From: Escherichia phage HK578
DNA length: 43,741 nucleotides
Reading direction: 5' to 3' (one strand)
Sequence record: NC_019724.1
Shown: positions 1 through 43,741 of the stretch, one piece after another
How positions within the stretch are numbered: position 1 is the stretch's first letter
How the letters are laid out: every line of letters begins with the position of its first letter
The notes under the pieces: model-generated
Seen by the model: the letters and a program-made list of their open reading frames with translations, nothing else
What the model was told of the DNA's origin: nothing
Database searches by the model: none
Translations under genes and position numbers: made by a program

Positions 1-573
1 ATGCACAAAAGGGCTTATATCATGGCAGAAATCAAAGTTAAGGGCCGTCGCGCCAAACTGGACGGACGAGTGGCAGTCACCCCGCGCCGTAAACCAGGCG
101 AGCAAACCGAGCATACCAATCTCGGACCTGAAATCGAGTACGGAAAGCGCCGTAAAGGCGGCAAATGTGGACGCCCTACTGACTACCGATCCGTTTACTG
201 CGACCAGCTTCGCCGCTATTTTGCCGATGCCGACGCCTGGCAGGTCAACTACTCCGATAAAGGCGCTGCGCAAGTAATCCCCCGCAACAAAATGCCAACC
301 TTCGGTCGATTTGCCGCGGAAATCGGCGTGGGCGTAGCTTGCCTGTATCGCTGGGCGCGTGCGCATGAGGAGTTCGCCGAGGCGATGGCGGACGCTATGG
401 AGTTGCAGAAAACCTTCCTGATGGAAGCTGGCGGCGTAACCATCGCTGCGGGCTTCGCCACATTCCTGCTTAAAGCAAACCACGGCGTCCGCGACGATGT
501 GCCGCTGGATGATGACGAAGATGATAACGGCGACGTCGTTGTCGAACCTACCGGCAAAGGCCAGGGCGAATAA
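1..573 (+). CDS. terminase small subunit
   Basis: 190-aa ORF with HTH-like segment TFGRFAAEIGVGVACLYRWARAHEEF and acidic C-terminus; stop overlaps TerL start (TAATG). ORF begins at window edge; in-frame ATG at 22 has a better SD (AAAGGG) and may be the true start. Confidence 0.65.
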   Translation: MHKRAYIMAEIKVKGRRAKLDGRVAVTPRRKPGEQTEHTNLGPEIEYGKRRKGGKCGRPTDYRSVYCDQLRRYFADADAWQVNYSDKGAAQVIPRNKMPTFGRFAAEIGVGVACLYRWARAHEEFAEAMADAMELQKTFLMEAGGVTIAAGFATFLLKANHGVRDDVPLDDDEDDNGDVVVEPTGKGQGE

Positions 574-1958
574 TGCGTAACTATGCGGCGGAACACCGCG
601 CACTGGAACGCGCGATCGCAAAGCGCAACCGACCACCACGTCCGACACGCGTTGCGCAGGCGGTGCGTCTTTACCAGCCTGATTGCCTACCGCACCAGGT
701 CGAACTACTGCGCGACACAAAGACTAAAATACTTGGCCTGTGTTCCGGCTTCGGTGGTGGAAAGTCGTGGGTCGCTGCGCGTAAGGTCATCCAGCTTTTA
801 ACCCTGAACCCGGGTCATGATGGCATCGTTACAGAACCGACTATTCCCCTCCTGGTTAAAATCATGTATCCAGAATTGGAGAAGGCTTTCGACGAGGCTG
901 GCTTCCGGTGGAAGTTCAACAAGCAGGACAAGATCTATAGCGTTCTGGTGAAAGGCAAATGGACCCGCGTGATCTGTGAATCAATGGAGAACTATACCCG
1001 TCTGATCGGGGTCAACGCCGCGTGGATTGTTGCCGACGAGTTCGACACCACGAAGCAAGACGTCGCAATGGCGGCTTATCACAAATTGCTCGGTCGTCTG
1101 CGTGCGGGCGTGGTCCGTCAGTTTGTCATCGTATCCACGCCGGAAGGCTTCCAGGCAATGTATCAAATTTTCGAGGTGGAGAAGGATAGCCAGAAACGTT
1201 TGATCCGGGCGAAGACCACCGACAACCACCATTTACCGGCAGACTTTATCGACACGCTGCGCAGTCAGTACCCGGCTAACCTGATCGACGCGTACCTGAA
1301 CGGCCTATTTGTTAACCTTACGTCGGGCGCGGTGTACAAGATGTTTAATCGCGAGGAGAACGCCAGCACCGAAGAAGTACAACCGGAAGACACGCTGATT
1401 ATCGGTATGGACTTTAACGTCACGAAAATGGCGGCGGTCGTGTATGTAAGACGGCAGCGTACCACCGAGAACAAGGAGTTCCGCGACGAGATTCACGCCG
1501 TGGATGAATTCGTGGACCTGTTTGATACCCCGGCTATGATTGAAGCGATCGAGGAGCGCTACCCCGATCATTGCGCTGCCGGTAGGGTTGTAGTGTACCC
1601 TGATAGCAGCGGCAAATCCCGCAAGACGGTCAACGCGTCGTCGTCCGATATCGCACAACTGGAAGACGCGGGCTTCGAGGTGGAGTATGACAGCGTTAAC
1701 CCACCTGTGAAAGACCGATTGATCGCGATGAATACGATGATGTGCAACTCGAAGGGCGTGCGCCAGTATTTTGTCAACCTGGATAAATGCCCTACACTAG
1801 CGAAATGTCTGGAACAGCAGGTGTATGACCTGAAGAAAGGCGAGCCGGATAAAACTGCCGGTGTGGACCACATGAACGACGCCGCGGGCTATCCTGTTGC
1901 GCACTTATTCCCTGTGATTCGTCCGATCGCCGTTGTTCCAACTGTAGACTTCTACTAA
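573..1958 (+). CDS. terminase large subunit
   Basis: 461 aa; Walker A-like GLCSGFGGGKS, Walker B-like AAWIVADEFD, C-terminal nuclease acidic residues (IIGMDFN, VDHMNDAAG); follows TerS. Confidence 0.88.
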   Translation: MRNYAAEHRALERAIAKRNRPPRPTRVAQAVRLYQPDCLPHQVELLRDTKTKILGLCSGFGGGKSWVAARKVIQLLTLNPGHDGIVTEPTIPLLVKIMYPELEKAFDEAGFRWKFNKQDKIYSVLVKGKWTRVICESMENYTRLIGVNAAWIVADEFDTTKQDVAMAAYHKLLGRLRAGVVRQFVIVSTPEGFQAMYQIFEVEKDSQKRLIRAKTTDNHHLPADFIDTLRSQYPANLIDAYLNGLFVNLTSGAVYKMFNREENASTEEVQPEDTLIIGMDFNVTKMAAVVYVRRQRTTENKEFRDEIHAVDEFVDLFDTPAMIEAIEERYPDHCAAGRVVVYPDSSGKSRKTVNASSSDIAQLEDAGFEVEYDSVNPPVKDRLIAMNTMMCNSKGVRQYFVNLDKCPTLAKCLEQQVYDLKKGEPDKTAGVDHMNDAAGYPVAHLFPVIRPIAVVPTVDFY

Positions 1959-1969
1959 GGAAACCGACC

Positions 1970-3490
1970 ATGACCGTTAACGTTGACAACCAGCACCCGC
2001 TCTATGCGCGCATAGCGCCAGAGTGGAAAATGATCCGTGACTGCGTAGCAGGGGAGCGCGCCGTGAAGGCGTGCGGGCCATTGTACCTGCCACACCCCGC
2101 AAGCGGGGACACCACCGACCCGAAATCACGGGCACGCTATAAGGCATATAAGCAACGTGCTGTCTTCCTGAACGCCACCGCCCGCACACTGAATGCCCTG
2201 TTAGGCGTGGCCTTCGCCAAACCGGTGAGTCTGGACCTTTCCGGGGCAATGGCTGACCTGATTGATGACGTAGACGGCAGCGGGATGCCACTGGCGCAAC
2301 TACTGCGCGGCGCTATGTCGGAAGTGCTGCAATCGGGCCGCGCAGGCTTTATGGTGGACTATGACCGCCAGGCGCATTTTGACGAACTGGGTAACGTAGT
2401 GCCGCAGACCGCCGCTGAAATGGCGGCACACCGCCCGCTTATCCGCCTGTATACGGCTGAACAGATCATCAACTGGCGGCAGACACACGGCGTCGACACG
2501 CTAATCGTGCTGAAGGAGACGGACGAAATCAGCACCGAAGACCCGGACGACTTCGCAAACCACGAAGTTACGATCTGGACCGAGCTTCGCATGATTAACG
2601 GTGCGGCACACGCCCGCCGCTGGTTTTACAACGCGGACACGTCCGAGGTGCAAATGGACTTGCCGCGGGGATTCACCCGCACCGACCTTGTACCTCTGGT
2701 GGACGCTGCCGGTAACGCGCTTACGCAACTGCCTTTCTGTTGGTGTGGCGCGGTGGATAACAACGCGACACCGGACGCCGCACCGCTGGCGGATATTGCG
2801 TCCATCAACATTAAGCACTACAACGCCGAAGCAGACGTCGCCGAGATTGCGCACATCGTGGGGCAACCTACCCTCATTGCGACTGGTCTGACCCAATCAT
2901 GGGCGGACAAGAACCTGAAAGGCGGCATCGCGCTCGGGGCAACTAAGGGCGTTATCCTGGGCCAGAACATGGACGCTAAACTGCTTCAGGCGGAGGAGCG
3001 CAACTTGTCTGTTGCACTGTGTGAGCGCCGAGAATTGCAAATGGCTAAACTGGGGGCGGCCCTGGTCGAGAAGGGGACCGCACCCAAGACGGCAACCGAA
3101 GCGGCCTACGATGCGCAGACAGATAACAGTATCCTGTCACTGATTGCCGGTAACGTTGAGAAGGCTTTCAACCGTGCGCTGCAAATCGTTAAGCTGTTCA
3201 CCGGCGACACCGCCGACCAGCGCGTAACGCTGAACAAGTTCTACACTGAAATCACGGTTGATGCGCAGCTTATGACCGCGATGATGGCAGGTGTGCAGAC
3301 CGGTACTGTCCGACTTGCAGACTTTATCAAGTGGATGATGGCCCAGGGCGTTATTGATGACTCGCAAACCGTCGAGCAGGTGGAAGACGAACTGCGAAAT
3401 CAGAATCCATTGCCTCAAATGTCCCCGGATGCGGTAGAATCGACCGAAGAAGCCCCGGACGAGGTAGCGGACAATGGCGAAGACAATTAA
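1970..3490 (+). CDS. portal protein
   Basis: 506-aa ORF immediately after TerL with SD AAGGAAA; size, position and acidic C-terminus typical of portal. Confidence 0.75.
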   Translation: MTVNVDNQHPLYARIAPEWKMIRDCVAGERAVKACGPLYLPHPASGDTTDPKSRARYKAYKQRAVFLNATARTLNALLGVAFAKPVSLDLSGAMADLIDDVDGSGMPLAQLLRGAMSEVLQSGRAGFMVDYDRQAHFDELGNVVPQTAAEMAAHRPLIRLYTAEQIINWRQTHGVDTLIVLKETDEISTEDPDDFANHEVTIWTELRMINGAAHARRWFYNADTSEVQMDLPRGFTRTDLVPLVDAAGNALTQLPFCWCGAVDNNATPDAAPLADIASINIKHYNAEADVAEIAHIVGQPTLIATGLTQSWADKNLKGGIALGATKGVILGQNMDAKLLQAEERNLSVALCERRELQMAKLGAALVEKGTAPKTATEAAYDAQTDNSILSLIAGNVEKAFNRALQIVKLFTGDTADQRVTLNKFYTEITVDAQLMTAMMAGVQTGTVRLADFIKWMMAQGVIDDSQTVEQVEDELRNQNPLPQMSPDAVESTEEAPDEVADNGEDN

Positions 3491-4577
3491 TCAATATATG
3501 GCGGATCGAATGATTCGCCGTCACATCTTCACCCAGCGCCTGAGCAATGACCAGGCGCGAAGGGTGCTGTCCATGTGGGAGAAGTTCCGGCCTACATTAC
3601 TGGGGGAGCTGACCGAGTTGCTTGATGGCAAATCGTCAATGAATAACCGGGCACTTTCCACCCTGCTAACGCAAATCGACAAGACCGTAAAAACGGAACT
3701 GCGCACCGAGTTTAAGGCGTTGGCTGAAAGCCTTCAGGAGTTTGCAGACACCGAGGCCGATTATCTCGCCGACACATTGACGGCAGCGGTCCAGCCGGTG
3801 GTCGCCGTACCCGCGGTCGAGGTAGTTGGCGTAGTGACCGGTGCGCAGATCGCAGCGACTGCGATGAAAAACCCGTTCCTGGGAAATACCATGATGCAAT
3901 GGCCCGACTCACTTTCTGAGTGGACCAGGACGCAGATCGGTAATCAGGTGCGGGCGGGATTCATCCAGGGCAAGCCAACGATGGAAATTATCGCGGACGT
4001 GAGGCGCGCGCTAGGCGGTCGTAGTGCGCAAGCCATCTCAAGCGTTGTTAAGTCCGCAGTCAACCACTATGCGGCGACCGCCCGCGAACTAATGGTAAAA
4101 GCAAATGACGATATTCTCGAAGGTCGCCAATGGTTATCTACATTGGACACGCATACTTCTCCCATGTGCCAGCTACGCGATCGCCTGTTTTATCCGGTTG
4201 ATGTTACCCCCGACACCAAAGGAAAGCGCGGCGGGAAAGTGGTGGCTGGGTCACAATATGGCGCTGGTCCGGGCAAGCTGCATTATTGTTGCCGGTCTAC
4301 GGAGACGTGGAAGGTTAAAGGCATGGAAGATTGGCCCAGTGGTAAGCGTCCGGCACTGAAGGCTGACGCGGGTCGATTGCTGAGTGAGCAGGTCGACGCG
4401 CAGACCGATTTCTTCTCATGGGTGCAGCGCCAGCCGCGCCATATCCTGGAAGAATTATACGGAGTGCAACGCGCAGACCAGATTATGCGAGGCGTGAAAG
4501 TGCCGAAGATGTTCACTGATACCGGCGAACTAATGACTATTGCACAGCTTAAAAACCGGGGGTTATGGCGTGATTAA
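3474..4577 (+). CDS. head morphogenesis / minor capsid protein
   Basis: 367 aa, overlaps portal 3' end; position after portal as in Mu F / SPP1 gp7-like genes; family assignment from position only. Confidence 0.55.
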   Translation: MAKTINQYMADRMIRRHIFTQRLSNDQARRVLSMWEKFRPTLLGELTELLDGKSSMNNRALSTLLTQIDKTVKTELRTEFKALAESLQEFADTEADYLADTLTAAVQPVVAVPAVEVVGVVTGAQIAATAMKNPFLGNTMMQWPDSLSEWTRTQIGNQVRAGFIQGKPTMEIIADVRRALGGRSAQAISSVVKSAVNHYAATARELMVKANDDILEGRQWLSTLDTHTSPMCQLRDRLFYPVDVTPDTKGKRGGKVVAGSQYGAGPGKLHYCCRSTETWKVKGMEDWPSGKRPALKADAGRLLSEQVDAQTDFFSWVQRQPRHILEELYGVQRADQIMRGVKVPKMFTDTGELMTIAQLKNRGLWRD

Positions 4578-4899
4578 ATATGCAGCTATTGGACTGATTA
4601 TCGGTCTGGTGGTAGGATTCTGGCTAGGTGACTCCTATCGCACTGGCGTAGTGGCGGAGGCGGCGCAAGAAGCGCAAGCCCAAGCCCAACGGCAGCAAAC
4701 TAAAGTTGTTGAGCGCTCCGTGCAGGCCGAACAGGCACGCGACGTGGAATACCGGACTATCACGAAAGAGGTTGTTAAATATGTTACGCGCCCTAACCGC
4801 CCTGATTGTAGTTTTGATGCTGAGCGCGTGCGGATCAAGCAACGTGCCGTTGATGCCGCTAACGGAGTCGGCACTGCGACCGCCGTGCAAGTTCGATAA
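4570..4899 (+). CDS. putative i-spanin (Rz-like)
   Basis: GTG start after GGGGG SD; N-terminal TM helix IKYAAIGLIIGLVVGFWLG followed by charged helical periplasmic domain (AEAAQEAQAQAQRQQ...); overlapped by +1-frame lipoprotein ORF. Longer TTG-start version begins at 4540. Confidence 0.5.
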   Translation: MIKYAAIGLIIGLVVGFWLGDSYRTGVVAEAAQEAQAQAQRQQTKVVERSVQAEQARDVEYRTITKEVVKYVTRPNRPDCSFDAERVRIKQRAVDAANGVGTATAVQVR

Positions 4900-5011
4900 C
4901 CCGTCTGCGGACCCCGACGAAGATTTGATGATTGACGTGAAAAATATGGAATGCGGGGCTAAGCTAAGGGCGCAGGTGCTGGAGTTGCAGCAAATAATTA
5001 AGGGGCCGTAA
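4781..5011 (+). CDS. putative o-spanin (Rz1-like lipoprotein)
   Basis: ATG 4781 with SD AAGAGG; signal peptide MLRALTALIVVLMLSAC with lipobox LSAC; mature part short, Pro-rich, with Cys; in +1 frame overlapping 3' end of 4570..4899. Confidence 0.55.
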   Translation: MLRALTALIVVLMLSACGSSNVPLMPLTESALRPPCKFDNPSADPDEDLMIDVKNMECGAKLRAQVLELQQIIKGP

Positions 5012-5022
5012 TGGCCCCTTTT
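5002..5022 (+). terminator. intrinsic terminator after spanin genes
   Basis: GGGGCC-gtaat-GGCCCC followed by TTTT; stop codon of o-spanin lies in the loop; second hairpin GGGGC-tttc-GCCCC at ~5053-5066. Confidence 0.6.
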
Positions 5023-5077
5023 CGTCAGTCTCATTTTTGTGTCCTCGTTGTTGGGGCTTTCGCCCCGTTTGGTTTAG

Positions 5078-5485
5078 TTAAAGTGCTTCAAGAATCTCGT
5101 AAAACTTATTCGCCAGCGCCTGGCGACGTTCGAATTTCTCAGTGATAACCAATTCAGGGCGGTTAAATCTCTTTGCGTGTATGTTCCAATTGTGGATTTC
5201 CGTCTCCATTATTTTCTTACGGTTATAGTCGGTGTTTTTGATGCTAAATTCCTTGATTGCGTTGTTAAGAAAATCAGTCATATACTCAATGTCGGATATC
5301 GTAACTTCGAACGTGCGGGCTTCGATTACGCTATTGGTGCGAAGTACGACGACGCCGCCGTGGTAGGTGTCGACTACCATATACTTGTAAGTCACCCCGT
5401 CCCACTCCGGATCGAAAGGGCGACCAAATACGTCGTCGGCTTTCCAGACTTTCAGGTACGGTGTTTCTTTGATTAATGTTGGCAT
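5078..5485 (-). CDS. hypothetical protein (moron)
   Basis: 135-aa ORF from ATG 5485 (MPTLIKETPYLK...) with SD GAAGGAAAA; opposite strand to flanking head genes; appears AT-richer than neighbours by eye. Confidence 0.6.
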   Translation of the reverse strand: MPTLIKETPYLKVWKADDVFGRPFDPEWDGVTYKYMVVDTYHGGVVVLRTNSVIEARTFEVTISDIEYMTDFLNNAIKEFSIKNTDYNRKKIMETEIHNWNIHAKRFNRPELVITEKFERRQALANKFYEILEAL

Positions 5486-5520
5486 CTTGTTTTCCTTCAT
5501 ATCTCTGTTGGTGTGCAACC

Positions 5521-5550
5521 AATATACTGCAACCAATATCCGCAATGCAA
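5521..5550 (-). promoter_or_regulatory. sigma70-like promoter for 5078..5485
   Basis: minus strand TTGCAT-18 nt-TATATT; spacer and -10 overlap two TGCAACCAAT copies (5514-5523, 5528-5537). Confidence 0.4.
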
Positions 5551-5639
5551 GCGAATTTTGCGATTATTTTTATCGCTGATAATATTAAGGCGTGAAGTCA
5601 AGCGGGTGGCCCGCTTTGCCACAATCCCAGGGGGATAGC

Positions 5640-6344
5640 ATGAAACTTACTAAAGCAGAATATGACGCGTTGCCGGAAGGTATGAAGGCGCTTTTTGTTG
5701 CCGATGGTGACGGGTATAAATCAACGTTCATGACCGCCGAAGAAGTACAGGCGGAGATCAAGGGTCTGAAAGACAACAACGCGAAGCTGGTTAGCGAGAA
5801 GAAAGCAGAAGCCGAACGTCGCGCCGAAGCCGAGCGCCTTGCGAAAGAGAAAGAGGAAGCCGCCGCGCGCAAAAATGGCGACCTCGAAGCGATCGATAAG
5901 TCCTGGAAAGATAAGTTCGCAAAACATGAAGCGGACACATCGGGGAAAATCGAAGCCTACCGCAAGCAGATCCACGATCTCACCATCGGCAGCGCTGCCA
6001 AAGACCTGGCGTCGAAGCTGTTCGGTAAGAATGCGGGCATCATGCAACGCCACGTAATGGACCGCCTGACGCTGGAAGACGGCGAAGACGGCAGCTTGAA
6101 AGTGCGTGTCTTGCAGGATGGCAAACCGTCCGCGCTGACTATGGAAGAGCTTGAAAAAGAGTTCCGTAATAACGCCGATTTTGCATCCGTCCTGGCTGGC
6201 ACGCCAGCCGGTGGCGCTCCTAGCAAACCGACGCAGGTTGTCGAAGATGTGAAGTCGAAAATCACTATGGGCCATAGCTTCGGCATCACTGACCTTACGA
6301 AACAGGCAGGTGATATCATCGCTAAGATGGGCGACGACGAGTAA
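5640..6344 (+). CDS. scaffolding protein
   Basis: ATG 5640 with SD AGGGGGA; acidic, Ala/Glu/Lys-rich coiled-coil-like sequence (AEERRAEAERLAKEKEEAAARK) immediately upstream of major capsid gene. Confidence 0.6.
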   Translation: MKLTKAEYDALPEGMKALFVADGDGYKSTFMTAEEVQAEIKGLKDNNAKLVSEKKAEAERRAEAERLAKEKEEAAARKNGDLEAIDKSWKDKFAKHEADTSGKIEAYRKQIHDLTIGSAAKDLASKLFGKNAGIMQRHVMDRLTLEDGEDGSLKVRVLQDGKPSALTMEELEKEFRNNADFASVLAGTPAGGAPSKPTQVVEDVKSKITMGHSFGITDLTKQAGDIIAKMGDDE

Positions 6345-6348
6345 GCAG

Positions 6349-6373
6349 ATTGCCCGCGAAAGCGGGCAATTTT
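6349..6373 (+). terminator. intrinsic terminator / attenuator
   Basis: ATTGCCCGC-gaaa-GCGGGCAAT followed by TTTT, between scaffold and capsid genes. Confidence 0.6.
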
Positions 6374-6441
6374 GCGAGCGCGTAAATCTAAGGTAACATT
6401 AACGTCACTGGGCGAATGCTCACAACTCAAAGGATTTCGAT

Positions 6442-7542
6442 ATGTCTTTAACAGTGTTCCAGCGTAAACTCGTTACCGCGGTTACGCAAATGATCCCCGA
6501 CAACCTGAACGTTTTCAACGCCGCCGCCAATGGCGCTGTTGTTCTCGGTACTGGTGAAGTGCTGAAGGATGTTGTAGAGAAAATGTCCGTAGGCTTGATC
6601 GCCAACCTTGTTACCGACCGTAACGCCTACGCCCCTGTCGGTACTCCGGCAACCGCTAAAGTGCTGGCGCGTATGCTGACCAACTCGGTTAACCTGTCCG
6701 CGAAAGTGGGTCCGGTGGCAATCACTAAGGCTATGATGGCTAAAATCGAAACCAACGTTAACAGCGTTGCGGCTGAGATTGCGGCACAGGCTACTCAAGC
6801 GATTTTGCTGCACTACCTAAAAGCGGGTATCGGTGCAGGTAAAGCGGCGATCGAAAGCAACGCAGCGGCAAAATACACCCAACCGGCGCGCGTTGACGGC
6901 GTTGGCGGTCGTACCTTCCCTACCCTGGCAGACTTCCCGCTGGCTGCTTCTAAGTTCGGCGATCAGGCGTCTTTGATTAAGTCATGGTTTATGGACGGCG
7001 TTACCTGGGCAAACTTCATTGCGTACCAGGCACTCCCTTCCGCTGAACAGGTATTCGCAATTGGCGATCTCCAGGTAATGGGTGATGGTCTGGGCCGTCG
7101 CTTCATTATCTCCGATGCCGCTGCCGATGCTATGGGCGCAGGCAACATGCTGGGCCTGGTCCCTGGCGCGGTTGCAGTTACCACCAACGGCCTCGATATG
7201 CTGGCGCAGGAGAAAGGCGGTAACGAGAACATTGAGCGCTGGTGGCAGGGCGAGTTCGACTTCAACGTGGCTGTTAAGGGATATCGTCTGAAGGCGTCCG
7301 CTCGTACTCCGATCGAAGGCGTTCGCTCGTTCAAACTGGACGACATCACCACTTCCGCTAACTGGGAACTGGACCAGGGCCAGGTAGACAACGCACCGGC
7401 AACCGTGCAGGATGTTGGCGCCGTTGGTGATGGCGATACTAAAGGCCGTCGTAAGACCCAGGCCGCACAGGCAGTGCCTACTCGTCACATCAAGGAAACG
7501 GCGGGCGTACTGGTTACGCTGACTGCGACCACAGCGTCCTAA
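6442..7542 (+). CDS. major capsid protein
   Basis: 366 aa, SD AAAGGA, follows scaffold gene and is followed by a strong terminator; assignment by position and size. Confidence 0.65.
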   Translation: MSLTVFQRKLVTAVTQMIPDNLNVFNAAANGAVVLGTGEVLKDVVEKMSVGLIANLVTDRNAYAPVGTPATAKVLARMLTNSVNLSAKVGPVAITKAMMAKIETNVNSVAAEIAAQATQAILLHYLKAGIGAGKAAIESNAAAKYTQPARVDGVGGRTFPTLADFPLAASKFGDQASLIKSWFMDGVTWANFIAYQALPSAEQVFAIGDLQVMGDGLGRRFIISDAAADAMGAGNMLGLVPGAVAVTTNGLDMLAQEKGGNENIERWWQGEFDFNVAVKGYRLKASARTPIEGVRSFKLDDITTSANWELDQGQVDNAPATVQDVGAVGDGDTKGRRKTQAAQAVPTRHIKETAGVLVTLTATTAS

Positions 7543-7557
7543 CAGGCGCACATCCCA

Positions 7558-7586
7558 AAGGGGCGGGCTTATGCCCGCCTTTTTTA
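7558..7586 (+). terminator. intrinsic terminator after capsid gene
   Basis: GGGCGGGC-ttat-GCCCGCC followed by TTTTTT. Confidence 0.7.
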
Positions 7587-7600
7587 TAGGAGTGAATGAA

Positions 7601-8101
7601 ATGTATGGCGACCCACAAACCTTTATTGATTATGCCGCCGCGCGGGGCGTTGAAGTCACGCTGAGCGATGCAACGCGACACCTCACCGTCGTTAATGACT
7701 TCCTGAACGGCATCAACTGGATCGGCGAACCCGCAGACCAGACAGGCCTCGACGCATGGCCCCGCATAAATTACCCATCGGATGGTAAGCCGGTGCGCGA
7801 CACGCTCACTGAAGTTGTGTCGGTAGTTCCTGCGTGGCAGATCGTAGACTTTGCGTCAATCCCCGTTGCCGTTGAACAAGCTGTTTACAGGCTGGCGCTG
7901 TTGGTGGCAGACGAGATCGATATTTCTCCTGTTGGCAGTGGTAAGGAGACTATCCGCGAAACTGTTGGCCCAATCACGATGGAATATGACCCTGCGACGA
8001 TTGGTAGCGGTGTCTCGTTCCCGTGGTGGGATGGCTTGCTGGGCCACTGGATTGACTCCGACGGCAACGCAGCTGGTAATTTTGACGTATTCCGGGGGTG
8101 A
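7601..8101 (+). CDS. hypothetical structural protein (possible head-tail connector)
   Basis: ATG 7601 (MYGDPQTF...) preceded by SD AGGAG; track ORF start at 7571 lies inside the terminator stem and is rejected. Confidence 0.5.
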   Translation: MYGDPQTFIDYAAARGVEVTLSDATRHLTVVNDFLNGINWIGEPADQTGLDAWPRINYPSDGKPVRDTLTEVVSVVPAWQIVDFASIPVAVEQAVYRLALLVADEIDISPVGSGKETIRETVGPITMEYDPATIGSGVSFPWWDGLLGHWIDSDGNAAGNFDVFRG

Positions 8102-8102
8102 T

Positions 8103-8219
8103 ATGAATCCAGCATTACAGGCGGCTATTATCGCCGCAAATACTAAACGCCAACCAGAACCGGAACCAGCGCCAGAACCGGAACCACCGGTACAGGAGGA
8201 TGATAATGGCGGGCTTTAA
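8103..8219 (+). CDS. small Pro/Glu-rich hypothetical protein
   Basis: 38-codon ORF (MNPALQAAIIAANTKRQPEPEPAPEPEPP...) starting in TGATATG overlap with upstream stop; weak evidence. Confidence 0.25.
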   Translation: MNPALQAAIIAANTKRQPEPEPAPEPEPPVQEDDNGGL

Positions 8220-8559
8220 TTACGCGGGGTTAAAGCGGAAAGTCAATCCGCTGATTAAAAAGTTCGGAATGACGGCTACGGTGACGCGTCCCGGTACAGT
8301 CGACCGCGTAGACGGCGACGAAGTGGTCATCCCAGCGACCTCGTTTGATGTTATAGGGCTTCGCGAGGAGTACAAGCCGAGCGAGATCGACGGGACGCGT
8401 ATCGTTGCCGGGGATGTGAAGTTTTTGTGCCAGGCCGTCAAGCAGGTGAGAGTAGGGGATTTGGTTAGCCTGAACAATACAGACTACCGGGTTATCAATC
8501 CCAACCCCCTGCAACCGGCGGGCCAGACCATGCTGTTTCAATTACAGCTAAGGGGATAA
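8206..8559 (+). CDS. hypothetical head-tail joining protein
   Basis: ATG 8206 (MAGFNYAGLK...) with SD AGGAGG; position in neck region. Confidence 0.5.
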   Translation: MAGFNYAGLKRKVNPLIKKFGMTATVTRPGTVDRVDGDEVVIPATSFDVIGLREEYKPSEIDGTRIVAGDVKFLCQAVKQVRVGDLVSLNNTDYRVINPNPLQPAGQTMLFQLQLRG

Positions 8560-8560
8560 C

Positions 8561-9154
8561 GTGGCTGAGGTCTACTCATTCGCCGCCACTATTGCAACAT
8601 GGGTGGATAAGACGAAGGAGAACAACGACAAGGCGGTGCGGGCGTACGGTATGCAAATACTAGGACGCCTGATCGAGATCTCCCCAGTGGGCGACCCTCG
8701 CCGGTGGAAAATTAACCGGGCTTACGCGCTTGCCCGCCAGCACGCGAACAAGGTGAACGCCGCACAGCGTCGCAAGAATGGTGGCAAACTGAAGCGCGGG
8801 CAGAAGAAGCACGCCAGCGTGCTGGTATCATTCAAGACTAAAAACGGCAACGTCACGTTCCGCCAGCGTGGCTGGGCCGCGAAGAATTACACCGGCGGAC
8901 GCTTCCGGGGAAACTGGCAGGTTACGTTCGACCGTCCGGCTGTCGGCGCTATCGACCGCGTGGACAAGGCCGGAACGGCAACACTAGCCGCAGGGCGTGA
9001 AGTGCTGGCGCATTATGATTCCAGTGAATACGGGTCGATCTGGTTTACTAACAACGTGCCATACGCGCAGCGACTTGAGTATGGCTGGAGTAAACAAGCG
9101 CCCGCGGGGATTGTTCGCGTCGTAGCGGCAGAAATTAATTCGAAGGTGAAATAA
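8561..9154 (+). CDS. putative head-tail adaptor / neck protein
   Basis: 197 aa, GTG start with SD AAGGGGA; position between head and tail genes. Confidence 0.5.
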   Translation: MAEVYSFAATIATWVDKTKENNDKAVRAYGMQILGRLIEISPVGDPRRWKINRAYALARQHANKVNAAQRRKNGGKLKRGQKKHASVLVSFKTKNGNVTFRQRGWAAKNYTGGRFRGNWQVTFDRPAVGAIDRVDKAGTATLAAGREVLAHYDSSEYGSIWFTNNVPYAQRLEYGWSKQAPAGIVRVVAAEINSKVK

Positions 9155-9576
9155 TGAGCAATACTCTAATCCGCAAGGCGCTTAACCGCGTGGTGGAAGA
9201 TTTATCGGTAAGCCTGAGCACCAGCCAGCGACCGATCCTTGTTAACTGGGAGAACGTGAGCGGCGACCACGCAAACGGCAGCGGTGTCTACCTGGAGCCG
9301 TACCTGCTACCGGCCCCGACCCAGTTTGTTGGCTTCCAGCAGAAGGGCCGGATCTACGCTGGCGTTTATCAGGTTGCCGTAGTGTTTCCCGCTGGCACTG
9401 GCACACAGTATGCGAGCGAACTGGCGGACGCCATCGCGTCGTCGGATAAATGGCAGGGGGTAAAGATTTCCGGTGCTGCCTTCCAGCTTCAGGACGCGCC
9501 ATACACCAGTTCGGTGGTCGAGGACGTTGATCGCGCCCGCATCGTGGTTACAGTCCCCTACACCTGTTGCGCCTGA
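9154..9576 (+). CDS. putative tail completion / terminator protein
   Basis: 140 aa, TAATG overlap with upstream gene, directly upstream of major tail protein. Confidence 0.5.
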   Translation: MSNTLIRKALNRVVEDLSVSLSTSQRPILVNWENVSGDHANGSGVYLEPYLLPAPTQFVGFQQKGRIYAGVYQVAVVFPAGTGTQYASELADAIASSDKWQGVKISGAAFQLQDAPYTSSVVEDVDRARIVVTVPYTCCA

Positions 9577-9637
9577 TTTGGCGCAATTCTGCGCGTGCTG
9601 TATCATTAAACCGTATATCTAAACAGGAGCGTTCATT

Positions 9638-10363
9638 ATGGGTTATCAACTTCCTAACGGGTCCAGCGTCCAGATTGGGTCCGTATTGGGTGCAGGCATC
9701 GCTGTTACGGCAGCGACCAACGCCGCGGCGTCAATCTCCGACCTTACGCAAGGTTGCGTAATTACCTGCGCGGAGTCTCACGGTCTGGTTGTTGGCGACG
9801 TTGTTATGTTCACTAAAACCCCGTGGGTCCGTGCGCTGAACCGCGCGTTCATCGTTGGTAAAGTGTCCGGGAACGACGTGACGCTGGCGCGCTTCGATAC
9901 TCAAGACGCCACCAAATACCCGACCGGTGCTTTCGGCGTAGGCACACCAGGCGAAGTGGTGAAAGTGTCGAATTTTATCGACTTCCCGTTTATCACCAAC
10001 GTTGCCGTGTCTGGTGGCGACCAGCAGACGACTACCTTCCAGCCGTTGCAGGTGAATACCGCGATCAGTCTGAACACCACGAAAAACCCGTTGGTACAGA
10101 CCTACACTTTCACCCATGACGAAGAAGACCCGATCCGCCCAATCCTGGAAGACCTGGACGACACACAGAAAACCACTGTGATTAAGTTCACTAACCCAGC
10201 GGCAGCAAGCGGCAAAGGTGAAATCCGCATTTACCCGGCGAAGGTGTCTTTCCGGAAGATTCCATCGGCTGAAGTAAACAACGTGGAGACGGTGGAGTCC
10301 ACGCTGACCATGCAATCCGATATGGTTATTTACCGTAAGGATCTGGTTGAGGCGCTGTCGTAA
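9638..10363 (+). CDS. major tail protein
   Basis: 241 aa, SD AGGAG, followed by strong terminator and then the chaperone/tape-measure genes (conserved siphovirus order). Confidence 0.65.
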   Translation: MGYQLPNGSSVQIGSVLGAGIAVTAATNAAASISDLTQGCVITCAESHGLVVGDVVMFTKTPWVRALNRAFIVGKVSGNDVTLARFDTQDATKYPTGAFGVGTPGEVVKVSNFIDFPFITNVAVSGGDQQTTTFQPLQVNTAISLNTTKNPLVQTYTFTHDEEDPIRPILEDLDDTQKTTVIKFTNPAAASGKGEIRIYPAKVSFRKIPSAEVNNVETVESTLTMQSDMVIYRKDLVEALS

Positions 10364-10393
10364 TTTGGTCGCTTAAATAGCGGGTGTTAATAT

Positions 10394-10416
10394 GGGGCCA
10401 GTACGGCCCCTTTTTT
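10394..10416 (+). terminator. intrinsic terminator after major tail gene
   Basis: GGGGCC-agtac-GGCCCC followed by TTTTTT. Confidence 0.7.
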
Positions 10417-10432
10417 ATTGGAGAATACTACA

Positions 10433-10795
10433 ATGGCTAAAGCACAACTCTTTACACTTGACCCTAAGCCGACTTTTAAGCTGCCGATTGAAATCCCGCG
10501 CCCCGGCGAAAACGAACCAGGCAAAATGACGTTTACCGTGCGCCACCGCCCTATAGACGAATTTTCGCAGACCATGCAGGATACAGAGCGAAAGTTGTCG
10601 GAATATGACGACAATGATCCGGACGGCTTTAATGTTATGGTCGAGGCCATCATGCACGTAGCGGAAGGGTGGAATCTGCCGGACGAATTTAACGCGGAGA
10701 ACGTCCGCCGCCTGGTGGTCAACTATCCGCGCGCGTTCGGCGTGTTCCACACTTCGTACTATCTCGAACTGATGGGATTGCGTGAAAAAAACTAA
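10433..10795 (+). CDS. tail assembly chaperone (G-like)
   Basis: ATG 10433 (MAKAQLFTLDPK...) with SD GGAGAA; ends with slippery A AAA AAC directly before stop; located before the tape measure gene. Confidence 0.7.
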   Translation: MAKAQLFTLDPKPTFKLPIEIPRPGENEPGKMTFTVRHRPIDEFSQTMQDTERKLSEYDDNDPDGFNVMVEAIMHVAEGWNLPDEFNAENVRRLVVNYPRAFGVFHTSYYLELMGLREKN

Positions 10796-11109
10796 TTGAG
10801 GCGGCGCGACGCTTTTATGGCCCGCCGCCACCCTCCGAAGATTTAGCCGCGAGTTTATGGGGCGCGACACCCGAAGACGTGTGTCCGCCCGTTGCGCTGT
10901 GGCCCGACAACGCGAAGGTAGTCGCAGTCTTCACAGATTGCTCCACGCAATGGCGTACCGGATTTGGCGGGGCATACGGCATAGACTACGGCGTACTGGA
11001 ATGGTTATTTAAGATGCACGGCATTGAAAACGCGCAACGTGCGTTTAAAGATATCAAGCTAATGGAACGCGTTGCGCTTGATGAAATGGCGCGGCAGAAC
11101 CCCGCATAA
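10433..11109 (+). CDS. tail assembly chaperone frameshift fusion (G-T-like)
   Basis: predicted ~225-aa product made by -1 slip at 10786-10792 joining 10433..10792 to the -1 frame ending at 11109; matches the conserved G/G-T arrangement upstream of tape measure genes. Confidence 0.55.
10786..10792 (+). other. -1 programmed ribosomal frameshift site (A AAA AAC)
   Basis: heptamer X XXY YYZ at the last two codons of the G-like ORF; -1 frame is open from here to 11109 (checked codon by codon 10792-10881). Confidence 0.6.
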
Positions 11110-11115
11110 CGAAGC

Positions 11116-11381
11116 AGGACAGGCGGGACGTCCCGTTTTATCCCGTTCTGTCCCGCACCTCTAAAAACTGCATATTTACCCACTCCTATTGCATAAATTA
11201 AAAGCGGGACAGGGGTGCTGTCCCGATCTGTCCCACCCCCAAAATGTGAATAGTTATGCAGTTTTCGCGCATAAAACAAACGGGACAAAAAGCGGGACAG
11301 AATTGGGCGGGACAAAGCGGGACGTCCCGCCGCCCCCATCAGTGCTGCCGCGTGTTTCAGCCGATCGGGACAGGCGGGACA
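11116..11381. repeat. GGGACA / TGTCCC iteron array (copy A region)
   Basis: about 13 copies of GGGACA or its complement in ~270 bp, including palindromes GGGACGTCCC (11125-11134, 11318-11327) and pairs spaced 9-12 nt. Confidence 0.7.
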
Positions 11382-11435
11382 AAGCCCAGTCTTTCAGACT
11401 AGACGGGGGTCATTGGCCCCCCTCGTCTGAGACTG
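11246..11435 (+). repeat. ~190-bp dispersed repeat, copy A
   Basis: aligns by eye at roughly 85 percent identity to 38348..38539: shared blocks tgaatagttatgcagtttt, cgggacaaaaagcgggacaga, gggcgggacaaagcgggac, gggacaggcgggacaaa and the terminal hairpin. Confidence 0.75.
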
Positions 11436-11503
11436 AATAAGGTTTGTTTTAAATTCGCTGATACAATGTCAACCGGCAACTGCATAAAAAGGGGGACTGC
11501 ATA

Positions 11504-14146
11504 ATGGCAGATCAGGCAGCGGGCATCACGCTCAAGGCGGACGTCGCGCAAATTAAAACGGCTAATACTGTGCTGGACACATTTGCGCAGAAATCCGAGA
11601 ACACAGAACAGAAAGTAAAAAAATTAAACGACACACTCGGCAAGTCTAAAAAGGTTACTGGCGACGCCGCGGGCGGAATGGAAAAGTTAGCGACTGAATC
11701 GCAGCGTGCCGCCGATGGTATGTCAAAACAGGAGCGACTCGCCAGCCGATTAGGCATGTCGACCAAAAACCTGGGATTCGCATCGCGGAACGCCGCATTC
11801 CAGTTACAGGATATCGCGGTAACGCTCGAGATGGGTATGCCGGTGCATCGAGTAATGCTTCAGCAGCTACCACAGCTTACGGGGGCGTTTGGTGGGTTGG
11901 GGAATACGCTGCGTTATGTCGTCGGCACCCTCGGCCCGATAGGGATCGGAATCGCTGCATTAACGGCAACGCTAGGCGTGGGCGTGGCGATTACGTCCCG
12001 CGCGGAAAACCAAGTGGCGGCGCTGAATAAGACGCTGGCGCTGTCCGGTAATATTTCGGGCCTCACCGCTAACCAGATCCTGGTGCTATCCGAGAACGCC
12101 GAGCGGATGGGCGGATCATTCCGCAAGACGCGTGACACAATTCAGTCACTGGCGGCGGCTGGGGTGAAAGCCGGAGCGGATTTCGGCGGGTTAGCAAAGG
12201 TGGTTAATGACTTTGCAAAGACGTCGGGCCAGCCTATTGAGGACGTGGTCGCGTCGGTGGCGAAGCTGTCCACTGACCCAGTAGGTGGTTTGCGCGCACT
12301 GGCGGATAAGTATCACGTCGTAACCGAAGCGCAGATCCAGCAGGTGCAGTCATTGGTGGATGTGGGCCGCGAGACAGATGCGGTTGCGCTGGCGAACAAA
12401 ACCGCCGCGGCGTCGTTTACCACTATGACAAACGATATCAAGGCGAACATGGGTACGCTTGAGCGGTCGATGAACGTCGTCACATCGGCAGCTAAATCCA
12501 TGTGGGACGCCATCCTGGATGTGGGCCGCGCGCAGTCCTCCAATGAGTCAGAGATGAAAGCGCGTGAATCCTTGCAGCGCATGACCACGGCTTACTATGC
12601 CGAGATGAAAGCGGTAAACGCTGCCGGTGGGGTGATGACTGAAGCGCAGAAAGCACGTATTAACATGCTTTACAGCGAAATGGTCGCCCAGGAGAAAGTA
12701 GTGGCGTCGCTCACCCTGCGCAACCGCGCCGAGCGGGACAACGCCCGCGCCTCGGACGAATCGGCGAAGGCGAACGAGGAGGCCAACCGCGCTGCCCGCG
12801 ACCGCGCCGCATTTGAGAAGGAATTCGCCACCAACGCGAAGAGGCGCTCCGACGAGATCGCTCGCCTCAATTTGCTGAATAAGCGCGGCGTTATTAGCGA
12901 GAAAGAGCTTGCCGAGGCGGTGAAGCAGGTAAACGAGCGCTACAAAGACCCGGCCCCGAAGAAGGCCGCGGCTGTTCGCGTGGATGCCGGTATGAAAATG
13001 CTGGAAGTCGCACGGAGCGAACTGGCCCAGCTTCGAGAATCCGGCAAGCAGATCGAAGCCAACGCATCGACGCAGACCCGCACACAACGCGCTCAAGCGG
13101 CCCTAAACAAGCTGATCGCCGACAATGAGCAGTTAATTGCTGCGAGCAAAGAAAGAGCGCTAACGGCAGCCGAAAAGCAGCAGATGGTCGAATTCGGACG
13201 CGTGAAGGAAGTGCGCGAGCAGATCGTCGAAGAAGCCAAATTGCTGGATGCGAAAGAGCAGCAGGTTAAGGCGCACGCGCAGATCGATGCCTTCGTTAAG
13301 AACCAGAACGCCGAACTAAAAGCCACCGCCGCGGGGTATGCGCTTTCCACTCGCGAAGCGGCAAACCTGCGCGAAGAATTGCAGCTAATTGATCGCCTGA
13401 AGCGGGTTGGCGCTAACGATACCGATATAGACAAGGCGGTGTCTAAGCTGCGCGAAGTGCAGGAAGCACAGACCGGAGCTAACGCCTCGCTATGGGATGG
13501 CTTCAGCCACGGGCTTAAGGATAGCGTGGATGAAATGGGTAACGGATATACGCAGATGGCGTCTCTCACGAAATTCACATTCAGCGCTATGCAGGACACG
13601 ATGAACGAGTTTTTCGAGACTGGCAAGCTGAACGCAAAGGATATGGTTAAGTCCATCCTGAGCGAATTAATCAAGCTGGCTACCTCGCAGGCGTTCAAGT
13701 CCATCGTTAGCGCTTTCGGTGGTGACGGCGGCAAAAACGGATTGTTCGGCGCTATCTTCTCTGGCCTTACTAAGAATGCGGACGGTGGAGCGTACGCAGG
13801 AGGCAATCTCGCGGCCTATTCGGGGAAAGTGGTAAGCCAGCCTACCTTTTTCAGTTATGGCGTCCAGGCGTTCGCTAAGGGCGCTGGGTTGATGGGTGAG
13901 GCTGGGCCTGAGGCCATCATGCCGCTGAAGCGCGGGCCGGACGGGAAACTGGGCGTTGCTGCGTCTGGCGCAGGTGGTGGTATGGTCGTGACGACTAACG
14001 TTTACACGGGGACCGGTAAAACGGATACCAGTGTCGGCGGGCCGGACCCCCGTACCGCGCAGGCGTTCGGCAAGCAAATCACCGAGGCGGTGAAGGCCGA
14101 GATCGTGAAGGCGACGAAACCGGGTGGTGTACTTTATAAACGATGA
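11504..14146 (+). CDS. tail tape measure protein
   Basis: 880 aa, helical Ala/Gln/Glu/Lys-rich, Gly-rich C-terminal region; SD AGGGGGA; follows G/G-T. Confidence 0.85.
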   Translation: MADQAAGITLKADVAQIKTANTVLDTFAQKSENTEQKVKKLNDTLGKSKKVTGDAAGGMEKLATESQRAADGMSKQERLASRLGMSTKNLGFASRNAAFQLQDIAVTLEMGMPVHRVMLQQLPQLTGAFGGLGNTLRYVVGTLGPIGIGIAALTATLGVGVAITSRAENQVAALNKTLALSGNISGLTANQILVLSENAERMGGSFRKTRDTIQSLAAAGVKAGADFGGLAKVVNDFAKTSGQPIEDVVASVAKLSTDPVGGLRALADKYHVVTEAQIQQVQSLVDVGRETDAVALANKTAAASFTTMTNDIKANMGTLERSMNVVTSAAKSMWDAILDVGRAQSSNESEMKARESLQRMTTAYYAEMKAVNAAGGVMTEAQKARINMLYSEMVAQEKVVASLTLRNRAERDNARASDESAKANEEANRAARDRAAFEKEFATNAKRRSDEIARLNLLNKRGVISEKELAEAVKQVNERYKDPAPKKAAAVRVDAGMKMLEVARSELAQLRESGKQIEANASTQTRTQRAQAALNKLIADNEQLIAASKERALTAAEKQQMVEFGRVKEVREQIVEEAKLLDAKEQQVKAHAQIDAFVKNQNAELKATAAGYALSTREAANLREELQLIDRLKRVGANDTDIDKAVSKLREVQEAQTGANASLWDGFSHGLKDSVDEMGNGYTQMASLTKFTFSAMQDTMNEFFETGKLNAKDMVKSILSELIKLATSQAFKSIVSAFGGDGGKNGLFGAIFSGLTKNADGGAYAGGNLAAYSGKVVSQPTFFSYGVQAFAKGAGLMGEAGPEAIMPLKRGPDGKLGVAASGAGGGMVVTTNVYTGTGKTDTSVGGPDPRTAQAFGKQITEAVKAEIVKATKPGGVLYKR

Positions 14147-14180
14147 TAAAATGGCCCTCACTACAACGTGGGGGCTTTTT

Positions 14181-14780
14181 ATGTCACAAGGTACAATCAC
14201 ACTAACGAAAGGAAGTAAGACCGTCACGGGCGCGGGAACGGCGTTCCTTAGCGAGATCGGTAAGGTACTCGTATTCGCCCGCATCGACGGCAACGACTAC
14301 ACCGGCAAAATTGCTGCATTCAACTCGAACACGGTCATTACTCTGAAAGATAACTGGGCTGGGCCAACGAAATCCGGTGCGGCATATGAGCTAATCGAAG
14401 CACACGACCCGCGATCAAACGAATGGCCATATTACTGGCACATGCAATTGCAGGGCGGTGGCGACGTGCAGTTAGCTTTCCGGTCCGAGGAATTGCAATT
14501 CGGTAATGGCTACGGGCAGAACATCGCGGACGGCCCGAACGCCGAAACTAAACAGTTCCCCGTGCAATTCGTCGGGCTGACTACTGACAAGTGGTGTAAC
14601 CCTAAGCTGGTTTACAACTTCCTTCGCGGGCACTTCGTCAAGCCGTTTGTCGTCACCGCGCCGGATGGAGAAACAGGTTTGTTCGTGGTTGAGCGTTCGA
14701 GCTTGTCGTACACGGACGACGGGCACTACACGGCAACGGTATCCGCCACCCTTAAAACAGCTATTGGATTCGTAAGATGA
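14181..14780 (+). CDS. minor tail protein (M-like)
   Basis: ATG 14181 (MSQGTITLTKGSK...) after SD GTGGGGG; first gene after tape measure in lambda-like order M-L-K-I-J. Confidence 0.55.
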   Translation: MSQGTITLTKGSKTVTGAGTAFLSEIGKVLVFARIDGNDYTGKIAAFNSNTVITLKDNWAGPTKSGAAYELIEAHDPRSNEWPYYWHMQLQGGGDVQLAFRSEELQFGNGYGQNIADGPNAETKQFPVQFVGLTTDKWCNPKLVYNFLRGHFVKPFVVTAPDGETGLFVVERSSLSYTDDGHYTATVSATLKTAIGFVR

Positions 14781-15565
14781 ATAAACTATATCGTGAGGCG
14801 ACGCGCTTTGACCCATCGGGCCGAGTTCGCCTGATTCATATTGACGCGCAGGACGTGGAGCCAGGCGACGGTGCGATCGGAGCGGGCCATCACTATTTTC
14901 ATTACTGCTTTATTCCGCACACTGCGGAGGATATTGCTGCCGCTGGGGGTGACGAGGATAAGCTAAAACCTAAATCCATCTTCTTCGGCGGGCAGGAGTT
15001 CGAATTTTGGCCCTTCGATTTGTCCGGCCTCAACTTCTCCACATCAACGGCAGCAGAACCGCAGCTGACCATTGTCGATATTGGCGGAATTATCACCCGG
15101 CTGTCGCTGAATCACGACCAGCTACTGGGCGCGAAGGTTGAAATAATCGACACATTCGCGAAGTTCCTGGACAACGGGACCGATCCAGACCCGACGCAAA
15201 AACGTGTCCAGGAGTATTACATCGACTCGCAGGTCGGGCGCAATCCGGGCAAGCAAATCACCTTCGCACTATCCTCACCCGCGGATATGGAAGGGCAGGT
15301 TGTACCACGTCGCCAAATCATGAATATGTGCGAATGGGCGCTCAACGGGAAGTACGCCAGCGGGGACGGGTGTACGTGGAACCTTGCGAAGCCTGGGATC
15401 AAGTATTACGACGAGCGTGGTAACGAAGTCATTGCGATGAATATGGACCGATGCGGAGGCTGTTTGTCTGATTGTTATCTTCGTTTTGGGCAGGGGCTTG
15501 CCGATCCTAAAGCTGCGGTGTTGGACTTCGGTGGTTTTCCTGGGTCCAAATTGATTAAGGGGTAG
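14777..15565 (+). CDS. minor tail protein (L-like)
   Basis: 262 aa; start overlaps upstream stop; contains Cys cluster (CGGCLSDC) near C-terminus; position in M-L-K-I-J block. Confidence 0.6.
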   Translation: MNKLYREATRFDPSGRVRLIHIDAQDVEPGDGAIGAGHHYFHYCFIPHTAEDIAAAGGDEDKLKPKSIFFGGQEFEFWPFDLSGLNFSTSTAAEPQLTIVDIGGIITRLSLNHDQLLGAKVEIIDTFAKFLDNGTDPDPTQKRVQEYYIDSQVGRNPGKQITFALSSPADMEGQVVPRRQIMNMCEWALNGKYASGDGCTWNLAKPGIKYYDERGNEVIAMNMDRCGGCLSDCYLRFGQGLADPKAAVLDFGGFPGSKLIKG

Positions 15566-15567
15566 CC

Positions 15568-16308
15568 ATGTTAACGAAGAAGGTTAAAAGCGATATCGCC
15601 GCGCACGTTGCGGCCTGTCTGCCGGAAGAAGCCTGTGGGTTGGTCGTCATGGTAGGCCGCAAACAAGTATTTGTCCCGTGCATGAACGTATTCGAAGACC
15701 CTACCGGCGTGCGCTCGCGAAAGGACGCGTTTACAATCAGCGATATGGCCTGGATGGATGCCGAGGATATGGGCGACGTCGTGCGCGTAGTCCACTCGCA
15801 TCCAGGACAGCGAGAGCTTACCCCCTCACTGGGCGACGTTAACGGATGCAACGGCAGCGGCGTAGTCTGGACCATCACTAACGAATATGGCGACTTTATC
15901 GAGATTGACCCTGAAGACCCTCCGCTGGTGGGGCGTCGATTTGTTCTCGGAATTACGGATTGTTACGGCCTCGTCATGGACTGGCACAAAAAGCAGGGTG
16001 TAAACCTGCCAGACTTCCGCGTGCCGTATAACTGGTGGGAGACAGGCGAAAACCTGTATATGGACAATTGGTACGGCGCGGGCTTCAGGGAGTGTGAGGA
16101 AAATACGCCGGGGGCGATGGTCATAATGCAAATCAGCGCGCCGGTGCCTAACCATGCCGGGATATTCCTTCCGGGCAACCAACTACTACACCATATCTAC
16201 GGCAGTCTGTCGAGCGTAGTCCCCTTCCGGGCAGGATTTTTCCGCGACAATGTGGTTAAATGGGTACGTCATAAAGACCTACCAGGGGATATCACAGAAT
16301 GGCAATGA
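15568..16308 (+). CDS. tail assembly protein K-like (MPN/JAMM + NlpC/P60)
   Basis: JAMM motif VVHSHPGQ...SLGD and downstream Cys/His pair (DCYGLV ... HAGIF) consistent with lambda K-type proteins. Confidence 0.8.
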   Translation: MLTKKVKSDIAAHVAACLPEEACGLVVMVGRKQVFVPCMNVFEDPTGVRSRKDAFTISDMAWMDAEDMGDVVRVVHSHPGQRELTPSLGDVNGCNGSGVVWTITNEYGDFIEIDPEDPPLVGRRFVLGITDCYGLVMDWHKKQGVNLPDFRVPYNWWETGENLYMDNWYGAGFRECEENTPGAMVIMQISAPVPNHAGIFLPGNQLLHHIYGSLSSVVPFRAGFFRDNVVKWVRHKDLPGDITEWQ

Positions 16309-16916
16309 CCACGTTTAAATTGTACGGCGTCTTAGGGCGTCGTTTTGGTAAAGTGCATAAGCTGGACTGCTTCACACCGGGCGAAGGCATCACAGGCCTG
16401 TGCGTGAAGCTGCCAGGGTTACAAGACTTTTTAATGTCGGCCCACCTGGAAAATATTATGTTCAAGGTGCGCAAGGGCAATCACACAATGACCGGATACG
16501 ACGAGTTGGGAGAGTTCCACGGCGACCGCGTAGTGACCATCGCACCGGTTATGACCGGCGCAAAACGCGGACTAGGCCAATTACTGGCGGGAGTAGCCAT
16601 CGTGGTGGCGTCGTTCTACACCGGCGGGCTTGCTACTGCCGCTTTTGGTGCTTCCGCCGCGACCGCTGCCGCGATTGGTACGGCGACGTTCTCGTTCGGG
16701 ATGTCGATGGCGCTGGGTGGCGTTATGCAATTGCTGTCGCCACAGCCGAAAGGATTGCAGACACGGCAGGATGTGGACAACAAGGCGTCTTATGCGTTCG
16801 GCGGACCGGTAAACACAACCGCGCAAGGTACGGCACTTGGTGTATTATGGGGCGAGCGTGAGATCGGCGGCGCTATTATTTCCGCCGGAATCGTAACAGA
16901 GGATTTGAACGAATGA
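16299..16916 (+). CDS. tail assembly protein I-like
   Basis: 205 aa with Gly/Ala-rich hydrophobic C-terminal half; between K-like and J-like genes. Confidence 0.6.
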   Translation: MAMTTFKLYGVLGRRFGKVHKLDCFTPGEGITGLCVKLPGLQDFLMSAHLENIMFKVRKGNHTMTGYDELGEFHGDRVVTIAPVMTGAKRGLGQLLAGVAIVVASFYTGGLATAAFGASAATAAAIGTATFSFGMSMALGGVMQLLSPQPKGLQTRQDVDNKASYAFGGPVNTTAQGTALGVLWGEREIGGAIISAGIVTEDLNE

Positions 16917-19900
16917 CGATTGTCTACGACGTCACAGGCCATAAAGGCGGCGGTGGCAAACAGCACACCCCACAGGAGACACCAGATAGCCTGCATTCGC
17001 TGGCTAAAATCCGCATCTTGCTCGCACTGGGTGAAGGTGAGTTCGAAGGCATTCCCGACCCCAACGAATTACGGCAGCGCGTTTATTTGGACGGCACACC
17101 GATCCAGAACGCCGACCGATCCGAAAACTTCCCCGGCGCGCGCGTGGAGTTCCGCCCCGGCACACAGCACCAGGACGTGATTCACGGATTTTCCGCGGTG
17201 GAAAGCGAGCAAACCGTAGGCGTAAAACTGGAATACGGCACGCCGTGGGTGCGCCAGATTAACGACACCAGTCTTGACGCCGTGCGCATTCGCATCGGCA
17301 TTCCAGCCCTGTACACTAACGAAGATAATGGCGACCTGGTGGGCGGGCGCATCGACTATAAGATAGTTGTGTATACGGATAACGCCGACCCGCGTGAGTT
17401 CAGATTCGCCGCCGTTGGTAAAACAATGTCGCTATATGAGCGCGATCACCGCATCGAGCTACCGCCGAACGTTAACACCGGCTGGCGCGTGGAGGTGCAC
17501 CGCATAACGGCAGACTCCACATCGGCGAAAGTGGTTAATGATATCCGGGTGCAGTCCATCACTGAGATTATCGACGCCCGCCTGCGTTACCCGCTAACCG
17601 CGCTGTTGTTCGTGGAGTTCGACGCCAAAGCGTTCCAGAACATCCCGCGCGTGTCCATCAAGTGCAAAGGCCGCAAAGTTCTAATACCGAACAACTACGA
17701 CCCGATTAATCATACCTATTCCGGGGACTGGGATGGTACGTTTAAACGCGCCTGGACGGATAACCCTGCGTGGCACTGGTACGACATTTGTATTACTGAG
17801 CGCTTCGGCCTCGGTCGGCGTATCAAACCGCAAATGCTAAATCGATACGCGCTCTACCAGATTGCGCAGCGCTGCGATCAGTTGGTCAGCGACGGCAACG
17901 GTGGTCGCGAAATCCGCTTTAAGAATGATATGTACATTCAGTCACAGACGGATGCCTGGACCGTGCTTAAGGATTTGGCTGCCATCTTCGCCGGAATGAC
18001 CTGGTGGGGCAACCAGATGTTGAATATCGTCAGTGACCAACCGGTAGCCGCGGTGTCCCACACTATTACCAACGCATCTGTTATTGATGGGCGATTCGAC
18101 TACGCATCTGGCAGCCAGAAAACTCGCTATTCCACATTCGCGGTAGCATACGGCAATCCGAAAAACCACTATGATGACGCCATCGCAACGGGCCAGCGCG
18201 TCGAACTGGTGCGCCGCCATAAGATTAACCGTCTCGATATTACGGCGATCGGCTGTACGCGCGAATCCGAAGCGCAACGCCGGGGGCACTGGGCGCTAAT
18301 CTCAAACCAGCTTGACCAGCAAGTTAGTTTTAAGGTGGGCATGGAGGGGTTGTTCTTTATCCCTGGTAGCGTAGTTGCGATCGCAGATACTAATATTTCT
18401 GGCGGATTCGAGACTCGGGGTGGGCGTCTATTGTCGGACCCCGGCACGCGTATCGTGCTGAACACAGACAGCGAAATCACATTCCGCCCCGGCGATAAGT
18501 TCCTGGTCCGCACAGATAGCGGAAATGTTGAGACTCGCGAGATCGCCAGCGTCAACGGTAACAAGGTAACGCTAAAAACCGCACTGGATGCCGACCCGAT
18601 CCCCGATCAGCCGTTTTGCGTTGACGGGAATGATATCCAGTTGCAAAAATTCCGCATCACCGATCTGGAATATGACGACTCTACGAGCACTTTCTCGGTG
18701 CGCGGGATTGAATATAACGATAGCAAATATGATGCCGTTGATAATGGCGCGCGCCTAGACCCGGGCATCTTTACGCAAGTGCCGGACGGTGTAATGAAGG
18801 GGCCAGAATCCGTGACCATAACCCCGTCGCAGATTTCAACGCAAGGCCAGCTAATCACCAACGTGGATATTGTATTCCCTCCGGTGAAGGATGCCGTGGT
18901 GTATGAAATCCAGTGGCGACGTACCAGCTTGCAGAATATGGAAATCCAGTGGGGAAACGACTGGGTGAACATCCCACGCACGGCATCAAACGGTGCGCAC
19001 ATCCATAACGTGTTTTCCGGTAACTATCAGGCACGCGTCCGCGCGATCGGTATGGGGGAGATTTCATCCCCGTGGGTGTCTTCCGAGATCACGCCGGTGG
19101 AAGGTCGCCTCGGCGGGCTTAACGCACCTATCATCACCAACGCGATTTCTGGCCTTCACCAGATTTTGTGGAAGTGGAACCACAACAACGCCGCGACGGA
19201 TATTTCATACACCGAGCTTGAAGTGCGCAAGACGGGCGAGACGGAATGGAAATTCCTGTCCAACGTCCCATATCCTGGCGCGGAGTACGCGCAAACGTCG
19301 CTGGAGTTCGGCATATACCAGCAGTTGCGCGCCCGTGTAGCGGATAAAATCGGCAACCTGTCGGACTGGTCAGCCCCGTTCGAAGGCCAAGTGAGTGACA
19401 AAGTTGACGAGTACATGAAGGGACTTGATGACGAGTTCTTGACTTCCGAGGATGGTAAACACTTCCAGGAAGCTATTAACACGATCCCGCAAGGCATTTA
19501 CGAGGCGATGCTCACTGACGCGCAGCAATTATTTAACGCCCGTGCCGAGTACAAAGGGATTTACGCAGAAATCAAGGTGGCTTATAACGTAGCCGCGGAT
19601 GCCCACCAGGCAGTAGCACAACTGGAGACGTTGATCGGCTCGCGCCTTGATGACGCGGAAGCATCAATCCACACGTTGCAGACCGCGCAAAGCACGCATG
19701 AACAAGCGTTCGCCCAGTACCAGCAAACTGTTGCCGCTAAGTTCGCCGATCAGGAAGCCGCCATCCAGTCAGTGCAAACGGCAACGGCGGATGTAGCTGG
19801 CGCGCTGGCGGAGTACAAGACCCAGGTCGCGGCACAGTTCGGTCAGCAGTCCGCCGCAATCGAGCAGAAGATGACGTCTTCGTTTAACCACTCTGGTGGT

Positions 19901-20365
19901 AGCGCCACATACAGCCTGAAGGCTGGCGTGACGTATAACGGGACTTACTACGATGCGGGTATGCAGCTTTCCGTAGTGGCGTCGGGCAGCGCGGTTAAAT
20001 CGCGTATCGCGTTCAAGGCGGACCAGTTCTACATAATGCATCCGTCTAATGGGTCGCTTTCGTCGGCGTTCATTGTTGACGGTGGGCAGGTGTATATTGA
20101 CACGGCACGCATCAAGGATGCGTCAATCAACTTCGCACAGATCACGGACACGCTGCAATCAAACAACTTCGCTTCCGGGTCGCGCGGATGGCGCATCCAG
20201 AAGGGCGGCGCTGCGGAGTTTAACGAAGTAACGGTCCGCGGCAGGCTGTACGCTGATAGTGGTGATTTTGCTTTTAACGGAATAAACAACACCGTGCAAA
20301 TTAACGGGAATGGGGTGACGGTTAACCTGCCTGGAGGAGGGAGGGTTGTATTAGGTACATTCTGA
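16913..20365 (+). CDS. host specificity / central tail fiber protein (J-like)
   Basis: 1150 aa, last and largest gene of the lambda-like tail tip block. Confidence 0.8.
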   Translation: MTIVYDVTGHKGGGGKQHTPQETPDSLHSLAKIRILLALGEGEFEGIPDPNELRQRVYLDGTPIQNADRSENFPGARVEFRPGTQHQDVIHGFSAVESEQTVGVKLEYGTPWVRQINDTSLDAVRIRIGIPALYTNEDNGDLVGGRIDYKIVVYTDNADPREFRFAAVGKTMSLYERDHRIELPPNVNTGWRVEVHRITADSTSAKVVNDIRVQSITEIIDARLRYPLTALLFVEFDAKAFQNIPRVSIKCKGRKVLIPNNYDPINHTYSGDWDGTFKRAWTDNPAWHWYDICITERFGLGRRIKPQMLNRYALYQIAQRCDQLVSDGNGGREIRFKNDMYIQSQTDAWTVLKDLAAIFAGMTWWGNQMLNIVSDQPVAAVSHTITNASVIDGRFDYASGSQKTRYSTFAVAYGNPKNHYDDAIATGQRVELVRRHKINRLDITAIGCTRESEAQRRGHWALISNQLDQQVSFKVGMEGLFFIPGSVVAIADTNISGGFETRGGRLLSDPGTRIVLNTDSEITFRPGDKFLVRTDSGNVETREIASVNGNKVTLKTALDADPIPDQPFCVDGNDIQLQKFRITDLEYDDSTSTFSVRGIEYNDSKYDAVDNGARLDPGIFTQVPDGVMKGPESVTITPSQISTQGQLITNVDIVFPPVKDAVVYEIQWRRTSLQNMEIQWGNDWVNIPRTASNGAHIHNVFSGNYQARVRAIGMGEISSPWVSSEITPVEGRLGGLNAPIITNAISGLHQILWKWNHNNAATDISYTELEVRKTGETEWKFLSNVPYPGAEYAQTSLEFGIYQQLRARVADKIGNLSDWSAPFEGQVSDKVDEYMKGLDDEFLTSEDGKHFQEAINTIPQGIYEAMLTDAQQLFNARAEYKGIYAEIKVAYNVAADAHQAVAQLETLIGSRLDDAEASIHTLQTAQSTHEQAFAQYQQTVAAKFADQEAAIQSVQTATADVAGALAEYKTQVAAQFGQQSAAIEQKMTSSFNHSGGSATYSLKAGVTYNGTYYDAGMQLSVVASGSAVKSRIAFKADQFYIMHPSNGSLSSAFIVDGGQVYIDTARIKDASINFAQITDTLQSNNFASGSRGWRIQKGGAAEFNEVTVRGRLYADSGDFAFNGINNTVQINGNGVTVNLPGGGRVVLGTF

Positions 20366-20369
20366 AACT

Positions 20370-20389
20370 AAAGCCCCGCCAGGGGCTTT
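20370..20389. terminator. bidirectional intrinsic terminator
   Basis: AAAGCCCC-gcca-GGGGCTTT between convergent J-like gene (+) and 20388..21320 (-). Confidence 0.6.
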
Positions 20390-21320
20390 AGTACATGTTG
20401 GGGAGGTACGGCAGCGGAGTTGGGATCGTAACGTCGGGTCTGTTGCCGATTTCGTACCTTACAATTCGTGAGCCAGTTCCCGACCTTACATATCCGCCGC
20501 TCATAACCACGCCTTTGTTTCTTAGTTCCTTGTAGGCGGGTATAGCCCTTGTATTGAACCCACACCTTAGTATTGGGAAGTAGGAGTCTCCAATATACTG
20601 ATTGCTACCCGACAGACTTATAAACCCAGACACAATAAGTGGTCTGGTAACTGTTGAAAGTGTACAGGCGCCTTTGTGGTTAAATATGTTTAACCCCGGC
20701 CCCGGCACGGGCGCAACCATCTGGAAAATAACCAAATCCATAGTAACACTTCCGGGTGTGTGCCCGGTATCATTTGTGTTTATGTTTGTGCATATCAACC
20801 GATTAACACCGTCGTACTCAACTGAAACACCAGAATTATCCCACCTGCCGAACGGTATGCCGTATATTGGAAGGGTGTAACTATCATGGAATGATATAGT
20901 TTGAGCAAATTTGCAGACAAGCAACCTGTCAGTTGTGGTTATCGATGTGAAATCCGTGCTGTCGGCAACGTAAAGCCCCTGCCCTGATGACCTAAGAACC
21001 TCAACTACAGTCCCTGAAAACTGCGTTACGCGGTCTGGATAGCCGTTCTCATAGCCAATAGATATTGTTCCGCTGGATTCTGTTGAAGAAAAGCCCTTTA
21101 TATAATAAACCTCAACACCACGATCTAGTTCGAAGGAGTATGCGCCATTGTTCGGCAGAAGAAACCTTGAAGCCCCTTCATTACCTTGAATAGGGAATGA
21201 CTTGCTAAACCCGCCACTTGAAACATTGAAGTTCCCCGCAAAATTCAAGGCACGCATACCCGCGGTGATTGTCATCGGGTTGCGTCCGTCATTAAGATCA
21301 ATGTAGATACCTTGTGCCAT
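20388..21320 (-). CDS. hypothetical Ser/Gly/Thr-rich protein (candidate adhesin/receptor-binding protein)
   Basis: 310 aa from ATG 21320 ([12 protein letters not shown]...) with SD GGGAG; start overlaps stop of upstream lipoprotein gene (TAATG); opposite strand to tail genes; function inferred from context only. Confidence 0.55.
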   Translation of the reverse strand: MAQGIYIDLNDGRNPMTITAGMRALNFAGNFNVSSGGFSKSFPIQGNEGASRFLLPNNGAYSFELDRGVEVYYIKGFSSTESSGTISIGYENGYPDRVTQFSGTVVEVLRSSGQGLYVADSTDFTSITTTDRLLVCKFAQTISFHDSYTLPIYGIPFGRWDNSGVSVEYDGVNRLICTNINTNDTGHTPGSVTMDLVIFQMVAPVPGPGLNIFNHKGACTLSTVTRPLIVSGFISLSGSNQYIGDSYFPILRCGFNTRAIPAYKELRNKGVVMSGGYVRSGTGSRIVRYEIGNRPDVTIPTPLPYLPNMY

Positions 21321-21550
21321 TAGTTCCACTCCCGAGAGCCATAATCACGAACTGAGCCACCATGCCCTTTAATTCCGTCATAACGAATATCAACTTCACC
21401 CGCCGGAACAACTACACCGCCTTTCCATTTAGCTACACATACGCCGCTTGCTTGCGTCGCGCACCAACCATCCGTACGCGGGCCAGAAGAGCAACCAACA
21501 GCCATGACTACTATCGCGGCAATGATTGCAGATTTGATTAAAGTTTTCAT
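21320..21550 (-). CDS. small lipoprotein (candidate superinfection-exclusion protein)
   Basis: 76 aa from ATG 21550 with SD AGGAGA; signal peptide [20 protein letters not shown] with lipobox-like AVGC; mature part has 3 Cys. Confidence 0.6.
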
Positions 21551-21630
21551 GGTATCATCTCCTGTATTAGGTTGAGTTTTAGTATTGCACCACTCAACCA
21601 AGAATGCAACCAATTTATGAGGATTCAGCT

Positions 21631-23472
21631 ATGGCAGCGGGTACACTATCCGTAACGAATAACAGCAAGGCGGTTGTCGGTGTAGGAACGACGTTTACCG
21701 CGTTTAATGCTGGCGACTTTTTATCGCTGGTAGTCGGGCAAGTGCCCTACACTGTTGCGATCGCGTCCGTCGAAAGCGACACCGCGCTTACGTTGGTGCT
21801 GCCGTTCGACGGCCCAACGGCAACTGGCCTCGCGTGGGATGGCGTTAAGCGCGATACCATGTCGCTGGCAACGATGGGTGTAACCGTACAGGCACAGAAA
21901 GCGTTGCGCTTGATGATCGCGGACGAAAACAACTGGCGCGCAATCTTCGGAGACGAAGAAGAGATCACGGTAACGCTGCCGAACGGGCAAGTTATGCAGG
22001 GTATGTCGTGGGGCTATCTGTCGCAATTGCTGAAGGAAGTTGACCCCGTTGAAATGCGCAACCTGCAACAACAAGCCACTACCGCGAAGAACGACGCCGT
22101 TACCGCAAAGAATCAAGCCGTTACCGCGAAGAACGACGCCGTTACCGCGAAAACGGGCGCGGAGACGGCGCGCGACCAGGCTAATACCGCAAAGACCGGT
22201 GCAGAGACGGCGCGCGACCAGGCTAATACCGCGAAAACGGGCGCGGAGACAGCACGGGATCAATCGCTGACTTACCGTAACCAGGCCGAGCAATTTGCTA
22301 ACAGCGTTAATCCGGATAACATTCTGGATCAAGTCGGTGTTGGTGCAAACCCGCGGCACTTACCGGATATTAACGCGCCTGTGAAGGGATTCTGCCGTAT
22401 TATCGCGGGTCAAACCGCGGGGGCGAATGGGTTTAGCGGGGCGGGATGGATCGCCGGTTACGACGGCAGCCAGTCTTATACCGGTATGTTTGTGCAGCCC
22501 GACGGTAACCGCATTTTCGCAGGCGGAAAATCACCAGCTATCGCTGGCGGGTTGTGGCAGTGGCATGAGGTGCCGACTATAGATCGAGCTAATACATTTA
22601 CGCAATCGCAAGAAATTTTAGCGTCATACCCGGGCCTTGAACTGACAACAACCGCGCTCAATAACAACAATCTAGGGAAGACAATCCTTATTGAAAATGA
22701 TGCGGGCGATGCTCTTAACTTTTTCTACAAGATGCTCGACGACGACACGGGACGTTACACCATTAGACTACCGAAGCCTGGGTATAAGACGACGATGACG
22801 ATCGGGCTTGACGGAGGGTTGGCTCCAAACGGCAACTCGTTTAACATCGGTGCCGTTCAAGGATTGGACTTCAGTGTCGGGCAGCAAGGGTGGCGCGCGG
22901 TGGGCGGTGCGTGGACTAATGGCCCAACCAGCGGCAATCTGTTCGGGGCAGTATTCACCCATGCGGTGCAGGGTCTGAATGTCGGGGGGTATGACGCTAA
23001 TGGCACGGATAACCACTGGTTTATACAGCGCTTTTACGACACGTCGGCGAATATCTTTACGCGCGTGCAAGTGAACGACTACCCGTGGGGTAACTGGTAT
23101 AAAGTCACCACGTCCGCTGTGTCGGATGAACGCCTGAAGGATATCAAGGGCAATCTGAATGTGGAGGGTGCGCTGGATAACATCAACCGCATGGAGTTTA
23201 AACTGTTCTCGTTTAAAAATGAGAAGTCAGAAAGCAAACAGCCTGTTACGCGTCGCGGTGTTATCAGCCAGCAGATCCGTCTTATTGATAAAGAGTACAC
23301 AACGGAAGTAGGCGGATTCTACCACCTGGACCAGACCCCGATGTTGTTAGATGGTCTGGCGGCAATCAAGGCTCTGCGCGCGCGTGACGAAGCAAATAAA
23401 GCTGAAATCGCGGAATTGAAAGCTGCCGTGGCGGAATTGAAAGCTGCCGTAGCGGCGCTGTCTAAAGCATAA
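21631..23472 (+). CDS. tail fiber protein with C-terminal intramolecular chaperone (S74-like) domain
   Basis: ATG 21631 with SD GAGGA; nine TA(K/R)xxAx heptads; SDERLKDIKG motif near C-terminus (auto-cleavage signature of S74 chaperone domains); C-terminal AELKAAV repeats. Confidence 0.75.
   Translation: MAAGTLSVTNNSKAVVGVGTTFTAFNAGDFLSLVVGQVPYTVAIASVESDTALTLVLPFDGPTATGLAWDGVKRDTMSLATMGVTVQAQKALRLMIADENNWRAIFGDEEEITVTLPNGQVMQGMSWGYLSQLLKEVDPVEMRNLQQQATTAKNDAVTAKNQAVTAKNDAVTAKTGAETARDQANTAKTGAETARDQANTAKTGAETARDQSLTYRNQAEQFANSVNPDNILDQVGVGANPRHLPDINAPVKGFCRIIAGQTAGANGFSGAGWIAGYDGSQSYTGMFVQPDGNRIFAGGKSPAIAGGLWQWHEVPTIDRANTFTQSQEILASYPGLELTTTALNNNNLGKTILIENDAGDALNFFYKMLDDDTGRYTIRLPKPGYKTTMTIGLDGGLAPNGNSFNIGAVQGLDFSVGQQGWRAVGGAWTNGPTSGNLFGAVFTHAVQGLNVGGYDANGTDNHWFIQRFYDTSANIFTRVQVNDYPWGNWYKVTTSAVSDERLKDIKGNLNVEGALDNINRMEFKLFSFKNEKSESKQPVTRRGVISQQIRLIDKEYTTEVGGFYHLDQTPMLLDGLAAIKALRARDEANKAEIAELKAAVAELKAAVAALSKA
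22081..22263 (+). repeat. in-frame tandem repeats inside tail fiber gene
   Basis: 3 x 21-nt units (TAKNDAV / TAKNQAV) followed by 3 x 42-nt units (TAKTGAETARDQAN), nearly identical at nucleotide level. Confidence 0.8.
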
Positions 23473-23476
23473 CGAG

Positions 23477-23499
23477 AAGGGGCCATGCGGCCCCTTTTT
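23477..23499. terminator. bidirectional intrinsic terminator
   Basis: AAGGGGCC-atgc-GGCCCCTT followed by TTT; between convergent tail fiber (+) and early leftward operon (-). Confidence 0.7.
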
Positions 23500-24073
23500 A
23501 GTTTGAGTTTTCCCAATCCATTTTGCGCCGCACCAGCGGGCTTTCGTAATATTCCTTCCCATCCACTTCCACTAAGGGCCAGTCGTTCACTATAACGTAT
23601 GGCTCCGCGATATCCTCAATCACGCCGTGCGCGCTATGTTGTCCGAAATCTACGCCCACCAGGATAACACCGGCAACGCGACGGGTGAGGTATTCGCGAG
23701 CGCAACGGGCCTCGACCAGTCCGCGACGGATGCCGCTGGTAGCTTTGACCTCGTAGGTCCAGACGGCATCAATCATATGTTCTCGGAAGTCGGGGCCGGA
23801 CTTAACCTTGCGTTTACCGACCATGATAATATCTCCGCGGTCGATAGTGTTAGCGCTAAACAGGCCGGTACGCATTAGCAAACCTTGCGGGATACAGCTA
23901 CGCCCGCCTGCCTGCCCTTCGAGGTACATGCCAGCAAACATTTCGCCTAGCACACCTACGAGTCTGCTTTGCTTGCACGCGTCAGACTTGTATCGCCACT
24001 GGTCAAACTCGATGCTTGCTATCATTGCCGCCAGGTGGAATTGTTTACCGGTTATTTCGTATTCGCCGTACAT
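23498..24073 (-). CDS. hypothetical protein, possible PD-(D/E)xK-type nuclease
   Basis: 191 aa; segment IDAVWTYEVKAT fits a D...ExK arrangement; weak, motif-only. Confidence 0.4.
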   Translation of the reverse strand: MYGEYEITGKQFHLAAMIASIEFDQWRYKSDACKQSRLVGVLGEMFAGMYLEGQAGGRSCIPQGLLMRTGLFSANTIDRGDIIMVGKRKVKSGPDFREHMIDAVWTYEVKATSGIRRGLVEARCAREYLTRRVAGVILVGVDFGQHSAHGVIEDIAEPYVIVNDWPLVEVDGKEYYESPLVRRKMDWENSN

Positions 24074-24115
24074 CGTGTGGTACTCATTGATGCGGGCCGA
24101 AGCCCGCGATTAGAA

Positions 24116-24658
24116 TTATTTAAGTGCGCCAGTCACCAGTGTTTTTTCCATGTTACGGAAATCTTCCTGCGTCATGCAGATTTTCGATCCGTCTTCGCCG
24201 GTGAGCACGACCATAGCCTGCACATCTTGTGCCTCGACGCCCTTAACCGTCTTGCCGAAAGAGGCCACCGTGTCCTCCGCAACTCGAATTGCGCTGTTAT
24301 ACGCATTAATCTCACCGTCGAGACGCATGGACAGGCCTTTGAGGCTGTCGAATTGTGCTGCCGTTGTATCGATCTGAATCTCATCATGCACGGTCATGTA
24401 CGACTCGCCCAGCAGGGAGGCATACGCCACCAGATCCACGATGTTATCTTCCTGGTGCTTACGGTGCTGGCGCACCAGCTTCAGGCAGATCAGGAAGGTC
24501 CAGGCTTCTTGCTCGGACAGGTCGCGCCCGGTAAGCGCGTTAAACACGGCGGCGATCTGTTTAGCGCTGCGTTCTTCTTTCGCGTTGTCATAGCCGTTTT
24601 CTTTCCCGCGCTGTTCCATAGTGGTGGCGGCGTTTTTACAGTATTCGTATGCTTTCAC
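24116..24658 (-). CDS. hypothetical protein
   Basis: 180 aa, GTG start with SD AAGGG; preceded by promoter-like element and 5'UTR hairpin GGGGGC-gataca-GCCCCC. Confidence 0.5.
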   Translation of the reverse strand: MKAYEYCKNAATTMEQRGKENGYDNAKEERSAKQIAAVFNALTGRDLSEQEAWTFLICLKLVRQHRKHQEDNIVDLVAYASLLGESYMTVHDEIQIDTTAAQFDSLKGLSMRLDGEINAYNSAIRVAEDTVASFGKTVKGVEAQDVQAMVVLTGEDGSKICMTQEDFRNMEKTLVTGALK

Positions 24659-24705
24659 AGTATTACCCTTTTTAGCGAGGGGGCTGTATCGCCCCCGACA
24701 CGTTT

Positions 24706-24735
24706 ACTATAGTGCAACCAACCTATTGGTTGCAA
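24706..24735 (-). promoter_or_regulatory. sigma70-like promoter overlapping palindromic operator-like site
   Basis: minus strand TTGCAA-18 nt-TATAGT; embedded perfect inverted repeat TGCAACCAA-ccta-TTGGTTGCA (24713-24734). Confidence 0.4.
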
Positions 24736-25193
24736 GTGAATTTTGCAACGTTTATTGCGTAAATTTTCGGGACCAAATCACCACACGCCCGACGAATCGC
24801 CGCGATGTTCTTCTCGCAATCTTCAATGATGACCAGTTCAGACACGTCCGCGTAGCAGACCATTTTGAACACGGCGCACGCCTTAAACTCTGGCGGCGGG
24901 GTGTCATCCAGCATGTGGCGCATAAACAACCGGCCTACGGGGAAGACCTCCAATTGCTCGGCGGTGGTGTCCCAACATTCTCGCTGCCGGTTGGTCAGAT
25001 ACGCGATCTCGAAGCCTTGCTCTTTATACATGTGCAACAACGGCAACATATCCATGTTCAGGTCTTCGCGGACGTGCGCCTTGTGCCACTTCGCCCAAAA
25101 GGTGGATTTAGTTTTTATACCCGGCACCAGGTCGGCGCGCGCATCGCTTGAACCGTTAATAACGCCATCCAAATCGCAAATCAGTAATTTCAT
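24723..25193 (-). CDS. HAD-superfamily phosphatase (nucleotidase-like)
   Basis: N-terminal DLDGV (HAD motif I), YLTNR (motif II), IIEDCEKN (motif IV); SD GAGGAA. Confidence 0.7.
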   Translation of the reverse strand: MKLLICDLDGVINGSSDARADLVPGIKTKSTFWAKWHKAHVREDLNMDMLPLLHMYKEQGFEIAYLTNRQRECWDTTAEQLEVFPVGRLFMRHMLDDTPPPEFKACAVFKMVCYADVSELVIIEDCEKNIAAIRRACGDLVPKIYAINVAKFTCNQ

Positions 25194-25414
25194 TTCAATT
25201 CCTCAATAAGGGTGGCTCGGGCGCTGCGCGCGGTGTAAGAGTTGCACACGAAATGACAACGTCGGGTAATGACAAGCCACCCGGTAAGGTCCATACCAAG
25301 GAGGTGTTCTGGCCGTGACACGCGACGCACACGATCGCGGCGCGGGTCGATGTTATAGTCTTTTTGCATTTGGTCTACGACCGCGTGGTCGCGGTCAACG
25401 ATTAAGATATTCAT
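25190..25414 (-). CDS. hypothetical small protein
   Basis: 74 aa from ATG 25414 (MNILIVDRD...); overlaps the Dam 3' end by ~20 nt; start uncertain. Confidence 0.35.
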   Translation of the reverse strand: MNILIVDRDHAVVDQMQKDYNIDPRRDRVRRVSRPEHLLGMDLTGWLVITRRCHFVCNSYTARSARATLIEELK

Positions 25415-25880
25415 GTAGCTCACTCTCGCTCATTATTTCAATTTGTGCGCTGCCGGTGGGCGGCGCTTCGTCAAATATTATCAATTGCTGGCACTTGTTA
25501 TTGCTCGGCCCGACTTCACCGGTCACAGCATGTATAAATCGGATCCGCCAGTCCAGAAGAATTATCAGGTTTGCAGTCTTCCGGGCCAGCTTCGCCCACT
25601 TCGTCGACGTGTCCTGATTCAGTAGCATGACGGTCCGGCGTCCGTGCGCTGCACACTCGACCCACGGCAGCGGATCGGAATACGGCGGGTTGCACCACTT
25701 CCACCCTTTCAACTCTGACCAGTCCACTTCAAGCGCGCTGTGCTCTGCCGTGAAGTAACGCGGTAGCAGGTGGTTGTCATCGCTCGCCGCCATGTCATAA
25801 CGGAATCGGTACTTCCGGCGCAGCGGTTTAAATAAAGCTGGCGGCGTGCACCAGCTATCTTTTTGCTCATTCTTCGACAT
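25395..25880 (-). CDS. DNA N6-adenine methyltransferase (phage Dam family)
   Basis: ATG 25880 with SD GGAGA; motifs DMAASDDNH and WCNPPYS characteristic of phage Dam-type amino-MTases. Confidence 0.8.
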   Translation of the reverse strand: MSKNEQKDSWCTPPALFKPLRRKYRFRYDMAASDDNHLLPRYFTAEHSALEVDWSELKGWKWCNPPYSDPLPWVECAAHGRRTVMLLNQDTSTKWAKLARKTANLIILLDWRIRFIHAVTGEVGPSNNKCQQLIIFDEAPPTGSAQIEIMSESELHEYLNR

Positions 25881-25899
25881 CTCACTGTCTCCAGGTATT

Positions 25900-25924
25900 A
25901 AAAAGGGCGTCCAACCGGACACCC
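25900..25924 (-). terminator. intrinsic terminator / attenuator inside early operon
   Basis: minus strand GGGTGTCC-ggtt-GGACGCCC followed by TTTTT, located between promoter-like element and Dam RBS. Confidence 0.5.
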
Positions 25925-25926
25925 TC

Positions 25927-25955
25927 AATATAATGCAGCCAATCTAGTTATGCAA
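25927..25955 (-). promoter_or_regulatory. sigma70-like internal promoter
   Basis: minus strand TTGCAT-17 nt-TATATT; overlaps direct repeats TGCAGCCAAT (25934-25943) and TGCAACCAAT (25951-25960). Confidence 0.4.
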
Positions 25956-25960
25956 CCAAT

Positions 25961-26284
25961 TTACGCATAAAAATTTGGGTCGCGCGCTACGTCTACCAGA
26001 TACAGGTTGCTCATGCGGTTGCCGTAGTGCCCAGGCGTGCGCTGGCGACACACAACGGCGAAGCCTGGAGGGATTGTATTGCCTGTCTCAATAATCCACG
26101 CCACGCGTGCGCCAGACAGCGTCTTGCCGTTGTATTCGATGCGCGTGCCCCCATCGGCAGTGTTAAGGTTGCCAATCTTACAGCCTGTGGACTTCAGGCG
26201 AATGACACCGGTCTTGCTGTCGTAGGAAAAAAGCTGATTGGTCATTGCCACTGAAAAGTCGATTGCGTCGAATGCAGTATTCAT
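25961..26284 (-). CDS. HNH_3/AP2-like domain protein (catalytic status unclear)
   Basis: 107 aa; segment order DGGTRIEYNGKT / ARVAWIIETG / GNRMSNLYLV resembles HNH_3-type homing endonuclease domains but the usual His positions are not obviously conserved. Confidence 0.4.
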   Translation of the reverse strand: MNTAFDAIDFSVAMTNQLFSYDSKTGVIRLKSTGCKIGNLNTADGGTRIEYNGKTLSGARVAWIIETGNTIPPGFAVVCRQRTPGHYGNRMSNLYLVDVARDPNFYA

Positions 26285-26976
26285 TTTAAATTTTCCTCGT
26301 TAACCGCTATCGCGAAGCCGCGCGGGGTGAGTGAGCGGATTAATTTTGTACGAGCGGATTTACCACCGAGGCGACTATACTGCTTCGAGTACCCTTTTTC
26401 AACGAAAACAGGTTTCTTCTCGGGCATACGGAAGCCGTTTCCAGTCCATAAGCAGGTCAGCTTCGGATATGAATCGCGGGCGTTGATGTATTCAGGGAAG
26501 AGCGGGTGTACGTCATCCTCTGGCAGATATCCGCCATACTCCCACGGGTCAAACGAGTGGTCCGGCTTACGCCACTGGGTGGAAAGCACGCTGCGCGGAT
26601 TCTCAATCATATATGGCACTTCGAAGAAATCACCCAGGTAAGCTGCGATCTTCGCGGTGCGCACCGCCTTAAGCTGGAAGGCAGGGTCGCGGGCGCGTTT
26701 GCGCGGGAAAGCTGGCGCACCGCTAACCGCCAGATCCGTACACGGAGGGAATGCGTAAATGATATCCGGCGTGCCGAAATCGCCATTCATAGCGCGGGCC
26801 ACGAAGTCCAGGTCTATAAACTCATTACGATAGCGGATCCCGCGCCCATAAATCCGGTAGTCCAGGTACGACCCGTGATCGGCTTCGGAGTAGTTGAAGC
26901 AGTAACACTTATGCCCCATCTCGGCAGCACGCTCAATCATCAAGCCGCTGCCGTCGAATAATGACCAGATAATCAT
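26281..26976 (-). CDS. C5-cytosine methyltransferase-like protein (compact)
   Basis: 231 aa; motif I-like LFDGSG (res ~7), PPC (res ~78, PCT rather than PCQ), ENP (res ~126) with C5-MTase-like spacing; too short for a typical target recognition domain. Confidence 0.5.
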   Translation of the reverse strand: MIIWSLFDGSGLMIERAAEMGHKCYCFNYSEADHGSYLDYRIYGRGIRYRNEFIDLDFVARAMNGDFGTPDIIYAFPPCTDLAVSGAPAFPRKRARDPAFQLKAVRTAKIAAYLGDFFEVPYMIENPRSVLSTQWRKPDHSFDPWEYGGYLPEDDVHPLFPEYINARDSYPKLTCLWTGNGFRMPEKKPVFVEKGYSKQYSRLGGKSARTKLIRSLTPRGFAIAVNEENLK

Positions 26977-28397
26977 TTGCGCGCCTTTTTAGCTTTCATG
27001 TATTCCATTAAATCGTCCTGAATATCGCGCTTACTGTCGCGACGTTCGGCGACCAGTTCATCCAGTGTGCCGCGAGCCTGGATAATGTAGACGAATACTG
27101 GACGAGGGTGCCCGGCTTGCATCTGGCGAACTGGCCCGATACGCTCCACGATCTGCGCAAAGTGCTCGTAGTTCCAGGTGTCTGAGAAGATAGCAAGGTG
27201 GTGTCCGCCATCCTGCAAGTTAAGGCCGTGACCCGCCGATGCCGGGTGCGCAAACATGATGGGGATCTCGCCCCTGTTCCACGCTTCCATATCCTTATTT
27301 CCTTGCTTTCCCTTACCCATCGCTACGCCGTGCGGGAATTTCTTCTTAAGACGTGCCAAGTCATGCTTGTACTGGTACGCGACGAGCAACGGTGCGCCGT
27401 TCAACTCCTCCACGATACTTTCCAGCGCGTCCAGTTTAGCGTCGTGGATTTTCACCCATTCGTCGGTGCGCTCGCCGTCTTCGTCGACTTTATACACGGC
27501 CCCTGAAGCAAGCTGAAGGCACTTAATAGTCTTCGACGCAGCGTTCGCCGCCTCCACAGTTCCGCTTTCCAGTTCGGCAAATAGCTCCGCTTCGAACTGG
27601 TCATAAATCTTGCGGGCTTTCTTCGGCAGGTCCACAACAACCGGCGTATAGATTGGCTTGTCACATCCGAAGTATTCAGCCGCATCAACTGTGAGCGACA
27701 CGTCGGACAGGCGTTGTTGTATTTCTTTCTCGGAGTTCTTAAGCGGGGCGTGCTGCATAGTGAAGCTGCCAGGCTTAACAGGCTTGCTAATAAACCAGCG
27801 ATCCGTGAATGCCTTATAGCTACTGCCGAGGCGTTCGCCACCATCGACAAACCACGTCTGACCCCACAGGTCTTTCAGTCCGTTTGGTGCGGGTGTGCCG
27901 GTTAGGTTAATCCAGCGCTTGACGTGCTTGTGAGCAATCGCCGCCAGCGCACGGGCGCGCTTACTTCCCTGCTTGCTTCGATAGCCTTTCAGCTTAGTCG
28001 ATTCATCGGCAACCACGACCGTAAAGGGCCACTCGTCGCCGCAATACTCAACAAGCCACTCAACTACATCATAGTTAATACAAACCACGTTAGCGTCGCT
28101 CTCAAGCGCAGCGATGCGGTCCTTCTCCGACCCAGTGCCATCTACTACCAGCAAGGCGGGGAAGCGCCATTTTTCCTGCTCTGGGGGCCATGTACCGGAC
28201 GCAACGCGCAGCGGGGCCAGCACCAGTACGCGGTCCTCCTGGTTGGACAGGATGCCGGTCTGGAACATTTTATTCAGTGCCCACATAGTCGCGCCGGTTT
28301 TGCCCGACCCCATTGTCGCCCATATATTGCATCGCTTATGCTTGAGGATGAACGCGGTTATCAATTTCTGATATTCGCGACGTCGGAATCTTGCCAT
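26973..28397 (-). CDS. SNF2-family helicase
   Basis: Walker A MGSGKTG, motif II VVADEST, motif III LTGTPAPNGL; start taken at ATG 28397 (MARFRRREYQ...), longer ORF to 28487 possible. Confidence 0.8.
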   Translation of the reverse strand: MARFRRREYQKLITAFILKHKRCNIWATMGSGKTGATMWALNKMFQTGILSNQEDRVLVLAPLRVASGTWPPEQEKWRFPALLVVDGTGSEKDRIAALESDANVVCINYDVVEWLVEYCGDEWPFTVVVADESTKLKGYRSKQGSKRARALAAIAHKHVKRWINLTGTPAPNGLKDLWGQTWFVDGGERLGSSYKAFTDRWFISKPVKPGSFTMQHAPLKNSEKEIQQRLSDVSLTVDAAEYFGCDKPIYTPVVVDLPKKARKIYDQFEAELFAELESGTVEAANAASKTIKCLQLASGAVYKVDEDGERTDEWVKIHDAKLDALESIVEELNGAPLLVAYQYKHDLARLKKKFPHGVAMGKGKQGNKDMEAWNRGEIPIMFAHPASAGHGLNLQDGGHHLAIFSDTWNYEHFAQIVERIGPVRQMQAGHPRPVFVYIIQARGTLDELVAERRDSKRDIQDDLMEYMKAKKARK

Positions 28398-28401
28398 ATC
28401 T

Positions 28402-28620
28402 TTATTCCGCCTTTTTCCAGACTTCTGTCTCACTGTTCCAGTTCCTTTTTGTCGCGTCGTAGTTGGTGGCGTGTCCGATGTGCACACCAGTAGCCCGGAA
28501 GCTCTTAAATTTTTGCCAGCACACCGTCAACGGCAGCGGGTAATTCATGCCCGCGATAAACCATACGCGATCGCCTGGTTTGCATTCGCCCAGTGTGGTA
28601 AGTCGGTAGTGTTCTTTCAT
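28402..28620 (-). CDS. hypothetical protein
   Basis: 72 aa from third ATG (MKEHYRLTT...) 7 nt after GGGAGA; alternative starts up to 28635. Confidence 0.4.
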   Translation of the reverse strand: MKEHYRLTTLGECKPGDRVWFIAGMNYPLPLTVCWQKFKSFRATGVHIGHATNYDATKRNWNSETEVWKKAE

Positions 28621-28663
28621 CGTCATGTCTCCCAAAAATGGCGGGACAAGCCCGCCGTATTAA

Positions 28664-28837
28664 TTATTTTTGCGCTGCGCGGTAGCGGCGCTGCCGTTCG
28701 CGCTCTTTCTTATTGCGGCATGATTTGCACTCGGCACGATACCCATCGGGGCTGCGCGCAGTTTTGCCGGTGTATTTATGGAACTGGGACAGCGGTTTAA
28801 CACAACCGCAATTACTGCAGCGTTTTTCTTCAATCAT
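28664..28837 (-). CDS. small zinc-ribbon protein
   Basis: 57 aa from ATG 28837 with SD GAGGA; CxxC...CxxC (CSNCGC ... CKSC) and basic C-terminus. Confidence 0.45.
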   Translation of the reverse strand: MIEEKRCSNCGCVKPLSQFHKYTGKTARSPDGYRAECKSCRNKKERERQRRYRAAQK

Positions 28838-28877
28838 TTCTAAAATCCTCGTTAGTGCTAACCTGCTCACTATACTG

Positions 28878-29156
28878 TTAAGCGACCAATTCAGCAACCA
28901 ATAAATCACAGTCGGCTATGTTGTCGATAACGCGAACGTCCGCACCGCGGCGGGCCATTCGCTCATGTTCTCGTACCTGGTGCGGCTTCGGTTTGCCGCC
29001 GGGGCGCTTCACTTCGACGAAAACTATCTTGCCGTTGATGATGATTATAAGGTCTGGCGCTCCCGCGCGCCCCTCCCATGCCACTTTACGGCAGAATCCG
29101 CCGACGGCTTTAACCAACTTCATAAGGTGACTTTGGATCTTGCCTTCTGGTGTCAT
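28878..29156 (-). CDS. VRR-NUC domain nuclease
   Basis: PD-(D/E)xK signature PDLIII...GKIVFVEVKRPGGKPKPHQ; start at ATG 29156 with SD GAGGAA. Confidence 0.75.
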   Translation of the reverse strand: MTPEGKIQSHLMKLVKAVGGFCRKVAWEGRAGAPDLIIIINGKIVFVEVKRPGGKPKPHQVREHERMARRGADVRVIDNIADCDLLVAELVA

Positions 29157-29485
29157 TGTGCGTTCCTCACTCGGCATATCTCACCCGCAATATGCCCGAT
29201 TAAATACGCCATAACCTCCTGGTTGTGGAGGTCCGGCGCAACCCCCCGGTCCCTCATGAGATTCATTGCTACGTGGGTGGCCTCATGAGCAACCGTGTGC
29301 ATACTTGCGGTGTGTGGCATCCATACAAGGCATGTTCCGTTGCCGAAAACGACGAAGGCATTGGCCTTAAAATCATCGATGCCAGGTTGATACCCGGTTA
29401 TCCGCTTGCATTTTGCCGCCACCTCGTCAGCGCATGGCGAGACAAAAAATTCATATCTATAAACGTCTACTTTTACTTTTTTCAT
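29153..29485 (-). CDS. putative zinc metallopeptidase (HExxH)
   Basis: 110 aa from ATG 29485 with SD AGGAAG; HEATH motif (VAHEATHVAMNL); family not assigned. Confidence 0.5.
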   Translation of the reverse strand: MKKVKVDVYRYEFFVSPCADEVAAKCKRITGYQPGIDDFKANAFVVFGNGTCLVWMPHTASMHTVAHEATHVAMNLMRDRGVAPDLHNQEVMAYLIGHIAGEICRVRNAQ

Positions 29486-29489
29486 AGTC

Positions 29490-31781
29490 TTACTTCCTGT
29501 AGCGATACATAACATCGCCCTCTGCGGCAAGCGGGAAGCCTTTCGCCCAAATAGGCAGGTCGCACATCAGCGCGCACAACTCCTCGGTTGTGTAGTCGTC
29601 AGTATCCGGCACTTCGGTGATCAATTCATCGTGTACGGACAGTACGATCTCATACCCCGCAGCTTCAACACCCGGCATGGACCATGCGAGGATATCGCGG
29701 CACAGCGCCTGCACGATGTTTTCCGTCAGTTTGCCGCCGTAGGTGTACTGGAATCCCCACTGGCGCGTCGTCTGATTCTCACCCTGATATTTAATGCGGG
29801 TGCTGGTGCGCTTCTTGCCGGTATCTTCGTCGATCTCGGTCGTCACTGACAGCGCAATGCCTGGATAACTCATAATACGCCCCGACGGCAACTCAATTTT
29901 CAACCACCACCCCGCGGCGTTCGGGTCGTCGCGCTCCTCGTCGAAGGTTGGGTCGTGCTTCGCCTTCGTGCGCACAATCTTGAGCGCTTTTCTACCGTCC
30001 GGGCGAACGTTCGCGCCAGCCCAGTATGCTTTGCCCGGATTGCGGATTGCACACAACACCGCGTCCTCAAGCTCGGCCCAAAATGCTACCGTCTTCGGGT
30101 GCGACTCACGCCACATACGTTTGATCGCATCACACGTCAGCCATACGTTTTTCGGCAGTATGTAAGTTGGGCGCTCGTCCTTCTTGCCAGGCTTCGGCGG
30201 GCGCTTCGCTTCGTTAATGCGGGCATATTCATAACCCCGTTTCGCCGCCGCCCAAATGTGATCGGGGAATGTGCCCTTCATCACTTCAGCCATCGCGTAA
30301 AGGTCAAGGCCCAGGTTTTTAGCGAACTGCAAGAACGCGGCAACGCCACCTCCATAGCCCAACCCCAATTCGCACGCCTTACCAATCTGGCGCAAGTCTT
30401 TGCGGTTGGCTTTAATGTATTCCGGGTCGAGGCCGAACATCTTACCGGCAGTTTCACAATAGATATCGCGTCCGGCCTTAAACACCATTAGCGCGGTTTT
30501 CTCGCCAGCGATCCAGGCGAGGCCACGCCCTTCCACGTTGGAGTAGTCCGCTACGACAAACTTCTTACCCTTCGCCGGAATAATGCACCCGCGAACAGTC
30601 GAGGCCGTTAGCTTCGATATGTCATACGCCCAGTGCGCTGTCCCGCGTAACAGGGAGTTGATGCCGTTGGTGAGCATGTGCGACCGCACCCAAAACGCTA
30701 CGTCGCTCTCGCCTTCACGGCGTTTAATCTTCCCTTCGTGGTCGTCGCTATACTCGCCGCGTGCCAGGTTTTGAGGCTGAAAGCCTTTACCGGCCCAGCG
30801 TAGCGTGCGCTTTGCGCCGCCATACTGGAGACACCCACGGCGGCGACCATCGGCGGATAGACCATTCACAAGCGGATTGTACTTAGTCGATGCCGTTGAT
30901 GACGCACCGAGGCGCATCTCGATAAGCACTTTGCCTTCGTCGGGGAAGTCTGGGTCTTCAAGCAGGTCGTTAAGCGTGGATTTCTGTGCGTTGTGGATTG
31001 TGAACGCAGGCGCGAGGTCGCGCAGCGCGGGCAAGAAGTCATTGCCGGTTAGCTTACCCCCGAAGCGCTCCCAGGCTTCTTCCTTCAATTCTTCCTTATG
31101 CGCTTGCACCGCTTTGATCGCGGCGTTCGCCAGGTCAACGTCCACGTAGAAGCCGCGGTCATTGATCAACTGGTCAATAAGCAGGATTTCGTCTTCCTTC
31201 GGCGTGTTGCCCCAGTCCGGTATGCGCCAATAGACTTCCCTCATAGCGATGATATCCAACGCGGCATAGCGCAGGAATTTGGCCCATTCTTCAGGGTGAG
31301 TCTCGCGGGTGTAGCGGCGGATTTTGTAGGTCTTAGGGGTAGGCTTACAGAATCGTTTGATCAGCGCCTTGCCAGCCTTATCCTTCGCGTGATCTGCGTC
31401 AACGCCCAGCACCTGGCACTGCATATCGAGACTACCCGGCAACGCGTGTCGAAAGGCCATAATCATGGTATCTTCGATCTGGCACACTGGCAGGTCAATG
31501 CCCCACTTCTCGCGAATGACCAGGCGGTCAAACAGGAGGCCGTTAGCCATCACGATTTTTGCTTTCTTGCGGGATACCCGGCGGAGCGCCTTGCGCAGTT
31601 CACGCGGCATTGTGGGGGACTCGGTGCAATCCCAGGTCTGTACGCGGCCCTCGTCGATGGCATAGGTGCAGATCATAATCTCGGTTGTCGGGTGCTCTGC
31701 GTAGGCGTATGCGCCCACTTTCTTCAGATCCACCCCGCTAAATGTCTCGGTATCGAGAAACAGGCGTTCGAAGTCTTTCAT
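29490..31781 (-). CDS. DNA polymerase, family A, with 3'-5' exonuclease domain
   Basis: 763 aa; Exo motif FLDTETFS; motif A-like DYSNVEGRGLAW, motif B-like RQIGKACELGLGYGGG, motif C VLSVHDELI. Confidence 0.9.
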   Translation of the reverse strand: MKDFERLFLDTETFSGVDLKKVGAYAYAEHPTTEIMICTYAIDEGRVQTWDCTESPTMPRELRKALRRVSRKKAKIVMANGLLFDRLVIREKWGIDLPVCQIEDTMIMAFRHALPGSLDMQCQVLGVDADHAKDKAGKALIKRFCKPTPKTYKIRRYTRETHPEEWAKFLRYAALDIIAMREVYWRIPDWGNTPKEDEILLIDQLINDRGFYVDVDLANAAIKAVQAHKEELKEEAWERFGGKLTGNDFLPALRDLAPAFTIHNAQKSTLNDLLEDPDFPDEGKVLIEMRLGASSTASTKYNPLVNGLSADGRRRGCLQYGGAKRTLRWAGKGFQPQNLARGEYSDDHEGKIKRREGESDVAFWVRSHMLTNGINSLLRGTAHWAYDISKLTASTVRGCIIPAKGKKFVVADYSNVEGRGLAWIAGEKTALMVFKAGRDIYCETAGKMFGLDPEYIKANRKDLRQIGKACELGLGYGGGVAAFLQFAKNLGLDLYAMAEVMKGTFPDHIWAAAKRGYEYARINEAKRPPKPGKKDERPTYILPKNVWLTCDAIKRMWRESHPKTVAFWAELEDAVLCAIRNPGKAYWAGANVRPDGRKALKIVRTKAKHDPTFDEERDDPNAAGWWLKIELPSGRIMSYPGIALSVTTEIDEDTGKKRTSTRIKYQGENQTTRQWGFQYTYGGKLTENIVQALCRDILAWSMPGVEAAGYEIVLSVHDELITEVPDTDDYTTEELCALMCDLPIWAKGFPLAAEGDVMYRYRK

Positions 31782-31948
31782 TGCTTAATCCTCACTACGG
31801 CGTCGGTGCTGCCGATCATGGAGAAGATACCGTCGGAAAGGGTTATCTCCTCGCCGTTGTTGCGAATCTCGGTAACGATGAAATACTCGCCCAGCGTTTT
31901 GGACCATACTCGCATTCCGACTTTTACTTCGCTGGCTTTAATACGCAT
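31778..31948 (-). CDS. small hypothetical protein (not in ORF track)
   Basis: 56 codons (MRIKASEVKVGMRVWSKTLGEYFIVTEIRNNGEEITLSDGIFSMIGSTDAVVRIKQ), SD AGGACA, stop overlaps polymerase start (ATGA). Confidence 0.4.
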   Translation of the reverse strand: MRIKASEVKVGMRVWSKTLGEYFIVTEIRNNGEEITLSDGIFSMIGSTDAVVRIKQ

Positions 31949-31964
31949 TTTTCATTGTCCTATT

Positions 31965-31988
31965 AAAAAGCCCGCATTAAGCGGGCTT
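31965..31988 (-). terminator. intrinsic terminator / attenuator between SSB-like gene and polymerase block
   Basis: minus strand AAGCCCGC-ttaat-GCGGGCTT followed by TTTTT. Confidence 0.5.
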
Positions 31989-32006
31989 GAATAGTGGGCT
32001 TCGCCC

Positions 32007-32729
32007 TTAACGGCGGCGACGTTTACGTGGTGCTTCGTCTTCGTCGTCTTCGTCCTCATCCTCATCGTCGCGCGGCTTACGACGTTTACGAGGTTTTTCA
32101 TCTTCGTCATCATCGCGGCGCTTGGACTTTTTGGACTTGCGCGGGCTTTCATCTTCGTCATCATCGCCCAGGTCTTCGTCGGAGCAAGAAGACCCGCCAC
32201 CGCCGAAGGCTTCACCGTCATCACGGAAGCGTAAACCCAGCAAGCCAGCACCGAGTCCCTTGCCGTTGGTATTGTTCCACGCCCAAATATCCAAGGACAC
32301 GTTGCAATAACAACCGGAGTAGATCTCCTGGCCTTCGATCTCGTCGCCTTCTACGGTCAGACCTTGTTCCGTCTGCTTCTCGCCGAGTGACGTTTGAATG
32401 ACCGGCTGTTTGAACGATTTGGCGTTGATGTACAACATGCCTTCGAATTCTTCGGTTACTTCGTCGCGCTCGTCACCGTCGCGAACTGCGCATTCCTTAG
32501 AATCCTGGGCGTAGTGGCGGTCCATCCACTTATCAGCATTCTTCTCGGATTTCAGCTTGTCGGTGAGCACTGCGCGCGCTGCCGCTTCCACTTTGTCCAC
32601 CTGCGGGTCTTCTTTATCAAGAAGAATCACTGCGCGGTATGCCGGTTTTTGTCCATCCTGTTTAGGGGTATCACGTTCCCAAATTTTAAGGAAACATACG
32701 CGCACATTTTTCAGGTTGACTTTAGCCAT
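32007..32729 (-). CDS. ssDNA-binding protein-like (DUF2815-type)
   Basis: ATG 32729 (MAKVNLKNVRVCF...) with SD GAGGAA; family assignment from memory of the N-terminal pattern and co-occurrence with exonuclease and PolA; highly charged C-terminal tail. Confidence 0.5.
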   Translation of the reverse strand: MAKVNLKNVRVCFLKIWERDTPKQDGQKPAYRAVILLDKEDPQVDKVEAAARAVLTDKLKSEKNADKWMDRHYAQDSKECAVRDGDERDEVTEEFEGMLYINAKSFKQPVIQTSLGEKQTEQGLTVEGDEIEGQEIYSGCYCNVSLDIWAWNNTNGKGLGAGLLGLRFRDDGEAFGGGGSSCSDEDLGDDDEDESPRKSKKSKRRDDDEDEKPRKRRKPRDDEDEDEDDEDEAPRKRRRR

Positions 32730-32793
32730 TTTCCAATTCCTCATTTTACATGTATCGGGGTTATTGTAAGCCACCCCGTTCGGCTTGGTTGCT

Positions 32794-32822
32794 AATCTAC
32801 TTGGTTGCGCCTAAGCGGTCAA
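32794..32822 (-). promoter_or_regulatory. sigma70-like internal promoter
   Basis: minus strand TTGACC-17 nt-TAGATT; direct repeats TTGGTTGC at 32785-32792 and 32801-32808. Confidence 0.35.
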
Positions 32823-32833
32823 GCACTTTTTTA

Positions 32834-34261
32834 TTAATTTTTTAAATCCTCGTCAGTAGCTTCAGACCACGCGGGGCGCGGGTCGTCGATAGGTGCTAAC
32901 ACCGGTTTAGCAGGTGCGCGCGTGATTTTATCACACAGCTTCGCCCACACTTTCGGTTTTTCGTCCTTCAGCACCTTCTCGGCATCTGTTGGGCTGAGCA
33001 ATGTTTCTTTGTACATCACATCGCGCTTGATCCGGGCCTTCGTGAATATTTCAATCACTTCGCTCTCGTCCGCCCACTTCCGGATCCCTTCCTTGCCTGC
33101 AACCATCTTGAGGCCCAGCGATTCGCCATCCCCAGCCATTACCGCTTTGAATACCGCGGACTCGATAGCTTTGATGTGCTGGCGCATTGCGTCCAGACCT
33201 TCATAAGCCTTGCGCAGTTCCGCCGCGCTCATAGCACCGGGGGCCGCTTCTTTCTTGCCCCGTTTAGCACGTCGTGCCGCCTTGCGGGCTTCGCGGGCCA
33301 TATTGAGGCCGTGGTTGGCGCATTCTTCCGCTGTCGCAATACTCTCGTCGTCGCCCAGGTCTTCGTCGGTTGCCGTTGGTGGTGTCATCGTATCGATTGC
33401 AGCCTTCGCCCTGGCGCTACACTGGTCCGCAAATCTGCACCACTGGCACGCATCAACGCTGGGGCGGAAGTCGGCACGGGTAAGCCCCTTCTTGCCGCGG
33501 GTGTACGCATCGAGAGCGGCGATAGCACGCTTGGACGCAAACTTCGCGAATATCTCCAGCGCTTCTACCGAAATATCCCACTCCGACGCCCCGCCGCAAT
33601 ACGGCTGGAAGATAACCAGGCGCACGGTCGTAATGTCGTACATAGTTTGCAGCTTGCGTAGCAGGCCCAGCGCGTACAACATAAGCTGTTTGTTTTCTTT
33701 TGCCTCGACCTTATGCCGCCCGGTCTTCAGGTCGCCAACAATCAGCATGTACGTGCCGTCGGTCTTTTTCATTACCATGGCCATATCGGCAGTACCGAAC
33801 GTTTTAATCCTGTTGCCGTCGCTCTCGAATCCTGAATGAAGGACGCGGGTCAGATCGGCGCGCATCTCAAGCTGAACAAACTCCGCCACTTCGAGGAGCG
33901 GTCGCCAGTGGTCGATGTACGCGTCGCACTGTTTCACCATGTCGTCGTTGACCAGTACGCCGCCTTTCGGTGCTTTCGGGTGGGCCTTTACTGGCCCCTT
34001 GCCTTCGTTCTCGACGTAGCACCCTTTATACGTCTTCGCGGTTATCAGCTTCTCCCCGGCGATAATGCGGTTTAGCACCACTTCAGATACGGTGTGCATA
34101 CTCGTACCGTTAATCGCCGCTTGCCCGGATTCGTTAGGGATATCTTTTTCCACCACCAGGGCGGCGGGGCAACCCATCCATTTTTTAGCACCGGACGGGC
34201 CGAGTAATGAGTGTTCCGTGTTGCTACCGGATTGCGTTTTACGTTTTGGTTTAATCGCCAT
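32834..34261 (-). CDS. RecB/Cas4-like exonuclease (DUF2800-type PD-(D/E)xK nuclease)
   Basis: 475 aa; nuclease motifs GTADMAMV, IVGDLKTG, QLMLYALGL and C-terminal Cys cluster CQWCRFADQC (Fe-S-type); adjacent to SSB-like and PolA genes. Confidence 0.7.
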   Translation of the reverse strand: MAIKPKRKTQSGSNTEHSLLGPSGAKKWMGCPAALVVEKDIPNESGQAAINGTSMHTVSEVVLNRIIAGEKLITAKTYKGCYVENEGKGPVKAHPKAPKGGVLVNDDMVKQCDAYIDHWRPLLEVAEFVQLEMRADLTRVLHSGFESDGNRIKTFGTADMAMVMKKTDGTYMLIVGDLKTGRHKVEAKENKQLMLYALGLLRKLQTMYDITTVRLVIFQPYCGGASEWDISVEALEIFAKFASKRAIAALDAYTRGKKGLTRADFRPSVDACQWCRFADQCSARAKAAIDTMTPPTATDEDLGDDESIATAEECANHGLNMAREARKAARRAKRGKKEAAPGAMSAAELRKAYEGLDAMRQHIKAIESAVFKAVMAGDGESLGLKMVAGKEGIRKWADESEVIEIFTKARIKRDVMYKETLLSPTDAEKVLKDEKPKVWAKLCDKITRAPAKPVLAPIDDPRPAWSEATDEDLKN

Positions 34262-34440
34262 TATTCCACCCGTGTAAACTGGACAATTACATATTTCACA
34301 TTAGCCATGCCCGCTTTTTCGACGCGGCGCTTAACTTCATTTTGTGCGTCAACAAAGCAATTGCTTGCGTTGGTGTTTTCAACAATAAAAGAGCAATGGT
34401 CGTCTAATTCGTGGCATGTTGCCATCACGAAGAATTTCAT
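34261..34440 (-). CDS. small Cys/His-containing hypothetical protein (not in ORF track)
   Basis: 59 codons (MKFFVMATCHELDDHCSFIVENTNASNCFVD...); start overlaps upstream stop and stop overlaps exonuclease start (TAATG both sides). Confidence 0.4.
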   Translation of the reverse strand: MKFFVMATCHELDDHCSFIVENTNASNCFVDAQNEVKRRVEKAGMANVKYVIVQFTRVE

Positions 34441-34691
34441 TATTTCGTCTCCCAGCGGTCAATCGTTCTTGCCTCGGATGCAACTGCGAAGCGAACATAT
34501 TCCAGATTGGAATCTGCCCAAATATAAAAGTCGGGATTAGTAAAGGTGGTGCGCTTAATTTGCGCGGGGGTATTGCGGCGTTTATCTAATACGGCAACGC
34601 GTGACTGAAAGCCGCCGATGCGTTCGAATAGCCAATAGCACGGGCGCTGGTCGCGGGAATCCACCGCCTCGATTAATGTAAATCGTGCCAT
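34440..34691 (-). CDS. hypothetical protein
   Basis: 83 aa, ATG 34691 with SD GAGGA, preceded by terminator-like hairpin. Confidence 0.5.
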   Translation of the reverse strand: MARFTLIEAVDSRDQRPCYWLFERIGGFQSRVAVLDKRRNTPAQIKRTTFTNPDFYIWADSNLEYVRFAVASEARTIDRWETK

Positions 34692-34704
34692 TGTCTCGTC
34701 CTCT

Positions 34705-34731
34705 AAAAAGAGGCCCGCAGATTAGCGGGCC
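34705..34731 (-). terminator. intrinsic terminator / attenuator
   Basis: minus strand GGCCCGC-taatct-GCGGGCC followed by TCTTTTT, between first and second genes of the leftward operon. Confidence 0.5.
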
Positions 34732-34739
34732 GGATAATA

Positions 34740-35171
34740 TTAGTCTTCCAGTTCGAAATAAGTTTCGACGATTTCTTTCAGGTCTTTGTGGAAGTCTTCC
34801 ACGTCGTCGTCTTCCAGTTTAGCGATTGATTTGATCTCGAACGCTTCCAGCAGGTCGTCAAATTCGTCGTTCGCGTCGTCGTCATCGCCCCCGGCGATAA
34901 TCGCGGCATACTGTTTGATCTCGTCGCGCATCTCTGCCAGCGGATCGGCATCTTTCTTACCTTTGCCTTTCGCCGTGGCTTTTTTACCTTTCGCCGGTTT
35001 TTCGTCTTCGGCTTCTCCATCGTCGTCATCTTCTACGACTTCTTTTTTGGCCTTAGACGGCTTCTTGTCTTCCTGCTTATCAACGGCAGCGCCAACGGTT
35101 TCATAATGCTTAGCGATGGTTTCCAGTGCTACTACGCCGCGAGTAATCAGGTTTACGATTTGTTCAAACAT
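34740..35171 (-). CDS. acidic hypothetical protein (first gene of early leftward operon)
   Basis: 143 aa from ATG 35171 (MFEQIVNLITRG...) with SD GGAGA; upstream part of track ORF to 35399 is treated as 5'UTR. Confidence 0.5.
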   Translation of the reverse strand: MFEQIVNLITRGVVALETIAKHYETVGAAVDKQEDKKPSKAKKEVVEDDDDGEAEDEKPAKGKKATAKGKGKKDADPLAEMRDEIKQYAAIIAGGDDDDANDEFDDLLEAFEIKSIAKLEDDDVEDFHKDLKEIVETYFELED

Positions 35172-35367
35172 GGTGTATCTCCAATTGGTTAAGTTTAGGT
35201 GTCGGCAGTAAACTTCGTCGGTGGCCTTAACATATTGCCAGGTTACGCGTTCTCCCTTTCGGGTAGTGGACCTGGTTATATAATCACGGTTGGGAATCCT
35301 GACACTTCGATCCGGCCCCTGCGTTGCCCCTCTCCAGTTTGCGTCCTGCATCCTGTCGACGAGGTGA

Positions 35368-35396
35368 ATATTAGATTGGTTGCAGAAGGGAGTCAA
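35368..35396 (-). promoter_or_regulatory. early leftward sigma70-like promoter
   Basis: minus strand TTGACT-17 nt-TAATAT; ATTGGTTGCA (35375-35384) lies in the spacer. Confidence 0.5.
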
Positions 35397-35407
35397 CAAC
35401 TAATTTC

Positions 35408-35441
35408 AAAAAAAAAGCGCCGAGGCAAAATGCAACGGCGC
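35408..35441 (-). terminator. minus-strand intrinsic terminator in divergent control region
   Basis: minus strand GCGCCG-13-nt loop-CGGCGC followed by nine T; would stop antisense transcription entering the leftward promoter. Confidence 0.45.
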
Positions 35442-35512
35442 TAACCAATAAGAGACAATGAGACGGGAATTATTATTACACGCGCGCGCGCCCGTTTCAA
35501 TATCCAAAGGAG

Positions 35513-35541
35513 TTGACACTGTTTATTTTTAAGCATAGTAT
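35513..35541 (+). promoter_or_regulatory. early rightward sigma70 promoter
   Basis: TTGACA-17 nt-TAGTAT, 33 nt upstream of ATG 35575. Confidence 0.55.
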
Positions 35542-35574
35542 GCGACCCGCACCCCGAACACACGAGACACAGCA

Positions 35575-36003
35575 ATGAGCACAAACGAGACCTTAAATCG
35601 CTGGAACCATAAGAAATGGCCCCACCAAATTAACCGCGCCACCGAGGATGATAATACCATCGCTTTCGGCGATATGGACGCGGACCCTATGACCCCTGAG
35701 CAAATAGCCGCCGATGTGCTGTCAATGGACCGACATACGGCTTCGGAAATAATCGTTGCTCTGATAAACGAAATAAGCGGCAGCTATAACGAACTGAATG
35801 ACCTGTACGCGGAGCTTGACCTGTTGAAAGGTGGCGCTATCGCAGCGGTGCGTAAATCCGAAGAGGCAGCACGCGAGATGGCTATCGCCCGCGAGAAATA
35901 TATGCCTGTCGTTAAGCGCCTGCGTGCGGAAGGCTTGTCATGGAATCAGATCGCCGAGATGACTGGAATCAACCGTTCTACAATCCGCCAGTGGGCTAAA
36001 TGA
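35575..36003 (+). CDS. putative HTH DNA-binding regulator
   Basis: 142 aa; C-terminal helix-turn-helix LSWNQIAEMTGINRSTIRQWAK; first gene downstream of the rightward promoter. Confidence 0.55.
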   Translation: MSTNETLNRWNHKKWPHQINRATEDDNTIAFGDMDADPMTPEQIAADVLSMDRHTASEIIVALINEISGSYNELNDLYAELDLLKGGAIAAVRKSEEAAREMAIAREKYMPVVKRLRAEGLSWNQIAEMTGINRSTIRQWAK

Positions 36004-36013
36004 GACGAAAACA

Positions 36014-38275
36014 ATGAAAAATTACTTAATCGAGTTCGGCACCGTCGGCGGTAAGTACGGCAAGCGTGTTAAAAACCATTCTATGACGGAAGCCGAGTTT
36101 ATGGAATACGTCGCGGATACAGTGGAGCTGTCCGGCGTTACCATTACCGGCGACGAGACTAAGAAAGAATACGATGCGGTGAAGGGTAAGGCGGAAGGCA
36201 TTGTCGCCACCACTAAAGGCCGCGGTCGTCGCGCCACGGAAGTGGGTGTGCGTTCGGTTTTGTTCTACGATCTGGACCGCACGGACAACCGAACCCTGGG
36301 TCGTGTTAAGCGGGCATTTCGTAAATCCGGCCTGTCCCACGTCTACTACTCCACTACTGGCGACCGCCATCCGCTGAAGGGCGGCACACGTTGCGCACGT
36401 TTCCTGGTACTAACCAATAAACCGGTCGACGTTACCGATTTGGGGCGTGCTCAGTTCGCACTGTTACACGACCTCGGACTGGAAGACGTACCGTTTGACG
36501 ATTGCACAAAAAACGTCAACAACCTGCAGTTCCTCCCGCATTCCGGATCTACCGTGTCTTGCCACCACGGCAAACGTGCCAATGTGCGGCGTCTGCTCCG
36601 CCTGGCTGACAAGCTGGGGGTGGAGAAAGAGGAAGTACGCCGCGAGCTTACCCAGGGCGACGACGCAGTGGCGGACGGTATTCTGGACTGGTGCTTCCAG
36701 GCAGGATTCGAGGAGTTATCCTCCGGTCGCGGTTATGAAGTGCCTTGCCCGAACGAACATCTGCACAGCGGCGAAGGATCGACGGCCATCATGGTCAAGG
36801 ATGGCGAGATCCGTTTCAAGTGTATGCACACCGGCAACGAGTGTTGCTCGGAGCTAAATAGACACCAGCACCTGGCGCTACGTCTTATCGGGATACCGGA
36901 CCACCTGAACGTCGAGCCGCACAACATGTCCCGTAAGCAAATCGCCGCCATCCTCCCAGGGCTGGACGACGAGGAAGTCGAATCCTTATATGAACATATT
37001 GTTGATGCGGTTGGCGACGGCGAAGAATACGGCGTATGCACCGATGCGGATCTGGATAACGAGCCGGTTGCGCTGTTCAGTAAGCACGACCCGATCATCG
37101 AGGGGTTGATTAACTTTAAATCGACCTGGTATATGGCGGGCGAGTCGAATATCGGTAAGTCGTTCTATGTGCTGGGGCAGATGGGCGCGGTTGCCGCCGG
37201 TATCCCGTTTGGCGGTGCGAAGGTCGTCCAGTCGCATTGCTTCTATTTCGATGCGGAAGGCGGCGAAGCCTCCAACCAGCGTAAGGAGGCATTGCAGATC
37301 AAATACGAGCACGACCTGGACAAGCTGCACATTATCGACCTGCAATCACGCGGCTGGGATATCACCAGCAAGTCTGGCTTGCGCGAAGTTATCAGCTTTA
37401 TCAATCGCACAGCTAACGGGGAGCCGGTTGGCCTGGTGGCATTCGACTCACTCAACCAGACTGTTGCGCTGCGGTCCGCCGATGCTAAACCATTTGACGA
37501 GAACAACGCCAGCGATATGGGTGAAGTGGTCAAAGCGTTAAAAGCCATCGCGGAAAACACAGGCGGCAGTGCGGGCGTCATCCACCACCCGGCGAAAGGT
37601 GCAAACGGCAGCAGAACCCCCCGCGGGTCCGGTGCGCTTCATGGCGCTGTCGATTCTGCGTTCTTCCTGGAACAGCCGGACGACAACCAGCCGGGGCAAC
37701 TTAACCTTTATCACGAAAAATCACGTAACGGCATCAAGCAAGCGCCTCGTGGCTTCGTCCTGCTCAAGTGCAAGGTGAAGGTAGATCTCCGCAAGTCAGA
37801 AGCGTTCGCGTCGCACCAGTCCACCAGCACCGGGCCAGACTTCGGCGACGTTGTTGCCGGTTGGGACGTCAAACCAATTGCGTCCACGCCACGCGACGAG
37901 ACTCTGTACCTCGTGCCGGTCGCCCTGGCGCCGTTCGCCATCGAACAGGCGAAGGCCGCGGGCAAAGCTGCAGTTAAGGAAGAAAACGCCGCCGGTCCGC
38001 GCAACGAAAAAGAGAAAGTGCTTTATGCTGCCCTGGAAAAACTGATGGAAGATAACCCGGACCATACTGGATTTAGTAAATCGGCAATTGTCCGCCAGGC
38101 TGGACTCGCGAAGGGTGGCACTTCGACGAAGGCAATCGACGATATGGTCGAGCGCGGCGTGATTGGTTTCTACACAGATCCGCACACCGGGGCCATCTAT
38201 GGGTCGTCGAATTTAGTCATCAAATCGGATAGCCCCATAACGCTTTCGGCGACCGATGATGACCTGAAAGATTAA
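36014..38275 (+). CDS. primase-helicase (Prim-Pol domain + zinc-binding region + RecA-like ATPase)
   Basis: 753 aa; N-terminal VLFYDLD and TTGDRH (archaeo-eukaryotic primase-like), Cys/His cluster CPNEHLHSG...CMHTGNEC, Walker A GESNIGKS and Walker B LVAFDSL; C-terminal ~100 aa possible DNA-binding domain. Confidence 0.8.
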   Translation: MKNYLIEFGTVGGKYGKRVKNHSMTEAEFMEYVADTVELSGVTITGDETKKEYDAVKGKAEGIVATTKGRGRRATEVGVRSVLFYDLDRTDNRTLGRVKRAFRKSGLSHVYYSTTGDRHPLKGGTRCARFLVLTNKPVDVTDLGRAQFALLHDLGLEDVPFDDCTKNVNNLQFLPHSGSTVSCHHGKRANVRRLLRLADKLGVEKEEVRRELTQGDDAVADGILDWCFQAGFEELSSGRGYEVPCPNEHLHSGEGSTAIMVKDGEIRFKCMHTGNECCSELNRHQHLALRLIGIPDHLNVEPHNMSRKQIAAILPGLDDEEVESLYEHIVDAVGDGEEYGVCTDADLDNEPVALFSKHDPIIEGLINFKSTWYMAGESNIGKSFYVLGQMGAVAAGIPFGGAKVVQSHCFYFDAEGGEASNQRKEALQIKYEHDLDKLHIIDLQSRGWDITSKSGLREVISFINRTANGEPVGLVAFDSLNQTVALRSADAKPFDENNASDMGEVVKALKAIAENTGGSAGVIHHPAKGANGSRTPRGSGALHGAVDSAFFLEQPDDNQPGQLNLYHEKSRNGIKQAPRGFVLLKCKVKVDLRKSEAFASHQSTSTGPDFGDVVAGWDVKPIASTPRDETLYLVPVALAPFAIEQAKAAGKAAVKEENAAGPRNEKEKVLYAALEKLMEDNPDHTGFSKSAIVRQAGLAKGGTSTKAIDDMVERGVIGFYTDPHTGAIYGSSNLVIKSDSPITLSATDDDLKD

Positions 38276-38347
38276 ATTTTGCGCGCATTGGTTGCCATTT
38301 TGAGTGTTTTTAGCTGGTCGCATTGGTTGCCGTGTAGTGTGAATATA

Positions 38348-38539
38348 GTGAATAGTTATGCAGTTTTATTGCATAAAGCAAGCGGGACAAAAAGCGGGAC
38401 AGACCAGGGGCGGGACAAAGCGGGACAGCACCCCCTGTCCCGCCCGGCTGGCGCGGCTCTCAGAGGAGCGGGACAGGCGGGACAAACCCCAGTCTTTCAG
38501 ACTAGACGGGGGGTCAATGGCCCCCCTCGTCTGAGACTG
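38348..38539 (+). repeat. ~190-bp dispersed repeat, copy B (GGGACA iterons + hairpin)
   Basis: seven GGGACA/TGTCCC copies at 38384-38484 and hairpin 38490-38539; homologous to 11246..11435. Confidence 0.75.
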
Positions 38540-38698
38540 CATAAAATCCCGGATTGCATAATACACGGCAGCATGTTGCGGATTGCGGTCGTCGCTGAAC
38601 TAGGCAACCAATGCGAGTTGCAGAATGGTGGGTGAAAAATGCAGTTTGCAGTCACAGCAGATAGCGATCAACTTTTTCATGCGCGTGATTAATATTGG

Positions 38699-38727
38699 TT
38701 GCATCCGCCCCAGCACCCTGCTATATT
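38699..38727 (+). promoter_or_regulatory. sigma70-like promoter for 38755 gene
   Basis: TTGCAT-17 nt-TATATT; ATTGGTTGCA copies at 38694-38703 and 38725-38734; downstream 22-mer identical to the one upstream of 5078..5485. Confidence 0.45.
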
Positions 38728-38754
38728 GGTTGCACACCAACAGGAGGGCGGAAC

Positions 38755-38934
38755 ATGAAAACCGAAATGGTTGATAAGCACGAAATCAAGATCGGAGATA
38801 CGGTAGTCCACAACGGGGAGCTTCGCACTGTGTGCAAGCGAGCGTTTAGCATCGATGAATTTATGGGCCTGCTACTTTGGGGCGACAGCTACCGTTTAGG
38901 GTATAAACTGGTTGAGAGGGTTACGGAACTATGA
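38755..38934 (+). CDS. hypothetical small protein
   Basis: 59 aa from ATG 38755 (MKTEMVDKHEIK...) with SD AGGAGGG. Confidence 0.45.
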   Translation: MKTEMVDKHEIKIGDTVVHNGELRTVCKRAFSIDEFMGLLLWGDSYRLGYKLVERVTEL

Positions 38935-39236
38935 AAGCGATTATCTGGAATTACTCCCTGGCCGTGGCAAAGCTGGACGAAGCGAAGGCACTAAACAGCA
39001 ACGTATACCCGGCACTTCAGGTCGCGATACTGGCGCATCAATCACTTCGCAGCGCGCTTTACGGTATGGGCGCCAGCATGGACGAACTGAGGCCGTTGCG
39101 TATGGCAATCCACGAATACGCGCGGGCATTCTCTCGTGAGCGCCTGGCGTATCGCTTCGGGATCGGTGAGACGGCAGCGACAAACATCGCCCGGATTGCA
39201 GCCCAACGCGAGCTATTCGCCCAGCTTGCGAAATAA
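38931..39236 (+). CDS. hypothetical protein
   Basis: 101 aa, start overlaps upstream stop (ATGA). Confidence 0.5.
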   Translation: MKAIIWNYSLAVAKLDEAKALNSNVYPALQVAILAHQSLRSALYGMGASMDELRPLRMAIHEYARAFSRERLAYRFGIGETAATNIARIAAQRELFAQLAK

Positions 39237-39245
39237 GGGGCCAAA

Positions 39246-39515
39246 ATGGACCGCAGACGAGCTAAACAGCTTTCATGGCATATTCCACTGCACTGCATAC
39301 GAATATGGGCTAATAATGCGATTGAGGGCGATTCTGTGTTCTGGAGCTATCGCGATGATGTGAAGCCATTAACGCAGACTCGCTACTTGCACCAGTTCGC
39401 CGCACAACATGATTTCTATGTGCGGACCTCCTTGCAACCAATGGGGATCCGTATTACATTACGCCGGAAGCCCGCAGTCGAGCGGGTAGGCGAACACTGG
39501 AGACTGCGCAAATGA
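39246..39515 (+). CDS. hypothetical protein
   Basis: 89 aa, ATG 39246 with SD AAGGGG. Confidence 0.45.
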   Translation: MDRRRAKQLSWHIPLHCIRIWANNAIEGDSVFWSYRDDVKPLTQTRYLHQFAAQHDFYVRTSLQPMGIRITLRRKPAVERVGEHWRLRK

Positions 39516-39641
39516 TGATAGGCGGATTCCCGCAAAACTAATAGACCTGCATATGTGCGTACTTGACTACGAACAAAACGGCATCGCTACGGTGTGCGAT
39601 GGCGACACGAAGACTGTCGACGAGATTGAGGAGACCGAGCA

Positions 39642-40166
39642 ATGAAATTACTATTCCGCCGTAAAGCAGACGGCAAAATCCTGAGACCAATACAGACCCT
39701 TGAGGCACACGTCCGCTTGCACCACGCCGCGAGTGATCGTGTATGGTGGGCGAAGAAAGACAAGCTGTCTGAGAACTACGAAGTCCTCACTCACGATATT
39801 GAGCGCGGCGATGTGCTGCGTGATATTCGCGACGGGCAATTGTGGGTCGTGGAGCACACCCACCAGCACGGCTTGCGGTTGAAGTCCGGCATCTTGTTGA
39901 AGGGGATGACTTACTTCGGCCTTGTCAACTACGAGCGAGTAGGCCGCAAATACTGCCCTCGTGACCGCCAGCCGCGTGAGCGCGCGACTTACGACGCGAG
40001 CAAAGTGATGGAGCCGATCCGCCAGGCCACGCGAGAGATAGTCAATCGCTTTGATGCCGTGACGAATGCACAGCGCCAGGCGCGGGAATACGGTGTGGGG
40101 TTTATCCGGGTGGAACGAGACGGCAGCATGAAAGCCATAGACCCGCGCTCGGTGATTCTGAAATGA
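39642..40166 (+). CDS. hypothetical protein
   Basis: 174 aa, SD GAGGAG upstream. Confidence 0.5.
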   Translation: MKLLFRRKADGKILRPIQTLEAHVRLHHAASDRVWWAKKDKLSENYEVLTHDIERGDVLRDIRDGQLWVVEHTHQHGLRLKSGILLKGMTYFGLVNYERVGRKYCPRDRQPRERATYDASKVMEPIRQATREIVNRFDAVTNAQRQAREYGVGFIRVERDGSMKAIDPRSVILK

Positions 40167-40303
40167 GTGCGGCTATCCGTGATATGCTTCAGCACAACCG
40201 CTTTGAGATAGGAGGGCGAGTATTTCGCAATTACTTCGTGGCGCGTGCATGGGCGCGCCATATTGGCAAACCGGAATGGGCAATACGATGTTACACGATG
40301 TGA
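40163..40303 (+). CDS. small hypothetical protein (not in ORF track)
   Basis: 46 codons (MSAAIRDMLQHNRFEIGGRVFRNYF...) starting in ATGA overlap with upstream stop; weak. Confidence 0.3.
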   Translation: MSAAIRDMLQHNRFEIGGRVFRNYFVARAWARHIGKPEWAIRCYTM

Positions 40304-40575
40304 TTTATTGGTTTGGTTTGATCTGCGGGCTGTGCCTGCTTACCGCGGTGCTGTTGGGCGTTCTGATGTTCGTAGTATGGCCCGCTGTGGAAGCCGCCAG
40401 CATTACCCGCATGACGTTCGAGATCTACAAGCGCCGTGGAATCACGGAGCACCCGACAAGGTTGCGCATGTGGTGGCTGTGGTATCGGGATATGATAGGC
40501 GGTAGAACATTCGAAGCCGTCCGATCATCCGGGTGGGAATGGAAAGGCGTCGGCAAGTGGTCCATTTTCGATTAA
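40288..40575 (+). CDS. small membrane protein
   Basis: 95 aa from ATG 40288 (MLHDVIYWFGLICGLCLLTAVLLGVLMFVVW...); one clear TM helix; start uncertain (alternative 40249). Confidence 0.4.
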   Translation: MLHDVIYWFGLICGLCLLTAVLLGVLMFVVWPAVEAASITRMTFEIYKRRGITEHPTRLRMWWLWYRDMIGGRTFEAVRSSGWEWKGVGKWSIFD

Positions 40576-40594
40576 ATATGCAAGCGTGATATAG

Positions 40595-40627
40595 TCCCAG
40601 TGAGCTAAAACTTACTGGGACTTTTTT
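40595..40627 (+). terminator. terminator-like hairpin abutting the holin start codon
   Basis: TCCCAGT-12-nt loop-ACTGGGA followed by CTTTTTT, then ATG 40628 with no SD. Confidence 0.45.
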
Positions 40628-40918
40628 ATGGATAAGCTAAACGAGTGGCTATTCGCCCTGGCATGTCTGGCGGGTGGCTTCGTAGGCGCACGCCTTCATG
40701 GTGAGGCTACGAAAGGGCCGCTAAACTTCGTTTTGTATGTCGTAGTTGGCTTCCTGTGTGCCATATTTGGCGCACCGGCTATTGCCGAGTGGGCTGGTTT
40801 GTCGGGTGAGCGCACTGTCGCCGGTTTGGGCTTCGTAACCGCGATTTTCTGGATGCCAATCGCCGACCGGATCAGGGAGACTATTGCGTCGTTCCGACTT
40901 CCGGGGGGTGTAAAATGA
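40628..40918 (+). CDS. putative holin
   Basis: 96 aa with ~3 predicted TM segments and charged C-terminus, two genes upstream of the lysozyme gene. Confidence 0.55.
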   Translation: MDKLNEWLFALACLAGGFVGARLHGEATKGPLNFVLYVVVGFLCAIFGAPAIAEWAGLSGERTVAGLGFVTAIFWMPIADRIRETIASFRLPGGVK

Positions 40919-41160
40919 TTATCACCGTCCTGTTGTTTGTTATCATAGGGGCTTCGTCCCTGTTTAACGTGTATGCGCCGTCCGTCCAGGATGGCATCTT
41001 GGGCCGGGTGCTGTATCTGTTAACGGCAATGGTCTGTATTATCGGATTGCTGCAAACAGGAGACGTATCAGATACCACCTGGACCGCGTTAATCTGGCTG
41101 TTTGCATTGCGCACCCTGCGTAATGCTGTTTTGAATGGGGTAAAACATGCGATTCAGTGA
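40915..41160 (+). CDS. small membrane protein (second holin or antiholin-like)
   Basis: 81 aa, ~3 hydrophobic segments, SD GGGGGGTG, overlaps both neighbours. Confidence 0.5.
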   Translation: MIITVLLFVIIGASSLFNVYAPSVQDGILGRVLYLLTAMVCIIGLLQTGDVSDTTWTALIWLFALRTLRNAVLNGVKHAIQ

Positions 41161-41638
41161 TAACGGTCTACGATTTACGGCAGCATGGGAGACTTTCAGC
41201 CCAGTGCCGTATTTCGCGACTAAGAAAGAGCAGGCCCGCGGCCTGTACACCTGGGGTTATGGTCATACTGGCACTAATCCGCCTCGAAGCATTACCCGCG
41301 AGGAAGCGCTGGAACTGCTCAAGCGCGATGTGGCGTATGCCGAGGACTGGGTGAACAAATACGCGCATAAGAGCATTAACCAGGCGCAATTCGACGCGCT
41401 GGTGGACCTGGTAATCAATGCCGGTCCGGGGCCGATCGTACCGGATGACGTCGCGAATGATTTCGATGATGCGGTGCGACTGGGAGACTGGGCGAAGGTC
41501 CGTGCTACGCTGCCGCAGTTCCGAAAACAAGGCGGTGAAGTGCTTAAGGGTCTGGTGCGCCGTGCAATCGGCAGACAGGCGCTATTCGATGGTAAGCAGT
41601 GGGACGTTGCCGAGCGAATCGGTCGTAACGCTGCATAA
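41147..41638 (+). CDS. endolysin (GH24 lysozyme)
   Basis: 163 aa; catalytic-region pattern WETFSPVPYF...YTWGYGHTG and INQAQFDALVDLVINAG resembling lambda R / T4 e-type lysozymes. Confidence 0.85.
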   Translation: MRFSDNGLRFTAAWETFSPVPYFATKKEQARGLYTWGYGHTGTNPPRSITREEALELLKRDVAYAEDWVNKYAHKSINQAQFDALVDLVINAGPGPIVPDDVANDFDDAVRLGDWAKVRATLPQFRKQGGEVLKGLVRRAIGRQALFDGKQWDVAERIGRNAA

Positions 41639-41654
41639 GACGAGGTGACACGAT

Positions 41655-42056
41655 ATGTTAGATTCGATCTTGCGACGTAAAGAACGCATTATCAAGACAC
41701 TGCCCGCAGTGCAGAACCCAGAAGCGCGCCGCATCCTGGCAGGGGATATGAATGTATCAGGCGTCTTCGACAAGGCCGTGCCTGAAGGGACGCCGGTGGC
41801 GAGCGCTACCGTTACCATCACGCCAGCTACCGCCGCAGTTGGTGAGACCGCCGCCGCGACTGTTGCCATCCTGCCATCCGGCGCGACCAACAAGGCCGGA
41901 TCGTGGGTGTCGGCGAACCCTAACCGCGCCTCAATCAATCCGACTACCGGCGAAATCACCGCGAAAGCTGCGGGTAACGTCCGCATCGTTTGGGTGGCGT
42001 CCGACGGTAGCGGGGTGCAGGCTGACGCAGGCTTCACAGTAACGGCAGCAGAGTAA
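41655..42056 (+). CDS. Ig-like (Big_2-type) domain protein
   Basis: 133 aa; C-terminal ~80 aa Thr/Ala/Val-rich with pattern typical of bacterial Ig-like group 2 domains; followed by terminator. Confidence 0.5.
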   Translation: MLDSILRRKERIIKTLPAVQNPEARRILAGDMNVSGVFDKAVPEGTPVASATVTITPATAAVGETAAATVAILPSGATNKAGSWVSANPNRASINPTTGEITAKAAGNVRIVWVASDGSGVQADAGFTVTAAE

Positions 42057-42062
42057 ACCAAC

Positions 42063-42088
42063 AAGCCCGGTTAATTCCGGGCTTTTTA
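42063..42088 (+). terminator. intrinsic terminator
   Basis: AAGCCCGG-ttaatt-CCGGGCTT followed by TTTT. Confidence 0.7.
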
Positions 42089-42151
42089 TTGCTTGACTTG
42101 CAACCAACATAGACGCCATACTGCGACCAATCAACGAGAGGAGTAATCAAG

Positions 42152-42232
42152 ATGGCACGTAAAGATATTTGGGTATTAGCGATCTGGACCACCGCGGCTT
42201 TTATCGGCATGGTTATTTGCGAATTGATATAG
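42152..42232 (+). CDS. hydrophobic micro-ORF (26 aa)
   Basis: MARKDIWVLAIWTTAAFIGMVICELI; SD GAGAGGAG 8 nt upstream; preceded by TTGACT and two motif copies; not in ORF track (below length cutoff). Confidence 0.35.
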   Translation: MARKDIWVLAIWTTAAFIGMVICELI

Positions 42233-42293
42233 CCCGCCGCCATACGGACCGTGATATATTGTCCACGGTCCACTAATCAGGAATTAATTAAAT

Positions 42294-43436
42294 ATGCACC
42301 CGCAAACTAAAATTACCGATGAGCAATTGATCGCAGAAATTCAGGCAGGGACTACGGTTAAAGAGATTGCGAAGAAATACGGGATTGCCCTGCGCAATGT
42401 CTATATGCGGAAAGCCCGCCTGTCGAAAAAAGGAATTGGGCACGGCAACGACGCCGTAATCCGCAAGCGCGTTGCCGATGGATTCGGCGTTAAGCGCGTA
42501 TCGGCCCTGGTGCGCGGCAATGGCGAAGAGGTCATGTCGTGGGTCATCACTGAGCAGGATAAGGAGCGCCAACTCGAAGCTATGCGCGCTGTTGTCGAAG
42601 GTATGAACAGCGAAATCACACCGGCAGCGCCAGTAAAGGCCCCGCCAGTCCCGATCCAGGCGCTCGACTTGCTCAACCTGTACACTGTGTCCGACTTCCA
42701 CTTGGGCATGTTGGCATGGGGTGAGGAGACTGGCGAAGACTGGGATATGGCGATTGCTGAAGACCTGTTCTACCGCTGGTTTGTCGAAGCCTTCGCCCGC
42801 GCACCGGACGCAGGCACTGCCGTTATCAATATCCTCGGCGATATGGCCCACTTTGACAGCCTTGATGCCGTCACACCAGCAAGCGGTCACGTACTGGACG
42901 CCGACACGCGATACCAGAAGTTGGTCCGCTATATGATACGCATGGTGCGCAACGTCGTAGAACTGGCGCTGCAAAAACACCACAAAGTCAAACTGCTAAT
43001 CGTCCAGGGTAATCATGACGAATCGGGTATGATTTGGCTTGCTGAGATGTTCAATACCTTGTATGAGAACGAGCCGCGCGTTGATGTGGACACGTCCCCG
43101 GACGTCTACAAAATGGTGCAGCACGGTAAGACTACGCTATTCTTCCACCACGGGCACAAAGCGCGATTCGATGTTATCGAGCAGGTTATGATCGCTAAAT
43201 TTAGACAGGCATTCGGGTCGAGCGAATACAGCTACGCGCACGTAGGCCATTTGCACCACCAGAAGATTGTCGAGTCTCGCAACATGATTGTTGAACAGCA
43301 CAGGACGCTCGCAGCGAAAGACGCCTACGCCAGCCGCGGCGGCTGGATGAGCGGTCGCAGTGCCAACGTCATTACCTACAGCGCCAACTACGGCGAAGTA
43401 GCGCGCTTAACCATTAGCCCGGAAATGTTGAAATGA
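42294..43436 (+). CDS. HTH domain fused to calcineurin-like metallophosphoesterase
   Basis: 380 aa; N-terminal HTH (TVKEIAKKYGIALRNVYMR); phosphoesterase motifs SDFHLG, GDMAHFD, LIVQGNHDE, FFHHGH, VGHLHH. Confidence 0.6.
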   Translation: MHPQTKITDEQLIAEIQAGTTVKEIAKKYGIALRNVYMRKARLSKKGIGHGNDAVIRKRVADGFGVKRVSALVRGNGEEVMSWVITEQDKERQLEAMRAVVEGMNSEITPAAPVKAPPVPIQALDLLNLYTVSDFHLGMLAWGEETGEDWDMAIAEDLFYRWFVEAFARAPDAGTAVINILGDMAHFDSLDAVTPASGHVLDADTRYQKLVRYMIRMVRNVVELALQKHHKVKLLIVQGNHDESGMIWLAEMFNTLYENEPRVDVDTSPDVYKMVQHGKTTLFFHHGHKARFDVIEQVMIAKFRQAFGSSEYSYAHVGHLHHQKIVESRNMIVEQHRTLAAKDAYASRGGWMSGRSANVITYSANYGEVARLTISPEMLK

Positions 43437-43645
43437 TTAGACAAGTATTCATGAGCACGCAGGCGGCCCGCCTGAAAGAGCTACGCAAACAACTCGAAGG
43501 CTTGCGACGATTCGAACGAACGGCAGCGGCAATCGGCATGTCTATTAGCGAGCGGATCGAGATACTATCGCAAATACGCTACACAGAAGGCGCGATAAGC
43601 GAAGTAGAAAGCATGTTAACCCGATACTACGGTCGCGCCGTTTAG
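43433..43645 (+). CDS. hypothetical small protein
   Basis: 70 aa, start overlaps upstream stop (ATGA), followed by terminator. Confidence 0.45.
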   Translation: MIRQVFMSTQAARLKELRKQLEGLRRFERTAAAIGMSISERIEILSQIRYTEGAISEVESMLTRYYGRAV

Positions 43646-43652
43646 CCCTCCT

Positions 43653-43678
43653 AGCCCGCCGATTTGGTGGGCTTTTTT
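43653..43678 (+). terminator. intrinsic terminator
   Basis: AGCCCGCC-gattt-GGTGGGCT followed by TTTTTT. Confidence 0.7.
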
Positions 43679-43741
43679 GTGCCTGTTATAATCCCCCTTA
43701 GATGGCAGGGCCGTCTCCTATGTTGCCGATGGTCGGCGCAT

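Follow-up and report, generated by a model that had tools for sequence, protein, structure and literature searches.

The leftward operon of Escherichia phage HK578 (NC_019724.1) raises the question of what the hairpins between its genes do to the transcripts that cross them. The window, that is, the whole stretch of 43,741 nucleotides analysed, is a near-complete Dhillonvirus genome with ~93% identity to SSL-2009a, in which the minus-strand operon has a non-coding share of 4.1%. Of eight operon gaps of at least 37 nt, seven carry a hairpin, in some cases alongside a promoter; the remaining one (gap e) has a promoter but no hairpin. The five hairpins named in the initial annotation were all recovered on the minus strand, each in a gap between co-directional genes; GCGGGC-UUCG-GCCCGC exists, 4 nt away from the ~24088–24103 given for it, and hairpins a, c and f had been missed (Table 1). 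The free-energy calculation proposed there as a check bore the structures out, with dG −10.5 to −18.2 and z −2.1 to −6.0 for hairpins a, b, d, f, g and j together with c, h and i.

Table 1 Genes, leader RNA, hairpins and predicted promoters of the leftward operon, with positions in the window
Feature	Position	Strand	Details
Promoter-like P_L1	35472–35500	−	TTGAAA, 17-nt spacer, TG-extended AATAAT; 10/12 matches with TG; conserved in 12 Dhillonvirus loci
Terminator a (predicted)	35408–35442	−	Stem AGCGCCG...CGGCGCU, then nine U's; dG −16.4, z −4.6; conserved
Predicted operon promoter P_L2	35368–35396	−	TTGACT, 17-nt spacer, TAATAT; one GCAACCAAT motif in spacer
Structured leader RNA	35211–35359	−	149 nt, ~+1 to +150 of operon transcript; covariation
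First operon gene, acidic 143-aa protein (phrog_3127)	34740–35171	−	PHROG match
Terminator b (predicted)	34705–34731	−	Stem 34712–34731, GGCCCGC-uaaucu-GCGGGCC, then UCUUUUU ending 34705; dG −17.5, z −3.9
Predicted internal promoter c	32794–32822	−	TTGACC, 17-nt spacer, TAGATT; two GCAACCAAG motifs
Hairpin c	32756–32778	−	CGGGGU...ACCCCG, without U-run; 11-nt loop
ssDNA-binding protein gene (Enc34_ssDNA-bd, formerly DUF2815)	32007–32729	−	E 2.3e-31
Terminator d (predicted)	31965–31988	−	Stem 31968–31988, AAGCCCGC-uuaau-GCGGGCUU; U-run 31969–31965; dG −18.2, z −6.0
Predicted internal promoter e	28869–28897	−	TTGCTG, 17-nt spacer, TATAGT; direct pair of ATTGGTYGC motifs
Terminator f (predicted)	28634–28656	−	GGCGGG-cuugu-CCCGCC, then AUUUUU
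Predicted internal promoter g	25927–25955	−	TTGCAU, 17-nt spacer, TATATT; two ATTGGYTGC motifs
Terminator g (predicted)	25900–25926	−	Stem 25903–25926, U-run 25904–25900; dG −17.7, z −5.3
Predicted internal promoter h	24706–24735	−	TTGCAA, 18-nt spacer, TATAGT; spans inverted pair of motif
Hairpin h	24679–24696	−	GGGGGC-gauaca-GCCCCC, without U-run; z −3.5
Hairpin i	24092–24107	−	GCGGGC-UUCG-GCCCGC, without U-run; 8 nt past stop codon
Terminator j, bidirectional (predicted)	23474–23499		Convergence of leftward and rightward transcription units; annotated in congeners

Stem lengths in the hairpin scan were 6–10 bp. The GC-rich stem of ~5–12 bp and the loop of 3–8 nt that characterise intrinsic terminators were present, except for the 11-nt loop of hairpin c, and the hairpins were found to lie on the sense strand, between genes and at positions conserved in relatives. 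A U-tract directly 3′ of the stem was seen in a, b, d, f and g and was absent from c, h and i, which were for that reason not filed as terminators. Five U's follow each of b, d, f and g; the U-runs are confined to the minus strand, and on the plus strand the tails of these hairpins are not T-rich. Hairpins b, d, f and g are accordingly predicted from their sequence to be classical intrinsic terminators, located 7–19 nt 5′ of the next start codon. The stem of b begins 8 nt past a stop codon, with 13 nt from the end of its U-run to the next ATG; d lies between the ssDNA-binding protein gene and a 56-aa gene, followed by the DNA polymerase gene, with 16 nt to the next ATG; f begins 7 nt past the stop codon of a gene for a 57-aa zinc-finger (Lar-like) protein and leaves 7 nt between its end and the next ATG, with the helicase gene downstream. 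Terminator a, ~25 nt 3′ of the predicted P_L1 start, would shield both P_L2 and the leader from transcription arriving from upstream. P_L1 itself stands back to back with a rightward promoter at 35513–35541.

The initial annotation had described all five of its hairpins as terminator-like structures before genes, a description which does not extend to two of them, these being stem-loops that follow internal promoters. Its statement that internal promoters follow some of the hairpins had the order reversed: promoter-like sites precede g, h and c, and b, d and f are separated from the next ATG by only 7–16 nt, which are taken up by the Shine–Dalgarno sequence. Hairpins c and h lie just 3′ of predicted internal sigma-70-type promoters, at ~+10 to +33 in the 5′-UTR of the ssDNA-binding-protein mRNA and at ~+4 to +22 of the promoter-h transcript, respectively, both counted from predicted starts. 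Hairpin i lies 18 nt before the last operon gene. Promoters e and g have only 8/12 consensus matches each: e is a weak call and overlaps the end of the VRR-NUC gene, and the −10 box of g is abutted on its 3′ side by terminator g. All internal promoters carry the phage-specific 9-mer ATTGGTTGC, usually paired and overlapping the −35 box or the spacer (a third copy is present at promoter g in one congener), so that their use may depend on a phage factor or be prevented by one.

Since no promoter fits after b, d and f, the exonuclease, polymerase and helicase must come from read-through. The reading that we consider likely is that sigma-70 transcription runs in overlapping units, with b, d, f and g acting as leaky terminators. 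The host sigma-70 RNA polymerase would transcribe the leftward replication operon as overlapping modules, a long transcript from P_L2 passing the four moderately strong terminators. These would follow genes whose products are probably required in large amounts (the acidic first protein, the ssDNA-binding protein and the small zinc-finger protein) and precede the Shine–Dalgarno sequences of the catalytic blocks (exonuclease, polymerase, helicase and methylases), an arrangement by which partial termination would step expression down at each site. The internal promoters c, e, g and h would add short transcripts that boost single genes. The ssDNA-binding protein gene is bracketed by promoter c and terminator d, and the three may form a self-contained cassette. 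At g, the predicted start (~25920, from the −10 spacing) falls in the 5′ arm of the terminator stem, so that transcripts from promoter g would lack this arm and escape terminator g, while those from upstream would stop. At b and f the ribosome may aid the leak, as the stems begin so close to the stop codon (8 and 7 nt) that a terminating ribosome would cover part of them. The graded expression along the operon suggested by the initial annotation is therefore a sensible reading, backed by conserved hairpins and the obligatory read-through of b, d and f; nothing indicates that this read-through is regulated rather than a constitutive leak.

Internal partial terminators (attenuators) of this kind are known from the E. 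coli operons rplKAJL-rpoBC and rpsU-dnaG-rpoD. There too a terminator within the operon separates an abundant from a catalytic product, and read-through feeds the downstream genes; here, by comparison, the setting is a phage and several terminators stand in series, whose efficiencies, like the transcript start sites, we infer. Among siphoviruses, promoter–gene(s)–terminator "transcriptons" were described in T1 and discussed for TLS (PMC11447400). Both systems share with the present operon the dependence on host polymerase, intergenic rho-independent terminators and sigma-70-type promoters around one or few genes, and a phage-specific repeat beside the promoters, oriented with transcription. 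The TLS repeat has 21 nt, as against the 9-mer found here, and in this operon three terminators are without any promoter after them.

For comparison with relatives, the ssDNA-binding protein was used as query and returned only 5 related loci, because its acidic tail made the patterns unspecific; GenBank records were used instead. Across 12 Dhillonvirus loci the stems were invariant and the loops varied, with a single compensatory stem change, which was located in hairpin h (GGGGGC/GCCCCC to GGGAGGC/GCCUCCC). Terminator b differed among the 12 congeners in its loop only, and hairpin i was invariant in 9 loci. Terminators b, d, f, g and j, as predicted by ARNold, are already annotated in the GenBank records of two congeners, PTXU06 and WFI. 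In the Guernseyvirinae phages Otaku and K1H, whose polymerase proteins are 65–71% identical, hairpins of unrelated sequence occupy positions b, c and d. U-runs recur clearly at b and d in Otaku and at d in K1H, and the hairpin at position c is U-less in both, with a different sequence and a near-consensus promoter (TTGACA-17-TATAGT in K1H, TTGACA-17-TAAATT in Otaku). Judged by such comparisons, the hairpins appear to be conserved functional elements; the modular "transcripton" architecture would likewise be conserved but ordinary, because congener records annotate the terminators and the Guernseyvirinae place hairpins of unrelated sequence at b, c and d.

A post-transcriptional role, in which 3′ exonuclease barriers and 5′ protective stem-loops set the half-lives of RNase E-cleaved segments with little termination, is unlikely for the operon as a whole. 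It draws on the conservation of c, h and i despite their absent U-runs, on the location of c and h at predicted 5′ ends and on the extra-stable UUCG tetraloop of hairpin i, but leaves unexplained the strand-specific U-runs abutting stems b, d, f and g, which stability does not need and which are conserved, recurring at b and d in distant relatives. For the three U-less hairpins themselves such functions are the most probable ones: c and h, at the 5′ end of promoter-initiated mRNAs, most likely stabilise these mRNAs, and i most likely serves as a 3′ exonuclease barrier or weak terminator. The hairpin in the ompA 5′ UTR is a 5′-terminal stabilising stem-loop of this type, and c and h resemble it as GC-rich stem-loops without U-run in the first 5–35 nt of predicted transcripts; c, however, begins ~10 nt from its predicted 5′ end, beyond the classical protective distance. 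RNA processing, also proposed in the initial annotation, does not fit RNase III, for whose substrates (duplexes of ~20 bp or more) stems of 6–10 bp are too short.

The hairpins are probably ordinary leaky terminators and promoter-linked stem-loops; the one new item at this locus is a 149-base structured leader RNA. It was aligned by anchored segments and a covariance model (alignments A2, A5 and A7; model R1). A plain MAFFT alignment put the variable arms out of register and so hid the covarying helices from RNAalifold, and the RNAfold z-score of the whole leader (+0.6) was uninformative. Alignment A7 has 94.9% of its cells paired, and both sides are altered in 18 pairs; the covariation score was 0.395 against 0.124 in shuffles (0/500 reaching 0.395) and at most 0.071 with the partners slid. 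The modelled fold combines a 5′ hairpin, whose loop contains GGA, with a three-way junction that a long-range helix closes; the tetraloop capping one arm is GNRA in 5 of 6 phage groups. For the long-range helix, an initial GGGGCY/GGCY pairing was dropped in favour of the RNAalifold alternative, GGRGC with GCY-A-CC, in which an A-U pair is truly exchanged for G-C. The case for a second GGA site of the CsrA type within the leader core became weaker, since its G's are paired and the site reads GAA in one variant. A coding reading was rejected, since the open frame from 35399 lacks conservation, length changes between groups are not multiples of three and substitutions are paired. We are highly confident that the leader exists as a real structured RNA.

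The leader was found in six siphovirus groups, each time directly behind a −10 box; several of the other groups have a terminator ~50 nt upstream of the leader's promoter. Its 5′ core is nearly invariant across the six groups, and the flanking genes are without detectable nucleotide similarity. Rfam 15 gave no match at gathering score in the window and none with E ≤ 10 inside 35211–35352, BLAST against 5,426 E. coli genomes gave no match, and a literature search for the core sequence returned no paper. The leader is an RNA family new to description, which in six or more siphovirus groups stands at +1 of an early operon. As the genes after it are unrelated between groups, its role would be at the level of the operon and not gene-specific.

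Regulated processive antitermination, by which polymerases from P_L2 would become terminator-resistant through the leader in cis (like HK022 put) or through a phage protein while those from internal promoters stop, appears rather improbable. In its favour, polymerases have to pass b, d and f, the 149-nt RNA at +1 of the operon covaries strongly and is insulated in several groups by an upstream terminator, and the HK022 putL site is also found shortly after its promoter (PMC9378689). As in lambda N/nut, Q/qut and HK022 put, an early operon with serial terminators is thus combined with an RNA element right after the early promoter. Here, however, no N-family Pfam match was obtained among 30 proteins, no Q-family match in Pfam or PHROG and no sense-oriented boxA consensus in the operon, so that of the lambda Q/qut features only a promoter-proximal terminator (P_L1 followed by terminator a) was found. 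Similarity to put was also absent (best E 1.2 for model R1 against HK022, filters off), the leader being, at 149 nt with a three-way junction, about twice as long as put with its ~70 nt and two stem-loops. Guernseyvirinae share the terminators at b and d without having the leader, BUCT618-type phages have an extended −10 promoter after the first post-leader terminator, and two groups are without a predicted terminator in the 2.5–4.9 kb downstream of the leader. These findings count against the regulated read-through proposed earlier. Riboswitches or leader-peptide attenuators at b, d and f find no Rfam family match either, and there is no room for a sensor, because coding sequence reaches within 7–18 nt of the stems. 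That the leader works in cis, either on the transcribing polymerase or on what becomes of the entire transcript, as a second, non-put, RNA-only processive antiterminator by which b, d, f and g are passed while polymerases from internal promoters stop, is an outside chance. Chance GC-rich palindromes or DNA-level sites without a role in transcription are extremely improbable and already contradicted by the comparative data: a loose consensus scan exceeded its shuffles only modestly (26 sites, shuffles 17.9 ± 4.3), but 6 of 11 sense-strand operon hairpins with dG ≤ −10 fall in the non-coding 4.1% (binomial P ~2e-6), U-runs are strand-specific, stems are invariant or change in a compensatory way against varying loops, and positions are kept with replaced sequence across subfamilies.

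The hairpins alone matter little, their design being known from other phages and bacterial operons. For Dhillonvirus, and for Guernseyvirinae at three positions, they suggest that the ratio of replication proteins is set by serial leaky terminators and single-gene promoter cassettes, and they provide a corrected regulatory map for a common coliphage genus in therapy and engineering use. The leader RNA matters more, as it points to contact with some conserved host component just as early transcription begins; ORFs annotated across it, such as PaulFeyerabend gp48, are not coding there. Transcript data for Dhillonvirus phages were looked for in the literature, and none were found. In the genome-wide scan, further sense-strand intergenic U-run hairpins were located after the capsid gene (7557–7584) and a tail gene (10394–10410) and at 40593, 42063 and 43653.

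Five minus-strand hairpins between genes of the leftward operon, the replication gene unit transcribed from promoter P_L2, had been read in the initial annotation as sites of regulated readthrough (attenuation or antitermination) or RNA processing. All five were confirmed by minus-strand reading, by folding against shuffled sequences and by a genome-wide stem-loop scan, with the approximate position of the UUCG hairpin (i) corrected by 4 nt. Terminator f, hairpin c and a strong nine-U terminator (a) had been missed, and internal promoters had been placed after some hairpins; the promoter-like sites in fact come before c, g and h. Sites are lettered a–j in transcription order. The operon has 18 gene junctions, 10 of which overlap or are 4 nt apart, and the remaining 8 are gaps of 37–104 nt, each of which (8/8) holds a regulatory-looking element. 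The non-coding 4.1% of the operon contains 6 of the 11 sense-strand hairpins with dG ≤ −10 (P ~2e-6), and U-runs were detected in our own stem-loop scan on the minus strand only. Terminators b, d, f and g consist of a 6–10 bp GC-rich stem with five U's directly after it, located 13, 16, 7 and 19 nt, respectively, from the next ATG, and hairpins c, h and i are without a U-run.

Features of the window, with operon sites in transcription order
Feature	Position	Strand	Description
Control region	35400–35550		gap between two divergent transcription units
P_L1	35472–35500	−	TTGAAA-17-TGnAATAAT
Terminator a	35408–35442	−	nine U's
P_L2	35368–35396	−	predicted leftward promoter
Leader RNA	35211–35359	−	149 nt, start of P_L2 transcript
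Leftward unit	35171 to 23498	−	replication module
Leftward genes 1–5		−	acidic protein (phrog_3127); two small proteins; DUF2800/PD-(D/E)XK exonuclease; Enc34-type ssDNA-binding protein
Leftward genes 6–9		−	56-aa protein; DNA polymerase I; protein of unassigned function; VRR-NUC
Leftward genes 10–14		−	Lar-like zinc-finger protein; 74-aa protein; helicase; Dcm; HNH
Leftward genes 15–19		−	Dam; 74-aa protein; HAD phosphatase; DUF6378; 191-aa protein
Gap b	34705–34731	−	terminator; then 83-aa gene (34691–34440)
Gap c, promoter	32822–32794	−	TTGACC-17-TAGATT
Gap c, hairpin	32756–32778	−	~+10 to +33 of promoter c
Gap d	31965–31988	−	terminator; then 56-aa gene (31948–31778)
Gap e		−	promoter alone
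Gap f	28634–28656	−	terminator; then 74-aa gene (28626–28402)
Gap g, promoter	25955–25927	−	TTGCAU-17-TATATT; −10 box ends 1 nt ahead of stem g
Gap g, terminator	25900–25924	−	U-run hairpin
Gap h, promoter	24735–24706	−	TTGCAA-18-TATAGT
Gap h, hairpin	24679–24696	−	~+4 to +22 of promoter h
Gap i	24092–24107	−	UUCG hairpin
Terminator j	23474–23499	both	bidirectional; convergence point of both transcription units
ATTGGTTGC sites	5515/5529, 21606, 24714/24725, 25935/25952, 28882/28894, 32784/32800, 35375, 38287/38322, 38694/38725, 42100/42123	either	9-mer, mostly paired, at predicted promoters
~195-nt copies	11246–11440 and 38348–38544	+	direct copies

No promoter-like site was found between b, d or f and the next ATG, where a Shine-Dalgarno sequence alone fits, so that readthrough is needed for the exonuclease, polymerase and helicase; read directly from the sequence, only polymerases passing b, d and f can transcribe these genes. 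The small genes after d and f overlap, or come ≤4 nt from, a large enzyme gene (polymerase and helicase, respectively), and the 83-aa gene after b is followed by a further 59-aa gene and then the exonuclease gene. At 34702–34715 (−), CCUCU-UUUU-AGAGG pairing is possible between the last two C's of stem b and the next Shine-Dalgarno, with the U-run as loop, and translational occlusion in read-through transcripts is a possible consequence.

The region 23400–35600 aligned with 91–94% identity over 94–97% of its length to ~120 Dhillonvirus genomes, including SSL-2009a, Henu5_1, PTXU06 and WFI, and by its sequence the window is the near-complete genome of a Dhillonvirus, a group of virulent E. coli siphoviruses. 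Two records, MG065648.1 ('Campylobacter phage A144') and OQ221563.1 ('Acinetobacter phage NJ01'), are 94–98% identical to E. coli Dhillonviruses, and their host labels are doubtful. Gene content varies in the slot from polymerase to VRR-NUC, which holds a gene for a 110-aa protein (phrog_1365, HExxH motif; 29153–29485, −) in the window and a 63-aa gene in SSL-2009a. All sites were kept in 12 Dhillonvirus loci with invariant stems, substitutions at b, c, d, g and j being confined to loops, and hairpin h changed from GGGGGC/GCCCCC to GGGAGGC/GCCUCCC in congeners, a compensated insertion. Since PTXU06 and WFI carry ARNold-predicted terminators at b, d, f, g and j in their GenBank entries, the terminator part of the observation is already in public annotation; the operon architecture is ordinary and largely annotated in congeners. 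Serratia phage Otaku and coliphage K1H (Guernseyvirinae) have a syntenic module with 65–71% protein identity in the polymerase. At position b, both have a hairpin behind the first gene, with a clear U-run in Otaku and just three U's in K1H; at c, a near-consensus promoter (TTGACA-17-TATAGT in K1H) and then a U-less hairpin lie ahead of the ssDNA-binding protein gene; at d, a U-run hairpin separates the ssDNA-binding protein and polymerase genes. The sequences at b, c and d are unrelated to those of the window, and this conservation of position while the sequence was replaced is strong evidence that the three sites are functional. Further sense-strand intergenic U-run hairpins were found in the genome-wide scan after the major capsid gene (7557–7584), after the major tail gene (10394–10410) and at 40593, 42063 and 43653. 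This genome-wide pattern matches the 'transcripton' modules of T1, discussed for TLS, which comprise sigma-70 promoters, rho-independent terminators and phage-specific intergenic repeats (PMC11447400).

The reading with the best support is partial termination that is constitutive and works together with internal promoters. Abundantly needed products would be encoded upstream of a terminator or within a promoter–gene–terminator cassette, and the read-through fraction would supply the catalytic proteins. Compared with the nine U's of terminator a, the tracts of b, d, f and g are short (five U's, then A or G), consistent with leak. Stems start 8 (b), 7 (f), 8 (i) and 1 nt (j) after the stop codon. 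Transcription–translation coupling is an established principle, and because a terminating ribosome covers about this distance, coupling could reduce termination at these sites. For hairpins c and h the best explanation is a putative role as 5′ stabilising stem-loops, and for hairpin i one as a 3′ barrier or weak terminator. With every start site placed by spacing alone, promoter g is predicted to start at ~25920, within the 5′ arm of terminator g, whose hairpin could thus be formed by upstream transcripts and not by those from promoter g. P_L1 is a good promoter-like site with terminator a ~25 nt on; the pair would yield a ~56-nt RNA or just insulate P_L2.

Of the regulated or graded readthrough proposed initially, the need for readthrough stands and graded expression is plausible, but nothing positive supports regulated antitermination: among 30 proteins no match to the Pfam N or Q families was obtained, and neither a sense-oriented boxA nor an Rfam family match was found, although many small phage proteins of unassigned function remain as candidates for such a factor. 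Inside the coordinates of that proposal lies the leader RNA, which bears on it. By Megablast, 52 nt of it (35284–35335) were 92–94% identical to unannotated gaps in unrelated Drexlerviridae phages. Six siphovirus groups carry it at the start of early operons (Dhillonvirus; Changchunvirus and a related contig; Warwickvirus and Hanrivervirus; BUCT618-like phages; Jilinvirus-like phages; Sortsnevirus), always on the sense strand and ~7 nt past a −10 box; in three groups or more, a terminator precedes its promoter by ~50 nt. The first genes behind it show no relationship from group to group or even inside one group; the 56-aa protein after d resembles the first post-leader protein of swan01-type phages (common EVKxGMxV motif, RIK end). 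The leader's covariance model, R1, recovered 32 copies at E ≤ 1e-20 and had no other match in the window. No match was found in E. coli genomes, and the single match among 185,579 species-representative genomes came from a probable phage contig of 42.7 kb. No paper on the core sequence was found in the literature searched, and the RNA, which matches no Rfam family, appears to be undescribed.

In the model alignment, the refined structure comprises a hairpin, P1, whose GGA loop is invariant, and a long-range helix closing two stacked arms, one of which is capped by a GNRA tetraloop in 5/6 groups. Paired cells amounted to 94.9%, both-side changes occurred in 18 pairs, and the covariation score was 0.395 vs 0.124 in shuffles (reached by 0/500) and ≤0.071 with partners slid, in an alignment whose fitting to the covariance model favours structure. 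Compensatory changes were also seen in the raw sequence, namely CCAGG/CCUGG, CCUGG/CCAGG and CCCGG/CCGGG in Dhillonvirus and CAUGAU/AUCAUG, CUAUC/GAUAG and CAUUGG/CCAAUG in other groups. A coding leader was rejected, the window's open frame across it not being conserved, and judged by sequence the RNA is non-coding. It has no homology to HK022 put. Three observations speak against the leader as a device for passing the internal terminators: Guernseyvirinae are without it yet keep terminator positions b and d, the first terminator past it in BUCT618-type phages has its own promoter after it, and two groups have no predicted terminator within 2.5–4.9 kb downstream. RNA processing by RNase III was dismissed, as the stems of the operon hairpins are too short.

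The 9-mer ATTGGTTGC had 27 matches at ≤1 mismatch vs 12 expected, a number reached in 0/100 shuffles. The sites mostly form pairs that overlap the −35 box, spacer or −10 box of promoters predicted on either strand, and the motif is missing from P_L1 and from the 35513 rightward promoter. ATTGGTTGC has an analogue in the 21-nt intergenic repeats of TLS and is probably where a phage regulator acts, as an operator or activator site. The obvious candidate for its binding protein is the product of the first rightward gene (35575–36003, +), which carries a helix-turn-helix at its C terminus (HTH_23, E 6e-7) and has sigma-70 region-4-like matches; it is named 'transposase' in some records. The ~195-nt copies are 80–94% identical, full of GCGGGACA iterons and end in a GGGGGG...CCCCCC hairpin with flanking inverted repeats; one lies directly behind the primase-helicase gene and the other ahead of the tape-measure gene, and possible roles are as origins, as arrays for protein binding or as a duplicated non-coding RNA. 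Tandem 21/42-nt repeats (22059–22262, +) occur within the 622-aa tail-fibre gene.

Follow-up and report, generated by a model that had tools for sequence, protein, structure and literature searches.

The cluster of minus-strand genes at positions 24723 to 26976 of Escherichia phage HK578 is an ordinary, already known and already annotated Dhillonvirus early-gene block. The window, i.e., the whole 43,741-nucleotide stretch of DNA that was analyzed (NC_019724.1), is itself a Dhillonvirus genome, with nucleotide identity of ~94% to phage B2. The full block is probably best explained as two independent orphan methylases accompanied by unrelated neighbors, and beyond correct annotation the cluster matters little. 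It holds five genes, all on the minus strand, which encode a Dcm-like C5-methyltransferase, an HNH-like protein, a Dam-like N6-adenine methyltransferase, a Ksap1 homolog, and a HAD phosphatase. The earlier note on this DNA spoke of four adjacent minus-strand genes; all four are present on that strand, with family assignments far beyond chance, but they are not adjacent, as the Ksap1 gene (25190-25414) intervenes.

The first gene of the sub-operon that leads into the block codes for an SNF2-family helicase (26973-28487, minus strand; PF00176, E = 2.1e-11; phrog_62, E = 2e-157), which is annotated in phages JL1, B2, and Bas14. Relatives annotate a 474-aa product, so its true start is probably located downstream of the GTG at 28487. 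As read from the sequence, ATGA overlaps join the helicase stop to the Dcm-like start, the Dcm-like gene to the HNH-like one, and the Ksap1 gene to the HAD gene, while the Dam and Ksap1 genes overlap by 20 nt and a gap of about 80 to 84 nt lies between the HNH-like and Dam genes. The region is part of the Dhillonvirus replication/early gene block and would comprise two translationally coupled sub-operons, SNF2 helicase-Dcm-like methyltransferase-HNH-like protein and Dam-Ksap1-HAD phosphatase, divided by a putative terminator/promoter junction.

The Dcm-like DNA C5-cytosine methyltransferase (26281-26976, minus strand) is a short form of 231 aa. Its assignment to phrog_757 (E = 2.3e-82), 54% full-length identity to the Dcm-like methyltransferase of phage Bas06 (E = 6e-87), C5-methyltransferase fold, and intact catalytic motifs bear out the earlier description of a C5-methyltransferase-like protein. 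The N-terminal AdoMet-binding motif I reads LFDGSG (L6-F7-D8-G9-S10-G11; family consensus, SLFDxTG). In an alignment of 54 homologs, the catalytic Cys of motif IV (FPPC79), residues E125 and P127 of motif VI (E125-N126-P127), and K172 are invariant, and N126 is nearly so. A Foldseek search of the PDB with the predicted structure (AF2 pLDDT 93.8, pTM 0.91) returns DNA C5-methyltransferases (DNMT3A/B, DNMT1, or the CP-933R enzyme) at all ranks from 1 to 46, the best match having E = 8e-7 and a TM score of about 0.5. Pfam family PF00145 does not match this protein at an E value of 0.1 or better and recognizes only 5 of the 54 homologs (best E = 0.0039); a profile search of the PDB finds DNMT2 at E = 0.82. 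The short C5-methyltransferase-like family, missed by Pfam, is large, with about 2,900 matches. The phage K42 ortholog of the Bas06 enzyme, encoded by a gene of 711 bp and containing the residues C82, E128, K175, and K176, makes 5mC at CCWGG, methylates DNA when expressed alone, and triggers the retron Ec86 (bioRxiv 10.1101/2023.08.16.553469). Since activity of one family member has been demonstrated by experiment, the HK578 protein should be named a Dcm-like methylase; extrapolation from a 54%-identical homolog makes CCWGG its most likely target.

The Dam-like N6-adenine DNA methyltransferase (25395-25880, minus strand) was taken as a 161-aa protein starting from an ATG that is preceded, 8 nt upstream, by GGAG; a 177-aa version from a TTG is merely the longest open reading frame and was rejected. 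It matches PF05869 with E = 1.1e-35 and 123.3 bits, far above the gathering threshold of 28.1, as well as phrog_111 (E = 2.8e-55), and contains the catalytic (D/N)PP(Y/F) motif in the form N64-P65-P66-Y67. The Pfam match and the NPPY motif confirm the Dam-type assignment made from the sequence alone. The Dam proteins of T1, HP1, and VT-2, which belong to PF05869, are specific for GATC, and these characterized members point to GATC as the most likely target in HK578. The match to NCBIfam TIGR01712 (E = 4.3e-25, 88.2 bits) is under the equivalog cutoff of 97.05.

Upstream of the Dam gene, the minus strand carries a sigma-70-like promoter candidate (25927-25955, TTGCAT-N17-TATATT), which overlaps two copies of the TTGGTTGCA/TTGGCTGCA motif (25951-25959 and 25934-25942) and is kept in JL1, B2, Bas14, SECphi18, and L009. 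The pattern TTGCnn-N16-18-TATAnT occurs 8 times, against 0.79 expected; the candidate is absent from the output of a stricter consensus scan. It is followed by a hairpin (25897-25926, minus strand) with a GC-rich 10-bp stem, GAGGGUGUCC-GGUU-GGACGCCCUU, and a T-run, TTTTTAAT, directly after the stem. With a folding energy of -17.7 kcal/mol (z = -4.81), it is matched by 0 of 200 shuffled sequences; the consensus scan did not list this hairpin. The divergent L009 has a hairpin of other sequence at the corresponding position (-19.6 kcal/mol, z = -6.1), and in the PTXU06 and WFI records 'terminator' features are annotated beneath the match. An internal promoter and attenuator had been proposed in front of Dam. 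The promoter-like site and the hairpin are real and conserved, but the hairpin begins directly after the -10 hexamer and so resembles a terminator of upstream transcription, not an attenuator of Dam. It is likely to be an intrinsic terminator of the helicase/Dcm-like/HNH-like transcript, with the adjacent site as a putative promoter. A second promoter-like unit with a GC hairpin (24675-24735, minus strand; TTGCAA-N18-TATAGT, with a palindromic pair of TTGGTTGCA) parts the HAD gene from the next one, which codes for a DUF6378 protein (24116-24658); L009 has a unit of the same architecture.

The 107-aa I-HmuI/HNH_3-like protein (25961-26284, minus strand) matches phrog_99, labeled 'HNH endonuclease,' with E = 1.9e-15, and to that extent the earlier HNH_3-like label stands. 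Pfam HNH_3 and HNH models do not match it up to E = 10 (0.29 at best in one homolog), and, in a weak hhalign alignment (E = 0.32), Val78 and Cys79 take the place of the catalytic Asp74 and His75 of I-HmuI; across the family, the I-HmuI catalytic position is Cys, Cys, or Leu. The structural model (mean pLDDT 69) has a sole meaningful fold match, I-HmuI 1u3e (E = 0.015, probability 0.97, TMq 0.49). The family invariants are His86, Asn93, and Asp98, and His86 could in principle stand in for the lost His. Roughly 156 Dhillonvirus records contain the protein with identity of >80%, and its gene occupies an unchanged position in every one of the ~160 matching phage records and at 16 of 16 IMG/VR loci; a gene with this fixed place in every Dhillonvirus examined does not behave as a mobile endonuclease. 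An active HNH homing endonuclease marking a mobile insertion, as most GenBank records would have it, is consistent with the phrog_99 and I-HmuI matches and with the three invariant residues. This reading is nonetheless highly improbable, given the missing Pfam match, the Asp/His replacement, the lack of the C-terminal DNA-binding half of I-HmuI, and a constant locus, contrary to the patchy spread of homing genes. The 'HNH endonuclease' label in most records is probably wrong, and the protein would instead represent a domesticated DNA-binding domain akin to I-HmuI but stripped of the canonical nuclease residues.

Such a domesticated factor could act together with the methylases, the SNF2 helicase, or both, for instance, by directing or timing methylation of replicating phage DNA, which is a long shot. 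It is supported by the location of the gene next to SNF2 helicase, C5-methyltransferase, and Dam genes in two genera, Dhillonvirus and Eiauvirus (gp31 of Eiauvirus eiAU-183 is 40% identical and occupies a syntenic place), and by its translational coupling (ATGA) to a short, TRD-poor Dcm-like enzyme. Shigella phage EP23, which keeps the HNH-like protein but has no Dcm-like gene, counts against a strict partnership with Dcm.

The Ksap1 homolog (25190-25414, minus strand), missed in the earlier note, is a 74-aa protein that matches phrog_10685 (E = 3.5e-47) and is 84% identical to Ksap1 of SECphi18. The SECphi18 gene sits between methyltransferase and phosphatase genes, and its product is an activator of the bacterial Avs2-type immune sensor KpAvs2, escape from which is provided by the changes K30V, L39M, and F60V (PMC11564622). 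In HK578, it would be a small protein sensed by KpAvs2, a neighbor of the methylases outside any modification pathway. Together with the Dcm-like homolog, it would make up a pair of known immune triggers (for KpAvs2 and retron Ec86), predicting defense systems able to sense HK578.

The last gene of the block (24723-25193, minus strand) codes for a HAD phosphatase of 156 aa that stands alone and is probably of the PNKP phosphatase-domain type. The match to phrog_415 (E = 5.8e-36), which is labeled polynucleotide kinase, and the HAD motifs kept in the family (D7-x-D9, T67 with R69, K104, and E124-D125) confirm the reported HAD phosphatase gene. Residues D7, D9, K104, and D125 of motifs I, III, and IV do not vary among 13 homologs, nor does R69 next to motif II; motif II has Thr67 here and Thr or Ser in most family members. 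On its own, the HK578 protein hits only PF03767 (E = 2.2e-5; 24.5 bits, against a cutoff of 27) and does not reach E = 0.1 with PF25109 (HAD_PNKP), which matches 11 of the 13 family members (best E = 2.4e-22). A family profile retrieves Pnkp1 (4xrp) from the PDB with an E value of 2.1e-9 and also matches T4 PNK (5uj0/1ltq). The family membership suggests 3'-phosphate nucleic-acid ends no less than dNMP pools, and the substrate of this predicted PNKP-type phosphatase is probably 3'-phosphate ends or 3'-nucleotides. It had also been suggested that the enzyme tunes nucleotide pools. A (deoxy)nucleotide phosphatase that reshapes these pools, rather than an end-healing polynucleotide 3'-phosphatase, is a possible but less probable reading. 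It draws on weak matches to class B acid phosphatases and nucleotidases (PF03767, 2i33, and AphA) and on the close relative Bas14, which has the same gene order and in which neither a kinase domain nor an RNA ligase that could complete a repair pathway is annotated, but the best family-level matches are the PNKP domains of PF25109 and 4xrp, and the phrog_415 label is that of a polynucleotide kinase.

The Dcm-like, HNH-like, Dam, and HAD proteins mostly share 91 to 100% identity among the closer Dhillonviruses, with lower values in L022, L024, L025, and the divergent L009-type contigs; for Ksap1, the range is 50 to 99%. A gene of the phrog_10530 family (111 to 154 aa) is found between the HNH-like and Dam genes in every relative examined, where the gap measures 407 to 841 nt, and is missing from HK578 alone, which makes HK578 a naturally occurring knockout for a gene that nearly all Dhillonviruses have. 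The 'DNA ligase' label that this family carries in relatives has no support. Dam is present in all relatives examined.

The earlier note proposed that all four of its genes could form an anti-restriction or DNA-modification module. Homology and motifs back DNA modification for the two methyltransferases; EP23, Bas14, and Bas06 speak against a joint module. One joint anti-restriction or DNA-(hyper)modification module that includes the HAD and HNH-like proteins would fit the tight clustering and translational coupling of the genes, an order kept even in a divergent relative with a 42 to 43% identical HAD protein, and the eiAU-183 genome, in which the HNH-like homolog is once more flanked by an SNF2 helicase and a C5-methyltransferase-Dam pair. 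Yet in EP23 the Dcm-like gene is absent and all the others are present, with the HNH-like gene directly after the helicase; the Bas14 Dcm-like gene is truncated (192 aa); and homologs are scattered or solitary elsewhere, being kilobases apart in the Drexlerviridae phage Bas06 (Dam, Dcm-like, and HAD) and reduced to a lone Dcm-like gene in a 70-kb phage type. The degenerate HNH-like residues, the PNKP affinity of the HAD protein, and the activity of the K42 enzyme without partners argue the same way. Genes for base-hypermodification chemistry were not found within the block, and its proteins match no PADLOC model save generic methyltransferase models for Dam. A joint module is accordingly very unlikely.

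Two independent orphan methylases, the preferred explanation, would most likely modify phage DNA during replication at CCWGG (5mC) and GATC (6mA), leaving progeny DNA fully modified regardless of the Dam/Dcm status of the host or the speed of replication. The HAD protein, Ksap1, and the 107-aa protein would be neighbors that have no part in the modification pathway. In the HK578 genome, neither site is depleted, with 162 GATC (observed/expected, 0.81) and 137 CCWGG (0.92), whereas certain 6-bp palindromes are absent altogether: AAGCTT (14.2 expected), GCCGGC (18.2), and GGGCCC (14.4). A normal E. coli host already has both Dam and Dcm, and tolerance of GATC and CCWGG therefore needs no phage enzyme. 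The searched literature contained no methylation data for any Dhillonvirus. In the BASEL study, Dhillonvirus phages were less resistant than Queuovirinae to the tested type I and II restriction-modification systems, none of which was GATC or CCWGG specific, and methyltransferase genes of related Drexlerviridae had no simple link to restriction resistance (PMC8594841). Together with the evidence against a module, this would limit any protection to nucleases cleaving GATC and CCWGG, the likely targets of the two methylases, in unmethylated form. The cost would be exposure of the phage to methylation-sensing defenses, such as retron Ec86/Eco1.

The methylases might instead serve phage DNA metabolism, through full GATC methylation against MutH nicking, control of replication or packaging, or expression timing. 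Their genes lie within the replication block beside helicase and polymerase, Dam is kept in all relatives examined while the Dcm-like gene is dispensable, and methylation of both sites by hosts already reduces any gain from anti-restriction. Dam is also known to act in P1 packaging and mismatch repair. This explanation is still unlikely, as orphan phage methylases are generally tied to restriction evasion and the strong avoidance of many palindromes marks a genome under restriction pressure.

Among the closest known systems are the blocks of Bas14 (TheodorHerzl), JL1, B2, and SECphi18, which have the same order and products as HK578; in the Bas14-type relatives, this order is DNA helicase, Dcm-like methyltransferase, putative homing endonuclease, Dam-like methyltransferase, Ksap1 (a small hypothetical protein), and putative phosphatase. 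The Dcm-like enzyme shares with that of K42 and KarlJaspers (Bas06, bas06_0055) a short architecture (231 aa versus 236 aa), the catalytic residues (C79, E125, and K172, corresponding to C82, E128, and K175), and a DNMT3-like fold match. These phages are Drexlerviridae, another family, in which the gene has other neighbors, and K176 of K42 is replaced by Leu in HK578. The Dam protein resembles the phage Dam family PF05869/TIGR01712 (T1, HP1, and VT-2) in its strong Pfam match and NPPY motif and is 30% identical to the T1-type Dam of Bas06, but differs in being shorter (161 aa versus 233 aa) and in scoring below the TIGR01712 equivalog cutoff. The 107-aa protein resembles I-HmuI (1u3e, 174 aa) in its N-terminal beta-rich region and NRxxNL segment, whereas it lacks the catalytic Asp and His, the C-terminal helices, and the HTH; unlike the genes of HNH_3 homing endonucleases, its gene is a fixed, core Dhillonvirus gene. 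SECphi18 Ksap1 (KpAvs2-stimulating protein 1) has the same length of 74 aa and, as in HK578, is encoded between methyltransferase and phosphatase genes, but the KpAvs2-escape positions read R30, L39, and Y60 in HK578. Finally, the HAD protein has motifs I to IV in common with the PNKP phosphatase domains of T4 Pnkp (1ltq/5uj0) and Capnocytophaga Pnkp1 (4xrp), which are matched by its family-level profile, and differs from them as a stand-alone domain with no kinase.

The window is an essentially complete Dhillonvirus genome, as a 4.5-kb query around the gene block matches 159 phage records, nearly all of them Escherichia or Shigella Dhillonvirus genomes of 43 to 46 kb (closest match, phage B2, 94% identity), and the gene order from terminase to lysis is the same as in the curated BASEL phage TheodorHerzl (Bas14). 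The block lies in the replication/early region and consists of minus-strand open reading frames (ORFs) for an SNF2 helicase (26973-28487), a Dcm-like protein (231 aa; 26281-26976), an HNH-like protein (107 aa; 25961-26284), then, after a spacer of 80 nt, Dam (161 aa, with GGAG preceding its ATG; 25395-25880; likewise annotated as a 486-bp gene in relatives), a homolog of Ksap1 (74 aa; 25190-25414), a HAD protein (24723-25193), and, after a spacer of 64 nt, a DUF6378 protein (180 aa; 24116-24658; E value of 1.7e-9; phrog_9871). ATGA overlaps are found at three junctions, and Dam shares 20 nt with the 74-aa gene; the block therefore comprises two translationally coupled sub-operons. All four genes named in the earlier note (HAD, Dam, HNH-like, and C5-MTase-like) are real, but that list was incomplete, missing the 74-aa ORF as a fifth. 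The longest helicase ORF (504 aa, GTG start) exceeds the 474-aa product of phages JL1, B2, and Bas14 by 30 codons, and the true start is probably internal to it. No Rfam family is found anywhere in the window, and a repeat search of the gene-block region returned nothing meaningful.

The Dcm-like protein matches phrog_757 (E value of 2.3e-82) and has no match in sequence searches of Pfam, NCBIfam, or PDB. Its family, with members typically 220 to 260 aa long, yields 2,881 matches in a word-indexed search and 817 cluster representatives in an exhaustive one. In an alignment of 54 diverse members, C79 (FPPC), E125 and P127 (ENP), K172, and others are invariant. The AlphaFold2 model obtained from this alignment has a pLDDT of 93.8, and its Foldseek matches 1 to 46 in the PDB are all DNA C5-methyltransferases (DNMT3A/B, the CP-933R prophage methyltransferase, and DNMT1). 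A PDB search with the family profile retrieves DNMT2 alone (E value of 0.82). Phage K42, closely related to KarlJaspers (Bas06), has a 711-bp dcm gene that is described in a preprint on retron Ec86; the enzyme encoded by this gene was shown there to form 5mC at a CCWGG site of msDNA, with C82, E128, K175, and K176 being important residues (bioRxiv 10.1101/2023.08.16.553469). Bas06 (MZ501090, accession taken from the BASEL supplement) carries a 711-bp gene annotated as "Dcm-like C5 cytosine methyltransferase," whose product shares 54% identity with the window protein over its full length (E value of 6e-87), with the catalytic residues aligned. Given the fold matches, the homology to the Bas06 and K42 proteins, and the aligned catalytic residues, the original label "C5-MTase-like" holds and can be made more specific as "Dcm-like"; the sub-threshold Pfam score is a limit of the Pfam model, not of the protein. 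The methylase is dispensable in the genus, since phage EP23 (L023, 2476-4312) has no Dcm-like gene, its HNH-like gene directly following the helicase, and the Bas14 copy (L006, 3926-4504) is truncated C-terminally to 192 aa.

Dam is a Dam-type N6-adenine methyltransferase, as first proposed, with a PF05869 score of 123 bits and the NPPY motif at residues 64 to 67. Its TIGR01712 score is just under the equivalog cutoff, and its identity to the T1-type Bas06 Dam is 30%. In a PADLOC search of the block proteins, the only matches were those of Dam to generic methyltransferase models. Characterized members of the PF05869 family are GATC specific, and by analogy the same specificity is predicted for the window protein.

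The HNH label of the 107-aa protein has its sole support in phrog_99. The protein has no match in Pfam or NCBIfam and no significant one in a single-sequence PDB search, and its family profile found nothing in the PDB. The AlphaFold2 model is mediocre (pLDDT of 69), with the homing endonuclease-type protein I-HmuI as its sole meaningful PDB match (E value of 0.015). In a profile alignment with I-HmuI, whose sequence was verified against the PDB beforehand, GFAVVCRQ of the HNH-like protein lies opposite GLVVDHKD, placing Val78/Cys79 at Asp74/His75 of I-HmuI; across the HNH-like family, this catalytic position is Cys, Cys, or Leu. Whereas I-HmuI has 174 residues, the HNH-like protein has 107 and lacks the C-terminal DNA-binding half. 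The gene occupies an identical locus in all of the ~160 matching phage records and in 16 IMG/VR loci. Its homolog in Edwardsiella phage eiAU-183 (40% identity) is located between an SNF2 helicase and a pair of C5-methyltransferase and Dam genes, and an IMG/VR scan for distant relatives retrieved only Dhillonvirus-type contigs and eiAU-183. Such a fixed locus and the eiAU-183 synteny are unlike the behavior of a homing endonuclease. The HNH-like protein is probably a domesticated, noncatalytic DNA-binding domain, with a small doubt left by His86, which is invariant in the family. An obligate partnership with the Dcm-like protein was rejected: EP23 keeps the HNH-like gene without a Dcm-like one, and elsewhere among phages, Dcm-like genes have neighbors that are not related to the HNH-like gene.

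In every relative examined, the interval between the HNH-like and Dam genes holds one or two genes, namely phrog_10530, sometimes with phrog_18961, and spans 407 to 841 nt versus 84 nt in the window (25881-25960); the compared intervals include L001 3374-3709, L002 3377-3841, and, in Bas14, L006 4906-5613. All 131 matching phage records lack the contiguous junction of the window, in which the conserved leader immediately precedes Dam; the phrog_10530 gene was not found elsewhere in the window. The phrog_10530 proteins of relatives (L001 3374-3709, L007 1888-2346, and others; 111 to 154 aa) are labeled "DNA ligase." As they have no Pfam match and are far too short, this name is unsupported and looks like a propagated annotation error.

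The 74-aa ORF belongs to phrog_10685 and is 84% identical to Ksap1 of phage SECphi18. Ksap1, encoded between methyltransferase and phosphatase genes and dispensable for the phage, directly activates the Klebsiella Avs2 sensor (PMC11564622). At the three escape-determining positions, the window homolog has R30, L39, and Y60. Across relatives (L013 to L026), identity to the window protein is 50 to 99% for Ksap1, compared with 84 to 96% for Dam and mostly 96 to 99% for HAD, the last two ranges being those of the closer Dhillonviruses. Ksap1 is thus far more variable than its neighbors, which fits diversifying selection by immune sensing.

In the HAD protein family, D7-x-D9, R69, K104, and D125 are invariant; at motif II, where the window protein has Thr67, most members carry Thr or Ser. 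Pfam HAD_PNKP is matched by 11 of the 13 homologs (best E value of 2.4e-22). A single-sequence PDB search with the 156-aa protein found nothing significant, and the family profile retrieved the phosphatase domains of Pnkp1 and T4 PNK. By these motifs and matches, the protein is probably a stand-alone PNKP-type phosphatase. The classic end-healing pathway is incomplete, as the annotation of the close relative Bas14 contains neither a kinase nor an RNA ligase. The SECphi18 RefSeq record names the adjacent DUF6378 protein "Nucleotide modification associated protein," and related PHROGs carry the label "phosphofructokinase"; a single-sequence PDB search gave no match, and a literature search on DUF6378 function was uninformative.

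The spacer before Dam contains, in order, two TTGGTTGCA/TTGGCTGCA copies, TTGCAT-N17-TATATT, a GC-rich hairpin with a 10-bp stem, and a T-run. The 9-mer TTGGTTGCA is present in 11 exact copies in the window and in 26 with one mismatch (11.4 expected), mostly as intergenic pairs that overlap promoter-like TTGCAT-N17-TATATT sites (5514-5536, 21605, 24713-24734, 25934-25959, 28893, 32785-32809, 35376, 38288-38331, 38603, 38695-38734, 39433, and 42099-42130). The broader pattern TTGCnn-N16-18-TATAnT occurs 8 times, with 0.79 expected. The 9-mer copies and the sites that they overlap are a likely phage promoter/operator family. The hairpin (-17.7 kcal/mol; z score of -4.8) has a counterpart at the corresponding position of a divergent relative, where its sequence differs, and the PTXU06 and WFI records annotate "terminator" features under the match. 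The evidence for covariation, resting on separate folds, is weak, because the RNAalifold alignment misregisters the divergent sequence and contains a single compensated pair. The earlier note had placed both a promoter and an attenuator here. The promoter-like site is present; however, its -10 hexamer directly precedes the hairpin stem, so that, judging from the coordinates, most of the 5' arm would be missing from transcripts starting there. The attenuator reading was accordingly set aside, and the hairpin should instead terminate upstream transcripts. A second promoter-like unit on the minus strand (24675-24735), between the HAD and DUF6378 genes, combines TTGCAA-N18-TATAGT, within a palindromic TGCAACCAA...TTGGTTGCA arrangement, with a GC hairpin that has no T-run; the same architecture is found in the divergent relative L009 (4360-4432).

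Gene order in the block is conserved even in a relative whose HAD protein is 42 to 43% identical. Nevertheless, the components are separable: the Dcm-like gene is absent from EP23 and truncated in Bas14, the Dam, Dcm-like, and HAD homologs of Bas06 are far apart, a 70-kb phage type has the Dcm-like gene among unrelated neighbors, and K42 Dcm is functional when expressed alone (bioRxiv 10.1101/2023.08.16.553469). The proposal that the clustered genes form a joint module is therefore unsupported, and the DNA-modification reading holds for the two methylases. In the BASEL study, Dhillonviruses are comparatively restriction sensitive, and methylase genes have no simple link to resistance in Drexlerviridae (PMC8594841); no direct methylation data for Dhillonvirus DNA were found in the literature searched. 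GATC, CCWGG, and GATATC are not depleted in the window (observed/expected ratios of 0.81 for GATC and 0.92 for CCWGG). Several 6-bp palindromes are absent, among them AAGCTT (14.2 expected), GCCGGC (18.2), GGGCCC (14.4), CGGCCG (9.1), GCATGC (7.6), and CACGTG (7.1), a signature of restriction-site avoidance. These site statistics fit site-specific protection, and host Dam and Dcm could account for the same pattern. The earlier observation is largely right but incomplete. The gene block is already annotated in public records, and for two of its components, experimental data on homologs have been published.

Follow-up and report, generated by a model that had tools for sequence, protein, structure and literature searches.

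Escherichia phage HK578 most probably encodes, as a protein of 231 amino acids, an active, minimal, SAM-dependent DNA cytosine-C5 methyltransferase (C5-MTase) of a compact, Dcm-like phage family; we put the probability of this reading at roughly 0.87. It is based on the open reading frame (ORF) itself, on conservation, on the fold of the model, on the colinearity of motifs I to VI with those of known enzymes, and on orthology. A preliminary description, made from the letters alone, had considered a minimal cytosine modifier and had implied that the protein was new. The first idea is supported by the fold, by the profile-profile alignment of motifs I to VI, and by a 54%-identical ortholog that forms 5-methylcytosine (5mC). 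The second has to be given up, since annotations of the family exist and its characterization has begun, one ortholog having been studied experimentally. Throughout, the window is the whole stretch of DNA analyzed (43,741 nucleotides; NC_019724.1), and positions refer to it unless another locus is named.

Gene neighborhood, relatives, and selection

The source phage is a Dhillonvirus, a virulent coliphage of the HK578/SSL-2009a type. The 231-amino-acid protein proposed earlier corresponds to a real ORF on the minus strand, running from an ATG at 26974-26976 to a TGA at 26281-26283 (Table 1). Its start overlaps the stop of the helicase gene in the sequence ATGA (26973-26976), and its own stop overlaps the start of the 107-amino-acid ORF, again as ATGA; these overlaps at both ends indicate that the helicase, the MTase, and the 107-amino-acid ORF are translationally coupled. 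The leftward operon also includes a family A DNA polymerase gene. A Pfam scan of the 107-amino-acid ORF returned no match, and this HNH-like ORF may be what is left of a homing endonuclease or a piece of one that binds DNA.

A 4-kb stretch around the MTase gene matched 159 phage records, the best 25 listed being 92.7 to 94.3% identical. Proteins 98 to 99.6% identical to the HK578 MTase are labeled “putative DNA cytosine methyltransferase C5,” “DNA methyltransferase,” or “hypothetical protein,” and the first of these labels is already carried by proteins at 99.6% identity. Between HK578 and Henu5_1, the MTase gene shows 25 synonymous differences and 1 nonsynonymous difference (pN/pS 0.011), which indicates strong purifying selection. 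Henu5_1 carries an extra 465-bp gene (Gp45, hypothetical; 7096-7560 of the compared Henu5_1 locus) between the HNH-like ORF and the Dam-like gene, with no counterpart at 25928-25961 of the window, and this extra gene explains why the 4-kb query aligned to relatives in two pieces spanning 4.3 to 4.7 kb. Antisense or overlapping ORFs of 50 to 150 amino acids occur across 26281-26976 (for example, 26506-26961 on the plus strand); they are unannotated in relatives, and the GC content of 54% explains them best.

Motif architecture and fold

The protein matched the profile phrog_757 (“DNA methyltransferase”), residues 1 to 229 aligning to profile positions 15 to 218 of 247. Homologs were located by tblastn in 1,510 phage records, among them Dhillonvirus, Drexlerviridae (T1-like), Jersey-like and Kagunavirus siphophages, Klebsiella phages, rV5-like myophages, Vibrio phages, and Arthrobacter phages, and an exhaustive profile search retrieved 1,982 cluster representatives at E<=1e-3. 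The median length among the best 150 of these representatives is 235 amino acids, so that compactness is a trait of the family and not a truncation. A length of about 210 to 260 amino acids together with PPCT, ENP, Y-x-K-x-T-x-x-W, and R-S-x-T-P-R-G characterizes the family, and all of these are present in the HK578 MTase.

A small divergent subgroup (P0233, P0242, P0243, P0244, and P0261) has PPS for PPC, has ANP, ESP, LNP, or EGP for ENP, and bears an Arg/Pro/Ala-rich N-terminal extension of about 50 to 90 amino acids; judged by these replacements, its members look like catalytically dead methyltransferase derivatives. The compact domain also occurs fused into larger proteins, such as BFVD A0A6J5SE15 (1397 amino acids) and A0A6J5NPY6 (1126 amino acids). 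The fusions have a helicase/UvrB-type N-terminal region or carry the MTase domain at the C terminus of proteins of 400 to 560 amino acids, and P0245, P0258, P0266, and P0270 are representatives listed among the larger fused proteins.

Table 1. Features of the MTase gene and its neighbors. Positions are those of the window; conservation was counted over 115 sequences (114 full-length family representatives plus the HK578 query).
Feature	Residues	Positions	Strand	Conservation	Basis
SNF2-related helicase gene, upstream of the MTase gene		26973-28487	-		PF00176, E=2.1e-11
Compact Dcm-like C5-cytosine DNA methyltransferase CDS (probable), 231 aa		26281-26976	-		ORF translation; PHROG 757, E=2.3e-82; KarlJaspers, 54% identity
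Motif I, LFDGSG, predicted AdoMet-binding loop after beta1	6-11	26944-26961	-		hhalign onto DLFAGIGG
Motif IV, FPPCTDLAVSGA	76-87	26716-26751	-	C79 107/115, T80 99/115, G86 114/115	hhalign onto GFPCQxFSxAG
Motif VI, IENP (ENP, 125-127)	124-127	26596-26607	-	E125 112/115, N126 107/115, P127 113/115	hhalign onto LENV
Family-specific conserved segment between beta6 and beta7, DPWEYGGYLPEDDVHPLFPEYINARDS	143-169	26470-26550	-	conserved G148, G149, L151, D168	Model secondary structure
Strand beta7, YPKLTCLW, in the place of motif VIII	170-177	26446-26469	-	Y170 112/115, K172 107/115, T174 104/115, W177 111/115	Model strand at 174-179
Vestigial variable TRD-like region, about 32 aa, with LGGKSARTKLI block	182-213	26338-26433	-	185-202 variable; 203-213 conserved across most of the family	Family alignments
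Motif IX-like RSLTPRG, followed by C-terminal helix	214-220	26317-26337	-	R214 107/115, P218 108/115, G220 108/115	Conservation and weak hhalign
107-aa ORF, downstream of the MTase gene		25961-26284	-		Labeled “HNH endonuclease” in relatives
Dam-like N6-adenine DNA methyltransferase gene		25395-25928	-		PF05869, E=1.1e-35; same leftward operon as the MTase gene

Searched as a single sequence, the HK578 MTase gave no matches in Pfam, NCBIfam, or the PDB sequences, and a scan against PF00145 (gathering threshold, 22 bits) returned nothing at E<=1. The same Pfam family was matched (E<=1) by 26 of 39 close homologs, and 4 of 8 homologs scanned individually exceeded 22 bits, over profile positions 4 to 92, which cover motifs I to IV only. 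The profile search suggested in the preliminary description thus failed for the protein itself and succeeded for many of its homologs, and membership of an unrelated family is not the cause of the failure.

Alignment of family profiles by hhalign to E. coli Dcm alone gave a probability below 1%. Because this comparison was too weak, a canonical comparator profile was built from 9 sequences, E. coli Dcm and eight phage proteins annotated as C5-MTases, and it resolves motifs I to VI. The family profile aligned to it with 80% probability (E=1.4e-5) over 120 colinear columns, pairing SLFDxTG with DLFAGIGG, the motif II and III acids with their counterparts, FPPCTDLAVSGA with GFPCQxFSxAG, and IENP with LENV; the alignment ends after motif VI. 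Motifs I (FxGxG), IV (catalytic Cys), and VI (Glu) are therefore colinear with those of canonical C5-MTases, which bears out the spacing originally proposed for LFDGSG (6-11), FPPCTD (76-81), and ENP (125-127). When PDB sequences were searched by hmmsearch with the first family profile, M.HaeIII was matched over motifs I to IV (E=0.79, nonsignificant), and this match was gone with a broader family profile. The Rossmann-type dehydrogenases and ToxD kinase found with the broader profile had nonsignificant E values and were treated as noise.

The motifs themselves depart from the canonical pattern in several respects. Motif I of HK578 also aligned to LFSGAGG of M.HaeIII. The prevalent form of motif I in the family is L-[FY]-D-x-[TS]-G, where a bulky residue (Tyr, Arg, or His) occupies the place of the central Gly in canonical FxGxG, so that the central Gly of HK578 (Gly9) is particular to an enterobacterial-phage subclade. 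At the acidic position of motif II, 102 of the 115 sequences have Asp, and the enterobacterial-phage subclade has Asn (Asn28 in HK578; 26893-26895, minus strand); the sequences with Asn at this position include the experimentally active KarlJaspers/K42-type ortholog. Judged from these residues, the predicted AdoMet-binding loop of the family is atypical for a C5-MTase. In motif IV (Cys79 codon, 26740-26742), Thr80 stands in the usual place of Gln, as had been remarked from the sequence; Thr is found in 99 of 115 family members, and all 9 canonical sequences have Gln. Elsewhere in the superfamily the residue that follows the catalytic Cys can differ, DNMT3 having PCN. Glu125 of motif VI is the predicted N3-protonating residue.

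Compared separately by hhalign, the C-terminal third placed iRSxTPR weakly on motif IX RxLTPRE (E=0.008, probability 5%), and motifs VIII (QxRxR, PQNRER) and X (GNxV) were not aligned. About 54 residues follow beta7, made up of the 32-residue variable/loop region, RSLTPRG, and one C-terminal helix, and the protein ends 11 residues past RSLTPRG; in M.HhaI, some 155 residues follow the equivalent strand. Between motifs VIII and IX, the canonical set has roughly 60 to 200 alignment columns, against about 32 residues here (182 to 213). The shortfall of about 100 amino acids relative to canonical enzymes comes down to a small domain of which the greater part is gone, and the earlier remark that the protein was short by about this much and had no obvious target recognition domain (TRD) holds. 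The family-specific segment of about 27 residues at 143 to 169 is without an obvious counterpart in canonical C5-MTases and may be a DNA-contact element.

Structure prediction, also suggested as a check, yielded a confident AlphaFold model whose best structural matches were DNMT3B, M.HhaI, and M.HaeIII. Its fold is that of a class I AdoMet-MTase and is closest to the C5-MTase large domain. With M.HhaI, M.HaeIII, and E. coli Dcm (PF00145), the HK578 MTase shares the Rossmann-type large domain, the colinear motifs I to VI, and presumably the Cys/Glu chemistry, the product of the ortholog being 5mC. It differs from them in being 90 to 240 amino acids shorter, in having PCT and not PCQ, in falling below the PF00145 threshold, and in having neither an alignable QxRxR or GNxV nor a separate TRD/small domain. 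The catalytic domains of DNMT3A and DNMT3B are only 13 to 16% identical to the HK578 MTase and are about 55 amino acids longer (272 to 291 amino acids in PDB chains). The DNMT3 enzymes, which are eukaryotic de novo CpG C5-MTases, retain motifs IX and X as well as the arginines of motif VIII, have a TRD of some 50 amino acids, and act as oligomers with DNMT3L.

The structural ranking also bears on the nature of the substrate. The preliminary description had allowed for a non-DNA substrate, and the protein might methylate RNA instead of DNA, forming m5C in tRNA or rRNA in the manner of Dnmt2. We consider this very improbable, because DNA C5-MTases score higher structurally than Dnmt2 and RNA m5C MTases and align over more residues, the gene lies inside a DNA replication/modification operon with a Dam-like enzyme, and the ortholog discussed below methylates msDNA.

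The K42 ortholog and the predicted reaction

The only C5-MTase of phage KarlJaspers (MZ501090), bas06_0055 (711 bp, 236 amino acids; “Dcm-like C5 cytosine methyltransferase”), is 54% identical to the HK578 MTase over its full length (E=6e-87). Phage K42 is a strain of KarlJaspers/Bas06, the two genomes being 95.4% identical, and the sequence compared here is that of Bas06. The two enzymes belong to the same family and share its architecture, with PPCT, ENP, PK-x-T, and RSLTPRG in both, and both phages are small virulent E. coli siphophages that carry a Dam-like MTase. They differ in that KarlJaspers is a Hanrivervirus (Drexlerviridae) whereas HK578 is a Dhillonvirus, and in the gene neighborhood of the enzyme.

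In a study of retron Ec86/Eco1, all K42 escapers had a disrupted 711-bp dcm gene, and K42 Dcm, once expressed, required the retron for its toxicity (bioRxiv 10.1101/2023.08.16.553469). The overexpressed enzyme raised 5mC in Ec86 msDNA in vivo, as measured by LC-MS, and a C82A/E128A/K175A/K176A mutant was inactive (bioRxiv 10.1101/2023.08.16.553469). That K42 Dcm triggers Ec86 defense (bioRxiv 10.1101/2023.08.16.553469) is cited as established in later papers. The mutated residues C82, E128, K175, and K176 align to C79, E125, K172, and L173 of the HK578 MTase, so that the second mutated lysine is Leu173 here, at a position variable across the family. Formation of 5mC and triggering of the retron are established for the K42 ortholog; by orthology, the first most likely extends to the HK578 MTase, and the second may do so.

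This mutant bears on whether the HK578 protein is instead a catalytically dead DNA-binding protein or regulator of methyltransferase descent, a form of the inactive binding protein entertained in the preliminary description. Such a protein would fit the failure in Pfam, the absence of the post-Cys Gln, of the motif VIII arginines, and of motif X, and the existence of a small divergent subgroup that seems to be without the Cys and the ENP Glu. However, Cys79, Glu125, Asn126, Pro127, and Lys172 are near-invariant, pN/pS is 0.011, and the 54%-identical ortholog needs its catalytic residues for function, its active-site mutant being dead; we regard inactivity as the least probable of the explanations weighed here.

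Transfer of another group is likewise a very unlikely explanation. The enzyme might, for example, transfer carboxymethyl from Cx-SAM, as does the phage DNA cytosine C5-carboxymethyltransferase CmoX (PDB 8YF3), or start a hypermodification pathway, and E. coli also provides Cx-SAM (PMC12783734). CmoX binds Cx-SAM through Arg350, which replaces the motif X Asn, and is accompanied by a phage CmoA and by an amide ligase (PMC12783734). In the HK578 MTase, Arg219 would be the candidate counterpart of Arg350. It has 333 amino acids, compared with 231 in HK578, and its partners were not found among the seven neighboring ORFs scanned, which include no cmoA or ligase domain; moreover, the ortholog makes 5mC.

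Our observations support a model in which the HK578 MTase, expressed from the leftward replication operon of the phage and coupled to the SNF2 helicase and the small HNH-like ORF, would keep the catalytic half of a C5-MTase. From the alignments we infer the roles of the residues and the recognition elements. AdoMet would be held by the motif I loop, Asn28 (motif II), and Asp55 (motif III). The target cytosine would be flipped out, Cys79 of PPCT would attack C6, Glu125 of ENP would protonate N3, and Lys172 on beta7 may stand in for the motif VIII arginines. Transfer of the methyl group to C5 would then yield 5mC in phage DNA and in other accessible DNA. The small domain (TRD plus motifs IX and X), which comprises about 150 amino acids in M.HhaI, would be cut to some 50 residues; with so little left, recognition would come from short loops at 182 to 213, and possibly at 143 to 169, and is probably simple.

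Target specificity and biological role

The putative target sequence, CCWGG, was taken in the retron study by analogy with host Dcm, with msDNA site mutants as the only support (bioRxiv 10.1101/2023.08.16.553469). Mutation of CCTGG in the msDNA stem abolished defense (bioRxiv 10.1101/2023.08.16.553469). In the host used, MG1655, control msDNA was low in 5mC and the retron was not self-triggered (bioRxiv 10.1101/2023.08.16.553469). MG1655 carries dcm (1900-3318 of the compared MG1655 locus, minus strand), and the CCWGG assumption sits uneasily with low msDNA 5mC in this dcm+ strain. A resident Dcm that leaves msDNA poor in 5mC and does not activate the retron suggests that the phage enzyme may differ from it in site, substrate form, or dose.

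The window itself shows no avoidance of CCWGG (137 sites observed versus 150 expected, a ratio of 0.91), and the absence of avoidance neither supports nor refutes CCWGG specificity. Among the other sites counted in the window, CTAG is strongly underrepresented (17 observed versus 53.5 expected; ratio, 0.32), GGCC (0.71) and GANTC (0.75) show a mild deficit, and GAGCTC does not occur. Literature searches on the compact family and on Dhillonvirus found no methylome or specificity data.

An active C5-MTase with a specificity or substrate form unlike that of host Dcm, for instance one with a degenerate or shorter site, one acting on the outer C of CCWGG, or one that prefers hairpin or single-stranded DNA, would refine the best explanation without contradicting it, and we give it somewhat less than an even chance. 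Such an enzyme would suit the presence of only about 32 residues between beta7 and the motif IX-like element, and the nearest structural neighbor is DNMT3. The DNMT3 branch of the C5-MTases has the smallest TRD and a 2-bp site. The low 5mC of control msDNA and the silent retron in dcm+ MG1655 point the same way, as does the derivation of CCWGG from the Dcm analogy and the msDNA site mutants. However, loss of defense on mutation of the CCTGG stem site is consistent with CCWGG recognition, and overexpression alone could account for the contrast with host Dcm.

No active C5-MTase more compact than this family seems to be known. A bolder proposal, which we advance tentatively and consider unlikely on balance, is that this family of about 230 amino acids represents the smallest natural C5 DNA methyltransferase architecture with a recognition mode unlike that of host Dcm, favoring a shorter or degenerate site or hairpin or single-stranded DNA, and that two short conserved loops replace the recognition domain and motifs VIII and X. 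If true, this would account for the activation of retron Eco1 by the phage enzyme and for the failure of the resident Dcm of dcm+ K-12 to do the same, and it would provide a minimal scaffold for engineered cytosine modifiers.

The likely benefit of the enzyme, we infer, would be to shield phage DNA from methylation-sensitive restriction. In the BASEL work, restriction resistance among Drexlerviridae followed no pattern that tied it to these methyltransferase genes, and Dhillonvirus and Drexlerviridae were described as less resistant to type I and II restriction-modification systems than Queuovirinae (PMC8594841), so that the anti-restriction benefit is a conjecture. The cost, known from the ortholog, would be methylation of retron Eco1 (Ec86) msDNA and, with it, abortive infection.

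For annotation, the consequence is routine: the gene may be labeled a Dcm-like C5-cytosine DNA methyltransferase. The residual interest lies in target specificity and in the roughly 32 residues that stand in the place of the TRD, with some value for enzyme engineering. Because members of the family are the known trigger of retron Eco1 (Ec86), the presence of the gene predicts that this Dhillonvirus, as with the Drexlerviridae tested, may be sensed by that retron, and a Dhillonvirus of the HK578 type could escape retron Eco1 by losing its MTase gene.

Follow-up and report, generated by a model that had tools for sequence, protein, structure and literature searches.

Introduction

The tails of SSBs (single-stranded DNA-binding proteins) are textbook hubs, each an acidic tail with a hydrophobic tip. 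In bacteriophage T7 an acidic tail is common to the SSB and the helicase-primase, and the acidic tail of gp4, like that of gp2.5, binds T7 polymerase. The four SSBs of T7 type with solved structures all possess acidic tails; in the crystal of the phage Enc34 SSB the tails insert into neighboring molecules, and tail deletion alters DNA specificity (PMC5686142). Residues Lys46, Trp150, and Asn154 of this protein contact ssDNA (PMC5686142). The tail of gp2.5 regulates binding (PMC10359462). The basic N-domain of T4 gp32, with the sequence KRKST, gives cooperativity that may not be simply electrostatic (PMC12893549), and the linker of Escherichia coli SSB drives both cooperativity and phase separation (PMC7584906; 10.1101/2022.01.17.476650). 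Condensation driven by charge blockiness has been described for disordered regions of the Ki-67 type (PMC9106583).

The window analyzed here is the entire 43,741-nucleotide stretch of Escherichia phage HK578 (NC_019724.1), a Dhillonvirus with the 44-kb genome of an E. coli siphophage. A first-pass annotation made from the letters of the window had flagged an SSB-like protein with a tail of alternating acidic and basic blocks. Literature searches on SSB tails of basic or alternating character, on DUF2815, on the Dhillonvirus SSB, and on the C-termini of SSBs linked to Retron-Eco8 turned up no such account in the papers covered, and the striped tail apparently is an uncharacterized element on a known kind of protein.

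Results

The product of the SSB gene (Table 1) matched the Pfam profile PF10991 (Enc34_ssDNA-bd) with E = 2e-31 and 109.3 bits against a cut-off of 26, the match spanning protein residues 3-193 and, of the 176 profile positions, 2-172. The protein also matched phrog_112, 'Gp2.5-like ssDNA binding and ssDNA annealing protein' (E = 2e-56; PHROGs), and the PDB entries 4klk, 4jg2, and 5odj. The AF2 model resembled Enc34 SSB and T7 gp2.5 when examined with Foldseek, which returned 4klk (6.5e-13), 5odl (1.1e-12), and 1je5 (1.6e-06), all at a probability of 1.0. Alignment to 5odj placed the DNA-contacting K46, W150 (aromatic stack), and N154 of Enc34 SSB at K39, W149, and N153, and the family alignment shows almost no variation in the FGG motif. 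By homology and predicted fold, therefore, the protein is a T7-type or Enc34-type SSB, as the label 'SSB-like' had anticipated. Binding to ssDNA is predicted, and the orthologous SSB of phage SECphi4 provides indirect support. Homologs begin with MAKVNLKN, so an upstream GTG at position 32774 is unnecessary as a start codon.

Table 1. Coordinates in the window of the SSB gene, its tail, and associated features
Feature	Position	Strand	Basis
SSB gene, T7/Enc34-type (DUF2815), 240 aa + TAA	32007..32729	minus	ORF, Pfam PF10991
OB-fold DNA-binding domain, aa 1-177	32199..32729	minus	AF2 pLDDT >90 (given for aa 1-175 and as throughout)
Gly/Ser-rich hinge GGGSSC, aa 178-183	32181..32198	minus	pLDDT <50 from residue 178
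Proximal acidic motif S-D-E-D-L, SSB aa 183-187	32169..32183	minus	
Stripe unit 1, DEDLGDDDEDES-PRKSKKSKRR, aa 184-205	32115..32180	minus	
Stripe unit 2, DDDEDEK-PRKRRKPR, aa 206-220	32070..32114	minus	Alignment of 16 Dhillonvirus SSB genes
Stripe unit 3, DDEDEDEDDEDEA-PRKRRRR, aa 221-240	32010..32069	minus	
Intrinsic-terminator-like hairpin and U-run directly past SSB stop	31965..31988	minus	RNA fold
Sigma-70-like promoter TTGACC-17-TAGATT, upstream of SSB gene	32794..32822	minus	Consensus scan
T-D-E-D-L, extreme C-terminus of DUF2800/PD-(D/E)XK nuclease (gene 32834..34261)	32843..32857	minus	
Internal T-D-E-D-L(GDDES) of DUF2800 nuclease	33356..33370	minus	
T-D-D-D-L, C-terminus (…SATDDDLKD*) of replicative helicase-primase (gene 36014..38275)	38252..38266	plus	

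The last 57 residues of the SSB (aa 184-240) read DEDLGDDDEDESPRKSKKSKRRDDDEDEKPRKRRKPRDDEDEDEDDEDEAPRKRRRR and are followed by TAA at 32007-32009; the translated minus-strand ORF agrees exactly with the tail quoted in the first-pass annotation. A repeat search combined with protein alignment showed that the tail consists of one directional unit, (D/E)n-x-P-R/K-(K/R/S)n, present in three diverged copies. The tail includes 20 K/R and 27 D/E residues (17 D and 10 E), which corresponds to a charged fraction of 0.82 and a net charge of -7. Its kappa value of 0.56 was reached in none of 2000 composition-preserving shuffles. With this high charged fraction and segregation beyond composition, the tail is a block polyampholyte by sequence. 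The alternation of charge blocks noted in the initial description was real, but the directional motif repeated within them had been overlooked. Residues 178-240 are predicted to be disordered (pLDDT of 42-54, with no secondary structure assigned by DSSP in the AF2 model), and the model gave no hint of a docked conformation of the tail. The C-terminus is not purely acidic as in classical SSBs, since three basic blocks are present, and the acidic/hydrophobic tip (…DDDIPF, …DGDF, or …DDLL) is absent, the protein instead ending with …APRKRRRR. Fifteen of 16 Dhillonvirus sequences keep this end, which belongs to unit 3, unchanged. Unit 2 in the window is the counterpart of unit 3 in the four-unit Dhillonvirus form, the DDDDEDDKPRKSKKSKRR unit being absent here. 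A single alpha-helix of the ER/K type is ruled out by the proline in each unit, the excess of Asp over Glu, and the lack of a helix in the AF2 model. The sequence PRKRRRR also resembles a nuclear localization signal in pattern, a reading that was set aside for a 44-kb siphophage of E. coli.

The repetitive nature of the DNA that underlies the tail was borne out. Against an expectation of 0, the plus strand has exactly two copies of the 21-mer TTTCATCTTCGTCATCATCGC, at 32096-32116 and 32147-32167. The 21-mer belongs to a diverged direct repeat of 36 nt that is present in three copies. Tandem Repeats Finder detected only short sub-repeats of 9 and 15 nt within the tail DNA.

A premature end of the true coding sequence, masked by a sequencing error, had been raised as a reservation about the tail. 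The stop codon is genuine: it is followed by the hairpin AAGCCCGC-UUAAU-GCGGGCUU and a U-run (-24.6 kcal/mol, z = -4.2), and more than 100 homologs retain the same reading frame and ending. The hairpin was missed by a simple terminator scan as it falls just under the T-run rule of the scan, but is supported by the fold energy. The equivalent intergenic site in SECphi4 bears Borvo-escape mutations that include ATTAA->TTAAT, a change read as an inversion of the loop. The possibility that the stop is situated upstream, or that another frame or strand is coding (minus-strand ORF 31952..32251 or plus-strand ORF 31994..32401), has in its favor that alternative frames are open across the repeat and that two database entries are translated in an alternative frame. 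However, repeats of GAN, CGN, and AAR codons are expected to leave alternative frames open, the SSB frame is the one that is conserved in the >100 homologs and in which synonymous changes dominate, and the terminator hairpin is placed after TAA. An artefact is effectively refuted, and its probability is negligible. In the genome of phage vB_EcoS-22664B1, a 2-bp insertion frameshifts the whole striped part of the tail while DDDLGD is kept, and the canonical frame is intact downstream; programmed frameshifting, suggested by the alternative-frame database proteins P0005 and P0010, was rejected. The frame shift in P0010 begins at a run of Gly codons, and both proteins were treated as errors or recent mutations rather than as products of a mechanism.

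The prevalence of acid-plus-basic tails was assessed across the SSB family. Among 150 unbiased representatives, 128 have acid-only tails, in keeping with the premise that SSB tails usually are purely acidic and with the four solved T7-type proteins. Tails that combine acidic and basic segments were found in 18, among which are all eight full-length representatives within the ten closest matches to the window protein. The tail nevertheless is not peculiar to the window, being the standard form in Dhillonvirus, Guernseyvirinae, Eiauvirus, and further lineages that comprise hundreds of sequenced phages. The number of units is two to four in Dhillonvirus, one in Jerseyvirus and Kagunavirus, two in Cornellvirus, and three or four in Eiauvirus. 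A marine roseophage SSB has ~10 units of RG type in which the E-P-R junction also is present. Acid-only relatives terminate mostly in F, A, I, L, or V. Approximately half of the mixed tails finish in an acidic tip, and in lineages that retain an acidic or hydrophobic tip (…DDEIPF, …DDDVA, or …GRDDDIA) the stripes occupy a linker position, flanked by the proximal motif on one side and the tip on the other.

A collection of 112 homolog tails, assembled with a word index that favors similar tails and in which repeat units are non-independent observations, showed 1-9 basic blocks and a median net charge of -9 at 30-50% identity in the OB domain; Arg outnumbered Lys by ~3:1 (1569 versus 501), and of 207 acid-to-basic junctions, 93% had Pro at +2 past the final acidic residue, compared to only 10% of basic-to-acid junctions with a Pro nearby. 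The unit consensus is asymmetric, …(D/E)-[RKA]-P-R-R-R-(S)-R-(D/E)…. Codon variants in the tails of 16 aligned Dhillonvirus SSB genes were synonymous in 49 cases and non-synonymous in 26. Indels in these genes were all in-frame and roughly unit-sized, the 22664B1 frameshift being outside this set, and the first and last units always were kept. The tail evidently is under purifying selection in the SSB frame. Homologs that lack the tail had been proposed as a point on which its importance might founder; within the clade, no tail-less natural homolog turned up, and that objection lapses.

The SSBs of phages SECphi4 and SECphi18 are direct orthologs with a nearly identical OB domain and striped tails of three and four units, respectively. 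The SECphi4 SSB triggers Retron-Eco8 in vivo, and a later paper reported that it binds the msdDNA of the retron. This triggering is the only functional information on an ortholog. The SECphi4 SSB used experimentally also has the striped tail, although the published work on SECphi4 and SECphi18 displayed only SSB residues 1-186 and left the tail unanalyzed. Mutations that permit escape from Retron-Eco8 are T56P in the OB domain of SSB or are located in the promoter, with some SECphi4 escapers altered upstream of the SSB gene, and the tail of T7 SSB is dispensable for the trigger. A link between the tail and Retron-Eco8 sensing is unsupported by this pattern.

The motif [ST][DE][DE]DL was observed four times in the window proteome compared to 0.098 expected occurrences, and four was reached in none of 2000 shuffles. 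The four copies are distributed among the SSB, the DUF2800 nuclease, and the helicase-primase (Table 1), and a 19-nt stretch at the internal motif of the nuclease is identical to the DNA that encodes the SSB motif. In eiAU and Ent3 the motif is conserved, and elsewhere it varies together with the C-terminus of the nuclease; conservation or co-variation extends over eiAU, Ent3, VSiP, K1ind2, APSE-1, an Aeromonas phage, and three metagenomic phages. In the SSB, this partner-type motif is positioned at the start of the tail, away from the poly-Arg end, and had escaped notice in the first-pass annotation. The occurrence of the motif on three replisome proteins suggests a shared docking peptide to which the stripes may be a distal add-on. 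A tail assembly protein (16299..16916) that ends with …TEDLNE* is a weaker match that was judged to be coincidental.

Discussion

The SSB of HK578 shares the PF10991 family and predicted fold with the ORF6 SSB of Enterobacter/Hafnia phage Enc34, 4klk, and 4jg2. Likeness to Enc34 SSB extends to the DNA-contacting K/aromatic/N residues, to the FGG hinge that precedes an acidic stretch, and to the neighborhood of nuclease, SSB, and polymerase genes. Whereas the tails of these relatives are short (~20-30 aa) and purely acidic, that of HK578 has three acid/base units and ends with RRRR. The protein also is akin to T7 gp2.5, a monomer/dimer-type OB-fold SSB that anneals DNA and whose disordered C-terminal tail docks replisome partners, at an identity of ~10-14%. 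The gp2.5 tail, however, is acidic throughout and depends on its terminal Phe, whereas the window protein has no terminal aromatic or acidic residue, the docking-type motif is internal, and the basic stripes are extra. T4 gp32 likewise combines a flexible segment rich in Lys, Arg, Ser, and Thr that is involved in cooperativity with an acidic segment for partner binding and autoinhibition, but its fold is unrelated and the segments are at opposite ends, once each and unrepeated. The resemblance of PRKSKKSKRR to the KRKST sequence of the gp32 'LAST' motif, (Lys/Arg)3(Ser/Thr)2, is compositional only, and fold and position differ. E. coli SSB has a disordered linker between the OB fold and the partner peptide that gives non-nearest-neighbor cooperativity and phase separation, and striped lineages with a tip (…DDEIPF) have their stripes exactly in this position. 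In contrast to the ~80% charged residues in the tail of HK578, whose clade has lost the tip, that linker is Gly/Pro/Gln-rich and nearly uncharged and is carried by a tetramer. Charge-block disordered regions of the Ki-67 type have the same alternating blocks, high segregation, and predicted disorder, properties for which physics predicts self-coacervation and compaction (PMC9106583); nevertheless, there is no homology, the cellular context is different, and the window tail is much shorter.

The best explanation for the tail, which we hold tentatively and rate a little below an even chance, is that it is a selected, disordered block polyampholyte with two layers on an SSB of the T7/Enc34 type. 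From its anatomy, predicted disorder, conservation, frame selection, copy number, and motif we infer the following functional steps. The family-wide acidic motif SDEDLGDDDEDE directly past the OB domain would be the counterpart of the classical acidic SSB tail. Because the same peptide ends the helicase-primase and the nuclease, it most likely is a common docking or DNA-mimic peptide, comparable to the acidic tails of T7 gp2.5 and gp4. In the second layer, one to four distal copies of the unit (three here) would replace the usual short acidic stretch with hydrophobic tip. Self-association, condensation, and a distinct partner interaction had been put forward in the first-pass annotation as possible roles. 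The stripes may act electrostatically and multivalently. Within one molecule, basic stripes could gate the docking motif by pairing with acidic stripes; between SSBs lined up on ssDNA, pairing of opposite stripes could produce cooperativity or local condensation; and the Arg/Lys stripes could touch the DNA backbone and aid strand annealing. The stripes thereby would fill, by means of charge, the roles that the linker has in E. coli SSB and the basic N-domain has in T4 gp32. The variation in copy number points to dosage or multivalency more than to a fixed structure. Against the model, phages with two, three, or four units all are viable, so that fine tuning by the stripes, if any, would be tolerant, and AF2 showed no docked tail.

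The marked conservation of the x-P-R junction also is more in line with a specific recognition motif than with electrostatics alone, and the stripes could instead be a repeated short linear motif, (D/E)-x-P-R-[KR]-[KR], which binds a defined partner with avidity through repetition and whose poly-Arg end replaces the acidic/hydrophobic tip. We regard this reading as unlikely, yet as one to be taken seriously. It is favored by the +2 proline in 93% of acid-to-basic junctions, the asymmetry of the unit consensus, the recurrence of the E-P-R junction in the distant roseophage protein, the invariance of the last unit, EAPRKRRRR, in 15 of 16 Dhillonvirus genes, and the loss from the clade of the hydrophobic tip on which partner binding by other SSBs depends. 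However, the number of units varies freely from two to four within a genus, the basic part is loose in composition across lineages (RKSKKSKRR, RKRRKPR, RGRGRGR, RRSRRSR), the sequence reveals no partner, and the acidic tip persists in about half of the mixed tails. Candidate partners for such a motif would be the phage polymerase, helicase-primase, nuclease, or a host factor.

Two further readings are each improbable. The basic stripes might mainly contact DNA or neutralize charge as an aid to annealing, working with the DUF2800 exonuclease in recombination-dependent replication and with self-association as a secondary effect. The annealing function in the PHROGs label of the family agrees with this, as do the invariable adjacency of the SSB gene to a PD-(D/E)XK exonuclease gene, the Arg-heavy composition of the tails, and the RG-repeat-like roseophage version; in other proteins, segments that are Arg-rich or of RGG type stimulate annealing. 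Moreover, removal of the acidic tail from Enc34 SSB unmasks dsDNA binding (PMC5686142). Nevertheless, the net charge of the tail is negative both here and at the family median, and most family members adjoin the same exonuclease gene but have purely acidic tails. With similarly little probability, the stripes could be largely neutral, low-complexity DNA generated by slippage or unequal recombination at GA-rich repeats, with only the proximal acidic motif being of importance. The sequence is repetitive, unit-sized indels are common among near-identical phages, and the insertion in vB_EcoS-22664B1 disrupts the striped part and spares DDDLGD. Yet the alternation, Pro junction, and negative net charge persist at 30-50% OB identity with different codon choices; every indel in the 16 aligned genes is in-frame; synonymous variants exceed non-synonymous ones by ~2:1; no full-length clade member was seen without a tail in the native frame; and the perfectly intact downstream frame of 22664B1 points to a sequencing error or very recent change.

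A more novel reading that builds on the block polyampholyte is that the SSB is a self-coacervating scaffold, with the tails of neighboring SSBs on ssDNA zipped through opposite stripes and building a compartment that gathers the helicase-primase, nuclease, and small accessory proteins; this extension, too, is rather improbable. In such a replication-recombination compartment, recruitment would proceed via the common TDEDL peptide, and the number of stripes, from 1 to ~10 across lineages, would set the material properties. If correct, SSB condensation in phages would have a purely electrostatic route with more than one evolutionary origin.

The acidic-tail rule is broken in a regular, repeat-based way by Dhillonvirus, Jerseyvirus, Kagunavirus, Cornellvirus, and Eiauvirus. 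The group with striped tails is large, well sampled, and enterobacterial, and includes phages of the BASEL collection and the SECphi phages of defense-system studies. Should cooperativity, annealing, or condensation be under the control of the stripes, these provide a natural graded series (one, two, three, four, and up to ~10 units) with which to test charge patterning on a replisome hub. The motif on the SSB, helicase-primase, and nuclease offers a directly testable wiring map of the widespread DUF2800-DUF2815-PolA replication module. The stripes, if they function in this way, also would bear on how one reads experiments that use expression of such SSBs as a trigger for Retron-Eco8 and similar systems.

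Fold and Tail Architecture of the HK578 SSB

The first-pass annotation had described the product as SSB-like, an assignment upheld by its match to Pfam family PF10991 (109 bits; cut-off 26). The protein also matches phrog_112 ('Gp2.5-like ssDNA binding and annealing protein') and the solved structures of DUF2815 proteins (4klk, 4jg2) and Enc34 ORF6 (5odj). An AlphaFold2 model built from 58 homologs has pLDDT >90 over residues 1-175, and Foldseek comparison with this model retrieved Enc34 SSB, the DUF2815 structures and T7 gp2.5, all with probability 1.0. DNA is contacted in Enc34 SSB by Lys46, Trp150 and Asn154 (PMC5686142), to which K39, W149 and N153 of the HK578 protein align. The protein is a T7/Enc34-type SSB. 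From residue 178 to the C-terminus the model has pLDDT values of 42-54 and lacks secondary structure, and the tail therefore is predicted to be disordered.

The alternating acidic and basic blocks reported at the end of the protein are confirmed: the last 57 residues as quoted match the translation exactly, and the 21-mer said to be repeated occurs exactly twice in the DNA, within a 36-nt direct repeat present in three diverged copies. The tail is striped by three units (DEDLGDDDEDES-PRKSKKSKRR, DDDEDEK-PRKRRKPR and DDEDEDEDDEDEA-PRKRRRR), each an acidic run, an x-P-R junction and a basic run. It contains 20 K/R and 27 D/E residues (82% charged) with a net charge of -7, the OB part having -8, and its charge segregation (kappa 0.56) was equalled in 0/2000 shuffles. 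A mixed-charge stretch, DKQEDKKPSKAKKEVVEDDDDGEAEDEKPAKGKKATAKGK, with junctions resembling those of the SSB tail also is found in a 219-aa phrog_3127 protein.

Features of the SSB region and of motif-bearing genes in HK578
Feature	Position	Strand	Remarks
SSB gene	32007..32729	minus	240 aa
DUF2800/PD-(D/E)XK exonuclease gene	32834..34261		upstream neighbor of SSB gene
Nuclease-SSB gap	32730-32833		~100-nt spacer only, holding promoter
Sigma-70-like promoter	32822..32794		ahead of SSB gene
SSB/56-aa ORF intergenic region	31949-32006		holds terminator hairpin
Strong hairpin and U-run	31988..31965	minus	3' of SSB TAA; -24.6 kcal/mol, z = -4.2
56-aa ORF	31778..31948	minus	downstream neighbor of SSB gene; phrog_10102, unknown function
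Family-A DNA polymerase gene	29490..31781		downstream of SSB gene
S-D-E-D-L in SSB	32169-32183	minus	start of tail
T-D-D-D-L in replicative helicase-primase	38252-38266	plus	very C-terminus, …SATDDDLKD*
T-D-E-D-L in DUF2800 nuclease	32843-32857	minus	very C-terminus, …EATDEDLKN*
Internal-loop copy in DUF2800 nuclease	33356-33370	minus	TATDEDLGDDES
19-nt identity, nuclease	33351-33369	minus	internal copy
19-nt identity, SSB	32164-32182	minus
phrog_3127 protein	34740-35399	minus	219 aa, unknown function; same early/replication region

Distribution of Striped Tails

Bias toward similar tails was avoided by searching 1.84 billion cluster representatives with the OB domain alone (aa 1-178) and no word index, and tails were classed in the best 150 of the 1861 matches. 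Purely acidic tails (median 24 aa), most of them with F, A, I, L or V as the last residue (…DDDIPF, …DDLL), accounted for 128 of these; 18 had both acidic and basic blocks (median 48 aa), three had other tails and one was partial. With these counts, and with acidic tails in 4/4 T7-type SSBs of known structure (PMC5686142), the premise that SSB tails usually are purely acidic holds family-wide. Of the 10 closest matches, eight are full-length and all eight have a mixed tail; the remaining mixed tails in the best 150 were dispersed among acid-only relatives.

Inside the clade of the HK578 SSB the striped tail is the norm. The 16 Dhillonvirus genes specify two, three or four units (224-263 aa), with an APRKRRRR end in 15 of them. 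The SSBs of Jerseyvirus Ent3 and Kagunavirus K1ind2 have one unit each and end in …DDLEDDEDETPRRERRRNR and …DDLEDDEEDEAPRRERRRR, respectively, that of Cornellvirus VSiP has two units and an acidic end (YEDDEE), and that of Eiauvirus eiAU has 3-4 units and ends in …RDDD. The most extreme striped tail seen, which is RG-repeat-like, belongs to the 342-aa SSB of Loktanella roseophage pCB2051-A (NC_020853.1, CDS 892-1920 of locus L025), with ~10 units of (D/E)5-7-PRGRGRGR and a …GRDDDIA end. Classical acidic tails occur in Casjensviridae Aeromonas phages, APSE-1 and PHS21. As the closest cultured relatives of the metagenomic protein P0104, which has basic blocks and retains a …DDEIPF tip, are among these acid-only phages, basic blocks seem to have arisen on more than one occasion.

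A Directional Unit in a Selected Reading Frame

Junctions were compared in 112 homolog tails (OB identity down to 30%) from a word-indexed search, a sample that is enriched for similar tails. In 93% of the 207 acid-to-basic junctions, proline lies two positions past the final acidic residue; a nearby proline is present in only 10% of the basic-to-acid junctions. Units follow the consensus (D/E)n-[R/K/A]-P-R-R/K-R/K…(S)-R, with Arg:Lys at about 3:1, a median net charge of -9 and tail ends that are roughly half basic and half acidic.

In the 16 aligned Dhillonvirus genes all tail indels are in-frame and about unit-sized; the unit DDDDEDDKPRKSKKSKRR, for example, is absent from the HK578 SSB and from two other loci (L010, L011). 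Codon variants are synonymous in 49 cases and non-synonymous in 26 in the tail, compared to 105 and 21, respectively, in the OB domain. Judged from codon comparison, this synonymous excess and the in-frame indels show that the SSB frame is under selection through the tail. Selection on this frame rules out both the alternative frames open across the tail as real coding and a sequencing-error origin, and leaves an artefactual tail with practically no credibility. The striped tail is real, regular and conserved.

Two database proteins, including the SSB P0010, have a tail translated in an alternative frame. In the SSB gene of vB_EcoS-22664B1 (MZ234008.1, CDS 286-1095 of locus L027) there is a 2-bp insertion immediately past DDDLGD and the annotated tail is M/T/K-rich; downstream of the insertion the canonical striped frame is unbroken up to and including APRKRRRR*. 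The insertion probably is a sequencing or assembly error, and so the phage is not evidence that stripes are dispensable. Were the frameshift real, it would be a natural stripe knock-out.

An Acidic Peptide Common to Replication Proteins

The SSB tail opens with S-D-E-D-L-G-D-D-D. The motif [ST][DE][DE]DL has four occurrences among the 61 inferred proteins of the window versus 0.098 expected (four were reached in 0/2000 shuffles), and all four are in replication proteins. The internal nuclease copy and the SSB share 19 identical nucleotides, CCGACGAAGACCTGGGCGA, encoding (S/T)DEDLGD (0 expected by chance), an identity that might stem from gene conversion or from shared ancestry of the motif. 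Two other genera have kept this arrangement: the helicase-primase C-terminus, the nuclease C-terminus and the SSB proximal motif are …SATNSDLED*, …VKDDDLVD* and TATDDDLSDDDD in eiAU, and …KTTEGDLE*, …VTEEDL* and SASVDDLEDDED in Ent3. APSE-1 and two metagenomic phages have an SSB motif of the D-D/E-F-x-D type, and in these the nuclease C-terminus is altered likewise; an LWD(D/E)E-type motif is common to SSB and nuclease in an Aeromonas phage. In a metagenomic relative of the replication module (L029, 3139-3327), a 62-aa protein encoded between SSB and PolA has …TATDEDLE* at its end, the peptide with which the nuclease of that phage also terminates; the 62-aa protein holds the place of the 56-aa ORF of HK578, which is without the motif. 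The motif is absent from the family-A polymerase, the C-terminus of which is basic (…YRYRK).

In phage T7, the gp4 tail binds the T7 polymerase. The gp2.5 tail contacts the same polymerase as well as the helicase (PMC10359462), and Enc34 SSB tails insert into the adjacent molecule in crystals (PMC5686142). By analogy with the T7 tails, the [ST]-D-[D/E]-D-L peptide looks like a common replisome docking peptide. Candidate readers of the peptide are the polymerase and the OB groove of the SSB itself.

Possible Roles of the Stripes

We tentatively favor an electrostatic linker, in which the proximal acidic block would provide the classical SSB tail function and the stripes would form a distal charge-patterned linker. 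Where a lineage has retained an acidic/hydrophobic tip, the stripes are placed between proximal motif and tip, the position of the disordered linker that drives cooperativity and phase separation in E. coli SSB (PMC7584906; 10.1101/2022.01.17.476650). Opposite blocks of a block polyampholyte are expected, as a general principle, to pair within and between chains (PMC9106583), as would those of a tail with kappa ~0.56. Among SSBs aligned along ssDNA, such pairing could produce tail-tail cooperativity or local condensation, and might mask or unmask the docking motif. Arg/Lys residues of the stripes might also contact DNA and favor annealing. Among phage SSBs, the closest functional parallel to a flexible basic stretch is offered by T4 gp32, whose KRKST N-domain confers cooperativity (PMC12893549). 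That a single genus tolerates 2-4 units is in keeping with a multivalent and fuzzy mechanism. It is somewhat unlikely that a specific partner instead reads the units as a motif, a view that draws its chief support from the almost invariant x-P-R junction.

That annealing or DNA contact is the chief role of the stripes is improbable, as is, to the same degree, that they are neutral low-complexity sequence.

Related Phages and Flanking Signals

HK578 is a Dhillonvirus-type E. coli siphophage, and the 3.5 kb surrounding its SSB gene is 92-94% identical to Henu5_1, KarlBarth (Bas17), YD-2008.s and ~150 other phages. KarlBarth (L001, 3300-3609) and most other Dhillonviruses have an additional ~80-aa hypothetical gene (bas17_0045) between nuclease and SSB, the lack of which in HK578 accounts for most of the ~280 nt by which megablast matches differ in length. 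The SSBs of SECphi4 and SECphi18 are orthologs with the same tail that have been used experimentally and trigger Retron-Eco8; escape mutations either alter the OB domain (T56P) or fall within the promoter. The published SECphi model shows residues 1-186 only, and the T7 SSB tail is dispensable for Retron-Eco8 activation. No description or test of a striped tail was found in the literature searched, an incomplete search that leaves room for earlier mention elsewhere. The striped tail apparently is a new and uncharacterized variant of a well-known protein element. It contradicts the textbook view of SSB tails, occurs in many phages that have already been sequenced and offers a natural series of 1 to 10 units for experiments on the function that we infer.

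The terminator hairpin sits between the SSB gene and the 56-aa ORF. SECphi4 escapers of Borvo defence are mutated in the equivalent intergenic region (ATTAA->TTAAT, +TT and G->T; Table S2, 10.1101/2022.08.27.505566), and we read ATTAA->TTAAT as an inversion of the hairpin loop. The location of these mutations points to a role in Borvo sensing for read-through into the 56-aa gene and polymerase operon. The 56-aa ORF is conserved in ~150 Dhillonvirus genomes and corresponds to the 'SECphi4 56aa protein of unknown function'; a related escaper phage has a frameshift (E21fs) in that protein (Table S2, 10.1101/2022.08.27.505566).

Follow-up and report, generated by a model that had tools for sequence, protein, structure and literature searches.

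Paired iteron and hairpin elements in Escherichia phage HK578 as candidate replication-control sites

The genome of Escherichia phage HK578 (NC_019724.1) was found to carry two copies of a non-coding element, here called regions A and B, in which short repeats (iterons) precede a hairpin. The window, i.e. the whole stretch of DNA analysed (43,741 nucleotides), is a complete Dhillonvirus (HK578-like) genome. As the repeats change in step at both sites between lineages, they most likely mark binding of the primase-helicase to start replication. We consider it rather probable that A and B represent one replication-control element, present in duplicate and bound by the phage replicase, with B as the primary origin.

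Location and structure of the two elements

Region B (38276-38754) fills the 479 bp from the stop codon of the replicase gene (36014-38275) to the next gene (ATG at 38755), in agreement with the original prediction of an element in a non-coding gap of about 480 bp right after a primase-helicase gene. Region A (11110-11503) is a 394-bp gap between the tail-chaperone frameshift ORF, which ends at 11109, and the tape measure gene, which starts at 11504. The two lie 27 kb apart, or 16.6 kb the other way round the circle. Both elements are intergenic, occupy operon junctions, point the same way as the neighbouring genes and their transcription, and are followed by conserved promoter-like sequences. 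The following features were assigned.

11112-11240, no strand given: extra upstream iteron block, in A only, with CGGGAC in both orientations, including the palindrome GGGACGTCCC (11125-11134)
11241-11279, plus strand: AT-rich block of A, with GTGAATAGTTAT at 11246-11257
11280-11329, plus strand: four direct iterons of A, with CGGGAC at 11281, 11293, 11308 and 11318
11365-11381, plus strand: hairpin-proximal iteron pair of A (11365-11372 and 11374-11381)
11387-11435, plus strand: hairpin of A (DNA fold -13.4 kcal/mol, z = -3.8)
11459-11467, plus strand: extended -10-like element TGATACAAT, 37 nt before the ATG of the tape measure gene
35575-36003, plus strand: small protein with a C-terminal HTH_23 / sigma-70 region 4-like helix-turn-helix (HTH), its gene directly preceding that of the replicase
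36014-38275, plus strand: replicase gene (753 aa), with AEP-type primase, Cys/His cluster, AAA_25 helicase and predicted C-terminal winged helix
38284-38348, plus strand: 35-bp direct repeat with two ATTGGTTGCC boxes (38287-38295 and 38322-38330), outside the core shared by A and B
38338-38380, plus strand: AT-rich block of B, with GTGAATAGTTAT (38348-38359) and the palindrome TTATGCA-N7-TGCATAA (38356-38376)
38382-38427, plus strand: four direct GCGGGACA iterons of B, starting at 38382, 38394, 38410 and 38420
38428-38467, no strand given: G+C-rich variable middle of B, with one inverted iteron (38436-38443, minus strand)
38468-38484, plus strand: hairpin-proximal iteron pair of B, GCGGGACA at 38468 and 38477, 9 bp apart
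38490-38539, plus strand: hairpin of B, imperfect, about 20 bp (CAGTCT..CAGAC..GACGGGGGG, loop CCCCCC.., GTCTGAGACTG)
38536-38561, plus strand: pair of (A/T)TGCATAA boxes spaced by 17 bp, just after the B hairpin
38604-38733, no strand given: inverted ATTGGTTGC box (38604-38612) and promoter-like stretch

Positions 11246-11440 and 38348-38544 were colinear, with 84.3% identity over 198 columns of the pairwise alignment (BLAST, E value 1.4e-53), close to the roughly 85 percent estimated by eye beforehand. The predicted block order was reproduced by a MAFFT alignment of A and B; both copies consist of GTGAATAGTTATGCAGTTTT, four direct GCGGGACA-type boxes, a diverged middle (A-B identity about 0.56), GGGACAGGCGGGACAAA and the hairpin. 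GCGGGACA was present 15 times in the window versus 2.1 expected, a number reached in 0 of 100 shuffles, and 12 of these sites fall in the non-coding gaps A or B. For the core CGGGAC the counts were 12 in A and 7 in B. These figures establish the repeat as genuine and non-random.

Each copy follows a fixed layout, in which four 8-bp iterons come after an AT-rich block and are separated by a variable spacer from a close iteron pair, with an imperfect hairpin of about 20 bp next to it. The iterons are spaced by 12, 16, 10, 48 and 9 bp, whereas classical plasmid iterons are regularly phased at 11 or 22 bp, and the spacing of the direct iterons of A matches that of B. The A+T content was 72% for 38338-38380 and 69% for 11241-11279, compared with 45.5% for the genome; judged by composition, these stretches beside the iterons are candidate unwinding regions. 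The exact 12-mer GTGAATAGTTAT is found in the window only at the start of A and the start of B. In A, the last of the four iterons forms the palindrome GGGACGTCCC (11319-11328) with an inverted box, and the extra upstream block varies in length between genomes. The pair of 17-bp-spaced boxes that follows the B hairpin is present in A as well (11479 and 11496), where it flanks the ribosome-binding site of the tape measure gene. TGTGAATAG was considered as a DnaA box, from which it differs by one mismatch, but was rejected since it is not conserved among the A copies; no IHF consensus was seen by eye.

The ATTGGTTGCC repeats that had been described as flanks of the element are present at 38287 and 38322, but they lie outside the shared element, are absent from A and belong to a genome-wide, promoter-associated box family. 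Further sites are at 38604 (inverted), 38694 and 38725. The promoter-like stretch after B consists of TTGCAT-17 nt-TATATT (38699-38727) with the boxes 38694-38702 and 38725-38733 around it, and precedes the gene that starts at 38755. It is nearly invariant in 13 genomes and was not listed by the consensus scan because its -35 matches only 3/6 positions. The TGATACAAT element after A was not listed because it has no -35; CTGATACAAT is invariant in 13 genomes, and divergent lineages keep TGATACAAT or TGCTACAAT. On the minus strand of A, inverted iteron pairs followed by T-runs scored as terminator-like sites, and the record of phage WFI has a putative terminator annotated inside its region A.

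Conservation of the pair, the hairpins and the iteron classes

The pair is conserved throughout the genus, being present in essentially all of the about 157 sequenced Dhillonvirus relatives. In the phage collection 157 records matched each region, nearly all of them at two or more places, so that the search for paired copies in relatives succeeded for nearly all Dhillonvirus genomes. In IMG/VR, two hairpin matches per complete contig were obtained. The copy number is two, always at the same two loci. Within the genus, identities were 0.87 for A-A, 0.85 for B-B, 0.79 for A-B in the same genome and 0.77 for A-B between genomes; from these sequences A and B appear to evolve mostly separately. The GenBank record of Sodalis phage SO-1 already annotates the pair as repeat "region A" and "region B". 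No published study of the pair was found in the literature, nor was a paper defining a Dhillonvirus origin of replication.

In the 13 aligned copies of B the iteron boxes are invariant and the spacers variable. Phage vB_EcoS-EE09 has a B without the middle stretch and the following proximal iteron pair, so that these parts of B are dispensable or A compensates for them. Related Guernseyvirinae have the helicase-proximal array only, and keep it 3' of the replicase gene at 43-47% protein identity. Different lineages do not keep the same genes downstream of B. Salmonella phage GRNsp27 and Serratia phage Otaku have other iterons (GGGGGAGA; TGTGCGGAA) and a G+C hairpin directly 3' of the homologous replicase gene, and GRNsp27 contains the exact 12-mer GTGAATAGTTAT twice just 3' of its helicase gene. 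In the plasmid collection no plasmid replicon with this replicase was found; the one good match was a 44-kb record of phage size. GC and AT skew tracked only the coding strand and transcription direction and gave no origin signal.

A structure-conserved stem-loop is present 3' of the replicase gene (38490-38539). Its DNA fold of -14.9 kcal/mol corresponds to z = -3.9 (minus strand z -3.0), and its stem is kept while the loop varies. In the A hairpin the stem is invariant and the loop variable among 13 genomes. Compensatory stem changes were found in two further B copies, namely GGGGTG/CACCC in L093 and GGGAG/CTCCC with swapped outer arms in L094. Conservation of the hairpin is based on folds of the individual sequences and on these named changes, as the MAFFT alignment is out of register around the indel-rich loop. 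In scans for sigma-70 and terminator consensus sequences neither hairpin scored as a terminator on the transcribed strand. No T-run follows the B hairpin, and Rfam gave no match at the gathering threshold to this hairpin or anywhere else in the window.

Besides the CGGGAC class, to which the window and loci L059 and L092 belong, related lineages showed four further iteron classes, GTGTGGCA, GTGTGCCA, GGTGCCA and GGGAT. The GTGTGGCA class was found in L060 and L091 on a single contig with an identical 27-nt stretch at its two ends, inside the repeat, and in L093 (B) and L100 (A) from one sample. L094 (B) and L101 (A), also from one sample, represent the GTGTGCCA class, and L097 (B) and L098 (A) on one contig the GGGAT class; GGTGCCA was seen in L095 and L096, both B only. 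A and B had the same class wherever both were readable, i.e. in all four classes read at both sites, although two of these pairings join contigs of one sample rather than sites on one contig. The two non-coding cis elements postulated earlier thus do have a common iteron specificity. The positions of the boxes relative to the hairpin were fixed across sites and classes (-107, -95, -79, -69, -21 and -12), and the proximal pair was at -21 and -12 in every lineage and class examined. The co-variation of A and B with conserved geometry is therefore an established property of the pair.

The replicase and the candidate iteron binder

The 753-aa protein encoded upstream of B matched PHROG 3228 (replicative helicase-primase). 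It consists of an AEP domain (residues about 1-230), a Cys/His cluster (245-278), a RepA/DnaB-like AAA_25 helicase (356-530; Pfam E value 2.8e-19) and a predicted winged helix (about 665-740; nt 38006-38233). D86, D88 and H119 of the AEP domain are invariant. In Foldseek, the AlphaFold model of residues 1-360 matched the AEP domain of the S-2L PrimPol (6zp9; E value 2.5e-4, probability 1.00), as well as Prim-PolC and LigD-pol. The AEP fold modelled at the N terminus and the AAA_25 domain in the middle support the identification as a primase-helicase. A PDB sequence search with the replicase gave the RepA chain 1g8y as the sole match to a replication protein, and this match was weak (E value 0.54).

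A DNA-binding domain had been suspected at the C terminus, and the structural model agreed with this. Residues 640-753 were modelled as H-H-H-beta-wing-beta with a core pLDDT of 80-89. The top Foldseek matches were all winged-helix proteins, among them the DNA binders MarR, IclR and Fur and also Rio2 and histone H1; probabilities reached 0.99 but E values were weak (0.035 or higher). Pfam searches with the isolated N- and C-terminal parts gave a weak hint of Ribosomal_S25, a winged helix (E value 0.06).

The predicted winged helix tracks the iteron class best and nearly separates the pairs, which the other replicase domains and the HTH protein do not. Its identity was at least 0.59 (mean 0.74) for pairs with the same iteron and at most 0.63 (mean 0.56) for pairs with different iterons; the window and P0013, which share the iteron, had an identity of only 0.59, which several pairs with different iterons equal or exceed. 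Class-specific signatures are seen at residues 703-706, where the recognition helix begins. The motif FSK[SA]AI in helix 2 was rejected as a mark of the GGGACA class, as P0009 and P0011 have it together with GGTGCCA iterons. We infer that the winged helix of the replicase is the candidate iteron binder.

The small HTH protein (Pfam HTH_23, E value 6.3e-7) was ruled out as iteron binder. In its HTH part, lineages with different iterons are up to 95-98% identical, those that share an iteron only 45%. It probably serves the separate genome-wide ATTGGTTGC promoter box. None of the other early proteins checked as iteron binders showed the expected pattern.

Proposed function, related systems and alternatives

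In the preferred reading, the replicase would bind the iterons via its C-terminal winged helix, and the bound protomers would assemble beside the AT-rich block and the hairpin. The duplex would then open, and the hairpin, either extruded or on the displaced strand, may be the signal for helicase loading or priming, after which replication would start. B would be the primary origin, as it adjoins the replicase gene and is the sole copy in the related Guernseyvirinae. A would be bound by the same protein and could be a second origin or a cis-acting partner (enhancer) like P4 crr or the R6K gamma iterons.

The alpha protein of satellite phage P4 is one replicase with a Toprim/DnaG-type primase, an SF3 helicase and a C-terminal winged-helix origin-binding domain (structure 1KA8). 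The P4 sites ori and crr are separated cis elements with common short iterons, about 4.5 kb apart. Work on ori, crr and alpha was reportedly done by Flensburg and Calendar in 1987 and by Ziegelin et al. in 1993 and 1995. The proposed likeness to ori/crr holds for the two cis elements separated by kilobases, their common iterons and a multidomain replicase with primase, helicase and C-terminal winged helix. It does not hold for the replicase itself, which is no relative of alpha (Toprim, SF3/D5-like) but has an AEP primase and a RecA-like AAA_25 helicase; Pfam found only AAA_25. No similarity between the P4 origin-binding domain and the C-terminal model was seen, so that the likeness is at fold level. 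The iteron sequences also differ, the spacing is 27 or 16.6 kb instead of about 4.5 kb, each copy has a conserved hairpin, and the phage is a virulent siphophage of 44 kb rather than a satellite. By analogy, A and B may cooperate like ori and crr.

The origin of the archaeal plasmid pRN1 is a stem-loop immediately 3' of the gene for an AEP-helicase-winged-helix replicase (ORF904) and is an essential cis element (PMC4234260). The structure of this stem-loop is conserved more than its sequence, and the authors propose this logic for some bacteriophages as well (PMC4234260). The phage replicase resembles ORF904 in the N-terminal AEP prim-pol domain, the helicase, the predicted winged helix and the stem-loop 3' of the gene, whereas pRN1 has an SF3 helicase instead of AAA_25, no iteron array, a single copy and a stem-loop of about 100 nt instead of about 50 nt.

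The IncQ plasmid RSF1010 has a hexameric RepA helicase of the AAA_25 family and an AEP-like primase, RepB', which starts on hairpin-forming ssi sites. Its oriV has 20 bp iterons beside G+C-rich and AT-rich segments, and RepC is a separate iteron binder. The ssiA and ssiB sites are described as 40-nt inverted repeats side by side on opposite strands (PMC8567376). The phage shares with RSF1010 the AAA_25 helicase, the AEP-like primase, the hairpin and iterons next to G+C-rich and AT-rich segments. In contrast to the three separate proteins of RSF1010 with RepC as binder, one replicase is present here, and the separate HTH_23 protein does not co-vary with the iterons. There is also one hairpin per element, both on the plus strand in direct orientation and 27 kb apart.

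In SaPI and PICI Rep-ori regions and in the lambda O/ori system, short iterons surround an AT-rich stretch 3' of (SaPI) or inside (lambda) the initiator gene. Iterons and the DNA-binding domain of the initiator switch together in SaPIs, PICIs and lambdoid relatives, which gives replicon specificity classes. The SaPI and PICI work is said to be that of Ubeda et al. in 2007 and 2012. A candidate iteron origin beside the replicase gene and switching of the iteron class between relatives are shared with these systems, although the initiators are unrelated and theirs is a single origin copy without a conserved, positioned hairpin. In plasmid R6K (gamma/alpha/beta) an iteron array acts over kilobases on sites with the same iteron by pi-mediated looping. 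Here too an iteron array has a distant site with the same iteron; the R6K initiator, however, is of the Rep_3 type, and its distant sites are one iteron or half-iteron, whereas both phage copies are complete.

How the two copies work together is a matter of more tentative readings. It is possible, though we would not expect it, that the phage has a genuinely two-site origin, in which replicase-mediated pairing of A and B would make the tail-operon copy necessary in cis or would let it link replication to the expression of late genes. With about the same reserve, A and B may be seen as two fully independent, non-cooperating origins, the second copy speeding up or diversifying initiation. Each copy is complete in the same geometry with an AT-rich block, six positioned iterons and a hairpin; one copy suffices in the Guernseyvirinae, the partial deletion of B is tolerated in EE09, and A and B show mostly separate evolution. 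The hairpins, on the other hand, have the same orientation, so that two sites would prime the same strand. The computed data do not separate independent origins from an ori/enhancer arrangement; independent origins would be a sub-variant of the preferred reading and do not contradict it.

We think it improbable that the arrays are instead transcription-control regions, at which a DNA-binding protein of the phage, perhaps even the winged helix of the replicase in a regulatory role, switches on or blocks transcription at two operon junctions (helicase to lysis/late genes, and tail chaperone to tape measure/distal tail genes), with the hairpin acting in RNA as a processing, stabilising or termination-modulating signal. 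Such a function would suit the intergenic position of both elements on the transcribed strand in the orientation of the flanking genes, and B lies exactly at the boundary of early replication genes and late genes. The conserved extended -10 TGATACAAT after A, the conserved box-flanked promoter-like stretch after B, the terminator-like sites in A (minus strand) and the putative terminator in the WFI record point in the same direction. However, the HTH_23 protein, which is the sole dedicated regulator in the vicinity, shows no co-variation with the iterons, and both hairpins lack a following T-run on the transcribed strand and an Rfam match. The Guernseyvirinae array stays at the 3' end of the replicase gene though the downstream genes differ, and an AT-rich block with iterons and a hairpin beside a winged-helix replicase is standard origin anatomy. 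Transcription control would in any case be compatible with an origin.

Packaging (pac) or genome-end signals are very unlikely. The GenBank records of WFI, PTXU06 and Zar3M have their linear break within region B, near window position 38652, but the source paper of these phages gives no end determination, other records begin with the terminase gene or at an arbitrary place, and the break point is outside the shared core. The small terminase gene is 5.5 kb away, and headful packaging offers no reason for two copies 27 kb apart. Hardly any credit can be given to the idea that the shared core is left over or duplicated from a small coding gene, or is a selfish miniature repeat without phage function: small ORFs are called in the repeats in several GenBank records (e.g. 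bas14_0018 and bas14_0052 of TheodorHerzl) and the window ORFs 11256-11402 and 38358-38534 start at the same ATGCAG, but this idea is contradicted by the stop after two codons in most B copies (ATG CAA TAA), by 1-nt indels between A and B that make the reading frames diverge, by conservation of boxes and hairpin stem rather than codons, by wholesale exchange of the box sequence in other lineages at kept box positions, and by a copy number of just two with constant locations.

Dhillonviruses rank with the most frequently isolated phages of E. coli, and the BASEL collection includes several. For these phages a precise origin candidate with a named candidate binder domain is now available. New compared with the SO-1 annotation are the co-evolution of the second copy with the first and the natural switching of specificity across classes, which is useful for building orthogonal phage or plasmid replicons. 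The logic known from P4, pRN1 and SaPIs is extended to a replicase with an AEP primase and a RepA-like helicase. HK578 escapes OLD defence via mutations in this helicase-primase and its promoter, and origin-associated iteron hairpins were proposed as the trigger (preprint 10.64898/2026.07.10.737580). The hairpins of A and B are obvious candidates for this trigger. If a two-site origin exists, its five or more iteron classes, each shared by both sites and paired with a winged-helix variant, would be mutually orthogonal replicon specificities, which would limit cross-replication between co-infecting relatives, and the elements may be origin hairpin structures sensed by OLD- or Lamassu-type defences.

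Structure and distribution of the paired element

The window is a complete Dhillonvirus (HK578-like siphophage) genome of 43,741 bp, which starts at the small terminase gene. Phages such as TheodorHerzl (Bas14), PC2 and B2 matched it at 91-93% identity over 25 kb, and an IMG/VR contig of equal length (UViG 2595698459_000001) was 100% identical in regions A and B. A divergent promoter region lies near 35.4-35.55 kb; the long plus-strand unit that starts there comprises, in order, the genes for a small HTH protein and the replicase, small genes, and the lysis, terminase, head and tail genes.

Features of the HK578 genome
11110-11503: region A, gap of 394 bp from the end of the tail-chaperone frameshift ORF to the tape measure gene
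11112-11240: extra upstream iterons in both orientations, in A only
11459-11467: extended -10-like TGATACAAT after A, invariant
23.5-35.4 kb, minus strand: block with DNA polymerase I, SSB-like protein, DUF2800 nuclease and SNF2 helicase
35575-36003, plus strand: small HTH protein gene
36014-38275, plus strand: 753-aa primase-helicase (replicase) gene
38276-38754: region B, 479-bp gap 3' of the replicase gene

Both regions lay where the original prediction had placed them, and the diverged direct repeat that it described, with the same order of blocks, was recovered by alignment of 11246-11440 with 38348-38544 (84.3% identity, E 1.4e-53). From 5' to 3', each element consists of an AT-rich block, four direct iterons (short repeat boxes), a G+C-rich middle, a close iteron pair and a hairpin. 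The AT-rich blocks (72% and 69% A+T versus 45.5% for the genome) contain GTGAATAGTTAT and the palindrome TTATGCA-N7-TGCATAA. An inverted iteron is present in the middle, the sequence of which is not conserved between A and B. The imperfect hairpin of about 20 bp at the 3' end of each element folded better than shuffled controls (z -3.9 and -3.8). The box GCGGGACA occurred 15 times in the window (2.1 expected), a number reached in none of 100 shuffles, and 12 of these sites fell within the two gaps; the CGGGAC core was present in 12 copies in A and 7 in B. After A, two ACTGCATAA boxes enclose the ribosome-binding site of the tape measure gene. A pair of boxes of this (A/T)CTGCATAA type, with 17 bp spacing, follows both hairpins (11479-11503; 38536-38561), and in A it also overlaps the tape measure ATG. 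The pair could be a translational or transcriptional operator.

Each region matched 157 phage records, nearly all of them at at least two places. A 22-nt hairpin probe found two matches per Dhillonvirus contig in IMG/VR, the two exceptions being a contig with region A at its end and a divergent lineage. The A/B pair is not new as a sequence feature, since the record of Sodalis phage SO-1 (NC_013600 / GQ502199) carries repeat_region entries "region A" (11214-11597) and "region B" (40178-40657). No paper analysing the pair or defining a Dhillonvirus origin was found in the literature. The co-variation of its iteron classes, its constant geometry, the candidate binder and the evolutionary history of the pair, all described below, appear not to have been reported before.

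The elements are non-coding and under selection. Many GenBank records call spurious small ORFs within the repeats; the candidate ORF in most B copies reads ATG CAA TAA, and 1-nt indels separate A from B. In alignments of 13 genomes the iteron boxes and hairpin stems were invariant or nearly so, while spacers and loop varied. Within the genus, A-A (0.87) and B-B (0.85) identities both exceeded A-B identity, which was slightly but significantly higher in the same genome (0.79) than between genomes (0.77; permutation p = 0.0003 in the iteron block, 0.016 in the hairpin block). It follows that A and B are old copies that have mostly evolved independently of each other, with gene conversion now and then.

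In phage Teewinot (OK499993, 2895-3107) a 53-bp unit, made up of the last helicase-gene codons and one ATTGGTTGCC box, stands in 4-5 tandem copies just before region B. In vB_EcoS-EE09 (OR756193) region B has lost 56 bp between two GGGACAGCACCCC direct repeats, and with them its variable middle and the iteron pair next to the hairpin; the helicase gene is also recorded as two CDS (480 and 1866 nt). Either EE09 is a viable natural variant or its record contains assembly errors.

Iteron classes and fixed geometry

Relatives with a 66-69% identical replicase had the same layout with different boxes.

Iteron classes in relatives of HK578 (L-numbers are sequences from relatives; site in brackets)
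CGGGAC: L059 (B), L092 (A); both sites
GTGTGGCA: L060 (B), L091 (A); both sites, two ends of one 27.6-kb contig
GTGTGGCA: L093 (B), L100 (A); both sites, two contigs from one sample, 45.4 kb summed
GTGTGCCA: L094 (B), L101 (A); both sites, same sample, 44.5 kb total
GGTGCCA: L095, L096; B only
GGGAT(C/A): L097 (B), L098 (A); both sites, one contig

The class at A equalled that at B in all cases with both sites readable. This included the distant L097/L098 contig (identity to HK578 46% for the replicase and 51% for the tape measure protein), with six GGGAT copies in the B equivalent and seven in the A equivalent. The direct boxes stood at about -107, -95, -79, -69, -21 and -12 from the hairpin, whatever the class or site. 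Matched classes and constant box positions suggest that a single sequence-specific, phage-encoded protein reads both A and B in a complex of fixed geometry.

The hairpin persisted despite sequence change. In L093 it reads GGGGTG/CACCC, with a T:A pair in place of G:C, and in L094 GGGAG/CTCCC, with the outer arms exchanged between the 5' and 3' sides; both folded at z -3.1 to -3.5. The GTGCCA lineage has matching iterons at its two sites but hairpins that differ in sequence between A and B. Neither HK578 hairpin is followed by a T-run, and the opposite strand folds about equally well. The hairpin might act as duplex cruciform, single-stranded DNA or RNA.

The L092 contig (Logan ERR3503310_6725; CGGGAC iterons, replicase 66% identical) carries at 1853-2601, between tail chaperone and region A, an insertion of two additional genes on the minus strand (126 and 123 aa). 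They have TTGGTTGC boxes of their own, and region A is still directly upstream of the tape measure gene. The Logan metagenome assemblies of L060/L091, L093/L100 and L094/L101 break at or near A and B, each genome being represented by a large contig (about 27-34 kb) and a small one (about 11 kb); the 27.6-kb contig has an identical 27 nt at both ends, inside the repeat. The length and similarity of the A/B repeat suffice to break up short-read assemblies.

Helicase-proximal arrays were also found in two Guernseyvirinae outgroups. In Salmonella phage GRNsp27 (replicase 43% identical) five GGGGGAGA boxes, every copy in that genome, follow the replicase stop, in a stretch that also has a G+C hairpin and two perfect copies of the GTGAATAGTTAT motif; in Serratia phage Otaku four TGTGCGGAA boxes follow the replicase gene. 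Neither phage has an A equivalent; the stretch that precedes the tape measure gene of GRNsp27 is an open frame, the frameshift part of the chaperone. The helicase-proximal array is thus probably the ancestral and sufficient copy. Judged by these sequences, the second copy was gained on the lineage to Dhillonvirus and its nearer relatives.

The replicase and the candidate iteron binder

The N-terminus of the replicase was modelled as an AEP-type primase (mean pLDDT 81), with the S-2L PrimPol AEP domain as best match (E 2.5e-4), followed by Prim-PolC and LigD-pol; residues D86, D88 and H119 do not vary. The protein also contains a Cys/His cluster and a helicase core of the AAA_25 RepA/DnaB-like type. 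The C-terminal domain is a winged helix by model (core pLDDT 80-89); the top Foldseek matches were all winged-helix domains, but with E of at least 0.035.

Among nine lineages of known class, the winged helix (665-740) was the sole segment that nearly separated same-class pairs (identity minimum 0.59, mean 0.74) from different-class pairs (maximum 0.63, mean 0.56). The two kinds of pairs overlapped widely for the HTH protein and for three parts of the replicase (AEP, Zn and helicase). The predicted recognition helix starts (703-706) with T[SN]T[KT] in lineages with GGGACA, SSTK with GTGGCA, STSK with GTGCCA and ST[TS]T with GGTGCCA. The small HTH_23 protein was rejected as binder, its HTH part being 91-98% identical across different iterons and 45% within the same iteron. 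None of the other early proteins examined showed the pattern expected of an iteron binder, and the genes 3' of B are not common to the lineages. On these grounds the winged helix of the replicase is the best candidate, with moderate confidence.

Within the genus, residues 1 to about 100 of the replicase are far more divergent than the remainder (41-44% identity to WFI and Ioannina, versus 94-100%), which suggests recombination inside the gene. The only good replicase match in the plasmid collection (37% identity) was E. coli record CP088689.1, which at 44,086 bp is phage-sized; a phage genome or a phage-plasmid may have been entered there as a plasmid.

The ATTGGTTGC repeats flanking B do not belong to the shared element; the box is absent from A and was found before many operons. 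Around B, two lie upstream, one is inverted and two fall in a stretch that resembles a promoter, ahead of the gene at 38755.

ATTGGTTGC(A) boxes, usually paired, on both strands
5515/5529 (5515-5537)
21606
24714/24725 (24714-24733)
25935/25952 (25935-25960)
28882/28894 (28882-28902)
32784/32800 (32784-32808)
35375
38287-38733: five sites, in region B
42100/42123 (42100-42131)

The box, often tatATTGGTTGCACACCAAC at a promoter-like -10/+1, is kept in lineages that retain the HTH_23 protein; the distant L097 lineage has a different HTH_3 protein and a different box, GCTGCCAAC. It has the appearance of an operator or promoter motif that serves the HTH_23 regulator throughout the phage genome. The HK578 protein (142 aa) has a unique N-terminal extension, other Dhillonvirus versions having 96-109 aa. 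Its HTH part is only about 45% identical to theirs, versus 88-97% for the neighbouring replicase, which indicates mosaic replacement of the regulator gene.

Proposed origin function and alternative readings

In the proposed mechanism the replicase would attach to the iterons via its winged helix, oligomerise beside the AT-rich block and open the duplex; the hairpin next to it would be the signal for loading or priming. B would be the primary origin, and A a second origin or cis-acting partner. The resemblance to ori/crr of P4 suggested originally is apt as logic, but HK578 does not belong to the P4 type, since its primase and helicase modules come from other families. The closest mechanistic relatives are pRN1, with ORF904 and a downstream stem-loop origin (PMC4234260), the SaPI Rep-ori modules and IncQ RSF1010 (PMC8567376), with RepA helicase and the AEP-like RepB' primase on hairpin ssi sites.

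A transcriptional role is possible and may coexist with an origin role, as both elements lie at operon junctions and are followed by conserved promoter-like sequences. However, in different subfamilies the array keeps its place next to the replicase gene, and none of the regulators co-varies with the array, which makes this reading the less likely one. The data contradict an interpretation as gene remnant, as selfish repeat or as packaging site. The records of WFI, PTXU06 and Zar3M are linearised at one point in region B (about 38652), outside the shared core; this is probably a shared convention and not a physical end, since the source paper contains no end determination.

According to a 2026 preprint (10.64898/2026.07.10.737580), HK578 escapers of the OLD defence map to this helicase-primase and its promoter, and origin-associated hairpins were proposed to trigger OLD. 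The hairpins of A and B make this proposal testable.

Follow-up and report, generated by a model that had tools for sequence, protein, structure and literature searches.

Intrinsic terminators belong to the ordinary architecture of bacterial and phage genomes, and those found at phage module boundaries, for instance lambda tR' upstream of the lysis gene S, consist of a G+C-rich stem, a short loop and a U-run. For lambda S, which has its own leader, the late promoter and the antitermination by Q act ~200 nt upstream. In phage Mu, the Shine-Dalgarno sequence (SD) and start codon of the toxic late gene mom are held in a translation-inhibition stem-loop, which is opened by Com, a dedicated RNA-binding activator. 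Hairpins in the start region have also been described for the T4 genes e, soc, 49 and I-TevI, and in the case of gene e the SD and/or AUG are helical in long early transcripts and synthesis is ~100-fold lower (PMC3014915). Finally, a stem-loop spanning nt -21 to -7 of lambda S sequesters its GGGGG SD and tunes both holin translation and lysis time (bioRxiv 10.1101/2025.05.14.654169).

The locus considered here belongs to Escherichia phage HK578, an E. coli siphophage of the genus Dhillonvirus, and was analysed in a window comprising the whole stretch of 43,741 nt (NC_019724.1); unless stated otherwise, all features mentioned lie on the + strand. Where the replication-side genes give way to the holin-holin-endolysin genes, with a stop-to-start gap of only 52 nt, a hairpin ends exactly at the holin start codon. 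It is best explained, in our view with more than even probability, as a bifunctional RNA hairpin by which the lysis cassette is insulated against transcription arriving from upstream. As an intrinsic terminator it would close the early rightward operon, and in read-through RNA it would block translation of the holin. The hairpin probably keeps early transcription from yielding holin too soon, and this would be phage control of a familiar kind rather than a new one.

An earlier note on this DNA had drawn attention to a terminator-like hairpin at this position, and its coordinates proved exact: TCCCAGT (40595-40601) is followed by a 12-nt spacer, ACTGGGA (40614-40620), CTTTTTT (40621-40627) and ATG (40628-40630). 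RNA folding, the check that had been proposed there, returned a helix longer than first described, with a stem of 12 bp (six G-C pairs and one G.U) and a 6-nt loop according to both folding and a terminator scan. The C-rich 5' arm AGTCCCAGTGAG (40593-40604), an anti-SD mimic by sequence and folding, is joined by the loop CTAAAA (40605-40610) to the 3' arm CTTACTGGGACT (40611-40622), after which a U-tract of T5 (T6 when T40622 is counted; 40623-40627) runs straight into the start codon. The predicted structure is extended by an outer helix of 5 bp, shared by the minimum-energy and centroid structures, in which CGUGA (40585-40589) pairs with UUAUG (40626-40630), start codon included. The isolated hairpin folds at -19.3 kcal/mol, and the 66-nt region at -24.1 kcal/mol vs -9.85 +/- 2.68 in shuffles (z = -5.32), none of the 200 shuffles folding as well; these shuffles, together with the conservation described below, rule out a chance or artefactual origin. 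Among the terminator-like sites listed in scans of the whole window, this hairpin has the longest stem. No match at the gathering threshold was obtained with Rfam 15 over the whole window, the best being NsiR1, a sub-threshold match (29.3 bits vs a threshold of 39) that reflects only the shape of a hairpin plus U-tail. By-eye inspection for an alternative upstream partner of the 5' arm yielded just a 5-nt TGGGA ~55 nt upstream, which is unused in the minimum-energy fold of the 130-nt region of the close relative L020.

When considered as a terminator, the element has the typical features of this class: a G+C-rich stem (~5-14 bp) with a short loop (3-8 nt), a 3' U-rich tract (TTTTTATG, i.e., six T in the 8 nt after the stem) and a co-oriented gene upstream, the stem beginning 18 nt past the stop of the same-strand ORF 40249-40575. 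In the records of two related genomes, PTXU06 and WFI, this hairpin is labelled a predicted terminator. Like terminators at other module boundaries, it lies directly upstream of lysis genes, at their junction with the preceding block; in contrast to lambda tR', it runs into the start codon and holds an SD-like element. The upstream gene (phrog_2531, function unknown), which relatives begin at an ATG equivalent to 40276, is the last of the early, replication-side rightward block, whose best σ70-like promoter (TTGACA-17-TAGTAT, 35513-35541) is located in the divergent intergenic region 35400-35575 and is the likely source of the transcripts reaching the hairpin. Published 5'- or 3'-end maps for Dhillonvirus or Kagunavirus were not found, and RNA-seq of Kagunavirus K1B4 gives gene-level timing only. 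No functional match to an antiterminator or other regulator was obtained for the upstream ORFs in Pfam or PHROGs; in particular, no Q-like antiterminator family was matched in these databases among ten neighbouring ORFs, a search compatible with a novel antiterminator. A ribosome terminating at the upstream stop, 18 nt before the stem, could reach the outer helix only, to judge from ribosome footprints, and coupling to the upstream ORF through opening of the main stem by such a ribosome is judged unlikely.

Other hairpins of the genome help to place this one. A terminator-like hairpin at 42063-42084, called on both strands by the terminator scan and annotated as a terminator in PTXU06, closes the block of lysis and Ig-domain genes. 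A second case of the design with a hairpin running into a start codon is found at 14153-14176 (z = -3.0), where the 3' arm GTGGGGGCT and T4 are followed by ATG 14181 of the minor tail gene after the tape measure gene; this hairpin is kept, with a different loop, in phage GeorgBuechner. Since other terminators in the HK578 genome have a separate SD placed after the U-run, the overlap of hairpin and SD at the holin gene is not simply a matter of genome compaction.

The gene that follows (40628-40918) encodes a putative holin of 96 aa, the first lysis gene, which matches phrog_2359 'holin' (E = 9.5e-32) and has no Pfam match; its homologues are annotated as holins in relatives, the Kagunavirus one with three transmembrane domains. 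The rest of the lysis cassette (40915-41638) comprises a second holin-like gene (40915-41160), whose start overlaps the holin stop in ATGA and is preceded by a strong SD, GGGGGG, and the endolysin gene (41147-41638; PF00959). ATG 40628 is the only usable holin start: an in-frame TGA lies at 40601, no further in-frame ATG, GTG or TTG occurs before Met76, and the N-terminus MDK(L/F) is common to the holin and its Kagunavirus homologues. Translation from a different start, which the earlier note had named as an observation that would count against its reading, is thus rejected. The same note had described the gene as devoid of an SD; indeed there is no canonical one, but a weak SD-like GGGA (40617-40620) lies within the 3' arm at 7 nt from the ATG. 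Its pairing with the anti-SD (-3.9 kcal/mol vs a median of -6.05 for 54 genes of the same genome) makes it one of the weaker SDs, and the start-region fold (-19.4 vs a median of -8.8) is the most stable of the 54. In a 160-nt read-through RNA, the SD is predicted to be unpaired with a probability of 0.000 and the AUG with one of 0.056. Because GGGA is a poor SD and the corresponding G-run of one relative (L183) lies 11 nt from the ATG, we infer rather than observe that the G-run is used as an SD.

From the point of view of the described systems, the locus resembles lambda S on the translational side, since in HK578, too, a stem-loop upstream of a holin start is predicted to sequester the SD, and relatives carry GGGGGA or GGGGA in the same arm. 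The analogy with structured holin starts, put forward only loosely before, is therefore closer than that with regard to SD masking, but it does not extend to the dual start: lambda partitions initiation between Met1 (antiholin) and Met3 (holin), whereas the HK578 holin has a single start (MDKLNEW), lacks the Met-Lys-Met motif and is followed by a separate second holin-like gene. Moreover, lambda has a much shorter stem that does not double as a terminator, and the sequences of the two holins show no relationship within the scope tested, that of HK578 having no Pfam match. With T4 gene e the locus shares a lysis gene downstream of early transcription, with an SD-like element and AUG predicted to be paired in read-through RNA; however, the T4 structure is not also an intrinsic terminator, and the gene masked in HK578 is the holin and not the endolysin. 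Mu mom likewise is a toxic late gene with its SD and start codon in a hairpin, yet it needs Com, and neither a candidate activator nor a binding site for one was identified in HK578.

Conservation of the element within the genus is pronounced. A 71-nt element is found in 155 phage records, with at least 95% identity in 148 of them, whereas the flanking 2.6 kb show 80-95% identity among relatives. Among 25 distinct Dhillonvirus sequences, no column of the stem arms is variable, compared with two of the six in the loop (at 40605 and 40607, the sole part of the hairpin varying among relatives) and 32% of those in the holin coding sequence; in every variant the stem is followed by five to eight U, reaching T8 after the GGGAC of the 3' arm. 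Since the stem is invariant, the loop varies and the flanks are less identical, purifying selection on the element can be deduced.

Beyond the genus, a hairpin occupies the same place, at the same distance from the start, before holin homologues of 70%, 51%, 46% and ~35% identity in four more lineages, namely Kagunavirus, two metagenomic types and the KW1E-like phages. The stems of these lineages differ in their letters and are nevertheless complementary: AG(T)CCCCAG/CTGGGGCT, ATCCCCCGTG/CACGGGGGAT, ATCCTCCAG/CTGGAGGAT, TCCCCGGA/TTCGGGGA, GCCCCGGTAA/TTATCGGGGT and ATCCCCAAA/TTTGGGGAT. In all lineages the C-run is on the 5' arm and the G-run on the 3' arm, where GGAGGA, GGGGGA or GGGGA lies 6-11 nt before the start and the aligned arm of relatives may also carry GGGGC; the G-run is present in seven of seven variants and has SD-like spacing in six. 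The record of phage Snoke even marks the GGAGG of the 3' arm as the holin ribosome-binding site. In Kagunavirus the hairpin is built around a canonical GGAGGA, its tail (TCATCTTG) is without a U-tract and the terminator scan does not call it, while U-rich tails recur in the L071 type and the KW1E group. Given the Kagunavirus case, masking of the ribosome site appears to be the shared feature, with termination as an addition in most lineages. Two lineages are without the merged design (MED16 and the L185 type); there, a canonical terminator stands apart, 50-60 nt upstream of the holin, and the SD is free. Loop length is 6-7 nt in the short-loop types, or 3 nt when L033 is given its extended fold, and reaches 22 nt in Kagunavirus; the KW1E-type region is barely more stable than its shuffles (z = -1.9).

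The comparison between lineages is a structure-anchored alignment of individually folded hairpins, made by hand, and its covariation evidence rests on ~5-7 lineage-level variants, since the element hardly varies within each genus. MAFFT alignments placed the arms of different lineages out of register, and the fault persisted in a covariance model derived from an alignment of this kind. A formal pair count on the model-fitted alignment with its register shifts gave 77.7% of cells paired and one pair changed on both sides, with a weakly informative covariation score of 0.251 vs 0.195 in shuffles; because the register shifts muddled this count, the structure-anchored comparison is relied on here. 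At every site the covariance model scored the + strand above the - strand, which together with the G.U pairs points to an RNA read from the + strand. Regarding the search for further cases, three KW1E-type variants, along with one lineage whose terminator is separate, were gained from a profile search combined with contig look-ups. A metagenome scan with a narrower alignment returned the same lineages, single-protein scans with the L071 and KW1E types gave no matches beyond themselves, and a scan of bacterial genomes gave none at all, which fits virulent phages.

Taken as a mechanism, the sequence suggests that polymerases from the early rightward block, having started at about 35513-35541, would transcribe 40593-40627, where the 12-bp G+C-based stem and U-run would act as an intrinsic terminator, so that most transcripts would end at or just before the holin start codon. 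Folding and comparison further suggest that read-through RNA would keep GGGA and the AUG paired via the hairpin and the outer helix; 30S loading would then be rare, and early RNA would give holin slowly or not at all. Because the element abuts the holin start, the holin RNA must either read through the hairpin or start inside it. The holin may accordingly be made from rare read-through RNA whose hairpin breathes, possibly aided by the U-rich spacer, or from RNA begun at an extended -10-like element, TGATATAGT (40587-40595), with a start near 40602 and the anti-SD arm gone. By either route, holin would be synthesised at a low and insulated rate, and it is the rate of its synthesis that determines when lysis occurs. 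Overall, the interpretation in the earlier note is partly supported: the readthrough that it had invoked is one of these two routes, although initiation on a gene without an SD is not what the locus suggests, and its proposal that the hairpin gates holin translation gains comparative support from the SD-like G-runs in the 3' arm of four other lineages, as well as from a predicted probability of an unpaired SD of at most 0.008 in long transcripts across all five lineages.

Could the hairpin be less than bifunctional? As a plain intrinsic terminator, it would merely end the upstream operon, its overlap with the holin start being a by-product of the short spacer; the G-run would not be an SD, and holin translation on read-through RNA would start independently of an SD, at the U-rich leader. 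All sequence features of a terminator are present, the annotations in PTXU06 and WFI say as much, U-tracts occur in most lineages, MED16 and the L185 type have separate terminators before the holin, and GGGA is weak as an SD. Nevertheless, we consider this reading unlikely, since the homologous Kagunavirus hairpin, with its canonical GGAGGA in the 3' arm and no U-tract, is not terminator-like, the G-run and its spacing recur among the variants as described, other terminators of the genome keep their SD apart, and the predicted outer helix draws in the start codon. The opposite simplification, a pure translational attenuator without appreciable termination in vivo that tunes holin translation in one long early-to-lysis transcript, would account for the SD masking common to all lineages and is the sole role possible for the Kagunavirus version, but masking needs none of the U residues that follow the stem in every Dhillonvirus variant and in the L071 type and KW1E group, so that we regard it as somewhat less probable still. 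The least probable reading by far is that of a DNA palindrome serving as operator for a dimeric regulator, to which a near-perfect inverted repeat within a regulatory spacer might point. Across lineages it is complementarity and not sequence that is conserved, the opposite strand would have A-C mismatches in place of the G.U pairs, the covariance-model scores favour the + strand, and loop lengths vary from 3 to 22 nt.

How the holin is then expressed is a separate matter, and here a bypass of the T4 gene e type, compatible with the insulating role of the hairpin, can be tentatively proposed: an extended -10 promoter, the candidate TGATATAGT overlapping the base of the 5' arm, would start the real holin mRNA at ~40602, such that transcripts from upstream terminate or stay translationally silent, whereas those from ~40602 can neither terminate nor mask the SD. 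T4 offers a precedent in its late promoters within the inhibitory hairpin of gene e (PMC3014915), and the candidate HK578 element, if used, would likewise remove the 5' strand of the helix. The motif TGNTANNNT stands directly 5' of the stem or overlaps it, a TAnnnT hexamer (TATAGT, TATCCT, TAATAT, TACTAT or TAACAT) adjoins the C-run in all hairpin variants, the variable base of Kagunavirus coincides with the N of TGN, and TAT 40590-40592 is invariant in all lineages though unpaired in the predicted fold. If RNAs are assumed to begin 7 nt downstream of the -10, the predicted probability of an unpaired SD climbs to 0.17-0.76, compared with at most 0.008 in long transcripts. Only two exact copies of the 12-nt pattern TGNTATANTCCC exist in the window (0.03 expected; none of 100 shuffles reaches two), although this statistic is post hoc, the pattern having been defined with both sites already seen; the second copy, TGTTATAATCCC at 43684, follows terminator T3 at a distance of 11 nt, precedes the terminase gene and is conserved in GeorgBuechner. 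On the other hand, no convincing -35 is present (two to three of six matches), and a consensus promoter scan does not call the site in HK578 or in relatives; the best -10 hexamer register shifts by 3 nt between lineages, the conserved CGUGA of the flank is equally explained by start-codon pairing, TGNTANNNT is not enriched genome-wide (63 sites vs 56 expected), and a constitutive σ70 promoter offers no obvious late timing. The likeness to T4 is also limited by the type of promoter, since T4 uses gp55-type late promoters (TATAAATA) while the HK578 candidate is a σ70 extended -10 without -35; TATAAATA is absent from 40560-40630, and no σ-like gene is annotated in the related genome GeorgBuechner.

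In its most developed and equally tentative form, this proposal becomes a nested module of terminator, promoter and ribosome site, in which the C-rich 5' arm would double as the anti-SD strand and as the discriminator and initial region of an extended -10 promoter TGATATAGTCCC. Upstream transcripts would be stopped and silenced, and transcripts born in the hairpin would be the only translatable holin mRNA, thus forming an insulated lysis clock. At 43684, the same grammar, TGnTATAnTCCC beside a terminator, would serve to express the packaging and structural genes, and conservation of the design would extend over Dhillonvirus, Kagunavirus and no fewer than three unclassified coliphage lineages.

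Lysis timing is a central trait of phage fitness and is set by the rate of holin synthesis. The element suggests a way in which a large group of virulent coliphages that is popular in therapy uncouples holin production from strong early transcription, the proposed mechanism requiring ~50 nt and host machinery only. Dhillonvirus and Kagunavirus belong to this group and together account for most of the 286 records with this holin family. The site is annotated as a terminator only, or left unmarked, and moving or replacing lysis cassettes, or inserting payloads between the early genes and the holin, would unwittingly change both termination and holin translation. If the nested promoter is real, it would extend the principle of T4 gene e to σ70-dependent siphophages and would provide a compact natural part that unites a terminator, a promoter and a masked ribosome-binding site.

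The hairpin directly upstream of the holin gene lies where the earlier note placed it, its coordinates proving exact on re-reading of the sequence, and its stem extends further than was described there: AGTCCCAGTGAG (40593-40604) pairs with CTTACTGGGACT (40611-40622) to form a main stem of 12 bp, including one G.U pair, which closes a CTAAAA loop and is followed by T5 and then by the ATG at 40628. Folding bears out the structure that had been read from the sequence, as the hairpin by itself reaches -19.3 kcal/mol and the 66-nt region around it -24.1 kcal/mol, compared with -9.85 ± 2.68 in dinucleotide shuffles (z = -5.3), none of 200 shuffles being as stable as the native region. An outer helix of 5 bp is predicted between CGUGA (40585-40589) and UUAUG (40626-40630), whereby the start codon itself becomes paired. 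No other terminator-like site listed across the window has so long a stem, and the records of phages PTXU06 and WFI already annotate the same hairpin as a predicted terminator, so that this prediction is not new. Rfam holds no family for it; a sub-threshold match to the cyanobacterial sRNA NsiR1 (40577-40629; 29.3 bits, gathering score 39, E = 6e-4) was rejected as an identification, since it almost certainly reflects the hairpin-plus-U-tail shape alone.

The claim that the holin gene has no Shine-Dalgarno (SD) sequence stands only in part. An SD-like GGGA is present at 40617-40620, 7 nt from the ATG, but it is weak: when the annotated gene starts of the related phage GeorgBuechner were mapped onto the window, the anti-SD duplex energy of the holin was -3.9 kcal/mol versus a median of -6.05 for the 54 genes. 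This GGGA is located within the 3' arm, and no other gene among the 54 has so stable a -35 to +20 region as the holin (-19.4 versus a median of -8.8); the mean probability of being unpaired predicted in a 160-nt RNA is 0.000 for the GGGA and 0.056 for the AUG. ATG 40628 is the sole usable holin start, given an in-frame TGA at 40601 and the lack of any other in-frame start before Met76. The ATG of a second holin-like gene (40915) overlaps the stop codon of the first (ATGA; region 40903-40918) and is served by a strong SD (GGGGGG, -10.7 kcal/mol); because of this arrangement, its translation may be coupled to the masked first gene and yet be much better initiated.

The window covers all or nearly all of the genome of a Dhillonvirus, one of the HK578/SSL-2009a-like virulent siphophages that infect E. 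coli. On the + strand, the first 23.5 kb or so carry the packaging, head and tail genes; the replication genes come next, on the - strand, up to about 35.4 kb, and a rightward + strand block runs from a divergent promoter region via a helicase-primase and small ORFs to 40575. The hairpin is followed by the first (40628-40918) and second (40915-41160) holin-like genes, the endolysin (41147-41638) and an Ig-domain protein gene, a stretch closed by a terminator at 42063-42084; a metallophosphatase-like gene (DNA repair exonuclease in the PHROGs annotation) separates the latter from terminator T3 (43653-43673), after which the terminase gene begins at position 1. The divergent promoter cluster (35368-35541), which separates the leftward replication genes from the rightward block, holds the best σ70 matches of the window (agreement at 9-10 of 12 hexamer positions), namely TTGACA-17-TAGTAT on the + strand (35513-35541), the best σ70-like site of the region, and TTGAAA-17-AATAAT (with TG) and TTGACT-17-TAATAT on the - strand. 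When the GeorgBuechner annotation is mapped, the genes for i-spanin and o-spanin (starts 4570 and 4781; region 4570-5011) fall within the head genes. On the circular map they lie downstream of the holin-endolysin cassette by about 8 kb (about 36 kb apart in window coordinates), and the lysis functions are therefore split over two transcription units. A good extended -10 promoter candidate, TTGCGA-16-(TG)TAATAT (5577-5585), follows the single leftward gene 5078-5545 and precedes the head gene at 5640.

Conservation of the hairpin is pronounced. The 2.6 kb around it match 151 phage records at 80-95% identity, none reaching 95%, and the 71-nt element itself recurs in 155 phage records, with an identity of at least 95% in 148. 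When 25 distinct Dhillonvirus sequences are compared, four columns of the 52-nt spacer vary, two in the loop, two just past the stop codon and none in the arms or the U-run, compared with 32% of the holin coding columns; the U-run differs in length among relatives, the longest being a T8 that follows the 3'-arm GGGAC. The hairpin is thus real and under strong selection.

A tblastn search found the holin family (phrog_2359) in 286 phage records, and no member of it was found in 185,579 bacterial and archaeal genomes; homologous loci were recovered from phage records, IMG/VR, metagenomes and assemblies. The type represented by locus L033 and phage Ioannina (holin 70% identical to that of the window) carries AG(T)CCCCAGTGAG and CTTACTGGGGCT, then T5 (T4 in Ioannina) and ATG. 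The type of locus L071 (51%) pairs ATCCCCCGTG with CACGGGGGAT ahead of TTTATT and TTG, and Kagunavirus (46%) pairs ATCCTCCAG, across a 22-nt loop, with CTGGAGGAT ahead of TCATC and TTG. Three KW1E-like variants are also known, one (about 35%) with TCCCCGGA, TTCGGGGA, T7-8 and ATG, another (L180) with GCCCCGGTAA, TTATCGGGGT, TTTTTTCT and ATG, and a last one (L183) with ATCCCCAAA, TTTGGGGAT, TTTTTTCATC and ATG. When the individually folded hairpins were aligned from the stem base, in our own structure-anchored comparison, several pair positions differed on both sides between lineages (G-C/U-A, U-A/C-G, C-G/U-A, A-U/C-G, G-C/A-U), and a continuous helix was still predicted in every variant. All variants share a C-rich 5' arm and a G-rich 3' arm (GGGAC, GGGGC, GGGGGA, GGAGGA, GGGGA, GGGGU), with 6-8 nt from the G-run to the start except for 11 nt in one variant, and the SD in a long RNA has a predicted probability of being unpaired that does not exceed 0.008 in any of the five lineages. 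The depositors of Kagunavirus phage Snoke annotated the GGAGG of the 3' arm as the ribosome-binding site of the holin. Region z-scores are -4.8, -6.2, -3.4/-5.2 and -1.9 in the other hairpin-bearing lineages, versus -1.3, +0.6 and -1.2 for homologues without this design. The G.U pairs, together with covariance-model scores that are consistently higher on the + strand, argue for a + strand RNA rather than a DNA palindrome. With the arms of different lineages out of register in the model-fitted alignment, neither its formal pair count (77.7% of cells paired) nor its covariation score (0.251 versus 0.195 in shuffles, 0/500 as high) is more than weakly informative.

The hairpin combines two features that can be told apart by comparison. 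A U-run follows the stem in Dhillonvirus, the L033 and L071 types and all KW1E variants; the Kagunavirus hairpin has a canonical SD without a U-run, and the terminator scan makes no call there, which makes masking of the translation start the universal feature. The Kagunavirus holin homologues (L016-L018, L035-L075; locus about 1456-1503) join a rare start codon, TTG, to occlusion of the canonical GGAGGA that precedes it; record RP180 annotates instead a GTG start 7 codons downstream. In the lineage of Salmonella phage LSPA1 (L059), changes in the loop make the stem grow to about 13 bp (-21.1 kcal/mol). A terminator before the lysis cassette is also recurrent, since MED16 and the type of locus L185 place a separate canonical one 50-60 nt upstream of the holin, leaving the SD free. 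Erwinia phage RF1-type and Wc4-1-type homologues show neither hairpin masking nor a terminator at the holin start. Within the window, terminator-like hairpins at 7561-7576, after the major capsid gene (6442-7542), and at 10394-10410, after the major tail gene (9638-10363), are followed by a normal SD past the U-run (AGGAG and GGAG; regions 7561-7600 and 10394-10432) and then by the next gene. They look like classical partial terminators setting structural-protein ratios, and since they put the SD after the U-run, its burial in the holin stem is a choice and not general compaction. The same design recurs at one other gene, a minor tail gene (ATG 14181) next after the tape measure gene, preceded by GGCCCTCAC-tacaac-GTGGGGGCT-TTTT-ATG (hairpin region 14153-14183), with the SD within the terminator-like hairpin. 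Its start-region fold (-18.1 kcal/mol) is the second most stable of the 54 genes, pairing is possible between an A-tract (14147-14152) and the U-run together with the first two bases (AU) of the start codon, and the hairpin is kept in GeorgBuechner with a different loop.

How the holin is then expressed may be explained in two ways. It may be made through leaky read-through combined with breathing of the hairpin, perhaps helped by the U-rich spacer. A promoter nested in the hairpin is a rather doubtful alternative: TGATATAGT (40587-40595) fits an extended -10 element, but a -35 element is absent and a consensus promoter scan makes no call at the site. The exact pattern TGNTATANTCCC, defined post hoc, has one other copy in the window (expected 0.03), TGTTATAATCCC at 43684, which lies 11 nt past T3, precedes the terminase gene and is kept in GeorgBuechner, although TGNTANNNT is not enriched overall. 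A TAnnnT hexamer adjoins the C-run in all hairpin variants, but the -10 register differs by 3 nt between lineages; likewise, TAT 40590-40592 is invariant across all lineages though unpaired in the fold, but the conserved flank overlaps the outer helix. An RNA starting 7 nt past such a -10 would lack the anti-SD arm, raising the predicted probability of an unpaired SD to 0.17-0.76. None of the ten neighbouring ORFs was recognised as a Q-like or other regulator, and the sole transcriptome found in the literature for these phage groups, that of Kagunavirus K1B4, gives timing at the gene level only.

The site at 43653-43697, which shares TGNTATANTCCC with the holin site and is likewise kept in GeorgBuechner, consists of T3 (AGCCCGCCGATTTGGTGGGCT then T6), 5 nt, a perfect extended -10 TGTTATAAT and a C-run, with TTGgtg inside the T3 hairpin at -35 distance from TGTTATAAT. 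It is likely the promoter for the terminase and structural genes that begin at window position 1.

From sequence, folding and comparison, on which every step of the mechanism is built, we conclude that the holin hairpin probably acts as a bifunctional insulator. Early rightward transcripts would most likely be terminated just ahead of the holin gene, and in read-through RNA the weak SD and the AUG would stay paired, holin synthesis thereby being kept low and uncoupled from early transcription. The suggestion of the earlier note that the hairpin may gate holin translation thus gains support from the masked SD-like G-run kept across holin lineages. Direct precedents exist: in T4, the SD or AUG of genes e, soc, 49 and I-TevI is sequestered in long early transcripts, with a 100-fold reduction for lysozyme, and late promoters within the structure give translatable RNA (PMC3014915); access to the GGGGG SD of lambda S, and so lysis time, is governed by a stem-loop located upstream (-21 to -7) (bioRxiv 10.1101/2025.05.14.654169). 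The hairpin is therefore not a new kind of system, but a new and well-conserved example of a known regulatory principle.
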